Assembly: GCA_024679065.1 (NCBI GenBank)
Contig: JAGIQG010000012.1
Span: forward strand, 87,110,001-87,174,000
Length of the DNA: 64,000 bases
Source: Sphyrna mokarran
Lineage: Eukaryota
Direction of reading: 5' to 3'
The notes under the pieces were generated by a model. It was not told the origin of the DNA. It searched no databases and saw only the letters and a program-made list of their open reading frames with translations. A program made the translations under genes and the position numbers. Shown piece after piece: positions 1 to 64,000 of this stretch. Position 1 is the stretch's first letter. Every line of letters begins with the position of its first letter.

Positions 1-470
1 TTTTCGTCACCTCCTCAAAATATTCTACTAGATTCGTAAGGCACGACCTCCCCTTAACAAATCCATGCTGCGTGTCCCTAATCAGAACACAACACTCTAA
101 GAGACATCCTATCTCTAAGAATCCCCTTCAACAGCTTCCCTACCACTGACGTCAAACTCACTGGCCTATAATTTCCAGGATTATCCCTACTACCCTTTTT
201 AAACAACGGTATAACATTAGCTATTCTCCAATTCTTTGGGACCTCATCTGTGTCCAAAGAGACAAAGATTTGCGTCAGAGGCCCAGCAATTTCACCTCGC
301 ATCTTCCTAAGCAGCCTGGGATAAATGCCATCAGGCCCTGGAGATTTATCAGTTTTAATGCTACCCAGAAGCTCTAACACTTCCTCCATTGGTATGGATA
401 TTTCCCTCAACTGGTCCACAGCTCCCTCAGAGACAGGAGCTGTCAACAAGCCCCTCTCCTTAATGAACAC
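1..470 (-). mobile_element. CR1-clade LINE ORF2 fragment
   Basis: KSPGPDGIYPRLL and PGNYRPVSLTSVVGK motifs. Confidence 0.9.
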
Positions 471-912
471 GTCAAGCATGAGCTGTCTGATAAAGGGACA
501 TAGCATCAGGCAGGGGAAGGGAAGCCTGCCAAGAGCTCCTGCTCTGTCCTCGCTGCTAAGCTCCCCCTCCCCTCTGACCTAAACCAGCCTCCAATCACCA
601 TGGGCTCTATATCCCTCAGTCTGGGCCTGTTGTGGGCCATTGGTTTGACTGGAGTCTGCTTGCATTTTCCAGCTGCTAGTGTCAGGGACCATAGTCATGT
701 GGATTGCCCACTGCTGTCTATATATGTGCCTTACCAGTCCATCACTAAATGAACCTCACACTGGGTCAGCAGCCAGCAAGTAACAGACTCCATCAGTTGC
801 ATTTAGCAGCGGCATCTTTGTGTCTGAAAGTGTGAATATTTCAGTCTTCTGGGAACTATAAGATACGATACGTTGGATGAAGATTAATGAGAATTCTATA
901 AACTGGACTTAC

Positions 913-1250
913 TGGTTACATTCAGCCGGCTTCCTTTCCCCCAGATCCATCCCCACACTGAGCAGTAATAGACGGCAGTGTCACTGGGCTGCACCATGTT
1001 AGAATGAAGCTGATATTGGAGATGTGCCTGGAACACTGGAAACACTCAGTGAAATTTGAGTTCCATTGTGTGTTGTTCATTATATGCTGTGTTAAAACTC
1101 TCTCCCTATCTTTCCCAGGTAGCTCCTGGTACCAGTGAACATCAGTGTGTGTCACTGCGGCGTTCCTCAGGGTGCACTGTAACCATGCAGTCTGACCCTC
1201 TGTGACACGTTCCACACTCGGAGACTGGATAAGGACTGGAACATTCGCAC
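913..1250 (-). pseudogene. Frameshifted V2 exon of paralog
   Basis: Near-identical to 43531-43875 but 338 nt rather than 345 (7-nt deletion after ILT). The shifted frame continues [28 protein letters not shown]; splice sites are intact. Confidence 0.9.
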
Positions 1251-1320
1251 CTTTCAGGCAAAATATCAGTTTAAAAACAAGTTTCCATGTTACAGCATCT
1301 CCCTGTTTTTAAGAGAACTT

Positions 1321-1780
1321 GATGTGGAAATGCTGGTGTTCGATTGGGATGGGCACAGTAAGAAGTCTCACAACATCAGGTTAAAGCCCAACATGTTTAT
1401 TTGGTAGCACGAGCTTTCGGAGTGTTGCTCCTTCATCAGGTGACTAAGTAGTTGTGTTCACAAACAGGGCATATACCTACACAATCTCAATTTACCAGAT
1501 AATTGTTAGAATGTGAGTCTTTACAGGTAATCAAGACTTTAAATGCACAAATAATACGAGTGGAGAGAGGGTTAAGGACAAGTTAAAGAGGTATGAATTG
1601 TCTTCAGCTAGAACAGTTGGTGAGATTTTCAAGCCTAGGCAAGTCGTGGGGGTTACACATAGTGTGACATGAACCCAAAATCATGGTTGAGGCCATCCTC
1701 ATGTGAGTGGAACTTGGCTATCCGATTTTGCTCGGTGATTCTGCGTTGTCATGTGTTGTGAAGGCCGTCTTGGAGAACTG
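1321..1780 (-). mobile_element. Penelope-like element 3' end (GIY-YIG C-terminus + UTR with hammerhead-like motif)
   Basis: Minus strand reads VLQDGLHNT*QRRITEQNRIAKFHSHEDGLNHDFGFMSHYV*; hammerhead core at 1408-1442. Confidence 0.75.
1408..1442 (-). ncRNA. Minimal type I hammerhead ribozyme-like motif
   Basis: CAC-CTGATGA-A-GGAG(CAACA)CTCC-GAAA-GC-TC-GTG: stems I and II pair; palindromic AGCT in place of stem III. Confidence 0.65.
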
Positions 1781-2127
1781 CCAGCCTTCCATCAGTGATG
1801 GAGGGGTCCTTGGTCCCAGGGTAAGGCCCATGATTGACATATGAAGCTCTGAAGGGTCACACAATGTACATATTCCAAAAAAGAAATGGGGCTCTCGTTG
1901 ATTCTCTGCTCCCTCTGAAAAACAGGAGAAATATGCTCCAGAGAAATATGCACTTTTTCTGAATTATTCCCACGTTTGGCGAATTGATACTTTATCTCTG
2001 GCATTAAAGATAGTCAATTAAATTTAACTATCTAACAAATTAGCACCTTTTTCTCCTCTAGTATAAGTTGTTACGATTATTTGCAATTTGGTTTCTGGCT
2101 TTGTCCTGATGAATGCAAGAAATATAA

Positions 2128-2458
2128 AACTAGAAGCAGGAGGAGGCCATTCGGCCCTTCGAGCCTGCTCTGCCATTCACCATGATCATGGCTAATCATT
2201 GAAATCAATATCCTGATTCCCCCCCCCCACTTTCTCCCCATATCCCTTAATCTCTTTAGCCCCAAGAGCTATATCTAATTTCTTCTTGAAATCAGACAGT
2301 ATTTTGGCCTCAACTACTTTCTGTGGGAGTGAATTCCACACATTCCCCACCCTCGGGGTGATGAAATTTCTCCTCACCTCAGTTCTAAAAGGTTTACCCC
2401 TTATCCTCTGACCCCTAATTCTGGACTCCCCCCCCCACCCACCATCAGGAACATTCTT
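2128..2458 (-). mobile_element. CR1 LINE 3' end fragment
   Basis: RRNF..RV..VWNSLPQKVVEA C-terminus plus 3' UTR. Confidence 0.8.
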
Positions 2459-2602
2459 ATAAAGAAGAAAAGATTCGACATCATGTCTCTCTTCTCAGTG
2501 AGATTCACAAAGTTCCCTCTGACCAAGTTACTGTTTTTAAACTCAGACTTTGTCTAATAACATTATCTGGAATAAAAGCAATCTAACAGAGAAAATACTC
2601 AT

Positions 2603-3012
2603 TGATCACATTCAGCTGGATTCAATTTCCAAAGCTCCATCCCTAAATCCCACAGATTGGAGTCACTGAGCTGCACATCTCTGATGGTCCAAATGTAACT
2701 GTTACTGGTAACATCTCTGAAAAGCTGAAATCACTCTAAGAATCCTTATGATTGGTAAAAAGTCAATATGCTGCCCTAAGTTGGTGGATAAATGTACATT
2801 GTATAAATCATGATGTAGAGATGCCAGTGTTGGACTGGGGTAAACTCAGTAAGAGGTCTGGCAACACCAATTTTAAATCCAACATTTAAATGTACAAATT
2901 GACAGTGTAATCCACATTGCTGCTCTGTAAGTTACACCGACGCTTCACTGTTCCACTCTCAGGGAACTTGATAACTCCAGGTGGCTGGATAAGAACTGTG
3001 TCCAATCTACAC
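2603..3012 (-). pseudogene. Disrupted V1 exon of paralog
   Basis: Reads TVLIQPPGVIK..VKRRCNLQSSN; 3' half nearly identical to 37484-37557. Carries frameshifts, stops and a repeat insertion at ~2810-2884; donor mutated to ATGAGT. Confidence 0.87.
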
Positions 3013-4189
3013 CTATGAAGAAACCATAATGCCATAAGATATAAGATACATTCAATCTGGTGTCTTCTTCATATCCCCCTCAGTGTCACAATAGGATTTC
3101 CATTGGGAAGCTCACATCACCAATACCAATCAGATCAGTGACAACACTCACAAAATTCCTGACCAAAATTCGAGGAACTGAAAGCACCAATGTTCTGTCA
3201 AATTCACTTCAAACCTCCTCCTTAATAACAGCCCCCTCAGCAGCACATTCTTCCACCTCCGGCTCTCATTTACATCGCCAGGACTAAACATTGGGATCGA
3301 CGTTTGGGAAAAGGATTTGGATGGAGACTACTTCCATGGGACAGATCAAATTCCTGGCAGACGTTAAAGGAAACTGATGGCTTTTGGAATAATAATTCCA
3401 GAAGAGTTTGGTAATGGTGAATTTGAGGTAGTCATCCCCTCAGTTTAACATCCCAAAATGGATGATAATCCATCGGAAAAACCACCAGAAACCGAAACAA
3501 AAGCAGTAAGAGGAAATGAGATTTAGATGTAATATTCAGTGGGTGTAGCAGAAATGAGCCCATTTTACACCAATGTTCTACATTAAGCATGCCCTAGACC
3601 AAGAACAACTTTCATTTAAAGGATTCTTTATCATATTCCATGTTTCTCTCCTGAAGGTGAGGAAAGCAGGAGGAGGATTTGGAAAAAATGAAGAAAATCT
3701 CCTTCCGATTGTTTAATTCGCAGAGTTCACCGTGAGACTACACGGATATTCAGAGAACTCACATTGCTGAACCGATAGACAGAGCTACATTTTAATCTCC
3801 AGTCAATCATTTCCTTCCCTCACTCTGATGGTGTTTATTTCCCTGTGGGCAGTAATCCCACAGCTAGTATCTGATAGCTCACTTCAACAGCTGCTCCCCG
3901 TCAGTGAACCTGGACCTTGTGTTTTTAATGGTGTTTGAATGTGGAGGTCTGTGTATTTGCATGCGGAGGAGTTTAAGAGCAGGGTAACAGAACTGGGTGT
4001 GTCAGTGCGAGATCTGATGCTCTATTTCCCTAATGAGCCACGAGAAAGCCCAAACTATTACAATGCTTAAACAGAAATTTCTAAATAAAAAATACACATC
4101 ACCCATTCAGAATCAGAGAATCAAACAGCATAACATATGATGAGAAACCAGCCCCAGGTTGGGTGATCCAGCTCTGGGTGTTTACTTAC

Positions 4190-4241
4190 CCAGCACCATG
4201 CAGAGGGTCAAAGTCAGAGCCCAGAGTGCAAGAACAAGCAT
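4190..4241 (-). pseudogene. Leader exon of divergent paralog, MLVLALWALTLTLCMVL(G), itself intact
   Basis: ATG at 4241, 17 hydrophobic codons + G|GTAAGT phase-1 donor. Confidence 0.82.
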
Positions 4242-4794
4242 TCCCAACAAAATTCGTTTTAAAAGATTCAACTCCTGCTCTTTCTCCCTGTATGCTAGGA
4301 TGAGTATTTCCCAGGTGGATTGTGTCACTCGAGTTCCCTGTGTTCTTGTTCAGGGTGCACCAGAGAAGAAGGAAAGTGAGTGAAACATTGCCTTGCCCAG
4401 TTGCGAAGAAACACGATGAAGGAATATCCGCACATCACAGACAGACAGAAAACCTGTGCTTCATCTTTCTCTCCATCTCTCTGGAAGTAACGGACCAGCT
4501 GGGGGCAAAATTCACTGCATGGGGTGAGTTATCTGAGCTCTTGATGCAGTATTCAGATCCAGAAACGTATTCACAGCATTCCCATTCAATGATGCCTGGA
4601 TTCCACACAATGCTGCCTCAGTGAGAATGGCAACACAGGTGTCACAATGTGTAATTGTAGCATCAAGAGTGGATCATGATGTCTATGAGAATGTCTAAGG
4701 CCCAGCATTTACTGCCCATCCCTAATTGCCCTTCAGAAGGTGGTGGTGAATTGGTGCTGTCCCTGAGGTGTAGGTATACCCTTTCTGCTGTTAC

Positions 4795-5960
4795 ATAGAA
4801 CATAACACATAGAACATTACAGCACAGAACAGGCCCTTCGGCCTTCGATGTTGCGCCGACCAATATAAAAAGCAATGCCCCTCCAAACTAAACCATTCCC
4901 TTCTCTTCCATATACTTATCAACTAACCTCTTAAACGCCACCAAACTTGGCGCATCTACAACTGCTGCAGGCAGGGCATTCCACTCCCGAACCACCCTTT
5001 GGGTAAAGAACCTACCTCTGATATCCGTCCTATAACTATCACCCCTTAATTTAAAGCTGTGTCCCCTCGTGCTAGCTTTCTCCATCCTAGGAAAAAGGCT
5101 ATCACTGTCCACCCTATCTAAACCTCTAATCATCTTATATGTTTCGATTAGGTCCCCTCTTAGCCGCCTCCTTTCTAACGAAAACAACCTCAAATCCCTC
5201 AGCCTCTCTTCATAAGACCTGCCCTCCATACCAGGCAACATCCTGGTAAACCTCCTCTGTACCCTCTCCAATGCCTCCACATCTTTCTTATAATGTGGGG
5301 ACCAGAACTGCACACAATACTCCAAGTGCGGCCGCACTAGAGTTTTGTACAGTTGCAACATGACGTTGCGGCTCCGAAATTCAATCCCCCTACCAATAAA
5401 AGCTAAGACTCCATATGCCTTCTTAACAACCTTCTCGACTTGACTGCCTACTTTCAGGGATCTATGCACATACACACCAAGATCCCTCTGTTCATCTAGA
5501 CTACTAAGAATCCTACCATTTGCCCTATACTCTACACATTTATTATTTCTGCCATAGTGCATTACCTCACACTTTTCCACATTAAACTCCATTTGCCACC
5601 TCTCGGCCCAGCTCTGCAACTTGTCCAAGTCTCTCTGCAAACTATAACACCCCTCTTCACAATCTACCACTCCACCGACTTTAGTGTCATCTGCAAATTT
5701 ACTAATCCATCCTTCAATACCCTCATCCAGATCATTTATAAAAATTACAAACAGCAGGGGCCCCAAAACAGACCCCTGAGGTACACCACTTGTCACCGAA
5801 CTCCACGATGAATATCTCCCATCAACCACCACCCTCTGTCTTCTATCTGCTAGCCAATTCCTAACCCAATTAGCTAAATCACCCTCTATCCCATACATCT
5901 GCATTTTCTGCAGAAGTCTTCCATGGGCCACCTTATCAAACGCCTTACTAAAGTCCATGA
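4795..5960 (-). mobile_element. 5'-truncated young CR1 LINE (open RT C-terminal 356 aa)
   Basis: [19 protein letters not shown] and FADD motifs; (ATAGAAC)n tail at 4795-4815. Confidence 0.95.
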
Positions 5961-6168
5961 CTTTAGGCAGGGATTTTGACCCAGCGACTGTAAGGGCTGT
6001 GTGACTTTACAACTCTGCCTCAGAAGATGATGGAAGTGGGGACACGGAATACTTTTAAAGTGGAGGTGGTTGGATTGTTGTTGGGCAAGTTGTTGGGGTG
6101 GATGGGAATGTGCACTTCTAAACACAAGCAGATCAGCCTTAATAATGATTAAAATGTGGAGCAGGCAT

Positions 6169-9100
6169 TCCACCTCCCCGTGTCTCTGATCCACCTCCCT
6201 GTGTCTCTGATCCACCTCCCCGTGTCTCTGATCCACCTCCCTGTGTCTCTGATCCACCTCCCTGTGTCTCTGATCCACCTCCCCGTGTCTCTGATCCACC
6301 TCCCTGTGTCTCTGATCCACCTCCCTGTGTCTCTGATCCATCACCCCGTGTCTCTGATCCATCACCCCGTGTCTCTGATCCATCACCCTGTGTCTCTGAT
6401 CCATCACCCTGTGTCTCTGATCCATCACCCTGTGTCTCTGATCCATCACCCTGTGTCTCTGATCCATCACCCTGTGTCTCTGATCCATCACCCTGTGTCT
6501 CTGATCCATCACCCCGTGTCTCTGATCCATCACCCCGTGTCTCTGATCCATCACCCTGTGTCTCTGATCCATCACCCCGTGTCTCTGATCCATCACCCTG
6601 TGTCTCTGATCCATCACCCCGTGTCTCTGATCCATCACCCCGTGTCTCTGATCCACACCCCGTGTCTCTGATCCATCACCCCGTGTCTCTGATCCACTCC
6701 CCGTGTCTCTGATCCATCACCCTGTGTCTCTGATCCATCACCTGTCTCTGACCACACCCACCTCCCCGTGTCTCTGATCCATCACCCCGTGTCTCTGATC
6801 CATCACCCTGTGTCTCTGATCCATCACCCTGTGTCTCTGATCCATCACCCCGTGTCTCTGATCCACCTCCCCGTGTCTCTGATCCACCTCCCCGTGTCTC
6901 TGATCCATCACCCTGTGTCTCTGATCCATCACCCTGTGTCTCTGATCCATCACCCTGTGTCTCTGATCCACCTCCCTGTGTCTCTGATCCACCTCCCTGT
7001 GTCTCTGATCCATCACCCCGTGTCTCTGATCCATCACCCCGTGTCTCTGATCCATCACCCCGTGTCTCTGATCCATCACCCCGTGTCTCTGATCCACCCC
7101 CGTGTCTCTGATCCACCACCCGGTCTCTGATCCCCCTGTGTCTCTGATCCATCACCCCGTGTCTCTGATCCACCCCGTGTCTCTGATCACACCCGTGTCT
7201 CTGATCCATCACCCCGTGTCTCTGATCCACCTCCCTGTGTCTCTGATCCATCACCCTGTGTCTCTGATCCATCACCCCGGTCTCTGATCTTCTATCCATC
7301 ACCCTGTGTCTCTGATCCACCTCCCTGTGTCTCTGATCCATCACCCTGTGTCTCTGATCCATCACCCTGTGTCTCTGATCCATCACCCCGTGTCTCTGAT
7401 CCATCACCCCGTGTCTCTGATCCATCACCCTGTGTCTCTGATCCATCACCCCGTGTCTCTGATCCATCACCCCGTGTCTCTGATCCATCACCCTGTGTCT
7501 CTGATCCATCACCCTGTGTCTCTGATCCACCACCCCGTGTCTCTGATCCACCTCCCTGTGTCTCTGATCCACCACCCTGTGTCTCTGATCCATCACCCTG
7601 TGTCTCTGATCCATCACCCTGTGTCTCTGATCCATCACCCCGTGTCTCTGATCCATCACCCCGTGTCTCTGATCCATCACCCCGTGTCTCTGATCCATCA
7701 CCCCGTGTCTCTGATCCATCACCCCGTGTCTCTGATCCACCTCCCTGTGTCTCTGATCCACCTCCCCGTGTCTCTGATCCACCTCCCTGTGTCTCTGATC
7801 CATCACCCTGTGTCTCTGATCCACCTCCCCGTGTCTCTGATCCATCACCCCGTGTCTCTGATCCATCACCCCGTGTCTCTGATCCACACCCTGTGTCTCG
7901 ATCCACCTCCCTGTGTCTTGATCCATCACCCTTCCCGTGTCTCTGATCCACCCCGTGTCTTGACCCCCATCCACCCGTGTCTCTGATCCATCACCCGTGT
8001 CTCTGATCCATCACTGTGTCTCTGATCCATCACCCGTGTCTCTGATCCATCACCCTGTGTCTCTGATCCACCTCCCTGTGTCTCTGATCCATCACCCTGT
8101 GTCTCTGATCCACCTCCCTGTGTCTCTGATCCACCACCCTGTGTCTCTGATCCATCACCCCGTGTCTCTGATCCATCACCCCGTGTCTCTGATCCATCAC
8201 CCTGTGTCTCTGATCCATCACCCTGTGTCTCTGATCCACCACCCTGTGTCTCTGATCCATCACCCTGTGTCTCTGATCCATCACCCCGTGTCTCTGATCC
8301 ATCACCCCGTGTCTCTGATCCATCACCCTGTGTCTCTGATCCATCACCCTGTGTCTCTGATCCATCACCCTGTGTCTCTGATCCACACCCCGTGTCTGAT
8401 CCACCCCGTCTCTGATCCTCACCCTGTCTCTGATCCATCCCCTGGTCTCTGATCCATCACCCTGTGTCTCTGATCCTCACCCTGTGTCTCTGATCCACCT
8501 CCCCGTGTCTCTGATCCATCACCCGTGTCTCTGATCATCACCCGTGTCTTGATCATCACCCCGTGTCTCTGATCCATCACCCCGTGTCTTATCCATCACC
8601 CCGTGTCTCTGATCCATCACCCCGTGTCTCTGATCCATCCCCGGTTCTGTCCACCCCCTCTATCCCCGTGTCTCTGATCCACCACCCTGTGTCTCTGATC
8701 CACCTCCCTGTGTCTCTGATCCACCCCCTGTGTCTCTGATCCATCACCCTGTGTCTCTGATCCACCTCCCTGTGTCTCTGATCCACCACCCCGTGTCTCT
8801 GATCCATCACCCCGTGTCTCTGATCCATCACCCTGTGTCTCTGATCCATCACCCTGTGTCTCTGATCCATCACCCTGTGTCTCTGATCCATCACCCCGTG
8901 TCTCTGATCCATCACCCCGTGTCTCTGATCCATCACCCCGTGTCTCTGATCCATCACCCCGTGTCTCTGATCCATCACCCCGTGTCTCTGATCCATCACC
9001 CCGTGTCTCTGATCCATCACCCTGTGTCTCTGATCCATCACCCCGTGTCTCTGATCCATCACCCCGTGTCTCTGATCCATCACCCTGTGTCTCTGATCCA

Positions 9101-12100
9101 CCTCCCCGTGTCTCTGATCCACCTCCCTGTGTCTCTGATCCATCACCCCGTGTCTCTGATCCATCACCCCGTGTCTCTGATCCATCACCCTGTGTCTCTG
9201 ATCCACCTCCCTGTGTCTCTGATCCATCACCCTGTGTCTCTGATCCACCTCCCTGTGTCTCTGATCCATCACCCTGTGTCTCTGATCCATCACCCCGTGT
9301 CTCTGATCCATCACCCTGTGTCTCTGATCCATCACCCTGTGTCTCTGATCCATCACCCTGTGTCTCTGATCCATCACCCGTGTCTTGATCCATCACCCCG
9401 TGTCTCTGATCCATCACCCCGTGTCTGATCCATCCGTCTCTGATCCATCACCCGGTCTCTGATCCACACCCCGTCCACCTGATCCATCACCCCGTGTCTC
9501 TGACCATCACCCCGTGTCTCTGATCCATCACCCTGTGTCTCTGATCCACCTCCCTGTGTCTCTGATCCATCACCCCGTGTCTCTGATCCATCACCCTGTG
9601 TCTCTGATCCATCACCCCGTGTCTCTGATCCATCACCCCGTGTCTCTGATCCATCACCCTGTGTCTCTGATCCATCACCCCGTGTCTCTGATCCATCACC
9701 CTGTGTCTCTGATCCATCACCCTGTGTCTCTGATCTCACCCCGTGTCTCTGATCCATCAACCCGTGTCTCTGATCCATCACCCTGTGTCTCTGATCCATC
9801 ACCCTGTGTCTCTGATCCTCACCCTGTGTCTCTGATCCATCACCCCGTGTCTCTGATCCATCACCCTGTGTCTCTGATCCATCACCCTGTGTCTCTGATC
9901 ATCACCCCGTGTCTCTGATCCCCCTACCCGTGTCTCTGATCCATCACCCTGTGTCTCTGATCCATCACCCTGTGTCTCTGATCCATCACCCTGTGTCTCT
10001 GATCCATCACCCCGTGTCTCTGATCCATCACCCTGTGTCTCTGATCCATCACCCTGTGTCTCTGATCCACCTCCCCGTGTCTCTGATCCATCACCCCGTG
10101 TCTCTGATCCATCACCCCGTGTCTCTGATCCATCACCGTGTCTCTGATCCATCACCCTGTCACCAACCTGTCTCTGATCCATCACCCGTGTCTCTGATCC
10201 ACCTCCCCGTGTCTCTGATCCACACCCTGTGTCTCTGATCATCACCTGTGTCTCTGATCCACCCCGTGTTCTGATCCACCTCCCTGTGTCTTGACCACCT
10301 CCCGTGTCTCTGATCCACACCATCCACCCCCGTGTCTTGATCCACATCCCGTTTCGATCCACCCCTTGTCTCTGATCCACCCCCTGTCTCTATCATCACC
10401 CTGTGTCTCTGATCCACCACCCTGTGTTCTGATCCATCACCCTGTGTCTCTGACCACACCCTGTGTCTCTGATCCACCTCCCTGTGTCTCTGATCCACCT
10501 CCCCGTGTCTCTGATCCACTCCCTGTGTCCTCTGATCCCACACCCCGTGTCTCTGACCATCACCCTGTGTCTCTGATCCACCTCCCCGTGTCTCTGATCC
10601 ACCTCCCGTGTCTCTGATCCAATCACCCGTGTCTCTGATCCCACCTCCGTGTCTCTGATACACTCCCCGTGTCTCTGATCACATCCCCGTGTCTCTGATC
10701 CATCACCCTGTGTCTCTGATCCACCTCCTGTGTCTCTGATCCATCTCCCTGTGTCTCTGATCCACCTCCCTGTGTCTCTGATCCACCTCCCTGTGTCTCT
10801 GATCCACCTCCCCGTGTCTCTGATCCACCTCCCCGTGTCTCTGATCCACCTCCCCGTGTCTCTGATCCACCTCCCCGTGTCTCTGATCCACCTCCCTGTG
10901 TCTCTGATCCACCTCCCCGTGTCTCTGATCCACCTCCCCGTGTCTCTGATCCATCACCCCGTGTCTCTGATCCACCTCCCCGTGTCTCTGATCCACCTCC
11001 CTGTGTCTCTGATCCACCTCCCCGTGTCTCTGATCCACCTCCCCGTGTCTCTGATCCACCTCCCCGTGTCTCTGATCCACCACCCTGTGTCTCTGATCCA
11101 TCACCCCGTGTCTCTGATCCATCACCCCGTGTCTCTGATCCATCACCCTGTGTCTCTGATCCATCACCCTTGTCTTTGATCCACCTCCCTGGGTCTCTGA
11201 TCCACCTTCCTGGTCTTCTGATCCACCTCCCCGTTTCTCTGATCCATCACCCCGTGTCTCAGATCCATCACCCTGTGTCTCTGATCCAACTCCCCGTGTC
11301 TCTGATCCGCACCCTGTTGTCTTGATCCATACCCTGTGTCTCGATCCACACCCCCGTGTCTCTGATCACCTGCCTGTGTCTCTGATCACACCTCCATGTG
11401 CTCTGATCGATCACCCCGTGTCTCTGATCAATCACCCCGTGTCTATGATCATCACCCCGTGCTTGATCGTCACCCCGTGTCTCTGATCCATCACCCCGTG
11501 TCTCTGATCCATCACCCCGTGTCTCTGATCCATCACCCTGTGTCTCTGATCCACCACCCTGTGTCTCTGATCCATCACCCTGTGTCTCTGATCCATCACC
11601 CTGTGTCTCTGATCCATCACCCTGTGTCTCTGATCCATCACCCTGTGTCTCTGATCCATCACCCTGTGTCTCTGATCCATCACCCTGTGTCTCTGATCCA
11701 TCACCCCGTGTCTCTGATCCATCACCCTGTGTCTCTGATCCATCACCCCGTGTCTCTGATCCATCACCCCGTGTCTCTGATCCATCACCCCGTGTCTCTG
11801 ATCCATCAACCCCCCCCTGTGTCTCTGATCCACCTCCCTGTGTCTCTGATCCATCACCCCGTGTCTCTGATCCATCACCCCGTGTCTCTGATCCATCCCC
11901 TGTGTCTCTGATCCATCACCCCGTGTCTCTGATCCATCACCCCGTGTCTCTGATCCATCACCCTCCGTGTCTCTGATCCATCACCCCGTGTCTCTGATCC
12001 ACCTCCCCTGTGTCTCTGATCCATCACCCCGTGTCTCTGATCATCCACACCCGTGTCTCTGATCCACCTCCCCGTGTCTCTGATCCACCTCCCTGTGTCT

Positions 12101-14770
12101 CTGATCCACCTCCCTGTGTCTCTGATCCACCTCCCCGTGTCTCTGATCCACCTCCCCGTGTCTCTGATCCACCACCCTGTGTCTCTGATCCATCACCCCG
12201 TGTCTCTGATCCATCACCCCGTGTCTCTGATCCATCACCCCGTGTCTCTGATCCATCACCCTGTGTCTCTGATCCATCACCCCGTGTCTCTGATCCATCA
12301 CCCCGTGTCTCTGATCCATCACCCTGTGTCTCTGATCCACCTCCCCGTGTCTCTGATCCATCTCCCTGTGTCTCTGATCCATCACCCCGTGTCTCTGATC
12401 CATCACCCCGTGTCTCTGATCCATCACCCTGTGTCTCTGATCCATCACCCCGTGTCTCTGATCCTCCCTCTGATCCACCTCCCTGTGTCTCTGATCCATC
12501 CCCCGTGTCTCTGATCCATCACCCCGTGTCTCTGATCCATCACCCCGTGTCTCTGATCCATCACCCCGTGTCTCTGATCCACCTCCCTGTGTCTCTGATC
12601 CATCACCCCGTGTCTCTGATCCATCACCCCGTGTCTCTGATCCACCTCCCCGTGTCTCTGATCCATCACCCCGTGTCTCTGATCCACCTCCCTGTGTCTC
12701 TGATCCACCTCCCCGTGTCTCTGATCCATCACCCTGTGTCTCTGATCCATCACCCTGTGTCTCTGATCCATCACCCTGTGTCTCTGATCCATCACCCCGT
12801 GTCTCTGATCCATCACCCCGTGTCTCTGATCCATCACCCTGTGTCTCTGATCCATCACCCTGTGTCTCTGATCCACCTCCCTGTGTCTCTGATCCATCAC
12901 CCCGTGTCTCTGATCCATCACCCCGTGTCTCTGATCCATCACCCTGTGTCTCTGATCCACCTCCCCGTGTCTCTGATCCACCTCCCTGTGTCTCTGATCC
13001 ATCACCCTGTGTCTCTGATCCACCTCCCTGTGTCTCTGATCCATCACCCTGTGTCTCTGATCCATCACCCCGTGTCTCTGATCCATCACCCCGTGTCTCT
13101 GATCCATCACCCCGTGTCTCTGATCCACCTCCCCGTGTCTCTGATCCATCACCCCGTGTCTCTGATCCATCACCCTGTGTCTCTGATCCACCACCCTGTG
13201 TCTCTGATCCATCACCCCGTGTCTCTGATCCATCACCCCGTGTCTCTGATCCATCACCCCGTGTCTCTGATCCATCACCCTGTGTCTCTGATCCATCACC
13301 CTGTGTCTCTGATCCATCACCCTGTGTCTCTGATCCACCTCCCCGTGTCTCTGATCCATCACCCCGTGTCTCTGATCCATCACCCCGTGTCTCTGATCCA
13401 TCACCCCGTGTCTCTGATCCATCACCCCGTGTCTCTGATCCATCACCCCGTGTCTCTGATCCATCACCCCGTGTCTCTGATCCATCACCCCGTGTCTCTG
13501 ATCCATCACCCCGTGTCTCTGATCCATCACCCTGTGTCTCTGATCCATCACCCTGTGTCTCTGATCCATCACCCTGTGTCTCTGATCCATCACCCCGTGT
13601 CTCTGATCCATCACCCCGTGTCTCTGATCCATCACCCCGTGTCTCTGATCCATCACCCTGTGTCTCTGATCCATCACCCCGTGTCTCTGATCCATCACCC
13701 TGTGTCTCTGATCCATCACCTGTGTCTCTGATCCATCACCCTGTGTCTCTGATCCATCACCCCGTGTCTCTGATCCACCTCCCTGTGTCTCTGATCCATC
13801 ACCCTGTGTCTCTGATCCATCACCCTGTGTCTCTGATCCATCACCCGTGTCTCTGATCCATCACCCCGTGTCTCTGATCCAACCGTGTCTCTGATCCACA
13901 CCCTGTGTCTCTGATCCATCACCTGTGTCTCTGATCCACCTCCCCGTGTCTCTGATCCATCACCCCGTGTCTCTGATCCATCACCCTGTGTCTCTGATCC
14001 ACCACCCCGTGTCTCTGATCCATCACCCCGTGTCTCTGATCCATCACCCCGTGTCTCTGATCCACCTCCCCGTGTCTCTGATCCATCACCCTGTGTCTCT
14101 GATCCATCACCCTGTGTCTCTGATCCACCTCCCCGTGTCTCTGATCCACCTCCCTGTGTCTCTGATCCACCTCCCTGTGTCTCTGATCCACCTCCCCGTG
14201 TCTCTGATCCATCACCCCGTGTCTCTGATCCATCACCCTGTGTCTCTGATCCATCACCCTGTGTCTCTGATCCATCACCCCGTGTCTCTGATCCATCACC
14301 CCGTGTCTCTGATCCATCACCCCGTGTCTCTGATCCATCACCCCGTGTCTCTGATCCATCACCCCGTGTCTCTGATCCATCACCCTGTGTCTCTGATCCA
14401 TCACCCTGTGTCTCTGATCCACCACCCTGTGTCTCTGATCCACCACCCTGTGTCTCTGATCCATCACCCCGTGTCTCTGATCCATCACCCCGTGTCTCTG
14501 ATCCATCACCCTGTGTCTCTGATCCATCACCCCGTGTCTCTGATCCATCACCCTGTGTCTCTGATCCATCACCCTGTGTCTCTGATCACCCCCCCGTGTC
14601 TCTGATCCCCCCTCTGATCCCCTGCTCTGATCCATCCCCTGTGTCTCTGATCCACCTCCCCGTGTCTCTGATCCATCACCCCGTGTCTCTGATCCATCAC
14701 CCTGTGCCTCTGATCCATAACCCTGTGCCTCTGATCCATCACCCCTTGTCTCTGATCCATCACCCGTTCT
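6169..14770. repeat. 21-bp tandem satellite, ~8.6 kb (~400 units), GTGTCTCTGATCCA(TCA/CCT)CCC(C/T)
   Basis: Direct reading; 7-aa periodic ORFs (HHPVSLI / MDQRHGV). Confidence 0.98.
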
Positions 14771-15589
14771 CCGATCTCCCTCCCCGTGAACTACACCCCA
14801 CAGCTGGCGGCATTTCAATTCAATTAATTAATCAATCAGGTTTTCAATTTGTAATCATTCCTGCTACCTCCTTTGCCCCTTGTGTCTCTAAATATCTTTG
14901 TGTAAAATCTCCAGCTCCCACCTTTCACTGACCGGCTCTGGGACCTTGACTCGGATTCCTCTCATGAAACGTCCTCCAGAATTTGATCTGTTACTGGGAT
15001 CCTTCTTTTCCTCAGGGTGGTGGAGCAGGGTGGGGGTGATGGGGCAATGGGAGGGGGTGGTGAGGAGGGAAGGAGATGTGTGAATGCTAATCCATTGCTG
15101 CGAACATCAGCTGAACCTCAGCTCTCACACTCTGATACTCATTCCCCACCATGCAGAGGGCAATGAGGCTTTGACTGGGCACTCACTGCTCCTCTGGCTT
15201 GTTGCTGGAAGGTGACCAATAAAGATGCCGCCCAGCTGTGTGGTGTGGGATTTGAATCCATGTCCCCAGGCCATTATCTTGGGCCTCAGCTAGTCCAGTA
15301 ACAATAGCAGCTTCCTGCCACATCCTATAGTGCAAACCGCTGTTCATCAACATCTCCGAAATCCTCAATAGGAACTCTCCTCCCTCAGAGACCATTCTAG
15401 AATTTAACAATCACTCACAAATTAATTACTGCTGATTTTCTCCTGATTCTGAGTTTTGGGTTGTGCTGGAGATTGAACTTGCTTATGTTTGCTGTGAACT
15501 GCAGGAAGCTGTGCTGCAAGTGAGGAAGCTGTGGGTTTTGAGTGGAACTTTTACACTTCGGTTATGGGTCAAAAATATACACAAACACA

Positions 15590-15810
15590 AGAAATGGAAA
15601 CAGGAGTTGGCCATCGGCCCATCAAGCCTGTCCCGCCATTTAATACCATCTGTGCCAACCTCAACTCCTTTTCTGGGCCATTTCTCCATAGTCTGTCTAT
15701 TCCTCTATCTATCAAATATTTATCCAGCTCCATTTTAAATGCTTCTAATGATCCAGCCTCCAGCACCCTTTGGGGCAGAGAATTCCAGAGATTCACCACT
15801 CTCTGCAGAA
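15590..15810 (-). mobile_element. CR1 LINE 3' end fragment
   Basis: VNLWNSLPQRVLEAGSLEAFK plus UTR. Confidence 0.75.
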
Positions 15811-15911
15811 CTTATTAATTCTGTTTTCTAAATGACTGCCAGTTTTCATCCATGCTAATACACTTCCTCCAGTTCCATAGGCTTTTACTTCATGCATCAG
15901 CCTGTTATATT

Positions 15912-16200
15912 GAAAGTTTAAAGTTTATTTGTCAGTGTCACAAGTAGGCCTGTATTAACCCTGCAATGAAGTTACTGTGAAAATCCTCTAGTCGCCACAC
16001 TCCAGCACCCGTTCAGGTTCACAGAGGGAGAATTAAGCATGACCTAAACCAACATGCCTTTCGGACTGTGGGAGGAAACCAGAGCATCCAGAGGAAACCC
16101 ACGGAGACACGGAGAGAATGTGCAGATTTCACACAGACAGTGACCAAGCTGAGAATTGAACCCGGGGCCCTGGCACTGTGAGGCAGCAGTGCTAACCATT
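15912..16200 (-). mobile_element. tRNA-derived V-SINE (HE1-like)
   Basis: tRNA-like head (TGGTTAGCACTGCTGCCTCACAG..GGTTCAATTC), V-domain core GGGTTTCCTC..TTTCCTCCCACAGTCC, (TAAACTT)n tail. Confidence 0.8.
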
Positions 16201-16204
16201 ACAT

Positions 16205-16570
16205 CACTGTGCTACATCTTGTGGTATGTGGCACCTTATCAATGCTTTTAGCAAATCTAAAAGCATAATACTTACAGGTTCACCTCTATTTATTCTCTCT
16301 GTTATATCCTCAAAGAATTTGAGCAAATTTGTCAAACATGATTTACTTTTCATAAAACAATGTTGACTAGGTTTGATTATATTCTGCTTTCTTACACGAT
16401 TAGTTATTTCCTCTTTGACTATTGACTCCAGCATCTTGCCAATTTAACTCACTGACCTATACTTCCCTGCCTTCTGCCTTTCTCCCTTTTTAAACATTGG
16501 CTGTTTTCCAATCCTCTTGTACCCTGTCTTGGAATTTATGAGTTATGAAAAATATCAACCAATGGGTCCA
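16205..16570 (-). mobile_element. Degenerate CR1 RT fragment
   Basis: KSCLTNLLKFFEDIT motif. Confidence 0.75.
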
Positions 16571-16649
16571 CCAACACTGGAGAAGCCTCCCCTCTTGAGG
16601 AATGGGAGGGAGGTGGAGAATTAGCAGCAAGTCACGTTGCTAGCTGAGA

Positions 16650-16855
16650 TGGCATTTATTGCCCATTCCTAGATGCCCTTGAACTGAGTTACCTGCTCAG
16701 CCATTTCAGAGGCCAGCTCAGAGTCAACCACACTGCTGTGTCTCTGGAGTCATAGGGAGGCCAGACTGGGTAAGGACAGCAGATTTCCTTCCCTAAAGAA
16801 CATTAATGAACCAGGTGGGTTTTTCCGACAATTGACAATAGTTTCATGGTCAGCA
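16650..16855 (-). mobile_element. Deu-domain-type SINE fragment (related copies at ~20460-20630, 34915-35215 (+), 50360-50630, 54100-54340, 63470-63830)
   Basis: Shared core GCAGATTTCCTTCCCTAAAGGACAT..TGAACCAGATGGG at several places in the window; family name from recall of shark SacSINE-like elements. Confidence 0.6.
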
Positions 16856-16857
16856 GT

Positions 16858-17318
16858 ACAAAGAACAAAGAACAAAACAGCACGGGAAACAGGTCCTTCG
16901 GCCCGACGAGCCCGCACTGCCACCTCGATGTTCCCACTTCTACACGTGATCCCTGTCCATGTTTATAGATTTATGGATTAAAAACCAAATTTGAGACAAT
17001 TTAGGGAGAATTTGTTTTGCCAATTAGCCTAAGAGACATCTTTGGGATGTGGGAGGAAACCGGAGCACCCGGAGAAAACCCACGCAAGCACGGGGAGAAT
17101 GTGCAAACTCCCACAGACACAGGCCCAAATCCATGTAACTGCACAGCACAGCGATAGTCACTGCACTGTCGTGTTGCCCATCAGATGGTCCAGGTCAAGC
17201 GTACACTAACGATGTGAAGCACTAGGATACTCTCGAAAAAGGTCCAAAAGCAGCCCTCTCACAACCCATCGCGTGTATGCTCCTCGTTAGGCAACAAGGT
17301 GGACCAAAGCACCTGAAA
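16858..17318 (-). mobile_element. Composite V-SINE with long 5' extension, copy 1
   Basis: Reverse complement of 17772-18240; (AAGAACA)n tail. Confidence 0.8.
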
Positions 17319-17435
17319 GTGCAGCTGATGATGACACATTTATGTGCCCTAATGATAAATCTCTATTGGGCTGGATTTAGTGGCCAAAAATCAGTAGGCT
17401 GCACCCCGTTATTAAGGTAAAAGGTAAAAAAAAAG

Positions 17436-17705
17436 AAGGGGATAGATAGAGTAAACAGGGCTAAGCTTTTTCCTAGGATGGACTCAAATAGCACGAGGGG
17501 TCACGGACTTAGGGTGAGGGGGGGTAAGGTATAATTTGGATGCTAGAGGGAGTTTTTTCACACAGAGAGTGTTGGGGGTATGGAATGCGCTACCAAATAA
17601 AGTGGTGGAGGCAGGTACTCTGGAGATATTTAAGAAATACTTAGATGGGCACATGAACAGAATGGGAATGGAGGGGTATAGAAAACTGATTTAAAATAGG
17701 GATCA
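17436..17705 (+). mobile_element. CR1 3' fragment between the inverted SINEs
   Basis: KGIDRV..TRGHGLRVRG..FFTQRV..WNALP homology. Confidence 0.75.
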
Positions 17706-17744
17706 TGAGCCTTGGGAGTCTTGGGAAGTGTGTAAATAGATGAT

Positions 17745-18240
17745 GATATTGATGTACTTTTTTTTATCCTACAGGTGCTTTGGTCCACCTGTGTTCTAAC
17801 AAGGGGCATACACGCGATGGGTCGTGAGAGGACTGCTCTTGGACCTTTTTCAAGAGTATCCTACTGCTTCACATCGTTAGTGTATGCTTGACCTGGACCA
17901 TCTGATGGGCAACACGATAGCTCAGTGACTATCGCTGTGCTGTGCAGATACATGGATTTGGGCCTGTGTCTGTGGGAGTTTGCGCATTCTCCCCGTGCTT
18001 GCGTGGGTTTTCTCCGGGTGCTCCAGTTTCCTCCCACATCCCAAAGATGTGCTCTTAGGCTAATTGGCAAAACAAATTCTCCCTAAATTGTCCCTAAATT
18101 TGGTTTTTAATCCATAGATCTATAAACATGGACAGGGATCGCGTGTAGAAGTGGGAACATCAAGGTGGCGGCGCAGGCTTGTTGGGCCGAAGGGCCTGTT
18201 TCCTGTGCTGTTTTGTTCTTTGTTCTTTGGTCTTTGTTCT
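17745..18240 (+). mobile_element. Composite V-SINE with long 5' extension, copy 2
   Basis: ~140-170 nt extension, then GGGCAACACGATAGCTCAGTG head, V core, CR1-like tail (TGTTCTT)n. Confidence 0.8.
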
Positions 18241-18954
18241 TAACTCTGAAAACTGGGTGAATCCCGAGCACCAGTCTCATTACAAAAATCAGGGAGCATT
18301 TGATTGTCTGCCATCTCTCTGAGGTGAGACTTCCTGCTCTAACAGTGAGCATGTCTTGCCTTTAACCAATAAATGTCTGCATGGTGAGCTATTAAAGTCA
18401 AGACGCATCTCCCCCTACCCCTCACAAACGTTCCTCTGTGAGGAAGAGGGAGTCAGGGACACTGTCGTATCATTAAATCCAGCCTAATTTTTCTCAACTT
18501 TTCTGTTCAGGCACTTCTTCTTCCAAACAACTTGACAAGTTTCCCTTTTACAAACAGTTCCAGCTTCTTCAGTCTGTCACAGAACTGGAGTTCCTCATTC
18601 TCAAACCATCTCATAAAACTTTTCTATTCAGAACTAAACCCAATTGTCCAGCTGAGATTGAATCATTGCTTCATTAATGTTCACTGGAACATCTTTGTCT
18701 TTGGTCAAAGTCACTGTTTATAAAACTCATAACACTTGTTTTTCCCTTTTCCATTGTCTTGCACCTTATTAATTTGTGTACACAGGCACCGAGTTCCTCT
18801 GTTCTTGCATTCCCTTTCAAATTATGTCCTTCAGTTTATACCTTATCCTTCCTACCAAAATTCATTGCCTCACGTTTCTCTGCATTAAGCTTTATCTGCC
18901 ATATGTCTGTCCATTTCACCAGCAAGTCTAGATCCTCTTAATGTCTATCAGATA

Positions 18955-19625
18955 TGAGATGTGCAAGTCCACAGTTCCCTGAAGGTGGGGTCAGGTGGAC
19001 AAGGGGGAGAAGAAGGCGTACTGCATGCTGGCCTTCATCGGTCAGAGTGTTGAGTATAGAATTGGAAAATCATGTTGCAGCTGTACAAGACTTTGGTTAA
19101 GCTGCATTTGGAATACTGTGTACAATTCTGGCCAGATGTTGATGCATTGAAAAGGTGGTTGCAGAAGAGATTTACCAGGATGTTGCCTGGTTTGGAGGAT
19201 ATGGACTATGAAGAAAGTTTGAACAAACTTGGATTGTTTTCACTGGAGCATCAGAGGATGAGGGGGATGTGATAGAGATTTCTAAGGTTATAACAGGATA
19301 GTCAGATATTCTTTTTTCCAGGGTCAAAGAGTCAATTACTCAGGGGGCATAGATTGAGAGTGAGAAGTGGAAAGTTTACAAAAGATGTAAGAGGCAAGTT
19401 TTTCATACACAGATTGGTGAATGCCTGAAATACACTACTTGAGGTGGTGGTGGAAGCAGATCCTATAATAAAATTCAAGAGGTAGCTGGATAGGTACATG
19501 ATAGGCAGGGAATAGAGGAATGTGGACCATACAGAGGCAAGAAAATATTAGAGAGAGTTCTGTGTCAGCACAGACTTGGAGGTCAAAGGGCCTGTTCCTA
19601 TGTGCTATTATTCTGTGTCCTTAGT
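18955..19625 (+). mobile_element. Old CR1 3' fragment
   Basis: [17 protein letters not shown] motif plus UTR. Confidence 0.8.
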
Positions 19626-19631
19626 TCACAA

Positions 19632-20018
19632 TTAGAACATAGAACATAGAACATTACAGCGCAGAACAGGTCCTTCGGCCTTCGATGTTGCGCCGACCAA
19701 TATAAAAAGCAATGCCCCTCCAAACTAAACCATTCCCTTCTCTTCCATATACTTATCAACTAACCTCTTAAACGTCACCAAACTTGGCGCATCTACAACT
19801 GCCGCAGGCAGGGCATTCCATACCCTTACCAACCTCTGGGTAAAGAACCTACCTCTGATATCCGTCCTATAACTACCACCCCTTAATTTAAAGCTATGTC
19901 CCCTCGTCCTAGCTTTCTCCATCCTAGGAAAAAGACTATCACTGTCCACCCTATCTAAACCTCTAATCATCTTATATGTTTCAATAAGGTCTCCTCTTAG
20001 CTGCCTCCTTTCTAACGA
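19632..20018 (-). mobile_element. Young CR1 3' end
   Basis: Near-identical to 4795-5180. Confidence 0.9.
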
Positions 20019-20940
20019 ATTCTCCTCACAATTCACAATACTTTCACGTTGTGCACCATCTTCACATTTTGACCTCAGGTCCTGTACACTCACGTCCATT
20101 TCATTAATATATAATCAGAAAAGCAATGATCCTGATGGGAAACCTTTCCGACAGTCCAAAAAACAATCGTTCTTCACCATTCTCCTTCCTGTCATTCACA
20201 CATTTGGGAATGCTGGAATGTTGGGATAGGAGCAGGAGTTGATCACATGGCCCTTTGAGCTTGCTCCATCATTCACAGCGATCCTGGATATTCCTCCACC
20301 AGTTTCCCATCCACTTTCTGGAATCTTTGATATCCCGAGAGATCAAAAGGCCCACCTGCCCCAGACATGAATGTATTCAATGCGTGGCCCATGGTGTGGG
20401 TGTGAGCTGGGAGATAGATGGCAGAGTCTTTTGTACGGAATGTGGACATCTCTGGCTGGACCTGTATTTATTGTCCATTCCTCCATTTCAAAAGGCATTT
20501 TTAAGAGTTAACCACATTGCTGTGGCTCTGGAGTCACATATAGGTCAGACCAGGTAAGGACAACAAATTTCCTTCCCTAAAGTGAACCAGATTTTTTTTT
20601 ACAACAAGCGACAATGGTTTTGTGGTCACCATTAAATCTTTAATTCCTTAACTCCCTTTAATTCTTTAACTCTCGTGGGTTTATTTAAAACCAACTTCCT
20701 CTTTTACAGCTTCCTTAATGACATTTCCAACGAGATGACTTTTGGCTTCTTTGTATATCTGAGTAGTGTCAAAAACTGAGTCAGGAACAGAACTCACCTG
20801 CTAGTATTTAAATTATTTATATTATAATATTTCTCATCAAAGTTGCTATTTTGGAAGGTAGTTGCTGTATAAAAATGAGCTAACAAAGAAAAATTCTAAA
20901 GCACCTTTCACATTGTGGGTGGCACGGTGGCACAGTGTTG

Positions 20941-21125
20941 GAGATGCCAGTGTTGGATTGGGATGGGCACAGTAAGGAGTCTCACAGCACCAGGTTAAAG
21001 TCCAACAGGTTTATTTGGTGGCACAAGCTTTCAGAGCACTGCTCCTTAACTCATTCACCTGATGAAGGAGTAACGCTCTGAAAGCTCATGATACCAAATA
21101 AACCTATTGGACTTTAACCTGGTAT
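20941..21125. mobile_element. Penelope-type inverted terminal fragments forming a palindrome, with hammerhead-like core at ~21056-21090 (+)
   Basis: ACCAGGTTAAAGTCCAACAGGTTTATTTGGT..AGCTTTCAGAGC inverted against GCTCTGAAAGCT..ACCAAATAAACCTATTGGACTTTAACCTGGT; CACCTGATGAAGGAG..CTCTGAAAGCTC. Confidence 0.7.
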
Positions 21126-21553
21126 TCTGAATTAGAAGTTGTAACAATTTGCAGATGGCCATTCAGCCCATCATGACTTCTGCCAATTAGTTTTACTCCT
21201 CACAACACTGGAAATGATTACTTTTCAAATATTTATCCAATTCCCTTTGGAAAATTGCTCTAGGATTTATTTCCACTGACCTTTCAGGTAAAGCATCCCA
21301 GATCGTCACGTAGAATAATTATGGGTGCAATAGAAAAACACCTGGAAAATTCCAATGTTTCCGGCGATTAAGACTAGTCCAAATGGTCAGGTTCACACTT
21401 GTTTTCATTAAGGGATCTTTAATGACGGCCTTTCCATGGAGTTATGCAACACAGAACATCGAGTCTGCACAACAACAACTTCCACTAAAATCCTGTTTTC
21501 CAGCTGTTGTCCCATAACCTAGAATGTTCTGATATTTCATCTAAATACTCCTC

Positions 21554-24500
21554 ATAGAACATAGAACATTACAGCGCAGAACAGGCCCTTCGGCCTTCGA
21601 TGTTGCGCCGACCAATATAAAAAGCAATGCCCCTCCAAACTAAACCATTCCCTTCTCTTCCATATACTTATCAACTAACCTCTTAACGCCACCAAACTTG
21701 GCGCATCTACAACTGCTGCAGGCAGGGCATTCCACTCCCGAACCACCCTTTGGGTAAAGAACCTACCTCTGATATCCGTCCTATAACTATCACCCCTTAA
21801 TTTAAAGCCGTGTCCCCTCATGCTAGCTTTCTCCATCCTAGGAAAAAGGCTATCACTGTCCACCCTATCTAAACCTCTAATCATCTTATATGTTTCGATC
21901 AGGTCCCCTCTTAGCCTCCTCCTTTCTAACGAAACAACCTCAAATCCCTCAGCTTCTCCTCATAAGACCTGCCCCCCATACCAGGCAACATCCTGGTAAA
22001 CCTCCTCTGTACCCTCTCCAATGCCTCCACATCTTTCTTATAATGTGGGGACCAGAACTGCACACAATACTCCAAGTGCGGCCGCACTAGAGTTTGTACA
22101 GTTGCAACATGACGTTGCGGCTCCGAAATTCAATCCCCCTACCAATACAAGCTAAGACTCCATATGCCTTCTTAACAACCTTCTCGACTTGACTGCCTAC
22201 TTTCAGGGATCTATGCACATACACACCAAGATCCCTCTGTTCATCAAGACTACTAAGAATCCTACCATTAACCCTATACTCTACACATTTATTATTTCTG
22301 CCATAGTGCATTACCTCACACTTTTCCACATTAAACTCCATTTGCCACCTCTCCGCCCAGCTCTGCAACTTGTCCAAGTCCCTCTGCAAACTATAACACC
22401 CCTCTTCAATATCTACCACTCCACCGACTTTAGTGTCATCTGCAAATTTACTAATCCATCCTTCAATACCCTCATCCAGATCATTTATAAAAATTACAAA
22501 CAGCAGGGGCCCCAAAACCGACCCCTGAGGTACACCACTTGTAACTGAACTCCACGATGAATATCTCCCATCAACCACCACCCTCTGTCTTCTATCTGCT
22601 AGCCAATTCCTAATCCAATTAGCTAAATCACCCTCTATCCCATACATCTGCATTTTCTGCAGAACTCTTCCATGGGCCACCTTATCAAACGCCTTACTAA
22701 TGTCCATATATACCACATCAACTGCCTTACCCCCATCCACCTCTTTGGTCACTTTTTCAAAAAACTCAATAAGATTAGTAAGGCACGACCTACCCTTCAC
22801 AAAACATGCTGACTATCCCCAATCAATTCATTTCTCTCTAAATAACTATAAATCCTATCCCTAATAATTCTCTCCAATACTTTGCCCACAACAGAAGTAA
22901 GACTCACTGGCCTATAATTCCCTGGAAAGTCTCTCTTCCCCTTGTTGAACAATGGGACCACATTCGCTATCCTCCAGTCCTCCGGAACCACGCCCGTAAC
23001 CAACGACGACCTGAAGATCAGAGCCAGAGGCTCTGCAATCTCCTCTCTTGCCTCCCAGAGAATCCTAGGGTAAATCCCGTCCGGCCCAGGGGACTTATCT
23101 AACTTCAAACCCTCAAGAATATCTAGCACATCCTCCCTATCTACTTCAATACTTTCCAGTTTGCAACCTGTACCTCAGTGTTCTCCACAACTACATTTAC
23201 ATCTCCCTGCGTGAATACCGAAGAGAAATATTTGTTCAGTGCCTCTCCAATCTCTTCAGGCTCCATGCACAACTTCCCCCTGCTGTCTCTGACTGGCCCT
23301 AATCTTGCCCTAACCAATCTTCTATTCTTAACATATCTAAAGAAAGCTTTAGGATTCTCCTTGATCCTATCAGCCAAAGTCTTCTCATGTCCCCTCTTAG
23401 CTCTCCTCAACTCACTCTTTAGCTCCCTCCTGGCTAATCTATAGCTATCCTTTGCACTAACCGAGCCTTCAAGCCTCATCCTGACATAAGCCTCCTTTTT
23501 CCTTTTAACCAGCGAATTAATTTTTTTAGTACACCATGGTTCCCTCACTCAACCATTTTCTCCTTGCCTGACAGGGGCATACTTATCAAGGACTCGCAGT
23601 AGCTGCTCCTTGAATAAGCTCCACATTTCAGATGTTCCCAGTCCCTGTAGTTTCCTAGTCCAACCTATGCACCCTAATTCCCTCCTTTTGGCCTCATAAT
23701 TACCATTCCCCCAGCTATAACTACTGCCCCCAGCTTCATGCCTATACCTATCCATCACTAAGGTGAACGTAACCGAATTGTGGTCACTATCACCAAAATG
23801 TTCACCAACTTCCAAGTCTAACACCTGGTCTGGCTCATTGCCCAGCACCAAATCCAATGTAGCCTCACCTCTAGTTGGCCTATCTACATACTGAGTCAAA
23901 AAACCTTCTGCACACTTTGTACAAAAACTGACCCCTCTAACGAGCTAGAGCTATAGCTATTCCAATCAATATTAGTAAAGTTAAAGTCCCCCATAACAAT
24001 TACCCTATTACTTTCACTCCTGACCAGGATCGACTTTGCAATCCTTTCCTCTACCTCTCTAGAACTTTTAGGAGGTCTATAAAAGACTCCCAACAGGGTG
24101 ACCTCTCCTGTCCTGTTTCTAACCTCAGCCCATACTACCTCAACAGACAAGTCCTCATCAAACTTCTTCTCTGTCACTGTGATACAGTCTTTGACTAATA
24201 ATGCCACTCCTCCCCCCCTTCTACCTCCTTCTCTACTCCGACTAAAGCATTTGAACCCCAGAACCTGCAACATCCATTCTTGTCCCTGCTCTACCCAAGT
24301 CTCTGAAATGGCCACAACATCCAAGTTCCAGGTACTGGTCCAAGCTGCAAGTTCCTCCACCTTATTGCGAATACTCCTTGCATTAAAGTATACGCATTTC
24401 AAACCATGCCCTACTCCACCCGTACGCCGCTGTGTTTTGCAGTTCTCCTCTATGACCCCCCTATTCTCATCCTTCTTAGCACCCCAACTACTCAGGATCC

Positions 24501-24630
24501 CACGCCCCCTCTGAATCAGTTTAAAGCCCCCTGCATAGCCTTTGCAAATTTTCCCCCCAAGATGTTAGCTCCCCTCTGGTTCAGGTGTAGACCATCTCTC
24601 TTGTAGAGGTCCCACCTATCCCAGAATGAA
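21554..24630 (-). mobile_element. Young CR1 LINE with complete ORF2 region (APE endonuclease + RT), several 1-nt frameshifts
   Basis: [39 protein letters not shown] and FADD motifs in consecutive ORFs; (ATAGAAC)n tail. Confidence 0.95.
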
Positions 24631-27500
24631 TCCCATGGGGAACCTTATCAACCGCTTTGCTAAAATCTACATACAGCACGTCAACTGCCTTACCCTTATC
24701 CACCTTTTTGGTCACTTTTTCAAAAAATTCGATATGGTTTGTGAGGCATGACCTTCCCTTCACAAATCCATGCTGACTATCCCTAATCAATTCATTTCTC
24801 TCTAGATGACTAGAAATCCTATCCCTTATAACTCTTTCCAAAACTTTCCCCACAGTGAGTAAGGCTCACTGGTCTATAATTTGCAAGATGGTCTCTACTC
24901 CCCTTCTTAAACAAGGGGACAACATTTGCCATCCTCCAGTTTTCCGGCACTACACCTGTAGCCAACAACGACATGAATATCAAAACCAAAGGCTCTGCAA
25001 TCTCCTCTCTAGTCTCCCAGAAAATCCTAGGATAAATCCCATCTGGCCCAGGGAACTTATCTATTTTGATACGCTCAAGAATAGCTAACACCTCCTCCTT
25101 ATGAACCTTTATCCCATCTACTCTACAACGCTGTATCCCAGTATTCTCCTCGACTACATTGACATTTTCCCACGTGAAGACTGATGAAAAATATTCATTC
25201 AGTGCCTCTCTAATCTCTTCAGGCTCCACGCACACTTCCCACTACTGTCTCTGACTGGCCCTAATCTTGCCCTAACCAGTCTTTTATTCTTAACATATCT
25301 ATAAAAAGCTTCAGGGTTCTTCTTTATCCTATCCGCCAAAGTCTTCTCATGTCCTCTTCTAGCTCTTCTTAACTCACACTTTAGCTCCCTGCTGGCTAAT
25401 TTATAACTCTCCAGTGCCCTAACCGAGCCTTCACGTCTCATCTTTATATAAGCCTCCTTTTTCCTCTTTATTAATGAACTAACTTCCTTAATACACCACA
25501 GTTCCCTGGCTCTACCACTTCCTCCCTTCCTGACAGGTAAATATTTATCAGGGACTCGCAGTAGCTGTTCCTTGAATAAGTTCCACATTTCAGATGTTCC
25601 CAGCCCCTGCAGTTTCCTACTCCACCCGATGTATCTTAAATCTTGCCTAATAGCCTCATAATTACCTTTTCCCTCAGCTGTAACTTCTTCCCTTTGGTAT
25701 ATGCCCATCCCTTTCCATCACTAAGGTAAACGTAACCAAATTGTGGTCACTATCACCAAAGTGCTTACTTACCTTCAAGTCTAACACCTGGTCTGGTTCA
25801 TTACCCAGAACCAAATTCAATGTAGCCTCACCTCTTGTTGGCCTATCTACATACTGAGTCATAAAACCCTCCTGCACACATTGTACAAAAACTGACCCCT
25901 CTAACGTGCTTGAGCTATAGCTTTTCCAATCAATATTTGCAAAGTTAAAGTCCTCCATAACAACTACCCTGTTACTTTCATTCTGCCCAGAATCATCCTT
26001 GCAATCCTTTTCTCCACATCCCTGGAACTTTTTGGAGGCCTATAAAAAACTCCTAACAGGGTGACCTCTCCTCTCCTGTTTCTAATCTCAGCCCAAACTA
26101 CCTCAATAGACAGGTCCACATCAAACGTCCTTTCTGCTACTGTAATACAGTCTTTGACTAACAATGCCACACCTCCCCCTCTTCTACCACCTACTCAGCT
26201 CCGACTGAAACATCTGCAACATCCATTCCTGTCCCTGCTCTATCCATGTCTCTGAAATGGCCACAACATCGAAGTCCCAGGCACCTATCCAGGCTGCGAG
26301 TCTGTCCACCTTATTGCGTATGTTCCTCTCATTGGAGTATACACACTTCAAACAACCCTCCCTCCTACCAGTAAATTACTGTGACTGACAAACCTTATCC
26401 ATGACCTCTCTATTCCCATTCTCCTGTACATTTGAACTATTCAGGTTCCTATCCTCCCTCTGAATCAGTTTAAACACCTCCTAATAGCATTGGCAAATTT
26501 TCCCCCCCAAGATATTAGTTCCCCTCTGGTTCAGGTGCAGACCATCCCTCTTATAGAGGTCCCACCTACCCCAAAATGAACCCCAATTGTCCAAGTATCT
26601 GAACTGTCCCTCCTGCACCATCCCTTCAGCCACAAGTTCAAATGCTCTCTCTCTTCTCCATGCTATCCCGCAACATAGGTAACAAACCAGAATAACAACT
26701 CTGTTTGTTTTAGCCCTCGGCTTCCACATCAATTCCCTGAATTTCTGTTTTATATTCCCGTCCCTTTTCCTACCTATGTTATGGGTACCTACATGAACCA
26801 TGACTTGAGGCTGATCCCCCTCCCCCTTAAGGATCTCGAACACTCGATCAGAGACATCACGGACCCTGGCACCTGTGAGGCAACATCCCAACCGTGAGTC
26901 TCGTTCATTCCCACAGACTCTCCTATCTATCCCCTTAACTATCGAATCCCCAGTGACTAATCCAGATCTTTTCTTCCCACTTCCCACCTGACCATCAGGG
27001 ACAGGCTCTCCTCCTGAGGCCTGTACCCCATGACTTACTCTGGATGAGCGTTCCTCCTCAACAGCATCCAAAACGGAGTACCTATTTTGGAGAGGAACAG
27101 CCTCGGGGGATCACCGCTCTGACTGCTTCTTACCCCTTTTTCTCGCAGTCACCCACATATCGCTTTTAGGGGTAAATATCTCCCTGTAACTTTTGTCAAT
27201 AGCAGCCTCTGCTTCTGGAATTATCCTTAATTCCTCCAGTTCCAGCTCCAGGTCCCTAACACGGTCCTCAAGGAGCTGTAAATGGATACACTTCTTGCAG
27301 GTGTAATCAGCAGGGACACTACCTCAAACATCCCACAGGAGGTACAATGCACTGCCTGCTCTGCCATCCCTATTACTTCCCTTACCAAAAAAAAGAATAA
27401 AAAACTTACCAGCTCTCACCGAGACACTCTTTTTTTTAGGTTAGAGGAGGGAGGAGGGTGGGATACTCTACACGTGTAGAGTATCGGGTTTCCTGTCTGT
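24631..27500 (-). mobile_element. Second CR1 LINE, 5' part (5' UTR, ORF1 Cys-motif/leucine zipper/SGNH esterase, endonuclease, RT N-terminus), 3'-truncated
   Basis: HCTSC, KCIHLQLLEDRVRDLELELEEL, GDSIV..HVGT..DGLHLN; ends at DFSKAVDKVPHG. Confidence 0.9.
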
Positions 27501-28411
27501 TCCAATTTATGGGGGCCCAGAAAGAGAAATAAAACAACACTGACCTCCATATGACAACTTCCTGTATCTGGTTTAAGATTTTTTTTAAAAAACTAAGGCC
27601 GTTAGTTAATAAAAAAACATAAAAACCCAGTAGCTTACCCACCAAACTGTCTTCTTGCAAATCGCTGCCTCTCTGGTCTGCTCTCAAGGAATGATGAAGT
27701 GGATTCTCCGAGGTGAGACCCTTTACAATATGTAAAAAAAACTACACTGACCTCCATATGACTACTTCCTGTATCCAAAAGAGAAAGTGGGGAAGCTTGG
27801 GAAAAGTGAGAGAGATGGGGAAGAATCAGAGTCTAGGCGGGAAGAGAGGGAATTTTGGGAAGAGTGAGGGAGATAGGGAAGAATGAGAGGGATAAGAAAG
27901 AGTAAGGGAGATTGAGAAGAATGAGAGTCTGAAGGGATGGGGTGCGAGGGAGTTTTGGGAAGAGTGAGGGAGGTGGGACAACAGTGAGGATTTTGGGGAA
28001 AGAGCTTCCTAACTCTTCAACTGGAGAACAGAAATTACAGAGATTGACACTCACTCTATCATCTGTGTGTCCTCCTGGACTGTGAAACCATTCTCACCTG
28101 TCACAGGTCACGTACTTTCCATGTCTATTTGGTTTAGGGATAATACTCAAGCCATTGCATTAACAAACCATTTAATGAACTGATTTGAAACCACTCTTGA
28201 TCTTGACCATTTTTTGGGAATTGACTGCACAGTCTAAAGCTTACACAGTGCCTGTGGATCTTAACCAGAGTTAGAGTCATTGCGGGATTTTACAGCTCCA
28301 TCATCCTGAAACATAACATCCCAGCCAAGGTTAACGACCTTCCCATTGTCTGTCCCTCGCCCTCCCCGATTCTGTGTTGGACGGGATGGTACAATTCCAA
28401 CCACTGTATTC

Positions 28412-28960
28412 AATAGAACAAGGAACAACACAGTATTGGAAACAGGCCCTTTGGCCCAACAAGCCCGCATCGCCATTTTAACATACAGTGAACATCTCAT
28501 TCCAATCCTTCTTCTACCTATGATTTTTCCTACGCCTCTAGGATTCCACAATAAAGGTATGCAAATGTGTGGCCGATTGAGGGAGGTCTAATTTAGGGAT
28601 GATTTGTTAACATCAATCAGCCTAAAAGCATGTTTTTGGGATGTGGGAGGAAACCGGAGCACCCGAAGAAAACCCACACAAGCACGGGGAGAATGTGCAA
28701 ACTCCCACAGATACCGACCCAAGTCAGAGATCCGACCCAGGTCCATGTACACAGTCACTGGATAGTCACAGTGATAGTCACTGAGCTGTGTTGCCCATCA
28801 GTTGGTCCAGTTTAAGCGTACACTAACGACGTGAAGCACTAGGCAACTCTCAAAGCAACATCCAAGAGCAGCCCTCACACAACCCATCACGATTACACCC
28901 CTTGTTGGCCAACAAGGCGGACCAAATGTCCTGTGGATGTAAAAAAATGTCATCAATAAA
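28412..28960 (-). mobile_element. Composite V-SINE with long 5' extension, copy 3
   Basis: Shares GCGTACACTAACGA.GTGAAGCACTAGG and the V core with copies 1 and 2. Confidence 0.78.
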
Positions 28961-29094
28961 GATACACAGCTTATACTGACATTCACAGAAGATTCCCAGA
29001 AGGTCAAACTTAAGATAGGTGAGCCATAAAATATGTTGGACAGCCCATAGGAATCTATTGATTCCCAGGAATGTCCTGAGGTTTTTGATCCTTA

Positions 29095-31205
29095 TTTAGA
29101 ACAGTCTTTTGTATCCCTCTATCTGTAGTCTGCTCATGTACCTATCTAGGTAAGCCTTAAACAACTCTAGCACGCCTGCCTCCACCACCCTACTTGGCAG
29201 TATATTCCAGGCCCCCATAACCCTTTGTGTGAAAAACCTCCTTCTAATATCTGAATTATACCTCTGTGTTGAAAGCTCGCTTTTTTACTATCAAATAAAT
29301 CGGTTGGATTAATAATTGGTGTTGCTAAATTCTTACTGAGTTCCTCTCACCCTAAGCCCATGGCCCCTCGTGATTTTTGTATCCAACCAGGAAAAAAGCT
29401 TCCCACTGTTCACTCTATCTATACCTTTCATAGTCTTATATATCTCTATTAGATTTCCCCTCATTCTCCATATTTCCAGGGAGAACAGCCCCAGTTTGCT
29501 CAATCTCTCCTCATAGCTAAGACCTTCCATACCAGGCAGCATCTTGGTAAATCTCCTCTGCACATTCTTAAGGGTCTCCATGTCTTTCCGGTAGTAAGGC
29601 GACCAGAACTGGATGCAGTATTTCAAATGAGGTCTAACCAATGTTCTATACAACTGCAACATTAGACGCCAGCTTTTATACTCTATACTCCTTCCTATAC
29701 AGGCAAGCATACCATAAGCCTTCTTCGTCATCTTCTCCACCTGTACCAACATCTTCAAGGACTTGTGCACTTGCACATTTAGGTCCGTCTGCGTTTCTAT
29801 ACTCTTAATGGTCCTACCATTTATTGTATAACTCCCCGCTACATTATTTCTTCCAAAATGTATCACCTCGCATTTATCTGGATTAAATTCCATCTGCCAT
29901 TTCACTGCCCAATTTACCAGACTACCTATATCCTGTTGCATTGTCTGACAATGCTCCTCACTATCCGCAAGTCCAGCCATCTTCGTGTCATCTGCAAACT
30001 TGCTGATCACACCACTTACTCCCTCTTCCAAATCATTTATATATATTACAAATAGCAAAAGTCCCAGCACTGAACCCTGCGGCACACCACTAGTGACTGA
30101 CCTCCAGCTAGAAAAAGACGCTTTCATTACTACCCTCTGTCTCCTGTTACCAAGCCAGTTCTCAATCCATCTAGCCTCTGTCCTTGTATCCCACGAGCCT
30201 TAACCTTTTTCATCAACCTACCATGAGGGACTTTGTCAAACGCTTTACTGAAATCCATGTAGACGACATCCACAGCTTGTCCTTCTTCAACTGTTTTTAT
30301 CACCTCCTCAAAAAATTCTATAGATTCATAAGGCATGACCTCCCCTTTACAAATCCATGTTGCCTGTCACTAATCAGCTTGCTGTGTTCTAAATATGTAT
30401 ACGGCCTATCTCTAAGAATCCTCCCCAACAATTTCCCTATCACTGACGTTAAACTCACCGGCCTATAATTTCCAGCGTTATCCTTATTAACGTTTTTAAA
30501 CAACAGTACTATATTCACTATTCTCCAGTCCTCTGGAACCTCACCTATGTCCAAAAAGGAGACAAAGATTTGCATCAGAGGCCCAGCAATTTCATCTCTC
30601 GTCTCCCGAAGCAGCCTGGGATAAATGCCATCAGGCCCTGGAGATTTATCGGTTTTAATATTACCTAAAAACTCTAACATTTCCTCCCTCATAATGGATA
30701 TTTTCTCCAACGGGTCCATAATTCTCTCCAAGACACTTCTAGACAACAAGTCCCTCTCCTTCGTGAATACTAACGCAAAGAATTCATTCAGGATCTCCCC
30801 CACTCCCTCGGGTTGTAAACATAGTTCCCCTCCTCTGTCACTAAGAGGACCGATTCTTTTCTCTAACCACTCTTTTGTTCCTAACTTATGAGTAAAATGC
30901 CTTTGGATTTTCCTTAATCATGTCTGCCAAGACCATTTCGTGACCCCTTTTCGCCCTTCTAATTCCTCGTTTGAGTTCTCTCCTACTCTTTCTGTATTCT
31001 TTCAAAGATCTCTCCATTCCCAGTTCCTTGGATCTAACATATGCTCTCTTTCCTTCCTAATCAAGTCCCCAATATTCCTAGTTATCCACGGATCTCTAAT
31101 CCTCCCTTTTCCATCCTTCCTCTTAACAGGCACATGTCTGTCCTGCCACCTTATCAGTTATCTCTTAAAAGACTCCCACATGTCAGGCGTGGACTTACCC
31201 TTAAC
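29095..31205 (-). mobile_element. CR1 LINE ORF2 (5'-truncated, degenerate) with Penelope-end insertion at ~29266-29342
   Basis: RT motifs in ORFs 29333-30803. Confidence 0.9.
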
Positions 31206-31299
31206 CTCTCCGAATCTGACCCGGCTGTAACTCACCTTCCCCCTATTTAGCACCCTCCCCTTCGGAAGAGACATTGAAGGTGATTGGTGCAGAAGGGTC

Positions 31300-31462
31300 T
31301 GTGCACTTCTTTCCTGATTTGTGTATTTCTTCCTCTTTCTGTGGTTATATTTCAGTCCCATGAACTGCAATAAATTCAGCCACATTTGCAATACCAGTGG
31401 TTTTATATACACTCGGTATGATAGAACACAAAGTTAGTCTTTGAAGAATAAGTTGGTTTAAA
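31300..31462 (+). promoter_or_regulatory. Putative proximal promoter with adjacent ETS/PU.1-like and RUNX sites
   Basis: CTTCCTCTTT (AAAGAGGAAG on minus) 31329-31338 next to TGTGGTT 31340-31346; TTTATATA near 31402; ~120 bp upstream of the ATG. Confidence 0.4.
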
Positions 31463-31508
31463 ATGTTTCAGCCATTTCTTTTAGTCCTGACCCTGGTCTT
31501 CATAACGG
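31463..31508 (+). CDS. Exon 1, signal peptide [15 protein letters not shown](G)
   Basis: AAAATG start, hydrophobic 15-mer, phase-1 donor G|GTAAGT; typical IgSF leader exon. Confidence 0.8.
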
Positions 31509-34500
31509 GTAAGTAAAAAGCCAGAGTTGACTTTGGTTTTGAGTGCTTTGGGGTTTTGTTTTTGGATTCTGAGTGGGTGATGTGTATTTTGTGGTCACGT
31601 TCCTGTTTAAGCATTGTGATACTTCAGGCTTTCTCGTGGTTCAATGGGAAAATTCAGTGTCAGATCTTACACTGAGACATCCAGCCCAGTTCACTGCACG
31701 TGTGAGAATACTGCCCTGTAGAGACTAATCAACTGCCTGTCAAGGTAACCGGCACTTTGTTCAGACTGTGGGAGTAAATGGGAGTGCCTGGAGGAAACCC
31801 ATGCAGACACGGGGAGAACATGCAGATTCCGCACAGACAGTGACCCAAGCCATAATTCAAACCCGGGTCTCTGGTGCTGCAAGGCAGCAATGTTAACCAC
31901 TGTGTCACCGTGCCGCTGGGATTGAACCCGGGTCCCTGGCACTGTGAGGCAGCAGTGTTAACCACTGTGTCACCGTACTGTCCCGTTATGAGAGTTTATT
32001 AAATGATAATGTTGCACCTTTTAGAAAAATCAAATTGGATTTAAAATATGTAAAGACAATGTTAGTGGAGTAAGTAAATGGGATTTACAATTGATAAATC
32101 TCCAGGACTTGATGGTTTCCATGTCAAAATATTAAAAGGTCAGGTGAGGATATTGTAAATGTGATTTTCCAAACACTAGAGAATCAGAAATTGCAGCTGA
32201 AGTTCTTCAACCTCACCTTCAGCTGGCATTCTCCGACCTCACCCGCGGCTGGGATTCTCCGGCCTCGCCCGCGGCTGGGATTCTCCGGTTTTGCACTGTA
32301 GCTGGGATTCTCCGGTTTCGCACTGCGGCTGGAATTCTCCGGCCTCGCCCGCGGCTGGGATTCTCCGGTTTTGCACTGTAGCTGGGATTCTCCGGTTTCG
32401 CACTGCGGCTGGAATTCTCCGGCCTCGCCCGCGGCTGGGATTCTCCGGTTTTGCACTGTAGCTGGGATTCTCCGGTTTCGCACTGCGGCTGGGATTCTCC
32501 GACCTCGCCTGCGGCTGGGATTCTCCAGTCCCGTCGCAGTGAGCGTCAAATTGGCTCCACGACAAATTCTCTGCTCCCACTGGCAGCAGTGGCGGGATGA
32601 GAATGGCCGGAGAATTCCAGCTTGAGTCTTTGCTCTAGAGAATAAGGAATGTCGCTCTGTATTCTCGGGAAGGTTGGTGACAAAAGCTAAAGTTACTGAT
32701 GTATGAGCTTAATATTGATTCTGGGAGCTTTGGACCCATTCTTTGTTTTAGACAGAGTTATTGAGCAATTGAACGTGTGTGAGCTAATTGGAGAGTCAGT
32801 ATTGGTCTGTACAGGACTGGCCTTGTCTATTAAAGGTAGTTTTTAGGGTGGTCATTATCATTTCACTTCACCCAAAGAAAGCTTCATGGGCAGATAATGA
32901 ACATTCACTGCTCATCCCTGACTCTGACATTAACCTTTTGTCAATAAAATAAAAATTAGGCTTATTTAACCCAGCATCATTAGTACGTCCAAGAGCTCCA
33001 ACACACGGTCTAGTTACTGCCTGTGATCCAGTACTTGATAAAATTGCTCATTTTTGCTTCTGCTTTTTACCTGTCCAAAGGATTCAGTGGTGGCTGATAT
33101 TTAACTCAATAATTCAGCAATGGAAACAACTTCAAACTTATCAAACTTTCCTCATTGCCTCTGTTTCCTGAAGATTTTGTCTTTCACAATCGGTATTTCC
33201 CTAATCTGTTCAATACAACAATTCAGCAGCCAGGGCATGGAACTCTTTAGTAACGGGAATTTGCAAAACAGAAGAAGAGTGAATTACAGTAATTAACCAC
33301 ATTGCACTATTTTGCAAACATTCTGCTTCCTCTTTAGAGTTCAGAGTGTCAGTGGCAGAGTCCAGATCAGAAGAAGTTGGGTGTGGGACTGGAAGTCCAG
33401 TGAAGCAGGTTTCACAATTTCACATTACTCACTGATTACTAACCCTGCCCTTCCCCCCCCCCCCCCCCCCCCGCCAGAGTTAGCAGCTGGATAATGGGCA
33501 TGCTGGAAATGGCAACGTCACTGAGAGACACAGCCCCAACACTGAGACACACAGTCCCAACACTGAGATACACAGTCCCAACACTGAGATACACAATTCC
33601 AACACTGAGACACACAGTTCCAACACTGAGAGATACTGTCCCAACACTGAGATACACTGTCCCAACACTGAGACACAGTCCCAACACTGTGACACACAGC
33701 CCCACTGAGATACACTGTCCCAACACTGAGACACAGTCCCAACACTGAGACACACAGTCCCAACACTGAGACACACAGCCCCAACACTGAGATACACAGT
33801 CCCAACACTGAGACGCACAGTCCAACACTGAGAGATACTGTTCCAACACTGAGATACACTGTTCCAACACTGAGAAACACTGTCCCAACGCTGTGACACA
33901 CAGCCCCAACACTGAGATACACTGTCCCAACACTGAGACACAGTCCCAACACTGAGACACACAGTCCCAACACTGAGACACAGTCCCAACACTGAGACAC
34001 ACAGTCCTAACACTGAGACACACTGCCCCAATACTGAGACACACAGTCCCAACACTGAGACACACAGCCCCAACACTGAGACACACAGTCCCAACACTGA
34101 GACACACAGTTCCAACACTGAGAGATACTGTCCCAACACTGAGATACACTGTCCCAACACTGAGACACAGTCCCAACACTGTGACACACAGCCCCACTGA
34201 GATACACTGTCCCAACACTGAGACACAGTCCCAACACTGAGACACACAGTCCCAACACTGAGACACACAGCCCCAACACTGAGATACACAGTCCCAACAC
34301 TGAGACGCACAGTCCAACACTGAGAGATACTGTTCCAACACTGAGATACACTGTTCCAACACCGAGAAACACTGTCCCAACGCTGTGACACATAGCCCCA
34401 ACACTGAGATACACTGTCCCAACACTGAGACACAGTCCCAACACTGAGACACACAGTCCCAACACTGAGACACAGTCCCAACACTGAGACACACAGTCCT

Positions 34501-37500
34501 AACACTGAGACACACTGTCCCAACACTGTGACACACTGTCCCAACACTGAGGCACACAGTCCCAACACTGAGAACACAGTCCCAACACTGAGACACACAG
34601 TCCCAACACTGAGACACACTGTCCCAACACTGTGACACACTGTCCCAACACTGAGGCACACAGTCCCAACACTGAGATACACAGTCCCAACACTAAAACA
34701 CACAGCCCCAACACTAAGACACACAGTCCCAACACTGAGACACACAGTCCTAACACTGAGACACACAGTCCTAACACTGAGATACACTGTCCCAACACTG
34801 AGACACACAGTCTTAACACTGAGGCACACAGTCCAAACGTGTGCTAAAGATAGAAATCCCAATCATGTTTTCTTGGAAACACTTTTGAGGAGCTGTGACT
34901 TAAAGATAATGGTATTATTGCTTGTCTGTTAATCCAGAAACTGAGCCAATGTTCTGGGGACCTGGGTTCGAACCCTGCCATGGCAGACGGTGGAATTTTG
35001 TATTCAATTAAAAAAAATCTGGAATTAAGAATCTATTGATGACCATGAAACCATTTGTCGGAAAAACCCATCTGGATCACTAATACCCCTTTAGGGAAGG
35101 AAATCCGCCAGCCTTACGCGGTCTGGCCTGCATATGTCTCCAGAATCACAGTAATGTGGTAGACTCTCAACTGCCCTGTGAAATGATGGAGTGAGATGCT
35201 CCGTTCAAGGGTAACAAGACATGTGTTGGGCTTACCAGCCCAAGTCTAATGGAAAGGTGTTTTAAAGACTCTCGGGGCCTCAGTGGTAGATTTATATCTC
35301 TACCAGGACCTGAGGACTAAAGCCTCATTAGCATATTATTCAGACAATTTCAAATGCTAATGAAGGTGAATTAGATGTTTGATGGATGGTTGCAACCAAG
35401 TTGTCTGTTGCGGAGTTAACTTTCCCTCTGTGAGTTTGCTACAGAATGTCAGCTCGATTTGAGGAGGAAGGTTCAGTGAATGAAGAGGAAGAATGTTATT
35501 TTCATCAGCCAAAACTAAACCTTAAAAACCCAGCTGTGCTTGGAGCCAGGGTGAGGAGAGAATATCTGAACTAGTTTCTGAATCCGGTGTTTAGAAACAA
35601 AACTCATCTGGACAAAGTGTTCACTGATGACATGAAAGAATAAAAGAATGGAGTCAGAGCAGAAAGCTCGGATCCAGAGAATGATACGTTTCAACAAGAG
35701 CTGGGTGTCCATAGTGCTACTACAAGACAAATACTCCTCAGTGACATCTGGGAGCTTGTGCCAAAATTGGGAAAACGGTCCCACAAACTTGTCAAGAAAC
35801 AACCTGACATTGTTACATTAACAGAATGTCCCAGACACCACCATCACCCTTCCTGGGTGCATCCTGTCCCATTGGCAGGACAGACCCAGCAGAGGTGGTG
35901 GCACAGTGGTTAGTATTGCTGCCTCACAGTGCTAGGGATTCGGGTTCAACTCTCAGCTTGGGTCAGTGTGTGAAATTTGCATGTTCGCAATGGGATACAG
36001 TTGGGAGGGAATTGCCCTGGGTGTTCTCATGGGCAAGGAAACGTCCTGCTGATTATCACGTACCATCACCCCCTCAGCTGATGAGTCAGTACGTCTCTGT
36101 GTTGAACACTATTTGGAGGAAGCACTGAGGGTGGCAAGGGTACAAAATGTACTCTGGGTGGGGGATCTCAATGTCCTTCACTGAGAGTGGCTCAGCAGTA
36201 GCATTGCAGAACGAACCAGAAGGATTCCAAATGACATTGCTGTTAGACTGGGACAGTAACAGGTGGTGAAATTTAAACTTTGGAAATCATTCCTATGCTA
36301 ATACTGATCTCCTTCAGCTCTTTCTCTCTGTCTTCCCCAGCTGTGTGTAAGTGTTTGGTTTGCCAGCACCCTGAGGGATTGTTGATCACTCCAGTGCAAT
36401 GCAAAAGATAAATTCTAATGGAGGATTCTCAACTTGAAAGATTTTGTGCGATATGAATCTGGCTCAGGATTCAGCCACTCGTCCCCTCGGTCCTGCTGTG
36501 TTATCCATGGTTGATCTGATTGTAACTGTTTCTCTGTGTTCCGAGAGTGCTGAGTATTCCAGCATTGTCTGTTTCCTTTACTTCAGATTTTCAAACATGC
36601 GGTATTTTGCCTGGGTTTTATTTTAGCTAGGTTACAAATTAGTGAAGATAATGCACAGTCATGCATTCATCAATGTACAGATTTTATAACCTGCTTTCAA
36701 ATTAGACTTTATACTTTCTCACTCCCAGAAGGATGTTGAGACATTGGAAAAGGTGCAGATGATTTTTACCAGGATGGTGTCTGGTCGATGGACGATGAAA
36801 AAAGGTTGAACAAAGTTGGATTGTTTTCATTGGAGAATCGGAGGATGAGGGGAGTCCTGATAAAAGTTTACAAGATTATGACAGGTGTGGACGGAGTGGA
36901 TAGTTAGAGTTTTTCCTCAGGGTTGAAGGGTCAAATCCTCAGGGGACATAGATTAAGAGTGAGAGGGGGCAAGTTTAAAAGAGATGTAAGGGGCAAGTTT
37001 TTCACTCAGAGGGTGGTGAGTGTCTGGAACGCGCTGCCGGAGGAGGTGGTGGAAACAGATTCTATAACAATGTTCAAGAGGTACCTGGATAGTTACATGA
37101 ATAGGCAGGGAATAGAGGAATATGGACCACACAAAGGCAAGAAAATATTAAATTAGAGAGGCATCTGTGTCAGCACAGTCTTGGTGGGCCGAAGGGCCTG
37201 TTCCTGCGCTGTACTGTTCTTTGTCCTTTCTGATCTGTTCCAATCTTCAATTATTTTCTCTTTACAGGTCACGAGGCAAAGACAATTCTTGTCCAAACAC
37301 CTGGGGTTGTGAAAGTGCGTGAGGGTGAAGCGGTGAAGTTTTGGTGTAATTTGCAGAGCAGCAACATAAACAACAAAGTGGAGAAATTTGATGTACACTG
37401 GTACCATCCACAAAATAAGAAAAAAATATTACTGAGTCATTATATAAATGGCAAAGTTTACCGCTCAGAAGGATTCTCAGAGCGATTTCAGCTTTTCAGA

Positions 37501-40500
37501 GATGTTGCCAATAACAGTTACATTCTGACCATCAGAGATGTGCAGCTCAGTGACTCCGAAGTCTATATGTGTGGGATTTGGGGACGTATCTTTGGAAGCG
37601 GAACCTGGCTGAATGTGACCAGTGAGTATTTTCTCTGCTTTTATTCCAAATTTTACCACACAATCATCTGATGTTTAGATAAATATGATAAAACATTACT
37701 TTTTAAGCTAATGATGCTGGGTGAACATTTTAATCACACGATAGAGTTAAATCTGGGTCAAACCCAACTGGGGGATTTTCATTGAACAAATGAGTAAGTG
37801 TAAACGATACAAAAAAATCTCACAGAGAATTCAGTCACTCCAAGAAAACAAGCAGTAAAACAGATAGCATTTTGTAGGGAATTGATTGAAGAATCATTAT
37901 GTCTGGTAGAGGAAAAGGAGGCAAAGGGGCTGGCTAAGGACAGAGCTAAGTGTGTACAGTACTGTACTGTGTACAATTCCAGGCAGCCTATTATAGAAAG
38001 GATATTATTAAACTAGAAAGAGTGCAGGAAAGATTTGCCAGGATGCTAATGGAACATCCTCCCCCCTTCCCTAGCCTAAAAAGAGAGAGAGAGAGAGACT
38101 CAGAGGAAGAGCAGGTAAGTTTGTTTGTGTTTTTGTTTGATGAGCTCTAAGGGCTTTGCCTCTCAGGGCTTAAGCAAAAGGGTGAGGCAGGGTAAGTTTA
38201 TAAGTTTTTTTTAGTACCTTTTTCTCTCCTGTATTTCTGAAAAGAGACAATTATGACTCTGAGGCCAGTATATTGTAGCCAGTCAATACGTGGGAGGTCC
38301 GGGAGGCTCCTGGTTTCCCAGACATCCATGTCTGTGCTCGGTGTGAGGAGCTGCGGATCCTATGGGACCGGGTTAAGGAACTGGAACTGCAGCTCGAGGA
38401 TCCTCGTCTCATTAGAGAGAATGAGGAGGCAACTGACAGGAGCTACCAGCAAGTGGTCACACCAGGGCACTGGGAGGAAGGCAAGCGGGTAACTGTTAGG
38501 AAGGGGAAAGCTCGTGTGATGGAGAGCATCCCAGTGGATGTCCCCCTTCATAACAAGTACTCGTGTCTGAGTGCTGCTGGGGGGGACAGCTCACCTGGGG
38601 GAGGCAGCAGTAGCCGCGTCTCTGGAGCTGAGCCCGACCCAGTAGCACCAAAAAGTAAAGAGAAGAGAAGGGCCGTGTTAATAGGGGACTCCATAGTGAG
38701 GGGGTCAGACAGGCGTTTTTGCGGACGCAGACGGGAGTCACGGATGGTGATCTGCCTCCCTGGAGCTGGGATCCGGGATGTCTCTGGACGCATCCCAGAT
38801 ATCTTGAAAGGGGAGGGGGAGAAGCTGAAGGTTGTGGTCCATATAGGGACCACTGATGTAGGTAGGAAGAGGGAACGGGTCATGGAAAGGGATTATAGGG
38901 AACTAGATAGACAGCTGAGAAAGAGGAACGCAGAGGTAGTAATCTCAGGATTAGTGAGAGCAGGAATAGAATGAGGTGGAGGGTGAATGAGTGGCTGAGA
39001 GACTGGAGCAGGGGCAGGGGTTCCAGTTCCTGGATCATTGGGACCTCTTTAGGGGCACGCGTGACCTGTACAGTAAAGACGGGTGGCACTTAAATCCCAG
39101 GGGGACCAATATCTTGGCGGGGAGGATGGCTAGTGCTTCTGAAGGGACTTTAAACTAGAAAGGTTGGGAGGAGGGAATCAAGATGAGGTGACTGGGAGCG
39201 AGGAGGTTAGCTCCCTAGTAGAGAAGGATTATAGACAATATGAGAGGGAGGTTAGACAGGTGATGGAGAAGGGAAGCGCCCAGACTGAGGGTCTGAGATG
39301 TGTCTATTTTAATGCCAGGAGTGTAGTGAATAAAGTGGATGAGCTCAGGGCCTGGATTGCTGTTTGGAAATGTGATGTGGTGGCCATTACAAAGACTTGG
39401 ATGTCTCAGGGACAGGACTGGGTACTTCAGGTGCTAGGATTTAGATGCTTCAGGAATGACAGGGAAAGAGGTAGAAGAGGTGGGAGACTGGCATTGTTGA
39501 TTAGGGACAGTGTCACAGCTGTAGAGAAGGAGGATGCCATGGAGGGACTGTCTACGGAGTCTCTGTGGATGGAAGTTTGCCTGACGAAGACAAAAGTCAA
39601 AAACTCGCAGATTTACTGTCAAATAAATCGGTTGGATTTAAAATTGGTGTTGCCAGAGTCTTACTGAGTTTACCCCAGTCCAACACCGCATCTCTACATC
39701 ATGGAAGTTAGGAACAGCAAAGGGTCGAAAACTTTGCTGGGTATTTTTTATAGGCCGCCCAATAGTGACAGGGATGTTGAAGTGCAGATAGGGAAACAGA
39801 TCCTAGAGAGATGTAGAAATAACAGAATTGTCATGATGGGAGACTTTAATTTCCCAAACATTGACTGGAATATCCCCAGGGTAAGGGGTTCGGATGATGA
39901 GGAGTTTGTTAGGTGTGTTCAGGAGGGTTTCCTGACACAGCATGTGGATAAACCTACGAGAGGAGAGGCTGTACTTGACCTGGTGCTGGCTAATGAACCA
40001 GGACAGGTGTCGGATCTCTCAGTAGGAGAGCATCTCGGGAATAATTCTATCTCCTTCACGATAGCATAGGAAAGAGATAGGATCAGGCAGGATAGGAAGG
40101 TGTTAATCTGGAGTAGGGGGAAATATGAAATCATTAGGCAGGAAATTCGACGAATAAACTGGAAGGAGATGTTCTTGGGGAAAAGTACTGAAGGAAAGTG
40201 GCAGATTTTCAAGGAATGTTTGTCTGGAGCTCTGTACGACAACGTTCCGGTGAGACAAGGAGGTTTTGGTAGATCAAGAGAACCATGGTGCACAAAGGGT
40301 TGTGATGAATCTAGTTAGGAAGAAAAGAAAGTTGTATAATAGGCTCAGGGAGCTAAAGGATGTTAAGGATCTAGAGGCGTATAAGACTTGTAGAAGGGAG
40401 CTTAAAAAGGACATTAGAAGAGCCAGAAGGGGTCTCAAGAAGGCTTTGGCGGGTAGGATTAAGAAGAATCCCAAGGCATTCTACAAATATGTGAAGAGTA

Positions 40501-43500
40501 AAAGGATGAGAAGAGAAGGGATAGGACCTATAAAAGGTGAAGGGGGAAAAGTCTGTGTGGAACTAGAAGAAATGGCAGAGGTGCTTAATAAGTACTTTGC
40601 CTCAGTATTCACAGTGGAGAGTGATCTGGGGGGTTGTACTACAGGAATGCGGCAAACTGAAAAGATTGAGTATGTGACCATTAAGAAAGAGGAGGTGTTG
40701 GAACTGTTAAATTCCATCAAGATAGATAAGTTGCCGGGTCCAGATGGGATGTACCCCAGGTTACTGTGGAAAGTGATTGCAGAGCCCCTGGCGATGATCT
40801 TTGCATCGTCGATGGAGACGGGAGAGGTTCCGGAAGATTGGAGGATTGTGGATGTGGTGCCTATTTTCAAGAAGGGGAATAGGGATAGTCCTGGAAATTA
40901 CCGAACAGTGAATCTGACCTCAGTGGTCGGTAAGTTGATGGAGAGGATTCTGAGAGATAGGATTTATGAGCATTTAGAGAAATTCAATATGATCAGGAAT
41001 AATCAACACGGCTTTGTTAAGGGCAGATCGTGCCTTACGAGTCTAGTTGAATTCTTCGAAAATGTGACTGAACACATTGACAAAGGAAGAGCAGTGAACG
41101 TGGTGTACATGGACTTCAGCAAGGCGTTTGACAAGGTCCCACATGCAAGACTTCTTGAGAAGGTGAGAGGGCATGGGATCCAAGCGGCTTTGGCCTTGTG
41201 GATCCAGAACTGGCTTGCCTGCAGAAGGCAGAGAGTAGTTGTGGATGGGCCTTCTTCTGCATGGAGGTCAGTCAGCAGTGGAGTGCCCCAGGGATCTGTT
41301 CTAGGACCCTTGCTGTTTGTCATTTTCATAAATGACCTGGATGAGGAAGTGGAAGGATGGGTTAGTAAGTTTGCCAACGATAAGAAGGTCGGTGGTGTTG
41401 TGGATAGTCTGGAGGGATGTCTAAAGTTGCAGCGAGACATAGATGGGATGCAAGACTGGGCTGAGAAGTGGCAGATGGACTTCAACATGGATAAATGTGT
41501 GGTGGTCCATTTTGGCAGGACTAATGGGATGAAGCAGTATAATATCAAGGGTAGGAGTCTTGGCAGTGTTGAGGAGCAGAAGGATCTTGGGGTCCGGGTC
41601 CATAGGACTCTTAAGTCTGCCCCGCAAGTGGAGGATGTGGTCAAGAAGGCATATGGTGCACTGGCCATCATTAATAGAGGGATTGAGTTTAGGAGTCGGG
41701 AGGTAATGCTGCAACTTTATAAGACCCTTGTCAGACTTCACTTGGAGTATTGTGTGCAGTTCTGGTCGCCTCACTATAGGAAAGATGTGGAAGCTATTGA
41801 GAGAGTGCAGAGGAGATTTACAAGGATGTTGCCAGGATTGGGGGGCATGTCTTTTGAAGATAGGTTGAGAGAGCTAGGTTTCTTCTCCCTGGAGAGACGA
41901 AGGTTGAGAGGTGACCTGATAGAGGTTTATAAGATGTTGAGAGGAATAGATAGAGTGGATTCTCAGAGGCTATTTCCCAGGTATGAAATGGTCGCTATGA
42001 GAGGACACAGGTTTAAGGTGCTGGGGGGCAAGTACAGAGGAGATGTTAGAGGTGAGTTTTTCACTCAGAGGGTGGTGAGTGAGTGGAATCGGCTGCCGTC
42101 AGTGGTGGTAGAGGCGAACTCGCTGTGGTCTCTTAAAAGACTTCTGGATGAGTACCTGGGATTTAATGGGATTGGGAGTTACAGATAGTTCTATGGCCTG
42201 GTAAGTATAGATATGATCGGCACAACTTGTGGGCCGAAGGGCCTGTTTGTGTTGTAGTGTTCTATGTTCTACGTTCTATGATAGTTTGAGTTATAAGGAG
42301 AGGCTGGATAGACTGGGACTTTTTCCCCTGGAACGTAGGAGGGTGAGGGGTGATCTTGTGCAGGTCTATAAAATAATGAGGGGCACAGATCAGCTAGGAG
42401 TCAATATCTTTTCCCAATGGTAGGAGAGTCTAAAACTAGCGGGCAGAGGTTTAATGTGAGGGGGGAGGGCGGCAATTTCTTCACTCAGAGAGTGGTGTCT
42501 GGAACAAGCTGCCAGAGGTAGTACGAGATGCAGGTTCAATTTTGCCTTTTAAAAAGCGTTTAAACAGTTACATGTTTGAAATGGGTATAGAGGGATAAGG
42601 GTCAAAAGCAGGCAATTGGGAATAGCGTAAGGATTTAAAAGAAGCGACCAGTTTCCACGCTGTAAACCTCTATGATTCTGAAGTGGCAGTGCCAAGTGTT
42701 TCATAATAATAATGTTAATCTCTCAGATTGATTCAGGAAAATTAAGGAATGTGAAATTGACTTTCATAACAACTGAACAATTAAAAAGGTGAGACGTTAT
42801 CGAGCCCCCTCCCAGGAAACTCTCTAATAATGGAATTCCACAAGACTCTCCTCCATGGACTTGGAATTTGGATATTGGGAATGTAACAGGTCTGGGAGGC
42901 TGTGACCTGGAGGGGGGAACACTCCGCCAAGAAGACTGAAATCTGTAAACTAAAAATGTACCATTTACACAGACAAACAAATATAAAACAAAAATATGAG
43001 TGTAAAAGGTGTCACCTCAAAGTCTCACCCAATAGGAAAATCTCAGAAAATCTCAGGGTGTTTTGCCGGTAATTCAGATTCCCTGCAGACAGTCGGGGCT
43101 GGATTTCATCAAGTGTGCTATTCCCAATGGCATCACCAAAAGTGTGAACCGCTTCTCTCTCTACCTTTCCCCATGAATTAAAATCGGGAGCACAGGCAGA
43201 TGTGGACAGATGTGGTTGTTTAAGGTCAAGGAAGCTTTTTATTGGCGAACTTTGCATCAGCTGATGAAGTTATATCTCCAGGTGGAATTTAAAATAACTT
43301 CCACAGTGATGGGGATCGGGGAGAAAGGATAGGGAAGTTGGGAATGGGAAGGGAGGTAGCAGGGATAGCTGGACATCTCAAAATCTTTGAGTTTTTCAGA
43401 TCAGAGCATTTGATGATTTATTTACTATTTCCCCAAAATAATGTCAGCTGATGGATTTTTCATTGAAACATTTGGGATATTCACAACCGTCGCACTATTT

Positions 43501-46500
43501 TTTTAAGTTGTTGATATGTTTCCTTTAAAGGTGCAAATGTTCCAGTCGTTATCCAGTCTCCGAGTGTGGAACGTGTCACAGAGGGTCAGACTGCCCGGTT
43601 ACAGTGCACCCTGAGGAACGCCGCAGTGACACTCACTGATGTTCACTGGTACCAGGAGCTACCTGGGAAAGATAGGGAGAGAGTTTTAACACAGGATACA
43701 ATGAACAACACACAATGGAACTCAAATTTCACTGGGCGCTTCCAGCCTTCTAGAGACAGTTCCAATAACAGCTTCATTCTGACAATCACCATGGTGCAGC
43801 CCAGTGACACTGCCGTCTATTACTGCTCAGTGTGGGGAGATATCAGTGGCAATGGGACACAGCTGAATGTAACCAGTAAGTATGTGAGATTTGGTTAAAT
43901 TCACAATGACATCACGGCACAGAGGGGAGTTCTGTAACCATACACTATCAGAAGGAAGGAGAATGGACTGGAGGATTGGGGTTGTGATGTTGTGACCTTT
44001 TCTCTGACCAATATTCCGTGGGCTGGGAGAATGACATTGTGAACTCTTTGTCCTATACACAGTTCACTTCTGAATAGAATTGATAAACCCAAAAATAAAT
44101 GATTTCTGTTATACAGGTAGGCATTGGAATTCTAAAGCGATTTTAAATTGGACATTACAAAGCATGAATGTGGGAATGATCTGTTGCAATATAACTTAGC
44201 AGTAGATTATTCAATAATTCTCACATTTTTCTTGTTGATTTGATTTGATTTATTATTGTCACATGAATTAGTATATAGTGAAAACTATTGCCTCTTACAC
44301 TTTACAATCAAAGCATCCTGTTCATAGAGAAGGAAAGATGTTGCTCAGTGTAGTGTTTCAGCCATAGCTAGGGTGTAGTGAAAGGTCAAATAAGTCCATT
44401 TAAAGTCTGATGTGAAAGTTCAGTCACAGTCGCAGTTAGTTATCACTAATTCCTTGAATCGATCACCAACTCACCCCACAAACATCAGCCCTGAACCATT
44501 CGAATCAATCTCTGTTGGACCCTCTCGAGCACCTTGTCATCCTCTCTGAAGTGTCACGTCCACAACTGGACGTATGGCTAACTGATATTTTATAATTTCC
44601 TTTTGTTTGGGTTTTGTTTCATATGAAGAATGTTCAGGGTTCAGCACGCATTTTCAAATGCCTTCTGAACTTGTTTGACTAGCTTGAAGAACTGTGATGA
44701 TATAACTTCCTCAGATCCTGAATCCTGTTTGGAATTGTAGAATTTAATCGCATTGCCTCCCCTCAAGCTAATGAAACTTTGCTACTTTCCGCTTCTCTGC
44801 AGTAAATTTTGTCTGTTATGTCTCCACCTATTTCACTAGTCTGTCAATGTCACCTGGAGCCTGTCACCATTCATCTCCTTGCTGCGTTACTGAGGTCATG
44901 TCCCCTCCCACCGAAATATCACCAGTGTGAAAAAACACAATTCTATTACCACTTTTTACATTACAAGACATTTGAAATTAATCATTACAGATGGTGCAAA
45001 GATATTTAAGTTTTTTTTTACATCAATCATTTTGCACTCTGAGCTGCTTCAATGCAGTTGTGCTACTGGTAATATTCACCATATAGATTCAATGTGAGTT
45101 ACACAGGCCGAGGGGATTTTATATAATTTCCCTCCCCTTGGTTCACTCTGGCTGAAAGGTCTATAGACAGTGACCTTCTGCAATTGTGCCTCTATGGTGT
45201 CTGCCCCAAGCTTGAGTGTGTCCCTCAGCATGTAGACCCAGACCTTGGAATGTGCCAGTCTGTAACACAAAGTCGAGGGCAATTTTTTATATTGGAAACC
45301 AACAACTTTGGGGCAGACTAAAGAACATTTTTTTGCCGAGCAGACACATATTTCTACCATCATACTGAGCTTCCCCTATTCTCTATCTCCCTGAGGAGGA
45401 GTCATTGAACACAGCCTCTGCACACACTTGTTTAAGATCCAGGCCAGAAATTACAAAGTGTTTTGTGAAGTTATCCTAGATCCTAAGTTTTCACATTTGC
45501 TTTGGCACAAGGTGTGATTCACACTCTAGTTACGAATCTAGGTATGATTTCTTTGATAAAAGGAAGCTTTTATTTAAGAACACAATTAGAATATAATAAA
45601 AAAGAATTAGCATAACTTTTTACCAATTACAAGACTTAAACACGACATAATGTAATTCCTAACAGCTAGCTATCTCTGTTGTTCCAATCCCACTGATATA
45701 GACTCATCTTCAGTCTTAGCACAGAAAGCAAGTATGCTCATGTGATACAGCATCTTCAGCTTTGTAACAGCTATGGATATGAATCCAGACCAGCTGTTTG
45801 TAGAGAAAGATACCCTCAAAACATCCAAACCTCAGAGAGGTAAACTTAATCTTAGACATACAGAGAATGGAAACTCCCACTCCAAAGAGAGGGAAAACCT
45901 TCTGAAAACAAAACTCAAAACTGGACTTTTCTGCGAAGCGTAGCTGCTCATAGACACATGACATAAACTGTCAATCACCCACAATCTATACTCTGCAATC
46001 CCTAAGGACAACTAAAACCACAGAATATTACATTAGTCCAGATTAAAATCAACACGATATCAATTATACTGCCTCAGTAACAATAAAGAAAACTGGCTAC
46101 AGACAACAAGGTGCTAACAAATTTCCAAGGGCTGCAGAAACATCCTGCAGAAAAATATCATTCAAATACCTTTCTTAAAAGCAGTGTCACACTCCTGCCA
46201 TCAGTTTTGAGAGGGCGTATGGGGAATGAGTCAATCATTCTCAGATTCAGATACGCACGTCCCAGCCTTACTTTGACATTGTTAAGAACATTAAACAAGA
46301 AAGGAATAAGACGGCTGTTTTTTGGACAGTCCCTTTTCACAAACTCACTTTACAGACAATGAAATACATTGAAATAATACAATAATTGAATATGATATAA
46401 TAATTAAATACAAAATAATTTAATTAATAATTAAATAATAAATATTAATAAATAAATAATTTAAATTTAATAATTTGAAATTTAATTTAAACTTTAAATT

Positions 46501-49500
46501 AAATTTAATTTAATAAATTTAAATTTAATAAATAAGTTAATAATTAAATAATAAGTATTAATTAATTATTTAATTAATAATTAAATACAATACAATATAA
46601 TAATTAAACACAATGAAATCCTTGCTCTAAGAAGCACATTTTGTCTTTCATTGCTAGAGGGATGGAGTTTAAAAACAGCGAGATTATGCTGCAGCTGTAC
46701 TCCAGATGAGGTCACACCTGGAGTACAGTGTGCAGTTTTGGAGGGAGGACAGAGGAGATTCACTCGGTTGATTCCAGAGCTGAGAGGGTTGGCTTATGAG
46801 GAGAGACTGAGTAGACTTGGGCAATACTCATTGGAATTCAGAAGAATGAGGGGAGATCTTATAGAAATATATAAGATTGTGAAGGGAATAGATAAGATAG
46901 AAGCAGGGAAGTTGTTTCCACTGGTGGTGAAACTAGAACTAGGGGGCATAGCCTCAAAATAAAAGTGGAACAGATTTAGGACTGAGTTGAGGAGGAACTT
47001 CTTCACACAAAGGGTTGTGAATCAGAGGAATTCCCTGCTCAGTGCAGCAGATAACGCTACCTCATTGAATGCTTTTAAGGCAAGGATGGAAACATTTTTG
47101 AATAGTAAAGGAATTAACAGTTACAATGCATGAAGAGATCAGCCATGATCTTATTGAATGGCGGGACAGGCTCGAGGGACCAGCTGGCCGACTCCTGCCC
47201 CTAATTCATGTTCTTATGAATGGCCAATTGGTTTAGAGATCTTTAAATAATGATGTGGGAGATTTCACATCTAACTGGACTTATTTTATCATCTCAGTTC
47301 CGTAATAGTTTGTCCTAAAGAGTTACTCTAATGCTGTACTGAGAGTTGATGGCCTATGGAATTCTCTGCACTGCGGACTGACTCCAAGAACAGATTGCTT
47401 CAGTAAACCACAGCTGACATTCTCGACCACTTTGTCCAGCCAATCAGCCTGGAATCTGGCATATTAAAGATAAATGAATTGTTGAATGTTGAATGATAGA
47501 GAAATGTATCAATGTGTGTTAAAGTTCCATCTATTTCCCACCCACAGCTCCATTGTCTGACCCAGTCCTCATGCAGTATCCAACAGTCAGCAAGGTGACA
47601 GAGGGTCAGACTGTCGACTTACAATGTGCCATGTACACTGCCAGTGTGATTGACACTGATGTCCACTGGCATTACCAGAGAGCTGGCTACCACAGTGAGT
47701 GGCTGATCAGCCAGTTTGTGAATGGCACCGTTACCAAGTCCCGGGATTCCCACCACCGTTTCCAGCCTTCCCGGAATGTCAACAGCAACAGCTACATTCT
47801 GACCATTGTGAATGTGACCCTCAATGATACAGCTGTGTACAGATGCAGTGTGTGGAGCTACATCTATGGAGCAGGGAGCCAGCTCAATGTCATTGGTAAG
47901 TCAATGCTAACTAACATTGTCAGATTGACAGAAACATTACTGGAACCAGTTAACTTACCCACAATAGCTTAGACAAATTATTTCATTGGACTTCATTTAT
48001 TATTGCTAATATAGTGAAAAGTATTGTTTCTTGTGCATTATGCATAACAAATGTGTAGAGTATAGGGCTAATGGTAGGACTCTCAATAGTGTTGATGATC
48101 AGAGGGATCTTGGTGTATATGTTAATAGATCCTTGAAAGTTGGCAATCAAGTCGATAAGGTTGTTAAGAAGGCATATGGAGTCTTAGCTTTTATTGGTAG
48201 GGGGATTGAATTTCGGAGCCTCAACGTCATGTTGCAACTGTACAAAACTCTAGTGCGGCCGCACTTGGAGTATTGTGTGCAGTTCTGGTCCCCACATTAT
48301 AAGAAAGATGTGGAGGCATTGGAGAGGGTACAGAGGAGGTTTACCAGGATGTTGCCTGGTATGGAGGGCAGGTCTTATGAAGAGAGGCTGAGGGATTTGA
48401 GGTTGTTTTCGTTAGAAAGAAGGCGGCTAAGAGGAGACCTTATTGAAACATATAAGATGATTAGAGGTTTAGATAGGGTGGACAGTGATAGCCTTTTTCC
48501 TAGGATGGAGAAAGCTAGCACGAGGGGACATAGCTTTAAATTAAGGGATGGTGGTTATAGGACAGATGTCAGAGGTAGGTTCTTTACCCAGAGGGTGGTA
48601 AGGGTATGGAATGCTCTGCCTGCGTCAGTTGTAGATGCACCAAGTTTGGTGGCGTTTAAGAGGTTAGTAGATAAGTTTATGGACGAGAAGGGAATGGTTT
48701 AGGTTAGAGGGTCATTGCTTGTTCCTAATTGGTTGGCGCAACATCGAAGGCCGAAGGGCCTGCTCTGCGCTGTAATGTTCTATGTTCTAAAGCATACCGT
48801 TCATAGAAAAGGAAATGAGAGAGTGCAGAATGTAGTCTTACAATCATAGCTGGGGTGTAGAGAAAGGGTGTAGAGAAAAATGGAACCATAAACAGACACA
48901 ATACTGTACTGGGTGTGGAATCGAGAGCCGGAATGTTCTTTGTAAAATGAAATATTCAAGAATTAAATAGTGGAGATATAGAATTGTAGAAACATAGTAG
49001 ATAGGAGCAGGAGGAGGCCATTCAGCCCTTTGAGCCTGATTCATTACTATCACAGCTGATCATCCAACTCAATAGCCTAATCCTGCTTTTTCCCCATTAA
49101 CCTTTGATCCCATTCACCCCAAGTGCTATATCCTGCTGCCTCTTGAATACATTCAATATTTTAGAACATAGAACATAGAACATTACAGCGCTGAACAGGC
49201 CCTTTGGCCTTCGATGTTGCGCCAACCAATTAAGAAAAAGCAATGACCCTCTAACCTAAACCATTCCCTTTCCATCCATAAGCCTATCCACTGACTACTT
49301 AAACGCCCCCAAACTTGGCGCATCTACAACTGCAGCAGGCAGGACATTCCATACCCTCACCACCCTCTTGGGTAAAGAACCTACCTCTGACATCCATCCT
49401 ATAACTACCACCCCTTAATTTAAAGCTATGTCCCCTCGTGCTAGCTTTCTCCATCCGAGGAAAAAGGCTATCACTGTCCACCCTATCTAAACCTCTAATC

Positions 49501-52500
49501 ATCTTATATGTTTCAATAAGGTCTCCTCTTAGCCGCCTTCTTTCTAATGAAAACAACCTCAAATCCCTCAGCCTCTCCTCATAAGACCTGCCTTCCATAC
49601 CAGGCAACATCCTGGTAAACCTCCTCTGTACCCTCTCCAATGGCTCCACATCTTTCTTATAATGCGGGGACCAGAACTGCACACAATACTCCAAGTGCGG
49701 CCGCACTAGAGTTTTGTACAGTTGCAACATGACGTTGCGGCTCCGAAATTCAATCCCCCTACCAATAAAAGCTAAGACTCCGTATGCCTTCTTAACAACC
49801 TTATCGACTTGATTGCCAACTTTCAGGGATCTATGCACATATACACCGAGATCCCTCTGTTCATCAACACTATTAAGAGTCCTACCATTAGCCCTATACT
49901 CTACACATTTGTTATTTCTGCCAAAGTGAATTACCTCACACTTTTCCGCATTAAACTCCATTTGCCACCTCTCGGCCCAGCTCTGCAACTTGTCTAAGTC
50001 TCTCTGTAAACTATAACACCCCTCTTCACTATCTACCACTCCTCCAACTTTGATGTCATCAGCAAATTTTGGCATCAATTACTTCCTGTGGTAATGAATT
50101 CCACAGGCTCACCACTCTTTGGGTGAAGAAATGTCTCCTCATCTTCTTCCCAAATGGTCTACCCTGAATCCTCAGACTGTGACCCCTGGTTCCAGACAAC
50201 CCCACCATCGGGAACATCCTCCCTGCATCTACCCTGTCTAGTCCTGTTAGAGTTTTATAGGTCTCTGTGAGATCATTTGTCCGAACTCCAGCGAAAACAA
50301 TCCTAACCTGGTCAGAAGAGATCAAAGATATTTCTATGGTCCATGGACGCGGGAGTCACTGACAAAGCCAGAATTTATTGCCTGTTCCTAAATACCCTTG
50401 GGAAGATGTTGATAAAGAGCCTTCTTGAACTTCTGCAGGCAGAGATGTTTGATAGAACTGAGTGGCTTGTGAAGCTATTTCAGTAAATAATTCATTTCTA
50501 CCACGTTGCTGTGGCTCTGAGGTTATATTCTGGCCAGACTTGGTCAGGACAGCAGATTTCTTACCCTACAGGATTTTGGTGAATCAGATAGATTTTTTAA
50601 ATAATTTGGTAGTTTCACGGTGCCCATTAGAGTCATAGAGGTTTACAGTATGGATGTCCATGCCGCCCATTACTCACACTAAGATTTTTCTTTCAAATTT
50701 ATTTAATTGATCTGTATTCAAAATCCCCTGCTGCCCGGGGACTCGGGTAGCAATGGAGAAAAGAAAAGCAGGTGTAGGTTACATGGCCTTTGAACCTGCT
50801 CTAACATTCGGAGAGAACAGCAATGAAGGAGGAAAATACAGAGAGAGAGAGAGTGGGGAAGCATCGTTCTCACCGGCCTGATCACCTTTCCTGAGTTTCC
50901 TCACACCTCATCAATGACATCACGAGGTTCACATCCATAAAAGGCGAGAACCTAATTCTAATGTTTTTGAATTCATTATCATTATCCAGCCCCGTCACAT
51001 GATTTCCAACCCCCCCTCCCCTCAATATTCAAACCTCGCGCTGTGATGTCATGTTGGAGTAGGTTAGTACAGCTGTTTGAAGATGTGATTCAAGCGAGGG
51101 AGCCTTCCTGAGAACGTGAGGGTAAGTATCGGCCAACGAGGGGATCTCTCTGAGAATGTGAGGGTAAGTGACACCGCAACTGGTTTTGCTGTGGGGAGAG
51201 GTTGGGCAAAGAGCAAGCGAGCAATTGTAATGGAGGACTCACTCATTAGAGGCACAGACAGGTGTTTCTGTGGCTGCAATTCCAGGATGGTGCTTTGCCT
51301 CCCTGATGCCAAGGTCAAGGATGTCTCTGAATGGTTGCAGGACATTCTTAGGGGGCTGGTGAGCAGCCAGAGGTTGTTGTACATGTTGGTACCAACATCA
51401 TAGATAGGAAAGGGGATGAGGTCCTGAAATATGAACACAGAGAGTTAGGCAGAAGGCTAAAGTGCAGGACCTCAAAGGTAATAATTTCAGGACCATTGCC
51501 ATGTGTTCCTGATGTTCCTGGTACCGGGAGCTATCTGGGAAAGATAGGGAGAGAATTTTAACACAGGATACAATGAACAACACACAATGGAACTCAAATT
51601 TCACTGAGTGTTTCCAGCCTTTCAGGCCGCTGCCATGTGTTCCTGAGATTATGAATAGGAAGATTAGGCAGATGAATGCCAGGCTTGAGAGCTGGTGCAG
51701 GAGGGCAGGACTTTAGACTTTTGGATCACTGGCATCTTTTCTAGGGAAGGGCTAATCTGTTCAAGAGGGATGGGTTATATTTGAACTGGAAGGGGCAACT
51801 AACATCCTGACGGGGAGATTTGTTAGAGCCGCTCGGGAGGGTTCAAACTAGTTTGGCAGGGAATGGGATCCAAAGCACTAGGGAGACAGGAGAGAAATTT
51901 GAGGACAACATGGAAGTCAAAGAGAGCACATTAATTAGTAAAGACACGGTCAGTAATTCGAGTACCAGACAGATCAGACAAAAGCGAGAGCAAGTGAAGT
52001 TCAGATTAAGCTGCATTTACTTCAATGCAAGAGGCTTGATGGGTAGGTGGGACTGGGATATTATAGCAATTACTGAAACATGGCTAAGAGAAGGACAGGA
52101 CTGGCAGCTCAGGCAGTTGTATAAAACGTTGGTTAGACCTCATTTGGAATACGTCCAGTTCTGGTCACCTTACTACCAGAAGGATGTGGAGACTCTGGAG
52201 AGAGTGCAGAGGAGATTTACCAGGATGCTGCCTGGTATGGAAGGTCTGAGTTAAGAGGAGAGGGGAGAGATACAAAAGTGTCCAGAGGGGCAATTTTTTC
52301 AGACAGAGAGTGGTGAGTGTCTGAAACAAGCTGCCAGCGGTAGTAGTAGAGGTGAGTACAATTCTATTCTTTAAAAAGCATTTAGGCAGTTACATGGGTA
52401 TGATGGATATAGAGAGATATGGACCAAATGCAGGCAATTGGGATTAGCTTATAGAACATAGAACATAGAACATAGAACATAGAACACTACAGCACAGAAC

Positions 52501-55500
52501 AGGCCCTTCGGCCTTCGATGTTGCGCCGACCAATATAAAAAGCAATGCCCCTCCAAACTAAACCATTCCCTTCTCTTCCATATACTTATCAACTAACCTC
52601 TTAAACGCCACCAAACTTGGCGCATCTACAACTGCTGCAGGCAGGGCATTCCACTCCCGAACCACCCTTTGGGTAAAGAACCTGCCACTGATATCCGTCC
52701 TATAACTATCACCCCTTAATTTAAAGCTGTGTCCCCTCGTGCTATGGGTTTAAAAAAAAAGGGCAGTGTGGACAAGTTGGACCAAAAGGCCTGTTTTCTT
52801 GCTGTAAACCTGTGTGACTCTAATTATCACCCTATAAAGGGAATTTCCTGAGAATGTCAGGGTAAATATTGCCCAACAAGGGAGCGAGAGGGTAAGAATC
52901 TCTGCTGGGAGTGTCAGGGTAAGTATTGTCCAACAAAGAGATTTTCTTGGGAATATGAGGGTAAGTATTGCCCCTCGGGTATTTTCCTGGGAGTATAAGA
53001 GTAAATATTGTCCCTGGGGAATTTTCCAGGGAGTGTGAGGTTAAGTATTGCCCCTGGGAAATTCAGGAAACAGATTTGCGTGTATAATTTTGTAAAGATA
53101 ACTTAAAAAATTTCCAACAAATTGAGGTTTTTATTTGAGCTTTTCTGGGTTTTTAACCCAAATGAAATCAGTATTTATCAACATTGTCATCTCCTGATGG
53201 AGGAGACAATTGTGATTGGTTGATTGCTTTGTTGAATTCCTCCATTCATTCCGATAAATCTACTGGATTCACATTTAGCTCTCGCTGTTATACCTTTCAG
53301 GGCCCTCTCTACACTCTACCAAACTGTAACTTCCAATCCAATCACCATCCACTATCTATCAACCCATCCACAGCCAAATCTCCCAATGCTGGATCAATGG
53401 ATGACTGCGAATGGGCTGAAAGTCTTGTTCTCATTTTACAGAGACACTGATCATTGACAATCAGCAATGTGGGGCCCACTGTGTGACGGGCCCATCACGG
53501 TGGCTCAGTGGTTTGTGCTGCTGTCTCACAGCACTAGGGACTGGGTTCGATTCCCGACTTGGGTCATTGTCTGTACGGAGTTTGTATGTTCTCATTATGT
53601 TTGTGTAGTTTTCTCTGGGCGCTCCAGTTTCCTCACCCATTCCTCCTTCTGCACTGTAGGCATTCTAGGAGACCTCTGTTTCTGAGCAGCAACATACAAT
53701 GGCCTTTCCAGACAGTCTGATAAACATGCTACCCTGTCAGTCATACCATAGAGTCATAGAGCTTTATAGCAGAGAAACAGGCCCTTTGGCCCAACTTGTC
53801 CATGCTACCCTTCTTTTTCAATGACACATTGAACCTCCTGTTTTTATTTACCCGAAAGGAAAATTCTGCAAGATAAACCTCAGTAATCTTTGAATATGTT
53901 GCAGCAGAACAATGTAGTCTTTACATGGATTTATCTTTCATCCAATTGCTGTTTGTGGGAACCATGTTAATGGTTGTAGTAAATACGGTTTAATTCAATC
54001 ATCTGACTTTTCAAAGCTGTTGCAGTGAACAAGCTTCCCAATTGGTCCATTCACTTCCCAGGCTACCGAGTGATATTTGTAAAACTTATACTCCTGGTCT
54101 GTGGGTGCCGCTGGCTGGGCTAGCGTTTATTGCCCCTGCCTGAGAGCAATTAAGAGTCAACTACATTATTGTGGGCCTGGAGTCACATGTAGACCAGACC
54201 AGGTGAGGATGGCAGATTTCTTCCCTAAAGGACATGAGTGAACCAGATGGGTTTTTACAACAATTGACAATGGCTTCATGGTTTTAGTTCCAGATTTATG
54301 TTGACTTCATCTTTCACCAGCGTGATGGGTTTTGAACCCGAGTGTGACTGCAGGAATTTACTGTATATGGATAAAATTCCCTCCAACTAACCGTGTTCTG
54401 GCTCTGGCTGTCTCTAATGAGTTCCTTGCCACCTGAACTCTTGATATTACAGTGCAATTCCAAAGCTTTCAGTTACTCCTGAGAGCAGCAACAAAGTGTA
54501 GATATCTAATTTCTGTCTGTGATTAAATTGGCGTCACAAATAGTCACCATTTATCAGACCCAACACAATTTCATTCTCGGGAAAATTAATGGAAATTATA
54601 ATTGATATTTTTCTTTGAAAAGCAACAATCTCTGGAATTTTATTGCCCTGCTCGCCACGGGAATCGGAGCAGGGAAAGAGCAGACCATGGGAAGGTCCAC
54701 TGAGCTCAGGTGGAATTTTGTGGGCTGTAAAATCCCACCGCAATCTCTCACATCGATTGTATATCCAAGAGCCTGATCCTCTACCTTCCATTGTTCCACT
54801 CTGTGTGATCACCATGAGTCCAGCTGTTAGCTACACCATCTGTCTGACTTGATGCCCAATAGAAATGATGGAAGGAAAAGATCTCTGCCTCTCCCATTCT
54901 AACCTAGTTTTCTCAAGGACAGGAATCCAACTCACTGCCCCATAATGTGGTGGAGTCTGAATCGAAGGAGATAGATATATTCCTGGCCAAAAAAAGGGTT
55001 GAGGGGGTATGGAAGGAAGGTGGATTTGAGACCAGGTCGAGATCAGCCAGGATCTGATTGAATGGCGGAGCAGGCTTGAACGGCTGAATTTGCCAACTTC
55101 TGCTCCTAATTCTTGTGTTCCTCATTCTTTACTTCACAAATGTTAAACTATACAAAATCTCTTACAGAAGATGTTGAAAGCCGGCCTATCATCAGCATTA
55201 TTGCCTGCGCCCTGGCACTTGTTCTCCTCCTCTGCATATTTATTATCACAATATGCTGTGTGAAAAAATGGGCGTGTTTCCAAAGCAGATTAAAGCCAGA
55301 ACGGTAAATATAACTTACCTTCCTCTCCCACTTGATGATAATGTTGTGTTGAATTTGATTGCAGGGATCAAATCAGCCGCAGAATCTGGATAAAGGAGTT
55401 TTGCTTTTTGTGATTTTCTTTCCTGGGCAGATAAATACAGAGTATCAAAGGTTGGATGGGGGAAATGGTTTTTCCCCCGAGCCCTTTTGTAAGAGTGGGT

Positions 55501-58500
55501 GTCAGCTGTCACATTGAAGGAATGGAAAAATTAAACACTTTAGATAAATGCTCCCATTGGCGGGTACACTGCAAATGCAAAACTGTCACTACTGGAAACA
55601 CAGCGTGAGCACAGAAAGCGTTCTTTCTAGTTGTATCACAGCTTGATACGGCTCCTGCACTGCTCCAGAACACGAGGAACTGCAAAAAGTCATGAATGTA
55701 GCACAATCCATCACACAAAGCCAGCTTCCCATCCATTGACTCTGCTACACTTACTGCTGCCTCAGCAAAACAGCCAGCATAATTAAGGACCCCACGCACC
55801 CAAACATTCTCTCTTCCTCCTTCTATCATCGGGAAAAAGATACAAAAATCTGAGGTCACGTACCGACAGACTCAAGAACAGCTTCTTCCCTGTTGCTGTC
55901 AGACTTTTGAATGGACCCTACCTTGCATTAAGTTGATCTTTCTCTACACCCTAGCTATGACTATATTTTGCACTCTCTCGTTTCCTTCTCTATGAACATT
56001 ATGCTTTGTCTATATAATACACAAGAAACAATACTTTTCACTAGGCTAATGCATGTGACAATAATAAATCAAATCAAATCAAAGATTCAGAAAACAGTAG
56101 CTATTGCAGAACATTTTGATACAAATGGTGATGAAAACTTTGTCAAATGCAACTGATAACTCAGGGTAAATATGAAATGCACGAAAATGTGGCTCTCATG
56201 AAATGCTCAACTTCACCCCATTGAAATGATTAAATGGGAATTCCTGTGTATAATTTCTGCGGTTTTGATAAGTAACTCTTCCTCATTATATCATGACATA
56301 TAATCCTAACCCCCTTCTACAACTTACACCTTTAACATCACTGCACCTTCACACTCACTCAATGACCATGGATTCCTGCTCAGTTATCTCCTAATATTGA
56401 ATCCAGCTGCATCCTTAAGGAAATTTGGTCACAATTGGTTGAATCGCTCAGTCGTACCACTGTTAGAGTGGAGACCATTCTGCCCATTGAGTCAATGCCA
56501 ACACTCAGCAGAGGATTCAGTCAGTTTAATGATTATTAATCTAGCTGGGAATTTAATTGTCCCAAGTGCCTATCAAATGGCTTTTGCCATCAATCATTGA
56601 CCCTGTTTCCAGTTCATTACCACTTGTTGACTGAAAATTTCTTTCATAAATCCTGACACTACCCCCCACCACCACCCCGTCCTTCCCTAATCCTGTCACC
56701 CTTTGCTCATTATCTTAATTCTGTCTCCTGCAGTCCTTCTGCTGTCAGCAAATACAGCTGTTCTTTGTTTTATGGAGACCTGTCCACCTCAAAGTGCTCA
56801 TATCACACCAACCAACCTATCATTGCATGTGTGAAGTTTTATTGTAAAGAGTAAGAGATACACTTTGTCGTCACAAATGTTCAACCAAGGAGTGGGACGA
56901 GGTAATCTTTTCTGCTCAATGTGGACTCAGTGTTAAATTGTCTTATTGAAATGTTGTAAATGAATCATTGATGGTCTTTCTGTCTGCTTTGCCCAGACCC
57001 CATGAAGAGGAATTGGATACAGTGTACGCACATGTCTATGGTAAGAAAGCCTTTCAGTACATTGCAAACGGGTTATTCCAAATTCTATTAATTGCTTATT
57101 ATTATTTCTAAACATCAGTTGTTTGAAATTTGTACCGATCATTGTTTTCTCAGAAAAATGGACAATTTTCATGTTTCCGTTGTAATGACCCAGGTCACAG
57201 ACTCCAAGGTGTTTTATGAAGTTAGCCTCGACCCTCAGTTTCACAATTGATTTTGGCTTTTGGGCGATTTCACTTTGGGTATGATTCAACCAACCCACTC
57301 ATCAGAGTTTATTTAAGGACACAGTTAAAATGTAACAAAAGTAAATTAGCATAACTCCTTGGGCAGGCTCTAAGGGCTGGATGGCCTACTCCTGCTCCCA
57401 TTTCTTATCATGTCCTATCAATTACCAAGATTTTAACTAAACACAATATAAACTTTAACGGCTAGCTATCTCTGTTGTTCCAAGTTAAACACCATCCCAT
57501 AGACACACACCCTTTTTGAGTCTTGGCACAAAAAACAAGTGTTCTCCACATGATACTGGATTTTCAGCTTTTTTATATCTTCTGTGAATTGGTCTTTTGA
57601 ATGTTTGATTAAATCTCTGAGCCTTCTCAGCCCTGGAACTTTCAGCAAGTCTCTAAAGAGAGAGAGAGATACTATCTGCACCCACCAGCTTCTAACAGTA
57701 ACTGAGAAACAAAACTAAAACCTGCACTTTTCTGTGGAAAAAAACTGTCCCCGGGCATCATCTGACCTGTCAATTATCCCCCAAATCAAGATCAAATCCT
57801 TAAAGGACCATTAAACCCCTGAATGCTGCATTAGTCTGGATTAAAATCAGTGTGTTATCAATTATAGTGTCTCAGTAGCAATAAAGGGAACTGATCACAG
57901 AGATCACAGTGCCGACAGCTTCCAGGACCTACCAGAAACATCCTGCAGAGAAACATGATTAAAATACATCTGTTAAAAGGCAAAGTATCATCACACAATC
58001 ACTCAACCTCTGCACCAAGCAGACTGCACAGGAATGCTCCCTCATTCATACAGCCTGATATTTTCCCCAGCCACTCTGAACTATCAGGGTGTTAGCACCA
58101 ATTAGAGATACTAAGAGTTAGTTATAAAGCTGTGTTGAGATAACAGCACAAGAAGGTTTTTGTCCATTAATTCCTGGCTGAATTCAAACCCCAGTTTCCA
58201 GTGCTTATTAGACATTGCACCTTCATCACCTTCGCACGGGAATTTAAACCACTGATCCTCAACTCTTTCATTTGGTTCTACATAGATGTGCAGCACTCTC
58301 TCAGCACTGACCCTCTGACAGTGCGGCACTCCCTCAGCACTGACCCTCTGACAGTGCGGCACTCCCTCAGCACTGACCCTCTGACAGTGCGGCACTCCCT
58401 CAGCACTGACCCTCTGACAGTGCGGCACTCCCTCAGCACTGACCCTCTGACAGTGCGGCACTCCCTCAGCACTGACCCTCTGACAGTGCGGCACTCCCTC

Positions 58501-61500
58501 AGCACTGACCCTCTGACAGTGCGGCACTCCCTCAGCACTGACCCTCTGACAGTGCGGCACTCCCTCAGCACTGACCCTCTGACAGTGCGGCACTCCCTCA
58601 GTACTGACCCTCTGACAGTGCGGCACTCCCTCAGTACTGACCCTCTGACAGTGCGGCACTCCCTCAGTACTGACCCTCTGACAGTGCGGCACTCCCTCAG
58701 CACTGACCCTCTGACAGTGCGGCGCTCCTCAGCACTGACCCTCTGACAGTGCGGCGCTCCCTCAGCACTGACCCTCTGACAGTGCGGCGCTCCCTCAGCA
58801 CTGACCCTCTGACAGTGCGGCGCTCCCTCAGCACTGACCCTCTGACAGTGCGGCGCTCCCTCAGCACTGACCCTCTGACAGTGCGGCGCTCCCTCAGCAC
58901 TGACCCTCTGACAGTGCGGCGCTCCCTCAGCACTGACCCTCTGACAGTGCGGCACTCCCTCAGCACTGACCCTCTGACAGTGCGGCGCTCCCTCAGCACT
59001 GACCCTCTGACAGTGCGGCACTCCCTCAGCACTGACCCTCTGACAGTGCGGCACTCCCTCAGCACTGACCCTCTGACAGTGCGGCACTCCCTCAGCACTG
59101 ACCCTCTGACAGTGCGGCACTCCCTCAGCACTGACCCTCTGACAGTGCGGCACTCCCTCAGCACTGATCCCTGATTGAGAAATGCTGTGTTACTGTTCAC
59201 CCTCTGCAGTTGAGTGCTACACTAGAATGTGAACATGTTGTGGGGTGTGAACCCCCAGCCTTCTCAATCCAAGACAGCAACCCTATTAAAGCAAAATTGA
59301 ATTCCATTGAGTGTGTGTGTGTGCTGTACAACTGAAGAGTGTAGAGTGGGGTGCAGTGGGAGACAGTCTAACTCCACACTTTCGATAATGTTGCTGTTTC
59401 ATCCTGATTGGTAGTTATAGCAACTTCATTAAAAGTCTTCTCTTATTTCAGGTCAAATGCAGAATAACAAAGAGGAGGCTGAGACTCCTGCTGTGGTAAG
59501 GGGTTTTTGACTGATGGGTTTAGCTCAGTTGGCAGGACAATGGTTTGTGATGCAGGGCAATGCCTAACCTCATGGGTACAGTTCCTGTATTGGCCGTGAT
59601 TGTTCACAAAAGCCTTACTTTCTCAACCTCTCCTCTTGCCTGTGGTGTGGTGATCCTCAGATTAAATCAACATCAGCCTTCCCTTTAATGGGGAAAGCAA
59701 CCTCTGGTTATCAGGGACTGTGGTGACTGAAGACAATGGAATCATCTCCTTATCAGGACATTCCCACATAGTCTTGAAGCTGTATCTTGAGTCCTCAGAC
59801 TATAATTTTACTCACATGTTGTTTTTAACTCTTTCACAATCTATCTCAGTTTTAAAATATTCAGTGGACCTCCTCCCTTGTCCTTCTGGGGAGAGAATGT
59901 TCTATAGATTCCATCAACTGCTTTCTGATGACATCACTCCAAAGGCCAAAGGTTGTACCTCCTCGCTCCCTCCCTCGATAGATATTGTCATGTGTCTGAC
60001 TGTGGGACACTGGTCCAGTGACCATTCCAATGGTGAAGACCTCCCTCACCTCCCACCAGCTGTGCCCCCTGATATAAATCTGCCATTGTCCCATGCTGGG
60101 AGCAGGCTGAGATGAACACATCCTGATTAAATTAACCAGTAGGCGACAATTAACGTGACAAATACCAACCTGAATAGCTATTCACAGTTGTAGATGCGCC
60201 AAGTTTGGTGGCGTTTGAGAGGTTAGTAGATAAGTTTATGGATGAAAAGGGAATGGTTTAGGTTAGAGGGTCATTGCTTTTCTTAATTGGTCGGCGCAAC
60301 ATCAGAGGCTGAAGGGCCTGTTCTGCGCTGTAATGTTCTATGTTCTGTGTTCACTGAGTCGGTGAGGTCTCACAGAAACCTGGCAGTGCTGAACCAGGAG
60401 GTCAGTAAGGGGAGAGGGAGTAACATCCAACACTGCCCAATTCTGGGCAAGAAAACAATTTTCCAAAATCTCCGATCCCAATCTATCTGTCCTCAGATAC
60501 ACTCATTCCCAGGCAGCCCCTGTAGTGTTTGTGTTCTGGTCTCTGTTTCATTCTTCAGTCCCACCTCATTGTGCAGGAAGAAGGATATTGAAATGTCAGG
60601 GATGACAATGGCTGTATTTTATTGTCATGGGATGTGGGTGTCACAGGGAAGGCCATTTGCTAATTACTTTGCATGTGCTGTGGGTTAGTGCTCAGTGTAA
60701 GGCCAATCTGTAGGTAATTATGGTGAGTAGGCTGTTGTTTCTATGACGGGTTTATAGCATCGCACATAGATACAGTTTACAGGTTCCAGCCAGAGATTGT
60801 GTTTAATCTCCAGAAGGTAAAAATTCAAAAGTGCTTGATCAGTCGATGCATGGGATATTCTGGTGTAGTTTGTGATGGGATTATTCCAGGTGCAATTTAG
60901 TTTGGGATTATTCTGGATGCAGTTTGGAATGGGGTTATTCTGGGTATAGTTTAGAATTCGATTATTCTGGATGTAGTTTAGGATGGGAATATTCCAGGTG
61001 AAGTCTGGATGGGATTATTCTGGGTTTAGTTTGGGATGGGGATATTCCAGGTGTAGTTTAGGTTAAGATTGTCCCGGTTGTAGATTGGAATGGCATTATT
61101 CTGGGTGTAGTTTGGTTTGAGATTATTCTGGGTGTAGTTTGGGATGGGATAACTGCAGGTGTAGTCTGGGATGGCATATTCTATGTGTAGTTTGGAATGG
61201 GGTTATTTCAGGTGTATTTTTAAGACCCTTGTCAGACCCCACTTGGAATACTGTGTGCAGTTCGGGTTGCCTCACTACAGGAAGGATGTGGAAGCTATTG
61301 AAAGATTGTAGAGGAGATTTACAAGGATGTTGCCTGGATTTGGGGGCATGAAGATAGGTTGAGGGAACTAGGTCTCTTCTCCCTGGAGAGACAAAGGTTG
61401 AGTGGAGATCTGATAGAGGCTTATAAAATGTTGAGAGGAATAGATAGGGTGGATTCTTGGAGGCTAATTCCCAGAACTGAAATGGTTGCTAGGAGAGGAC

Positions 61501-62579
61501 ACAGGTTTAAGGTGCTGGGCAGCAAATACAGAGGAGATGTTAGTGGTAAGTTTTTCACTCAGAGGGTGATGAGTGAATGGAATCGGCTGCCGTTGGTGGT
61601 GGTAGAGGCGAACTCGTTGGGGTCTTTTAAAAGACTTCTGGATGAGTATATGGGATTAAATGGGATTGGGAGTTACAGATAGTTCTAGGGCCTGGTAGGT
61701 ATGGATATGACCATTACAATTTGTGGGCCAAAGGGCCTGTTTGTGCTGTAGTGTTCTATGTTCTATTTTGGGATGGGATCTCCTAGGTGTAACTAATGGT
61801 GGGATTATTCCAGGTGCAGTTTGGGATGGGATAATCTGCGTGTAGTTTGGGATGGGAATATTCTGGATGTTGTTTGGGATGGGAATATTCTGGATGTAGT
61901 TTGGAATGAGATTATTCCGAGTGTAGTTTGGGATGGGATTATTCCGAGTGTAGTTTGGGATGGGATTATTCCGGGTGTAGTTTGGGATGGGATTATTCCG
62001 GGTGTAGTTTGGGATGGGATTATTCCGGGTGTAGTTTGGAACACGAGTTATTCTGGATGTAACTTGGGATGCTATTCTTCCAGGTATAGTTTGGGATGGG
62101 ATATTCTGGGTGTAGATTAGGATGGGTGTAATCTGGGTTTACATTGAAGGGATGTGGTGATTGTCCTTTTAAGGATCATACCTCACTGTAACCATGACCA
62201 AGGAGATCAGTCAAGGACCAGGGTCAGGGATGATCTTGGTAAGTGGGGGCTCTGTACACAGACTCATGCCGGGGGCTGACGGCAGCTAGGTGGCAAGAAG
62301 CCTCGGCATCGTTTAATCCAATAATAAACAAGTTGTGTGGTTTGGCAGGATGATTTAGGAGTGGGGATTTGGCAGTTTGATTGGGTTGGGGATGTAGTTT
62401 GTGGGGGGAGAGTGTCTCTCCCCAGGTAGTAAAATCCTCTGTGTCTCGTCATGTTTCAGCTAGACGAGGGAGAATTGTTTTACGCCGACCTCCAGTTCCT
62501 CCATCAGAAAAGCAGAACGTCAACACCTTTGGACACTGAGGAGACGACTGTTTATGCTGCTGTTAAATACTCCCAGTGA
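31463..62579 (+). CDS. Multi-exon gene: inhibitory Ig-superfamily receptor with three germline-joined VJ-type domains (L-VJ-VJ-VJ-TM-cytoplasmic ITSM/ITIM/ITSM), ~478 aa; join(31463..31508,37268..37621,43531..43875,47548..47895,55168..55303,56997..57040,59452..59495,62460..62579)
   Basis: All exons have AG/GT boundaries. Intron phases are 1,1,1,1,2,1,0. Exon lengths 46+354+345+348+136+44+44+120 = 1437 nt = 479 codons, open from ATG to TGA. Confidence 0.88.
31700..31985 (-). mobile_element. V-SINE with duplicated tRNA head
   Basis: Two CACGG/TACGGTGACACAGTGGTTAACA heads in tandem, followed by the V core. Confidence 0.75.
32221..32622. mobile_element. MITE-like element with internally amplified 27/81-bp GC-rich tandem repeat
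   Basis: AGCTGGCATTCTCCGACC ... GGCCGGAGAATTCCAGCT terminal inverted repeats; GCTGG(G/A)ATTCTCCGG repeats every 27 bp. Confidence 0.6.
33518..34835. repeat. 19-21 bp minisatellite (CACAGTCCCAACACTGAGACA) with ~492-bp higher-order duplication
   Basis: Direct reading; ORFs 33518-34000 and 34007-34492 are near-identical. Confidence 0.95.
35730..36270 (+). mobile_element. Old LINE APE-endonuclease relic with SINE head inserted at ~35895-35985
   Basis: Reads [30 protein letters not shown] across frameshifts. Confidence 0.6.
36720..37230 (+). mobile_element. CR1 3' fragment ending just before the V1 acceptor
   Basis: [26 protein letters not shown]. Confidence 0.85.
37268..37621 (+). CDS. Exon 2, V domain 1 with joined J-like strand
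   Basis: Acceptor tctctttacag|. Encodes [45 protein letters not shown]. Donor A|GTGAGT. Confidence 0.93.
38056..42279 (+). mobile_element. Near full-length CR1 LINE (ORF1 esterase + ORF2 EN/RT; 640-aa open RT portion) nested in an older CR1 fragment (37955-38055 and 42280-42680)
   Basis: GDSIVRG esterase motif, [11 protein letters not shown] motifs (FADD changed to FAND), (GTTCTAT)n tail; host LINE resumes in register on both sides. Confidence 0.93.
39578..39700 (+). mobile_element. 123-bp Penelope-end insertion with 9-bp target-site duplication ATGGAAGTT
   Basis: ATGGAAGTT at 39569-39577 and 39701-39709; insert homologous to 2810-2884 and 29266-29342. Confidence 0.8.
43531..43875 (+). CDS. 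Exon 3, V domain 2 with joined J-like strand
   Basis: Acceptor tttcctttaaag|. Encodes [46 protein letters not shown]. Donor A|GTAAGT. Confidence 0.93.
45429..46189. mobile_element. Probable solo LTR (TG...CA, 4-bp TSD CACT)
   Basis: CACT|TGT...GTCA|CACT; diverged second copy at 57181-57995. Confidence 0.65.
46360..46610. repeat. AT-rich low-complexity tract
   Basis: ~250 bp almost exclusively A/T. Confidence 0.9.
46655..47215 (+). mobile_element. CR1 3' fragment
   Basis: [20 protein letters not shown] motif plus UTR. Confidence 0.8.
47548..47895 (+). CDS. Exon 4, V domain 3 with joined J-like strand
   Basis: Acceptor ttcccacccacag|. Encodes [46 protein letters not shown]. Donor G|GTAAGT. 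Confidence 0.93.
48044..48789 (+). mobile_element. Young CR1 3' portion inserted in an older LINE tail
   Basis: 223-aa ORF almost identical to the C-terminus of 4888-5958. Confidence 0.92.
49162..50068 (-). mobile_element. Young CR1 3' portion nested in an older CR1 3' end (48980-49161, 50069-50310)
   Basis: KFADD to C-terminus, (ATAGAAC)n tail; host resumes at ATTTTGGCATC. Confidence 0.9.
51170..52822 (+). mobile_element. Internally deleted old CR1 (ORF1 esterase, EN start, RT end) with young antisense CR1 3' end at 52451-52743
   Basis: [25 protein letters not shown], then a jump to [12 protein letters not shown]. Confidence 0.8.
51509..51623 (+). pseudogene. Isolated internal fragment of a V2-type exon inserted in a CR1 relic
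   Basis: Matches ~43637-43750 (DVx[30 protein letters not shown]), no splice sites. Confidence 0.88.
53496..53640 (+). mobile_element. V-SINE fragment
   Basis: CACGGTGGCTCAGTGG..GGTTCGATTCC head plus V core. Confidence 0.7.
55168..55303 (+). CDS. Exon 5, stalk + transmembrane helix (E)[44 protein letters not shown](R)
   Basis: Acceptor ctcttacag|, ~24 uncharged hydrophobic residues followed by KK, phase-2 donor CG|GTAAAT. Confidence 0.88.
55620..56083 (+). mobile_element. Rex1/Babar-like LINE 3' end (related tails at ~44237-44410 and 47990-48870, minus)
   Basis: C-terminus [25 protein letters not shown]; (AAATC)n tail. Confidence 0.65.
56997..57040 (+). CDS. Exon 6, cytoplasmic (R)[14 protein letters not shown](G), ITSM-like TVYAHV
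   Basis: Polypyrimidine acceptor ctttctgtctgctttgcccag|, donor G|GTAAGA; phase fits exons 5 and 7. Confidence 0.8.
57181..57995. mobile_element. Second diverged LTR-like copy
   Basis: Shares GTGTTTT.TGAAGTTA, AATTAGCATAACT, GCTAGCTATCTCTGTTGTTCCAA and CATCCTGCAG with 45429-46189. Confidence 0.6.
58287..59168. repeat. 33-bp tandem repeat CAGCACTGACCCTCTGACAGTGCGGC(A/G)CTCCCT, ~27 copies
   Basis: Direct reading; 11-aa periodic ORFs. Confidence 0.97.
59452..59495 (+). CDS. Exon 7, cytoplasmic (G)[14 protein letters not shown]
   Basis: Acceptor cttctcttatttcag|, donor GTG|GTAAG; phase 1 in, phase 0 out. Confidence 0.78.
60183..60345 (+). mobile_element. Young CR1 extreme 3' end
   Basis: Matches 48626-48789. 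Confidence 0.85.
60850..62140. repeat. 30-bp minisatellite (TTTGGGATGGGATTATTCCGGGTGTAG-like) interrupted by a CR1 3' fragment at ~61216-61765
   Basis: Repeat units on both sides of a LINE piece similar to 41718-42279. Confidence 0.88.
62460..62579 (+). CDS. Exon 8, [43 protein letters not shown] (LFYADL) + ITSM (TVYAAV)
   Basis: Acceptor atgtttcag|, phase 0, two consensus tyrosine motifs, TGA at 62577-62579. Confidence 0.88.
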   Translation, partial: LDEGELFYADLQFLHQKSRTSTPLDTEETTVYAAVKYSQ

Positions 62580-62786
62580 ATGGACATCAATTCTTCAATA
62601 CGTCACTCTGTTTGGATAAAGAGCAGTGTTTGCAGCCGTTAACTCCTCCAGCAGCCAGACTCACTCCTCGATTATCACAATATTCTGATGATAAATTTGT
62701 GTAACAGTTATTTGTGAATTCACCCAATGAAGCTGATTCCTGATCGACTATATAGATACACCCCCAGGATAGGCAGGCCAGATAGA

Positions 62787-62953
62787 CCCAGCACTGGAAC
62801 AGAGTCCCAGGATAGTGAAGCCAGTGCCCAGCGCTGGAACAGAGTCCCAGGATAGTGAGGCCAGTGCCCAGCGCTGGAACAGAGTCCCAGGATAGTGAGG
62901 CCAGTGCCCAGCGCTGGAACAGAGTCCCAGGATAGTGAAGCCAGTGCCCAGCA
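62787..62953. repeat. 40-bp tandem repeat x~4 in the putative 3' UTR
   Basis: GAACAGAGTCCCAGGATAGTGA at 62797, 62837, 62877 and 62917. Confidence 0.92.
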
Positions 62954-63867
62954 CTAAAATCTTAATTTTAAATCAGCATCTCTGTGCTTATTGAGACTCC
63001 TGTCATTGGAAACAGTTTTTGCCTGTTTATTTCAAGTCTGCGCTAAATTAACAAAGGAGAATAATTCCCACTCATCAGCCTCTGCACATTTCTGATGTCC
63101 CTCATCCCTGGAATCATTCTAGTGAGCCCCCTCCAATGTGGGACTCCGATATGGACAACATTCCCCCTGCAGATATCCGCCAAATTATTAAGGCTCACCC
63201 AAGTCTTTGTGTTCACATCTCGATTAATGAAAACACATTCTATTTGCATTTTCACCAAGAGAAAAATGGTGTGGGTGAAATGAAAATAACTCTGCAGGTT
63301 TCCCAGCTCCACGTTGACAGGAGGAGGGTGAGTCGGGACAGAGAGGAAAATTCAGCATTATTGATATGTACAGATTTGTATGGGTAACACAAATTGCTAA
63401 ATCTGAATTATACTCTAACGTTCACAGTATATATGGTCAGAATCTCCACGCTCTTAAACCACGTGACAGACTTTTTTAATCTATTCATGGGACATGGCCC
63501 TCACCGATTGGCCAGTATTTATTGTCCATCCCTCATTGCCCTTGGAAATAGTTCAGAGTCAACCACATTGCTATGGCTCTGTTGTCGCAAAATGGTCAGA
63601 CCATGTAAGAACAGCAGATTTCTTTCCCTAAGGGAAATAGGTTTTTCCAACAATCAACAACAGTTTCATGGCCATCAGTAGATTCTTAATTCCAGATACC
63701 TTTTATTGAATTCAAATTCCACCGTCTGCCATGGCAGGCTTCGAACCTGGGTCCCCAGATCATTAGCTGAGTTTTTGGGTTAATAGTCTAGCAAAAATAC
63801 AATTAGGTCATTACCTCCTCAAGATATCACTCCAAACAGAAGCTACGGATTTCTCATCAACTTACTT

Positions 63868-63988
63868 GGGCGGCACGGTAGTACAGTGGTTAGCACTGCT
63901 GCTTCAGAGATCCCGGGATCTGGGTTCGATTCCCGGCTCGGGTCACTGTCTGTGTGGAGTTTGCACATTCTCCAGGTGCTCCAGTTTT
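63868..63988 (+). mobile_element. V-SINE fragment
   Basis: GGGCGGCACGGTAGTACAGTGGTTAGC..GGTTCGATTCC head. Confidence 0.75.
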
Positions 63989-64000
63989 AGATCTATAAAC

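What the first reader, a model, noticed from the sequence alone, without database searches (positions are those of the whole stretch)
37268..47895. V domains look like antigen-receptor V (IgL/VpreB/TCR-gamma) with a fixed, very short germline CDR3
Seen: all domains share C-x-x-W-x-x-I-[FSYW]-G-x-G ([33 protein letters not shown]; paralog CSVWGWIWGKG), with 6 residues between the Cys and the J aromatic position. They also share RFQxxR[DN]xxxNS[YF]ILTI. Known: YYCxxW and the extended RF..xDxxxNxxxLxI DE loop are typical of IGLV5/VpreB and TCR-gamma V. Inference: either descent from an unsplit pre-RAG VJ exon, or a germline-joined VJ (germline joining is documented in shark Ig loci) later triplicated as symmetrical phase 1-1 exons and recruited into an innate receptor.
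Basis: partly seen in the sequence, partly recalled or inferred. Interest (0 to 1): 0.78.

Follow-up and report, generated by a model that had tools for sequence, protein, structure and literature searches.

The report
Shark receptor from recycled antibody piece
This shark gene encodes a cell-surface protein with three fixed antibody-like domains whose closest relatives are the sigma-2 antibody light chain; it likely acts as an immune-cell brake and likely arose when a pre-joined light-chain exon was recycled into innate immunity in early cartilaginous fishes.

Summary
The motif is real. Three phase 1-1 exons each encode an unsplit V-J domain with a 6-residue CDR3 (332 of 352 family domains; 14 unparsed). 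They belong to an intact 8-exon, 478-aa gene: leader, three V domains, an uncharged transmembrane segment and three ITIM/ITSM-like tyrosines, with no C1 domain. It lies in a cluster of 24 V-exon hits away from the Ig, TCR and MHC loci, and the family occurs in sharks, rays and chimaera. The closest relative is not IGLV5, VpreB or TCR-gamma but IgL sigma-2: 45-48% gapless identity, private shared residues, and tree support 91-98 in three trees (67/78 in a fourth). Three carpet-shark sigma-2 chains carry the same six-residue xVWGxI junction. VH-pairing residues are lost, and the CDR1-to-C'' stretch shows dN/dS 3.4. Best reading: a germline-joined sigma-2 exon co-opted into inhibitory receptors before the chimaera-shark split (0.68). 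A pre-RAG origin is rejected in one dataset (p=0.015) but not another (p=0.29). Ten paper searches found no description. The scan reached the same reading earlier on other genomes.

The parts
31463..31508 (+). Leader exon (15 codons + 1 nt, phase 1), inferred
   Evidence: ATG...GT, hydrophobic. It is co-duplicated at 98% about 10 kb upstream of the paralogous V-A exon. No transcript joint seen.
37268..37621 (+). V-A exon: unsplit VJ domain, CDR3 GIWGRI
   Evidence: Pfam V-set 53.5 bits; AG/GT and 354 nt. One contig from a related species runs from this exon's end into a V-B start.
43531..43875 (+). V-B exon: unsplit VJ domain, CDR3 SVWGDI, Ser at the J-aromatic position
   Evidence: V-set 64.5 bits; model pLDDT 91; 48% gapless identity over 112 aa to sigma-2 chain P0306
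47548..47895 (+). V-C exon: unsplit VJ domain, CDR3 SVWSYI
   Evidence: V-set 58 bits; 45% gapless identity to P0306. Contigs of 4 of 4 runs cover it from 47548 to 47892-47897.
55168..55303 (+). Stalk, uncharged transmembrane segment and juxtamembrane exon
   Evidence: tblastn to horn-shark ortholog P0046; open frame in the model
56997..57040 (+). Cytoplasmic exon with ITSM-like TVYAHV
   Evidence: AG/GT; a corresponding TVYAxV motif in orthologs
59452..59495 (+). Cytoplasmic spacer exon
   Evidence: AG/GT, keeps frame
62460..62579 (+). Last coding exon with ITIM-like LFYADL and ITSM/ITIM-like TVYAAV, then stop
   Evidence: tblastn 64% to P0004 tail; translation
925..1250 (-). Frameshifted V-B/D paralog exon (CDR3 SVWGWI) of a head-to-head pseudogene
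2638..2999 (-). Decayed V-A exon remnant of the same pseudogene
   Evidence: two tblastn pieces, one with two stops
51504..51629 (+). Orphan fragment of a V-B exon inside intron 4
   Evidence: 71% over 42 aa, one TGA

Best explanation
The gene encodes a non-rearranging type I membrane protein with three fixed V-J domains most similar to the sigma-2 antibody light chain, and it likely works as an inhibitory immune receptor that likely descends from a germline-joined sigma-2 exon. Shown: exon structure, absence of a C1 exon and of RSS, uncharged TM, three tyrosine motifs, family range, sigma-2 affinity. Inferred origin: RAG joined a sigma-2 V and J in a germ cell of an early chondrichthyan, giving a six-residue CDR3. 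The joined exon was copied to a locus away from Ig genes, in front of TM/tail exons, and was multiplied as a symmetrical phase 1-1 module before chimaeras and sharks split. Inferred mechanism: the domains no longer pair with VH. The outer domain would bind a cell-surface ligand through the CDR1-C-C'-C'' face, which diversifies among paralogs, while the fixed short CDR3 is structural. Ligand binding would phosphorylate the ITIM/ITSM tyrosines and recruit SHP-1/SHP-2 to damp leukocyte activation.
For: Family-profile scores: 69 sigma-2 proteins 87.8-134.8 bits. Among the 131 new proteins of the library search, the best non-family, non-sigma-2 domain scores 68. Whale-shark sigma-2 searched in this genome finds a family exon as its best V match (47%). 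Mean V identity of the family: 39% to elasmobranch sigma-2, 35% to coelacanth sigma-2, 23-31% to all other Ig/TCR/UrIg/CD8/NCR3 groups. Five residues shared by the majority of family and sigma-2 rows occur in 0 of 24 other V rows. Family + sigma-2 clade: 91/90, 97/97 with CDR3 and J removed, 98/98 under the mixture model with UrIg as outgroup. In that last set a basal position (p=0.015), TCR-gamma (0.020) and lambda/kappa (0.004) are rejected. Likelihood mapping 949:65:255 of 3000 quartets. 3 of 69 sigma-2 proteins, from three carpet-shark genera, have the six-residue EVWGYI junction and nest inside sigma-2, so a sigma-2 join can give this loop. Sigma-2 occurs both split and joined (PMC5192425, PMC4279169, PMC5985310, passages), and RAG germline joining is documented (PMC2193156, passages). 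VL interface: sigma-2 keeps P50 47/52 and Y103 52/52; type B has S118 in 95/119 and M/T at 50 in 105/119; type C has Y103 in 0/47. dN/dS is 3.4 in residues 27-67 against 0.59 in frameworks, Fisher p=0.006. 71 of 92 predicted TM forms carry ITIM/ITSM-like motifs.
Against: With distant outgroups and LG+G4 no alternative was rejected: basal p=0.29, NCR3/CD8 p=0.26, TCR-gamma p=0.059, lambda/kappa p=0.074. One mixture-model tree gave only 67/78 and pulled a chimaera domain towards NCR3/CD8. The row set was chosen after seeing earlier trees. 47% of quartets are unresolved. Nested versus sister to sigma-2 is open (p=0.35; 408:360:141 against coelacanth). Only one bony-vertebrate sigma-2 and no chimaera sigma-2 were available. 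That the carpet-shark chains are germline-joined is inferred from their being genome gene models with one junction in three genera; I saw no DNA for them. No canonical sigma-2 locus was found in this assembly (150 of 848 candidates scored). Signalling, ligand and cell type are untested.
Confidence: 0.68

Rival explanations
1. Pre-RAG relic: the exon was never split. The family is sister to all rearranging V, and sigma-2 merely kept the most ancestral sequence.
For: Single-exon VJ without RSS. A basal position is not rejected with distant outgroups (p=0.29). 255 of 1269 resolved quartets favour it. Before true sigma-2 rows were added, the family grouped at 93/84 with NCR3, CD8-like rows and the sigma-2-related VJ-C1 gene. 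Sigma-2 is joined in coelacanth, gar and turtle (PMC5985310, passages). Sharks keep other such relics, UrIg and UrIg2 (PMC12227049).
Against: Rejected with UrIg as outgroup (p=0.015). The private residues are absent from UrIg, NCR3, CD8-like and every other Ig/TCR row. No C1 domain. The locus is on neither the MHC/UrIg contig nor the IgH/TCR contig. No family member was identified outside cartilaginous fish among the best 150 hits.
Confidence: 0.1
2. Same sigma-2 origin, but the join is older and shared. One joined sigma-2 gene with the xVWGxI loop existed in the chondrichthyan (or gnathostome) ancestor; it survives as the carpet-shark joined light chain, with frameworks homogenised by gene conversion, and also founded the receptors.
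For: Near-identical junctions (family SVWGYI/SVWSYI against EVWGYI). P0306 is the top-scoring sigma-2 (134.8 bits) and aligns without gaps. Family + these chains is not rejected (p=0.27; p=0.074). A skate chain (P0317) looks like a mosaic of two sigma-2 lineages.
Against: The carpet-shark chains nest with ordinary carpet-shark sigma-2 (86/90; 96/93), which favours a separate, younger join. The six-residue form was seen in only 3 of 69 proteins, all carpet sharks.
Confidence: 0.14
3. The origin is as above but the function is not a leukocyte brake: an adhesion or decoy molecule, or a scavenger of a soluble ligand, with tyrosines used for trafficking or co-stimulation.
For: Heavy N-glycosylation (two or more sequons in 231 of 268 domains). 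27 of 92 TM forms have YxN-type tails, and some have very short tails. UrIg genes are expressed in liver and gill rather than lymphocytes (PMC12227049).
Against: Three tyrosine motifs with ITIM/ITSM consensus are conserved from rays to sharks. Birth-and-death cluster with pseudogenes and excess non-synonymous change on one stretch are typical of immune receptor families (established knowledge).
Confidence: 0.08

Closest known systems
IgL sigma-2 (sigma-cart, type I, NS5)
   Same: V-domain signature residues, loop lengths (gapless 112-aa alignments), W107; a six-residue xVWGxI junction in three carpet-shark chains; germline-joined forms are known (PMC5192425, PMC4279169)
   Different: No C1 domain, 1-9 tandem V domains, TM plus tyrosine-motif tail, eroded VH interface, glycosylated, and a locus separate from Ig clusters
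NITR of bony fish (PMC7916673, passages)
   Same: Clustered, non-rearranging VJ-type V domains, inhibitory or activating type I receptors, birth-and-death evolution
   Different: NITR has one or two Ig domains; the V+I layout is recalled. Here all domains are V and of sigma-2 type, and no charged-TM member was found. NITR was not placed in my trees.
UrIg / UrIg2, PRARP, NKp30 (non-rearranging VJ genes; PMC12227049, PMC10751288)
   Same: Single-exon VJ domain
   Different: These lie in the MHC or antigen-receptor complex. UrIg, UrIg2 and PRARP (recalled) have C1 domains. V identity to the family is only 23-24%. They are read as precursors of rearranging genes, whereas this family looks like a descendant.
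Marsupial TCR-mu V-mu-j and shark IgM1gj (PMC7615758, PMC4279169, passages)
   Same: A germline-joined V exon fixed and reused, with a short invariant CDR3
   Different: Those stay inside antigen receptors. Here the joined exon would have left the Ig/TCR system and founded a separate multigene receptor family.
CD300/TREM/MDIR, SIRP, PD-1 inhibitory receptors
   Same: Works like them by inference: V-type ectodomain, ITIM/ITSM tail
   Different: Different V lineage (CD300-like grouping rejected, p=0.032), no extra C-C' disulfide, no C1 domains. SIRP and PD-1 were not in the trees.

Membership tests
IgL sigma-2 | Sigma-2-type V sequence | tested here: met
IgL sigma-2 | Single C1 constant domain after VJ | tested here: not met
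   The 478-aa model is complete without one. No C224 row among the 150 best C1-set hits (150 of 490 candidates scored).
IgL sigma-2 | VH-pairing residues Q44, P50, Y103, F118 | tested here: not met
   positions were set by offset from Trp41 and Cys104, which is unreliable for type A domains
Rearranging Ig/TCR V (TCR-gamma, IGLV5) | V ends in an RSS, separate J segment | tested here: not met
   No canonical RSS in the window and no heptamer near the three exon ends. Shark TRGV rows show heptamers after CAxW.
TCR-gamma V / lambda-kappa V / VpreB | Phylogenetic grouping | tested here: inconclusive
   Rejected (p=0.020, 0.004), not (0.059, 0.074). VpreB and mammalian IGLV5 were not in the trees; VpreB ranks 27th among VH/VHH rows in Foldseek.
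Pre-RAG VJ relics (UrIg, UrIg2, PRARP, NKp30) | Unsplit VJ exon | tested here: met
Pre-RAG VJ relics (UrIg, UrIg2, PRARP, NKp30) | Position basal to rearranging V | tested here: inconclusive
   p=0.015 against p=0.29; quartets 949 against 255
Pre-RAG VJ relics (UrIg, UrIg2, PRARP, NKp30) | Location in the MHC or antigen-receptor complex | tested here: not met
   Family on C224 among MCM3, a nicotinic receptor alpha, HlyIII, DUF4772 and TRIM genes. UrIg-like and NCR3-like V on C1548, IgH/TCR on C994. The human 8p21/6p12 equivalence is recalled.
NKp30/NCR3 | Charged TM residue for an adaptor (recalled) | tested here: not met
   The window's TM is uncharged. 3 of 92 flagged, one a mis-picked signal peptide.
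CD300/TREM/MDIR | V lineage and extra C-C' cysteines (recalled) | tested here: not met
   Only two invariant Cys per domain; p=0.032. The shark CD300-like labels are my reading of sequence; MDIR itself was not fetched.
NITR | V plus I domain architecture (recalled) | tested here: not met
   All ectodomains are V type
NITR | V-domain kinship | not tested
   No named NITR sequence was placed in a tree
ITIM/ITSM inhibitory receptors (functional class) | Cytoplasmic ITIM/ITSM consensus | tested here: met
   TVYAHV, LFYADL, TVYAAV; 71 of 92
ITIM/ITSM inhibitory receptors (functional class) | SHP-1/2 recruitment and inhibition | not testable with these tools
   Needs a cell assay

The most novel reading that the evidence does not exclude
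The family exon was never split. It is a living copy of the V-J exon that the RAG transposon invaded, sigma-2 is its nearest rearranging descendant, and the six-residue loop shows the pre-RAG state, which would place an inhibitory multi-V receptor at the root of Ig and TCR.
Probability: 0.1. Interest if true: 0.9.

Novelty: new variant of a known kind. Interest (0 to 1): 0.62.

Why it matters
Single-exon VJ genes are usually read as precursors of Ig and TCR. This family points the other way: an antibody exon, likely joined by RAG in the germline more than about 400 million years ago, would have founded a chondrichthyan-wide innate receptor family. That warns against taking 'unsplit VJ' as evidence of pre-RAG age. 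It gives germline joining a lasting evolutionary product outside antigen receptors. It also supplies candidates for the inhibitory NK/myeloid receptors of sharks. Database names for these proteins (IGSF3-like, pIgR-like, perlecan-like, SIRP-like) hide that they are one family.

Tried and rejected
The PDB sequence search was swamped by multi-domain antibodies. Fold searches show an antigen-receptor V fold (best Z 19.6, rmsd 1.7, 114 aligned; VH, TCR V and CD8 within about 3 Z) but cannot rank lineages; the absence of CD300, B7 or nectin from the top 50 is inconclusive. The ESM Atlas gave generic light-chain clusters. My first trees lacked canonical sigma-2, and I mislabelled lambda-type C772 rows as sigma-2. 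The weak grouping with NCR3/CD8 seen there faded once sigma-2 was added, except. UrIg2 identity was rejected (no C1 domains; UrIg2-like genes lie on C446). An octamer-like 7/8 match 79 nt before the leader, and no exact octamer before 8 other leader exons, is not used as evidence. No listed sequencing run is on record as RNA, and no contig showed the leader-to-V-A joint. Two searches for gar, bichir, turtle or chimaera sigma-2 returned none. The three-domain model of the horn-shark ortholog has pTM 0.35, so it says nothing on domain packing. No complex prediction was run. C224:87.574-87.85 Mb was not fetched. Not held: Ohta 2019, Matz 2021, Flajnik 2023. Fu 2019, and from recall the MDIR and NS5 papers, were not seen. 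Any of these, or their supplements, might mention the family.
Full report
Observation. The window is shark DNA: the closest named homologs are 83-84% identical Mustelus proteins. It lies at G000:C224:87.11-87.17 Mb. The motif occurs four times in six frames and never in 100 shuffles. Three + strand exons (37268-37621, 43531-43875, 47548-47895) are V-set domains, phase 1-1, each running from the A strand through the J-like G strand to a GT donor, with no RSS. The - strand copy near 970 is frameshifted. Across 132 family proteins, 332 of 352 domains have six residues between Cys104 and position 118; 14 could not be parsed and 6 differ. Position 118 is aromatic in only 163 of 338 parsed domains.

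The gene. Eight exons give an open 478-aa frame: leader, V-A, V-B, V-C, uncharged TM, and a tail with TVYAHV, LFYADL and TVYAAV. It is 69% identical over 463 aa to a horn-shark protein and 38% to a three-V chimaera protein. Contigs from four studies (RNA is the tool's guess; related species or paralogs) cover exon V-C from 47548 to 47892-47897, and all four carry extra letters beyond it. One contig runs from the end of V-A into the start of a V-B exon. The leader is inferred; it was co-duplicated with a paralogous V-A exon.

The family. The genome search gave 24 V-exon hits on C224 between 87.11 and 87.96 Mb, five of them broken (150 of 445 candidates scored). Leader, TM and tail exons lie between them in both orientations. 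Of 110 homologs, 109 are named as sharks or rays and one has no taxon. The HMMER library search added chimaera members. No family member was identified outside cartilaginous fish, but only the best 150 of 3788 hits were shown. Proteins carry 1-9 V domains. 92 of 132 have a predicted TM; 71 of these have ITIM/ITSM-like motifs and 27 have YxN-type tails. No convincing charged-TM member was found. Neighbours, from 149 ORFs scanned, are a butyrophilin/B7-like gene, an FAD-oxidase exon, a nicotinic receptor alpha subunit, DUF4772, HlyIII, MCM3 and a TRIM gene. The gene names GULO, CHRNA2, ZNF395 and PAQR8 and the human 8p21/6p12 equivalence are recalled. Ig, TCR, MHC-type and UrIg-like genes are on other contigs; those labels are my reading of the sequences.

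What the V domains are related to. A first tree with 48 shark outgroups put the family with Ig/TCR/CD8/NKp30/UrIg against CD300-, B7-, nectin-, TIM- and Siglec-like domains (100/99), outside the kappa/lambda clade and outside TCR-gamma. Grouping with CD300 or nectin/B7 was rejected (p=0.032, 0.021). The predicted fold (pLDDT 91) matches antibody and TCR V best. That set lacked canonical sigma-2. The library search then showed a gap: every domain above 86 bits was a family member or a sigma-2-type light chain (horn-shark cluster named 'Igsigma-2'), and the next scored 68. The 69 sigma-2 proteins score 88-135 bits. Whale-shark sigma-2 finds a family exon as its best V match in this genome (47%). 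Mean identity is 39% to elasmobranch sigma-2 and 35% to coelacanth sigma-2, against 23-31% for other antigen-receptor-type groups. P4, M27, Q71, R74 and I82 (V-B numbering) are majority residues in both the family and sigma-2, and occur in 0 of 24 other rows.

Trees with sigma-2. Family + sigma-2 was supported at 91/90 (55 rows), 97/97 (52 rows, CDR3 and J removed), 67/78 (49 rows, mixture model, one chimaera row drawn to NCR3/CD8) and 98/98 (46 rows, mixture model, long non-receptor rows left out, UrIg outgroup). Rows were thinned between trees for speed, and the last set was chosen after seeing the others. AU tests rejected nothing in the 52-row set (basal 0.29). In the 46-row set they rejected basal (0.015), TCR-gamma (0.020) and lambda/kappa (0.004), but not sigma-2 monophyly without the family (0.35). 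Likelihood mapping favoured family + sigma-2 over a basal family by 949 to 255 of 3000 quartets, with 1416 unresolved; nesting relative to coelacanth was a tie. The sigma-2 affinity is therefore well supported, the rooting moderately, and nesting not at all.

The short CDR3. It is not evidence of pre-RAG age. Among 69 sigma-2 proteins the loop is mostly 8, 10 or 11 residues (17 unparsed). Three carpet-shark chains (zebra, bamboo, whale shark) have EVWGYI followed by F/YGGG. One of them aligns to V-B and V-C without gaps at 48% and 45%. Their frameworks nest with ordinary carpet-shark sigma-2, so they are most simply a separate join that produced the same loop; a shared ancient join is not rejected (p=0.27). 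Reviews state that sigma-2 is split in horn shark, joined in skate and mixed in nurse shark, and that the joined nurse-shark chain pairs with IgM1gj (PMC5192425, PMC4279169, passages). Whether these three chains are that gene is my guess. Germline joining by RAG-like cutting is shown for shark kappa genes (PMC2193156, passages).

How it likely works. Sigma-2 keeps the VH-facing residues (Q44 38/52, P50 47/52, Y103 52/52, F/Y118 46/52), while each family domain type has lost some and gained glycosylation sites (two or more in 231 of 268 domains, against 5 of 69 sigma-2). So the domains likely no longer form an Fv. Among 10 of the 12 intact B/D-type exons of this genome (two duplicates identical in protein dropped), residues 27-67 carry 44 non-synonymous and 4 synonymous changes (dN/dS 3.4, p=0.006), against 19 and 10 in frameworks and 18 and 7 in CDR3/G (parsimony counts, which gene conversion could distort). 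Binding likely uses the CDR1-C-C'-C'' face. The tail would recruit SHP-1/2, by established knowledge of ITIM/ITSM receptors; this is untested here.

Comparison and novelty. It works like NITR, CD300, SIRP or PD-1 by inference but fails the features I could test for NITR, CD300 and NKp30, and it is not a light chain (no C1). UrIg/UrIg2 (PMC12227049, parts 1-4 of 8 read) and NKp30/PRARP (PMC10751288, passages) are unsplit VJ genes read as precursors; this family looks like a descendant. The nearest precedent for reuse of a joined V is marsupial V-mu-j (PMC7615758, passages), which stays within a TCR. Ten searches (listings only) and a six-term search of the elephant-shark supplement found no description. 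PMC5985310 and PMC7916673 were seen as passages. Three key papers were not held, so absence from print is not established. I recorded the sigma-2 reading before seeing earlier scan notes; later look-ups showed the same reading on other genomes, which is not independent support.

Verdict. The feature is real: an apparently unnamed chondrichthyan receptor family of a known functional kind, with an unusual and reasonably supported origin from an antibody light chain. Interest 0.62.

Noticed in passing
L142:208-558 and L154:7224-7571 (G000:C994, about 512-515 kb, - strand): A germline VJ + single C1 light-chain-like gene on the IgH/TCR contig, with a nine-residue CDR3. Orthologs occur in six other shark genera, and it groups with sigma-2 as a separate lineage.
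   Followed up: partly
G000 whole genome: No canonical sigma-2 light-chain locus was found in this assembly, although Mustelus has one. This could be an assembly gap or a loss.
   Followed up: partly
L159:4588-5028, L160:117-614, L150, L161 (G000:C446, 25.48-25.50 Mb): Two head-to-head UrIg2-like genes (VJ with CGCG strand plus C1 exons) on a contig other than the IgH/TCR contig C994
   Followed up: no
L031:389-892, 1949-2443, 6481-6999 (C224, 86.91 Mb): Butyrophilin/B7-like V and C exons about 240 kb from the gene; a possible ligand candidate, untested
   Followed up: no
C224:87264261, 87274408, 87351670: Three otherwise open V-B exons have Ser in place of the first canonical Cys
   Followed up: no
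C224:87.19-87.41 Mb: Eight near-identical leader exons of a second type, several with no V exon close behind, within inverted segmental duplications
   Followed up: no
window 38279-42200, 48010-50078 and elsewhere: LINE-type retrotransposon copies fill the introns, one nearly full length between V-A and V-B
   Followed up: no
window 6100-14900, 33440-34860, 58290-59170: Long minisatellite arrays with open frames that look non-coding
   Followed up: no
P0121, P0122, P0060: Divergent family members on the same chromosomes as other members, with a non-J-type first domain and short tails
   Followed up: no
L033:383-1006, L032:6678-7226, L105:2753-3532 (C224, 86.93 and 87.99 Mb): Related coiled-coil open frames with no clear Pfam family flank the cluster on both sides
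   Followed up: no

What the first reader, a model, noticed from the sequence alone, without database searches (positions are those of the whole stretch)
56997..62579. ITSM-ITIM-ITSM cytoplasmic tail with PD-1-like tyrosine spacing
Seen: TVYAHV (exon 6), then LFYADL and TVYAAV (exon 8). The last two tyrosines are 24 residues apart and each motif is preceded by acidic residues. Known: the ITIM consensus is [ILVS]xYxx[LV] and the ITSM consensus is TxYxx[VI]; ITIM-then-ITSM pairs at this spacing recruit SHP-1/SHP-2 in PD-1, BTLA and Siglecs, and ITSMs can bind SAP-family adaptors. Inference: a checkpoint-type receptor, possibly switchable. The proximal motif sits on its own mini-exon; skipping exon 6 or 7 alone shifts the frame and would give motif-poor isoforms.
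Basis: partly seen in the sequence, partly recalled or inferred. Interest (0 to 1): 0.75.

Follow-up and report, generated by a model that had tools for sequence, protein, structure and literature searches.

The report
Shark antibody-derived inhibitory receptor family
A shark gene encodes a predicted surface receptor with three antibody-like domains and a tyrosine-motif tail, conserved in sharks and rays, that likely damps immune-cell activation; its domains likely descend from an antibody light chain.

Summary
The three motifs are real. They lie in one frame of an 8-exon, 478-aa model: leader, three VJ domains, transmembrane segment, tail. The ITIM/ITSM tyrosine pair and its 23-24-residue spacing persist in 27 of 27 full orthologous tails from 14 shark and ray species, so SHP-1/SHP-2 recruitment is likely. 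No binding or expression was shown.

It is not PD-1, NITR, SIRP, SLAM or CD28-family. The distal motif is mostly TEYAxI in orthologs, so a SAP switch is plausible only at the proximal motif (20 of 27). Exon 6/7 skipping was not seen in annotated orthologs.

The gene sits in a cluster of 24 V-exon loci near MCM3 and PTK2B; all named homologs are elasmobranch. Its V domains group with shark Ig light chain sigma-2 in four trees. 265 of 266 share a fixed 6-residue germline CDR3, the joint shape that three sigma-2 genes also show. This suggests a RAG-joined antibody exon co-opted as an innate receptor. A primordial unsplit origin is not rejected (AU p 0.11-0.32).

The parts
31463..31508 (+). Exon 1, 46-nt leader; 11 further leader nt open exon 2 (split leader as in antigen-receptor genes)
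   Evidence: a split leader is described for all antigen-receptor genes in PMC12227049; the 46+11 nt sizes are recalled
37268..37621 (+). Exon 2, V1: single-exon VJ domain, two cysteines
   Evidence: Pfam V-set E=3e-14
43531..43875 (+). Exon 3, V2: single-exon VJ domain, CDR1/2/3 of 8/7/6 residues
   Evidence: Pfam V-set E=1e-17; 42-49% identical to sigma-2 light-chain V, at most 36% to other non-family groups
47548..47895 (+). Exon 4, V3: single-exon VJ domain
   Evidence: Pfam V-set E=1e-15
55168..55303 (+). Exon 5, short spacer, uncharged transmembrane helix, conserved juxtamembrane KKWACFQ
   Evidence: hydropathy 3.2 over 21 residues
56997..57040 (+). Exon 6 (44 nt) with proximal ITSM-consensus motif TVYAHV (57019-57036, Y420)
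   Evidence: T[VI]YxxV in 20 of 27 orthologous tails
59452..59495 (+). Exon 7 (44 nt), linker without tyrosine
   Evidence: aligns to catshark and white shark tails
62460..62579 (+). Exon 8 coding part: ITIM LFYADL (62475-62492, Y447), ITSM TVYAAV (62547-62564, Y471), stop
   Evidence: YADxxF in 27 of 27 and TxYxx[VI] in 26 of 27 orthologous tails

Best explanation
This is the tail of a predicted three-VJ-domain transmembrane receptor that likely inhibits immune cells by recruiting SHP-1/SHP-2 to two phosphotyrosines 24 residues apart. Shown: the exons, frame, motifs, their conservation and the gene cluster. Inferred steps: (1) the V domains bind an unknown cell-surface ligand; (2) a Src-family kinase phosphorylates the acid-flanked tyrosines; (3) the phosphatase C-SH2 domain takes the distal T-x-pY-A-x-V/I motif and the N-SH2 domain takes pY-A-D-I/L-x-F, opening the enzyme next to an activating receptor; (4) the proximal TVYAxV motif is an accessory site that could bind SAP. 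The gene is one member of an elasmobranch cluster that combines similar V exons with at least four kinds of tail.
For: Conservation: among 102 homologs, 29 were picked by the juxtamembrane motif alone and 2 truncated isoforms were dropped. All 27 remaining tails keep both tyrosines; spacing is 24 in 22 and 23 in 5. A second tail class keeps 24 in 13 of 13. Linker residues are poorly conserved. [quoted passage not shown] The transmembrane helix is uncharged. Only 3 of 100 predicted helices among 125 proteins hold a charged residue, and one of these is a mis-called signal peptide.
Against: No binding, phosphorylation or expression data for this gene. A strict ITIM consensus is met by only 16 of 27 orthologous tails (often M at -2 or T at +3). 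The 27 tails include isoforms and paralogs, so they are not independent. The family's named bamboo-shark genes were not among cell-type markers in the searched, truncated supplement of PMC11372145, so leukocyte expression is unshown. SHP-2 docking can also signal positively (recalled).
Confidence: 0.75

Rival explanations
1. Dual-mode (switch) receptor: SAP binds the proximal motif and converts or blocks the inhibitory signal, as in SLAM-family receptors. Compatible with the best explanation.
For: The proximal motif has a hydrophobic pY-1 residue, the feature tied to SAP binding (PMC12151841), in 20 of 27 orthologous tails. In this gene the distal motif also has Val at -1. An SH2D1A-like gene marks bamboo-shark T cells.
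Against: The proximal tyrosine is the least conserved (33 of 39 distinct tails; altered in some tails from Heptranchias, Pristis, Narcine and Mobula hypostoma). The distal motif has Glu at -1 in 24 of 27 and Val/Ile in 3. Co-expression with SAP is not shown.
Confidence: 0.3
2. Origin rival: the V exons are a primordial, never-split VJ lineage related to UrIg2, not a re-joined light-chain exon.
For: Trees forcing the family with the UrIg2-like V, or outside all antigen receptors, are not rejected (AU p=0.156; 0.324; 0.106). The UrIg2-like exon also has 8/7-residue CDR1/2 (read), so these lengths may be ancestral. The family is sister to, not inside, the named shark and ray sigma-2 clade.
Against: The best tree joins family and sigma-2 in all four builds (96/88, 90/92, 98/87, 96/79). 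V2 is 42-49% identical to sigma-2 and 32% to the UrIg2-like V. An unnamed light-chain-like V-C1 protein (P0280) falls with the family at 96/85, on a long branch. No named bony-vertebrate homolog was found. The neighbourhood (MCM3, PTK2B) is on another contig than the IgH/TCR and UrIg2-like exons.
Confidence: 0.35
3. Adhesion or scaffold receptor that uses SHP-2 for positive or non-immune signalling (PECAM-1-like).
For: Tandem ITIM/ITSM modules also occur in adhesion receptors (recalled). Ten N-glycosylation sequons. No leukocyte expression shown.
Against: Lineage-specific expansion, broken copies and tail exchange, and variation concentrated in CDRs (pN/pS 2.75 in 21 CDR codons against 1.25 in framework, 10 exons, no significance test) are typical of immune receptor clusters.
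Confidence: 0.12
4. It is the shark PD-1 or another CD28-family checkpoint gene.
For: The orthologs' distal motif TEYAxI resembles the PD-1 consensus (T/V)EYATIx(F/Y), and PD-1 spacing is 25 (Y223, Y248).
Against: Three V domains, no Ser/Thr stalk, no PPP/EIP CDR3 motif. None of the PD-1-linked genes listed was among the neighbours identified here. A separate PD-1 is documented in sharks and skates.
Confidence: 0.02

Closest known systems
PD-1 and BTLA (tandem ITIM+ITSM inhibitory receptors)
   Same: Two tyrosine motifs about 24 residues apart that fit the two SH2 domains of SHP-1/2; orthologs share TEYAxI with PD-1.
   Different: Three VJ domains, no stalk, an extra proximal ITSM-consensus motif, a multigene cluster, other neighbours.
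NITRs of ray-finned fish
   Same: Clustered, germline single-exon VJ domains with ITIM tails (bioRxiv 10.1101/2021.06.11.448072).
   Different: No six-cysteine I domain; tandem V domains only; almost no charged transmembrane members. [quoted passage not shown]
Ig light chain sigma-2 (type I, NS5, sigma-cart) of cartilaginous fish
   Same: Nearest V relative outside the family: 45% to P0156, CDR1/2 of 8/7, shared RFQPSRD framework, same 6-residue joint shape as P0178, P0179, P0184. Sigma-2 genes are reported as germline-joined in skates and at one nurse-shark locus.
   Different: No C1 domain; two to six tandem V exons; membrane anchor and signalling tail; no recombination signal next to the J ends.
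UrIg and UrIg2 (non-rearranging shark VJ-C1 genes)
   Same: Single-exon VJ with split leader; the UrIg2-like V is next closest in the trees.
   Different: UrIg/UrIg2 carry three or more C1 domains and sit in the MHC or the antigen-receptor complex; this family has no C1 and lies elsewhere.
SIRP, Siglec, CD300/MDIR and SLAM receptor families
   Same: Clustered Ig-superfamily receptors with ITIM or ITSM tails; several homologs are automatically labelled SIRP-alpha-like or pIgR-like.
   Different: No C1 or C2 domain; two cysteines per V domain; J motif present. Defining features of these families are recalled.

Membership tests
PD-1 | Single V domain plus Ser/Thr-rich stalk | tested here: not met
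   Three V-set exons directly followed by the transmembrane exon; definition
PD-1 | ITIM then ITSM about 25 residues apart | tested here: met
   24 residues; PD-1 Y223/Y248
PD-1 | Linkage to NGEF, ATG16L1, DGKD, SNED1, MTERF4, BOK | tested here: inconclusive
   Neighbours found in 1.06 Mb are MCM3, PTK2B, a stathmin, a DUF4772 gene, an NDK gene and an FAD oxidase; the rest of the chromosome was not searched
CD28/CTLA4/CD28H family | One V domain with PPP or EIP motif in CDR3 | tested here: not met
   CDR3 is a 6-residue x[VI]W[GS]xI; definitions
NITR | Single-exon VJ domain | tested here: met
   GxGT-type J ends inside each V exon
NITR | I domain with six conserved cysteines | tested here: not met
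   Two cysteines per domain; definition
UrIg/UrIg2 | VJ followed by C1 domains | tested here: not met
   No C1-set match in the three Ig exons
Ig light chain sigma-2 | V with CDR1/CDR2 of 8/7 residues grouping with sigma-2 | tested here: met
   V2 and V3 have 8/7, V1 has a longer CDR1; sister group; alternatives not all rejected
Ig light chain sigma-2 | One V plus one CL domain, secreted with a heavy chain | tested here: not met
   No C exon; transmembrane helix and tail
SIRP | V plus two C1 domains (recalled) | tested here: not met
   All three domains are V-set
SLAM family | V plus C2 ectodomain (recalled) | tested here: not met
SLAM-type ITSM switch | TxYxxV/I with hydrophobic pY-1 | tested here: met
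   Both ITSMs here; family-wide only the proximal one (20 of 27 against 3 of 27)
SLAM-type ITSM switch | SAP binding | not testable with these tools
   needs a binding assay
CD300/pIgR/MDIR | V domain with a second disulfide (recalled) | tested here: not met
   Two cysteines per domain; MDIR likeness to CD300/TREM/pIgR from PMC3031540; MDIR sequences were not compared directly
ITIM/ITSM inhibitory receptors (functional class) | Phosphorylation-dependent SHP-1/2 recruitment and inhibition | not testable with these tools
   motif fit and conservation only

The most novel reading that the evidence does not exclude
RAG joined a sigma-2 light-chain V and J in the germ line of an early cartilaginous fish. 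The frozen VJ exon lost its constant domain, was copied in tandem in front of SHP-recruiting tails, and founded a shark-and-ray innate receptor family. This would be the direct example of a re-joined antibody gene turned into a new receptor that Lee et al. 2000 predicted and said they lacked.
Probability: 0.45. Interest if true: 0.8.

Novelty: new variant of a known kind. Interest (0 to 1): 0.6.

Why it matters
The tail alone is a textbook SHP-recruiting module. The family is the point. It is a diversified receptor cluster in sharks and rays that annotation pipelines label at random (SIRP-like, pIgR-like, perlecan-like) and that ten literature searches did not surface. Its single-exon VJ domains bear on a long-standing question: are such exons relics from before the RAG transposon split a V gene (the search described in PMC12227049), or products of later germ-line joining (PMC2193156)? 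Here the nearest relative is one specific light-chain isotype, so the question can be tested with a better-sampled tree. Either answer adds a candidate inhibitory receptor family for cartilaginous fish, where NITR homologs were reported lacking.

Tried and rejected
RNA evidence: no RNA holder was listed, so no reads were laid. Structure: the prediction was still unfinished at the last look, so no fold search was made. PDB sequence searches gave antibody fragments for the V domains and nothing for the exon-8 peptide. The Atlas gave light-chain V clusters at 0.95.

Earlier findings of this scan: none by sequence, place or words.

Literature searches for a description of the family found none. 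Subscription journals are mostly not covered. The original MDIR paper was not held, bioRxiv supplements are closed, and the bamboo-shark atlas supplement was cut when stored, so a prior description or expression data may exist unseen.

LOC122553189, a myeloid and stem-cell marker in that atlas, is numbered next to a family gene (LOC122553190), but its sequence could not be checked; it is not used as evidence.

The 100% conservation of Y447 is circular (the filter required it), so counts come. Forcing all four light-chain isotypes together without the family was rejected (p=0.006), but sigma's unstable position may drive that, so it is not counted as support. Rejected identities: PD-1, CD28 family, NITR, UrIg, SIRP, SLAM. 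A complex prediction was not run because phosphotyrosine binding cannot be modelled there.

Full report
Observation. All three motifs are at the stated places. Eight exons from 31463 to 62579 with GT-AG introns give a 478-aa frame: leader, three Ig domains, an uncharged transmembrane helix and a tail of about 81 residues with Y420 (TVYAHV), Y447 (LFYADL) and Y471 (TVYAAV). All three Ig exons are Pfam V-set and end in a J-like GxG strand inside the same exon. The small exons have strong splice sites relative to the local background. Tail shuffles gave the motif set in 4 of 200,000 trials. No RNA run was listed, so splicing rests on splice signals and on annotated orthologs.

What it is. The V2 exon found 102 proteins among 215 candidates: 101 named from sharks and rays, one unnamed. 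A profile of 16 of them found 118 among 7,997 scored candidates, all named elasmobranch. Source names are inconsistent. In the own genome the 24 best V-exon matches all lie on one contig between 87.11 and 87.96 Mb. Only this gene has this tail; neighbours carry other tails, and some are broken. Of 123 family proteins, 36 have this tail class, 13 a related one with the same 24-residue spacing, 30 a three-tyrosine class, 6 a double-YxN class, and 38 none or another. Charged transmembrane residues are nearly absent (3 of 100 predicted helices, one a mis-call), so this is not a classic paired family with DAP12-type partners; variety lies in the tails. I fetched 86.91-87.634 and 87.66-88.0 Mb. Flanking exons match MCM3 and PTK2B and stathmin, DUF4772, NDK and FAD-oxidase families. 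The names STMN4, ZNF395, NME6 and GULO, and the match to human 8p21/6p12, are recalled. In bamboo shark, GULO (LOC122552567) is numbered close to family genes LOC122552551 and LOC122552557, which fits shared linkage but does not prove it.

Conservation of the tail. 29 of the 102 proteins were chosen by the juxtamembrane motif alone; 2 truncated isoforms were dropped. In the other 27, from 14 species and including isoforms and paralogs, YADxxF is present in 27, a strict ITIM in 16, distal TxYxx[VI] in 26 and proximal T[VI]YxxV in 20; spacing is 24 in 22 and 23 in 5. The distal motif has Glu at -1 in 24 and Val/Ile in 3.

Mechanism. PMC12151841 (passages and sections 9, 20, 21 read) reports that SHP-2 C-SH2 prefers T at -2, A at +1 and I at +3, that N-SH2 prefers L at +3, that F at +5 helps both, and that A at ITIM +1 promotes SHP-1 binding. 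The conserved residues here match. I infer ligand-induced phosphorylation and two-point docking of SHP-1/SHP-2, giving inhibition (0.75). The same paper ties SAP binding to a hydrophobic -1 residue, so a switch is plausible at the proximal motif (0.3). An SH2D1A-like gene marks bamboo-shark T cells (PMC11372145, passages and searches of one truncated supplement). Against: nothing was assayed, and the family's named genes were not among the markers searched. Ten V2-type exons in the own cluster show pN/pS 2.75 in CDRs and 1.25 in framework. This is untested statistically, and two copies lack the first cysteine, so relaxed selection may contribute.

Isoforms. Skipping exon 6 ends the protein four residues after the junction. 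Skipping exon 7 keeps only Y420. Skipping both stops at once. The exon-6-skip stop is 28 nt before the last junction, so it would likely escape decay (50-nt rule recalled). Among the 29 proteins and 33 further cluster members I saw no form that skips exon 6 or 7 alone. Forms that appear to skip the transmembrane exon (P0044, P0105), or it and exon 6 in frame (P0091), or to end early (P0013, P0134, P0029) do occur (mapping inferred from protein). The in-frame exon 5+6 skip is also possible here.

Origin of the ectodomain. The best non-family hits were shark light chains. P0156 is 45% identical to V2 and belongs to a group including horn shark and dogfish light chains. I assign it to sigma-2 by its 8/7-residue CDR1/CDR2 (PMC5985310 passages) and by exclusion of lambda, kappa and sigma. 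This and the other tree labels (lambda, kappa, sigma, TCR, UrIg2-like, CD8-like) are my assignments from sequence features. V2 is 42-49% identical to sigma-2 and at most 36% to any other non-family group. Four trees of 44-52 rows and 99 columns join family and sigma-2 at 96/88, 90/92, 98/87 and 96/79; near-duplicates and some long branches were dropped in the last two. 265 of 266 distinct family V domains have a 6-residue germ-line CDR3, 228 of them x[VIL]W[GS]x[IVL]. Three sigma-2 genes from three genera share the CDR3 EVWGYI. They nest inside sigma-2, so they show that this isotype can yield such a joint, not direct descent. The leader is split as in antigen-receptor genes. Sigma-2 is germline-joined in skates and at one nurse-shark locus (PMC5192425 passages). 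PMC2193156 (passages and section 23) proposed that a re-joined Ig gene could become a new receptor and stated it had no direct example.

Evidence against that origin. The family is sister to, not inside, the named sigma-2 clade. Trees that place it with the UrIg2-like V or outside all antigen receptors are not rejected (p=0.106, 0.156, 0.324). The UrIg2-like exon shares the CDR lengths. No named bony-fish or chimaera sigma-2 was available. The library-wide search added unnamed, divergent family-like domains and one unnamed V-C1 protein, P0280, 39% identical to horn shark sigma-2, which groups with the family on a long branch. I put germ-line joining at 0.45 and a primordial relic at 0.35.

Comparison. 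It likely works like PD-1 or BTLA. It fails defining features of PD-1, the CD28 family (PMC11599192, parts 2-3 of 6), NITR (bioRxiv 10.1101/2021.06.11.448072, passages and section 18), UrIg/UrIg2 (PMC12227049, abstract, introduction and parts 2-3), SIRP, SLAM and CD300/MDIR (features recalled; PMC3031540 passages). PMC6795676 and PMC10751288 (passages) did not mention it in the passages seen. Ten searches found no description, within a library that lacks most subscription papers.

Verdict. The PD-1, switch and isoform emphases are overstated. The main value is an apparently undescribed elasmobranch multi-VJ receptor family with light-chain affinity. Interest 0.6.

Noticed in passing
window 911-1248 and 2638-2999, minus strand: Broken paralog facing the other way: a frameshifted V2-type exon and V1-type fragments with stops; a leader-like exon near 4190-4240 was read by eye.
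   Followed up: partly
window 51504-51629: Isolated fragment of a V2-type exon embedded in repeat sequence within intron 4.
   Followed up: no
window 31340-31410: Upstream of the start codon: an octamer-like word with one mismatch at -79, TATA at -59, RUNX- and ETS-type words at -123 to -152. No chance control. The leader region has a 98.6% copy at about 87.24 Mb.
   Followed up: partly
G000:C224:87958117-87970223 (L003, L015): Family member whose second V exon runs on in frame into about 1,000 residues of repeats with 71 N-glycosylation sequons; a similar 1,999-aa protein exists in a skate (P0087). Likely a mucin-like stalk.
   Followed up: partly
G000:C224:87258248-87277071 and 87349341-87358027: Near-identical inverted copies of a multi-V block; two copies have lost the first cysteine.
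   Followed up: partly
G000:C1027:1406708 (L183) and C1018:4689: A broken sigma-2-type constant exon; no sigma-2 V exon was found in this assembly, so the isotype may be lost or unassembled.
   Followed up: partly
G000:C1027:2288502-2795854 (L200, L201, L212) and C868 (L202): A second cluster of single-exon VJ genes, each next to a C1-like exon, grouping weakly with TCR V domains. Identity not established.
   Followed up: no
G000:C224:86926678-86930967 and 87992999-87998308: Related coiled-coil-like genes of unknown family flank the cluster on both sides; a V-set exon resembling the B7/butyrophilin type (recalled) lies at 86910446.
   Followed up: no
P0250, P0257, P0262, P0275, P0282, P0286: Unnamed divergent family-like VJ domains with two extra cysteines around the short CDR3; possibly a separate lineage.
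   Followed up: partly
window 6169-14776, 33519-34838, 58288-59172, 40254-42188: Long tandem arrays (21, 21 and 33-bp units) and a reverse-transcriptase-like frame of 644 aa (CR1-type retrotransposon, recalled) in intron 2.
   Followed up: no
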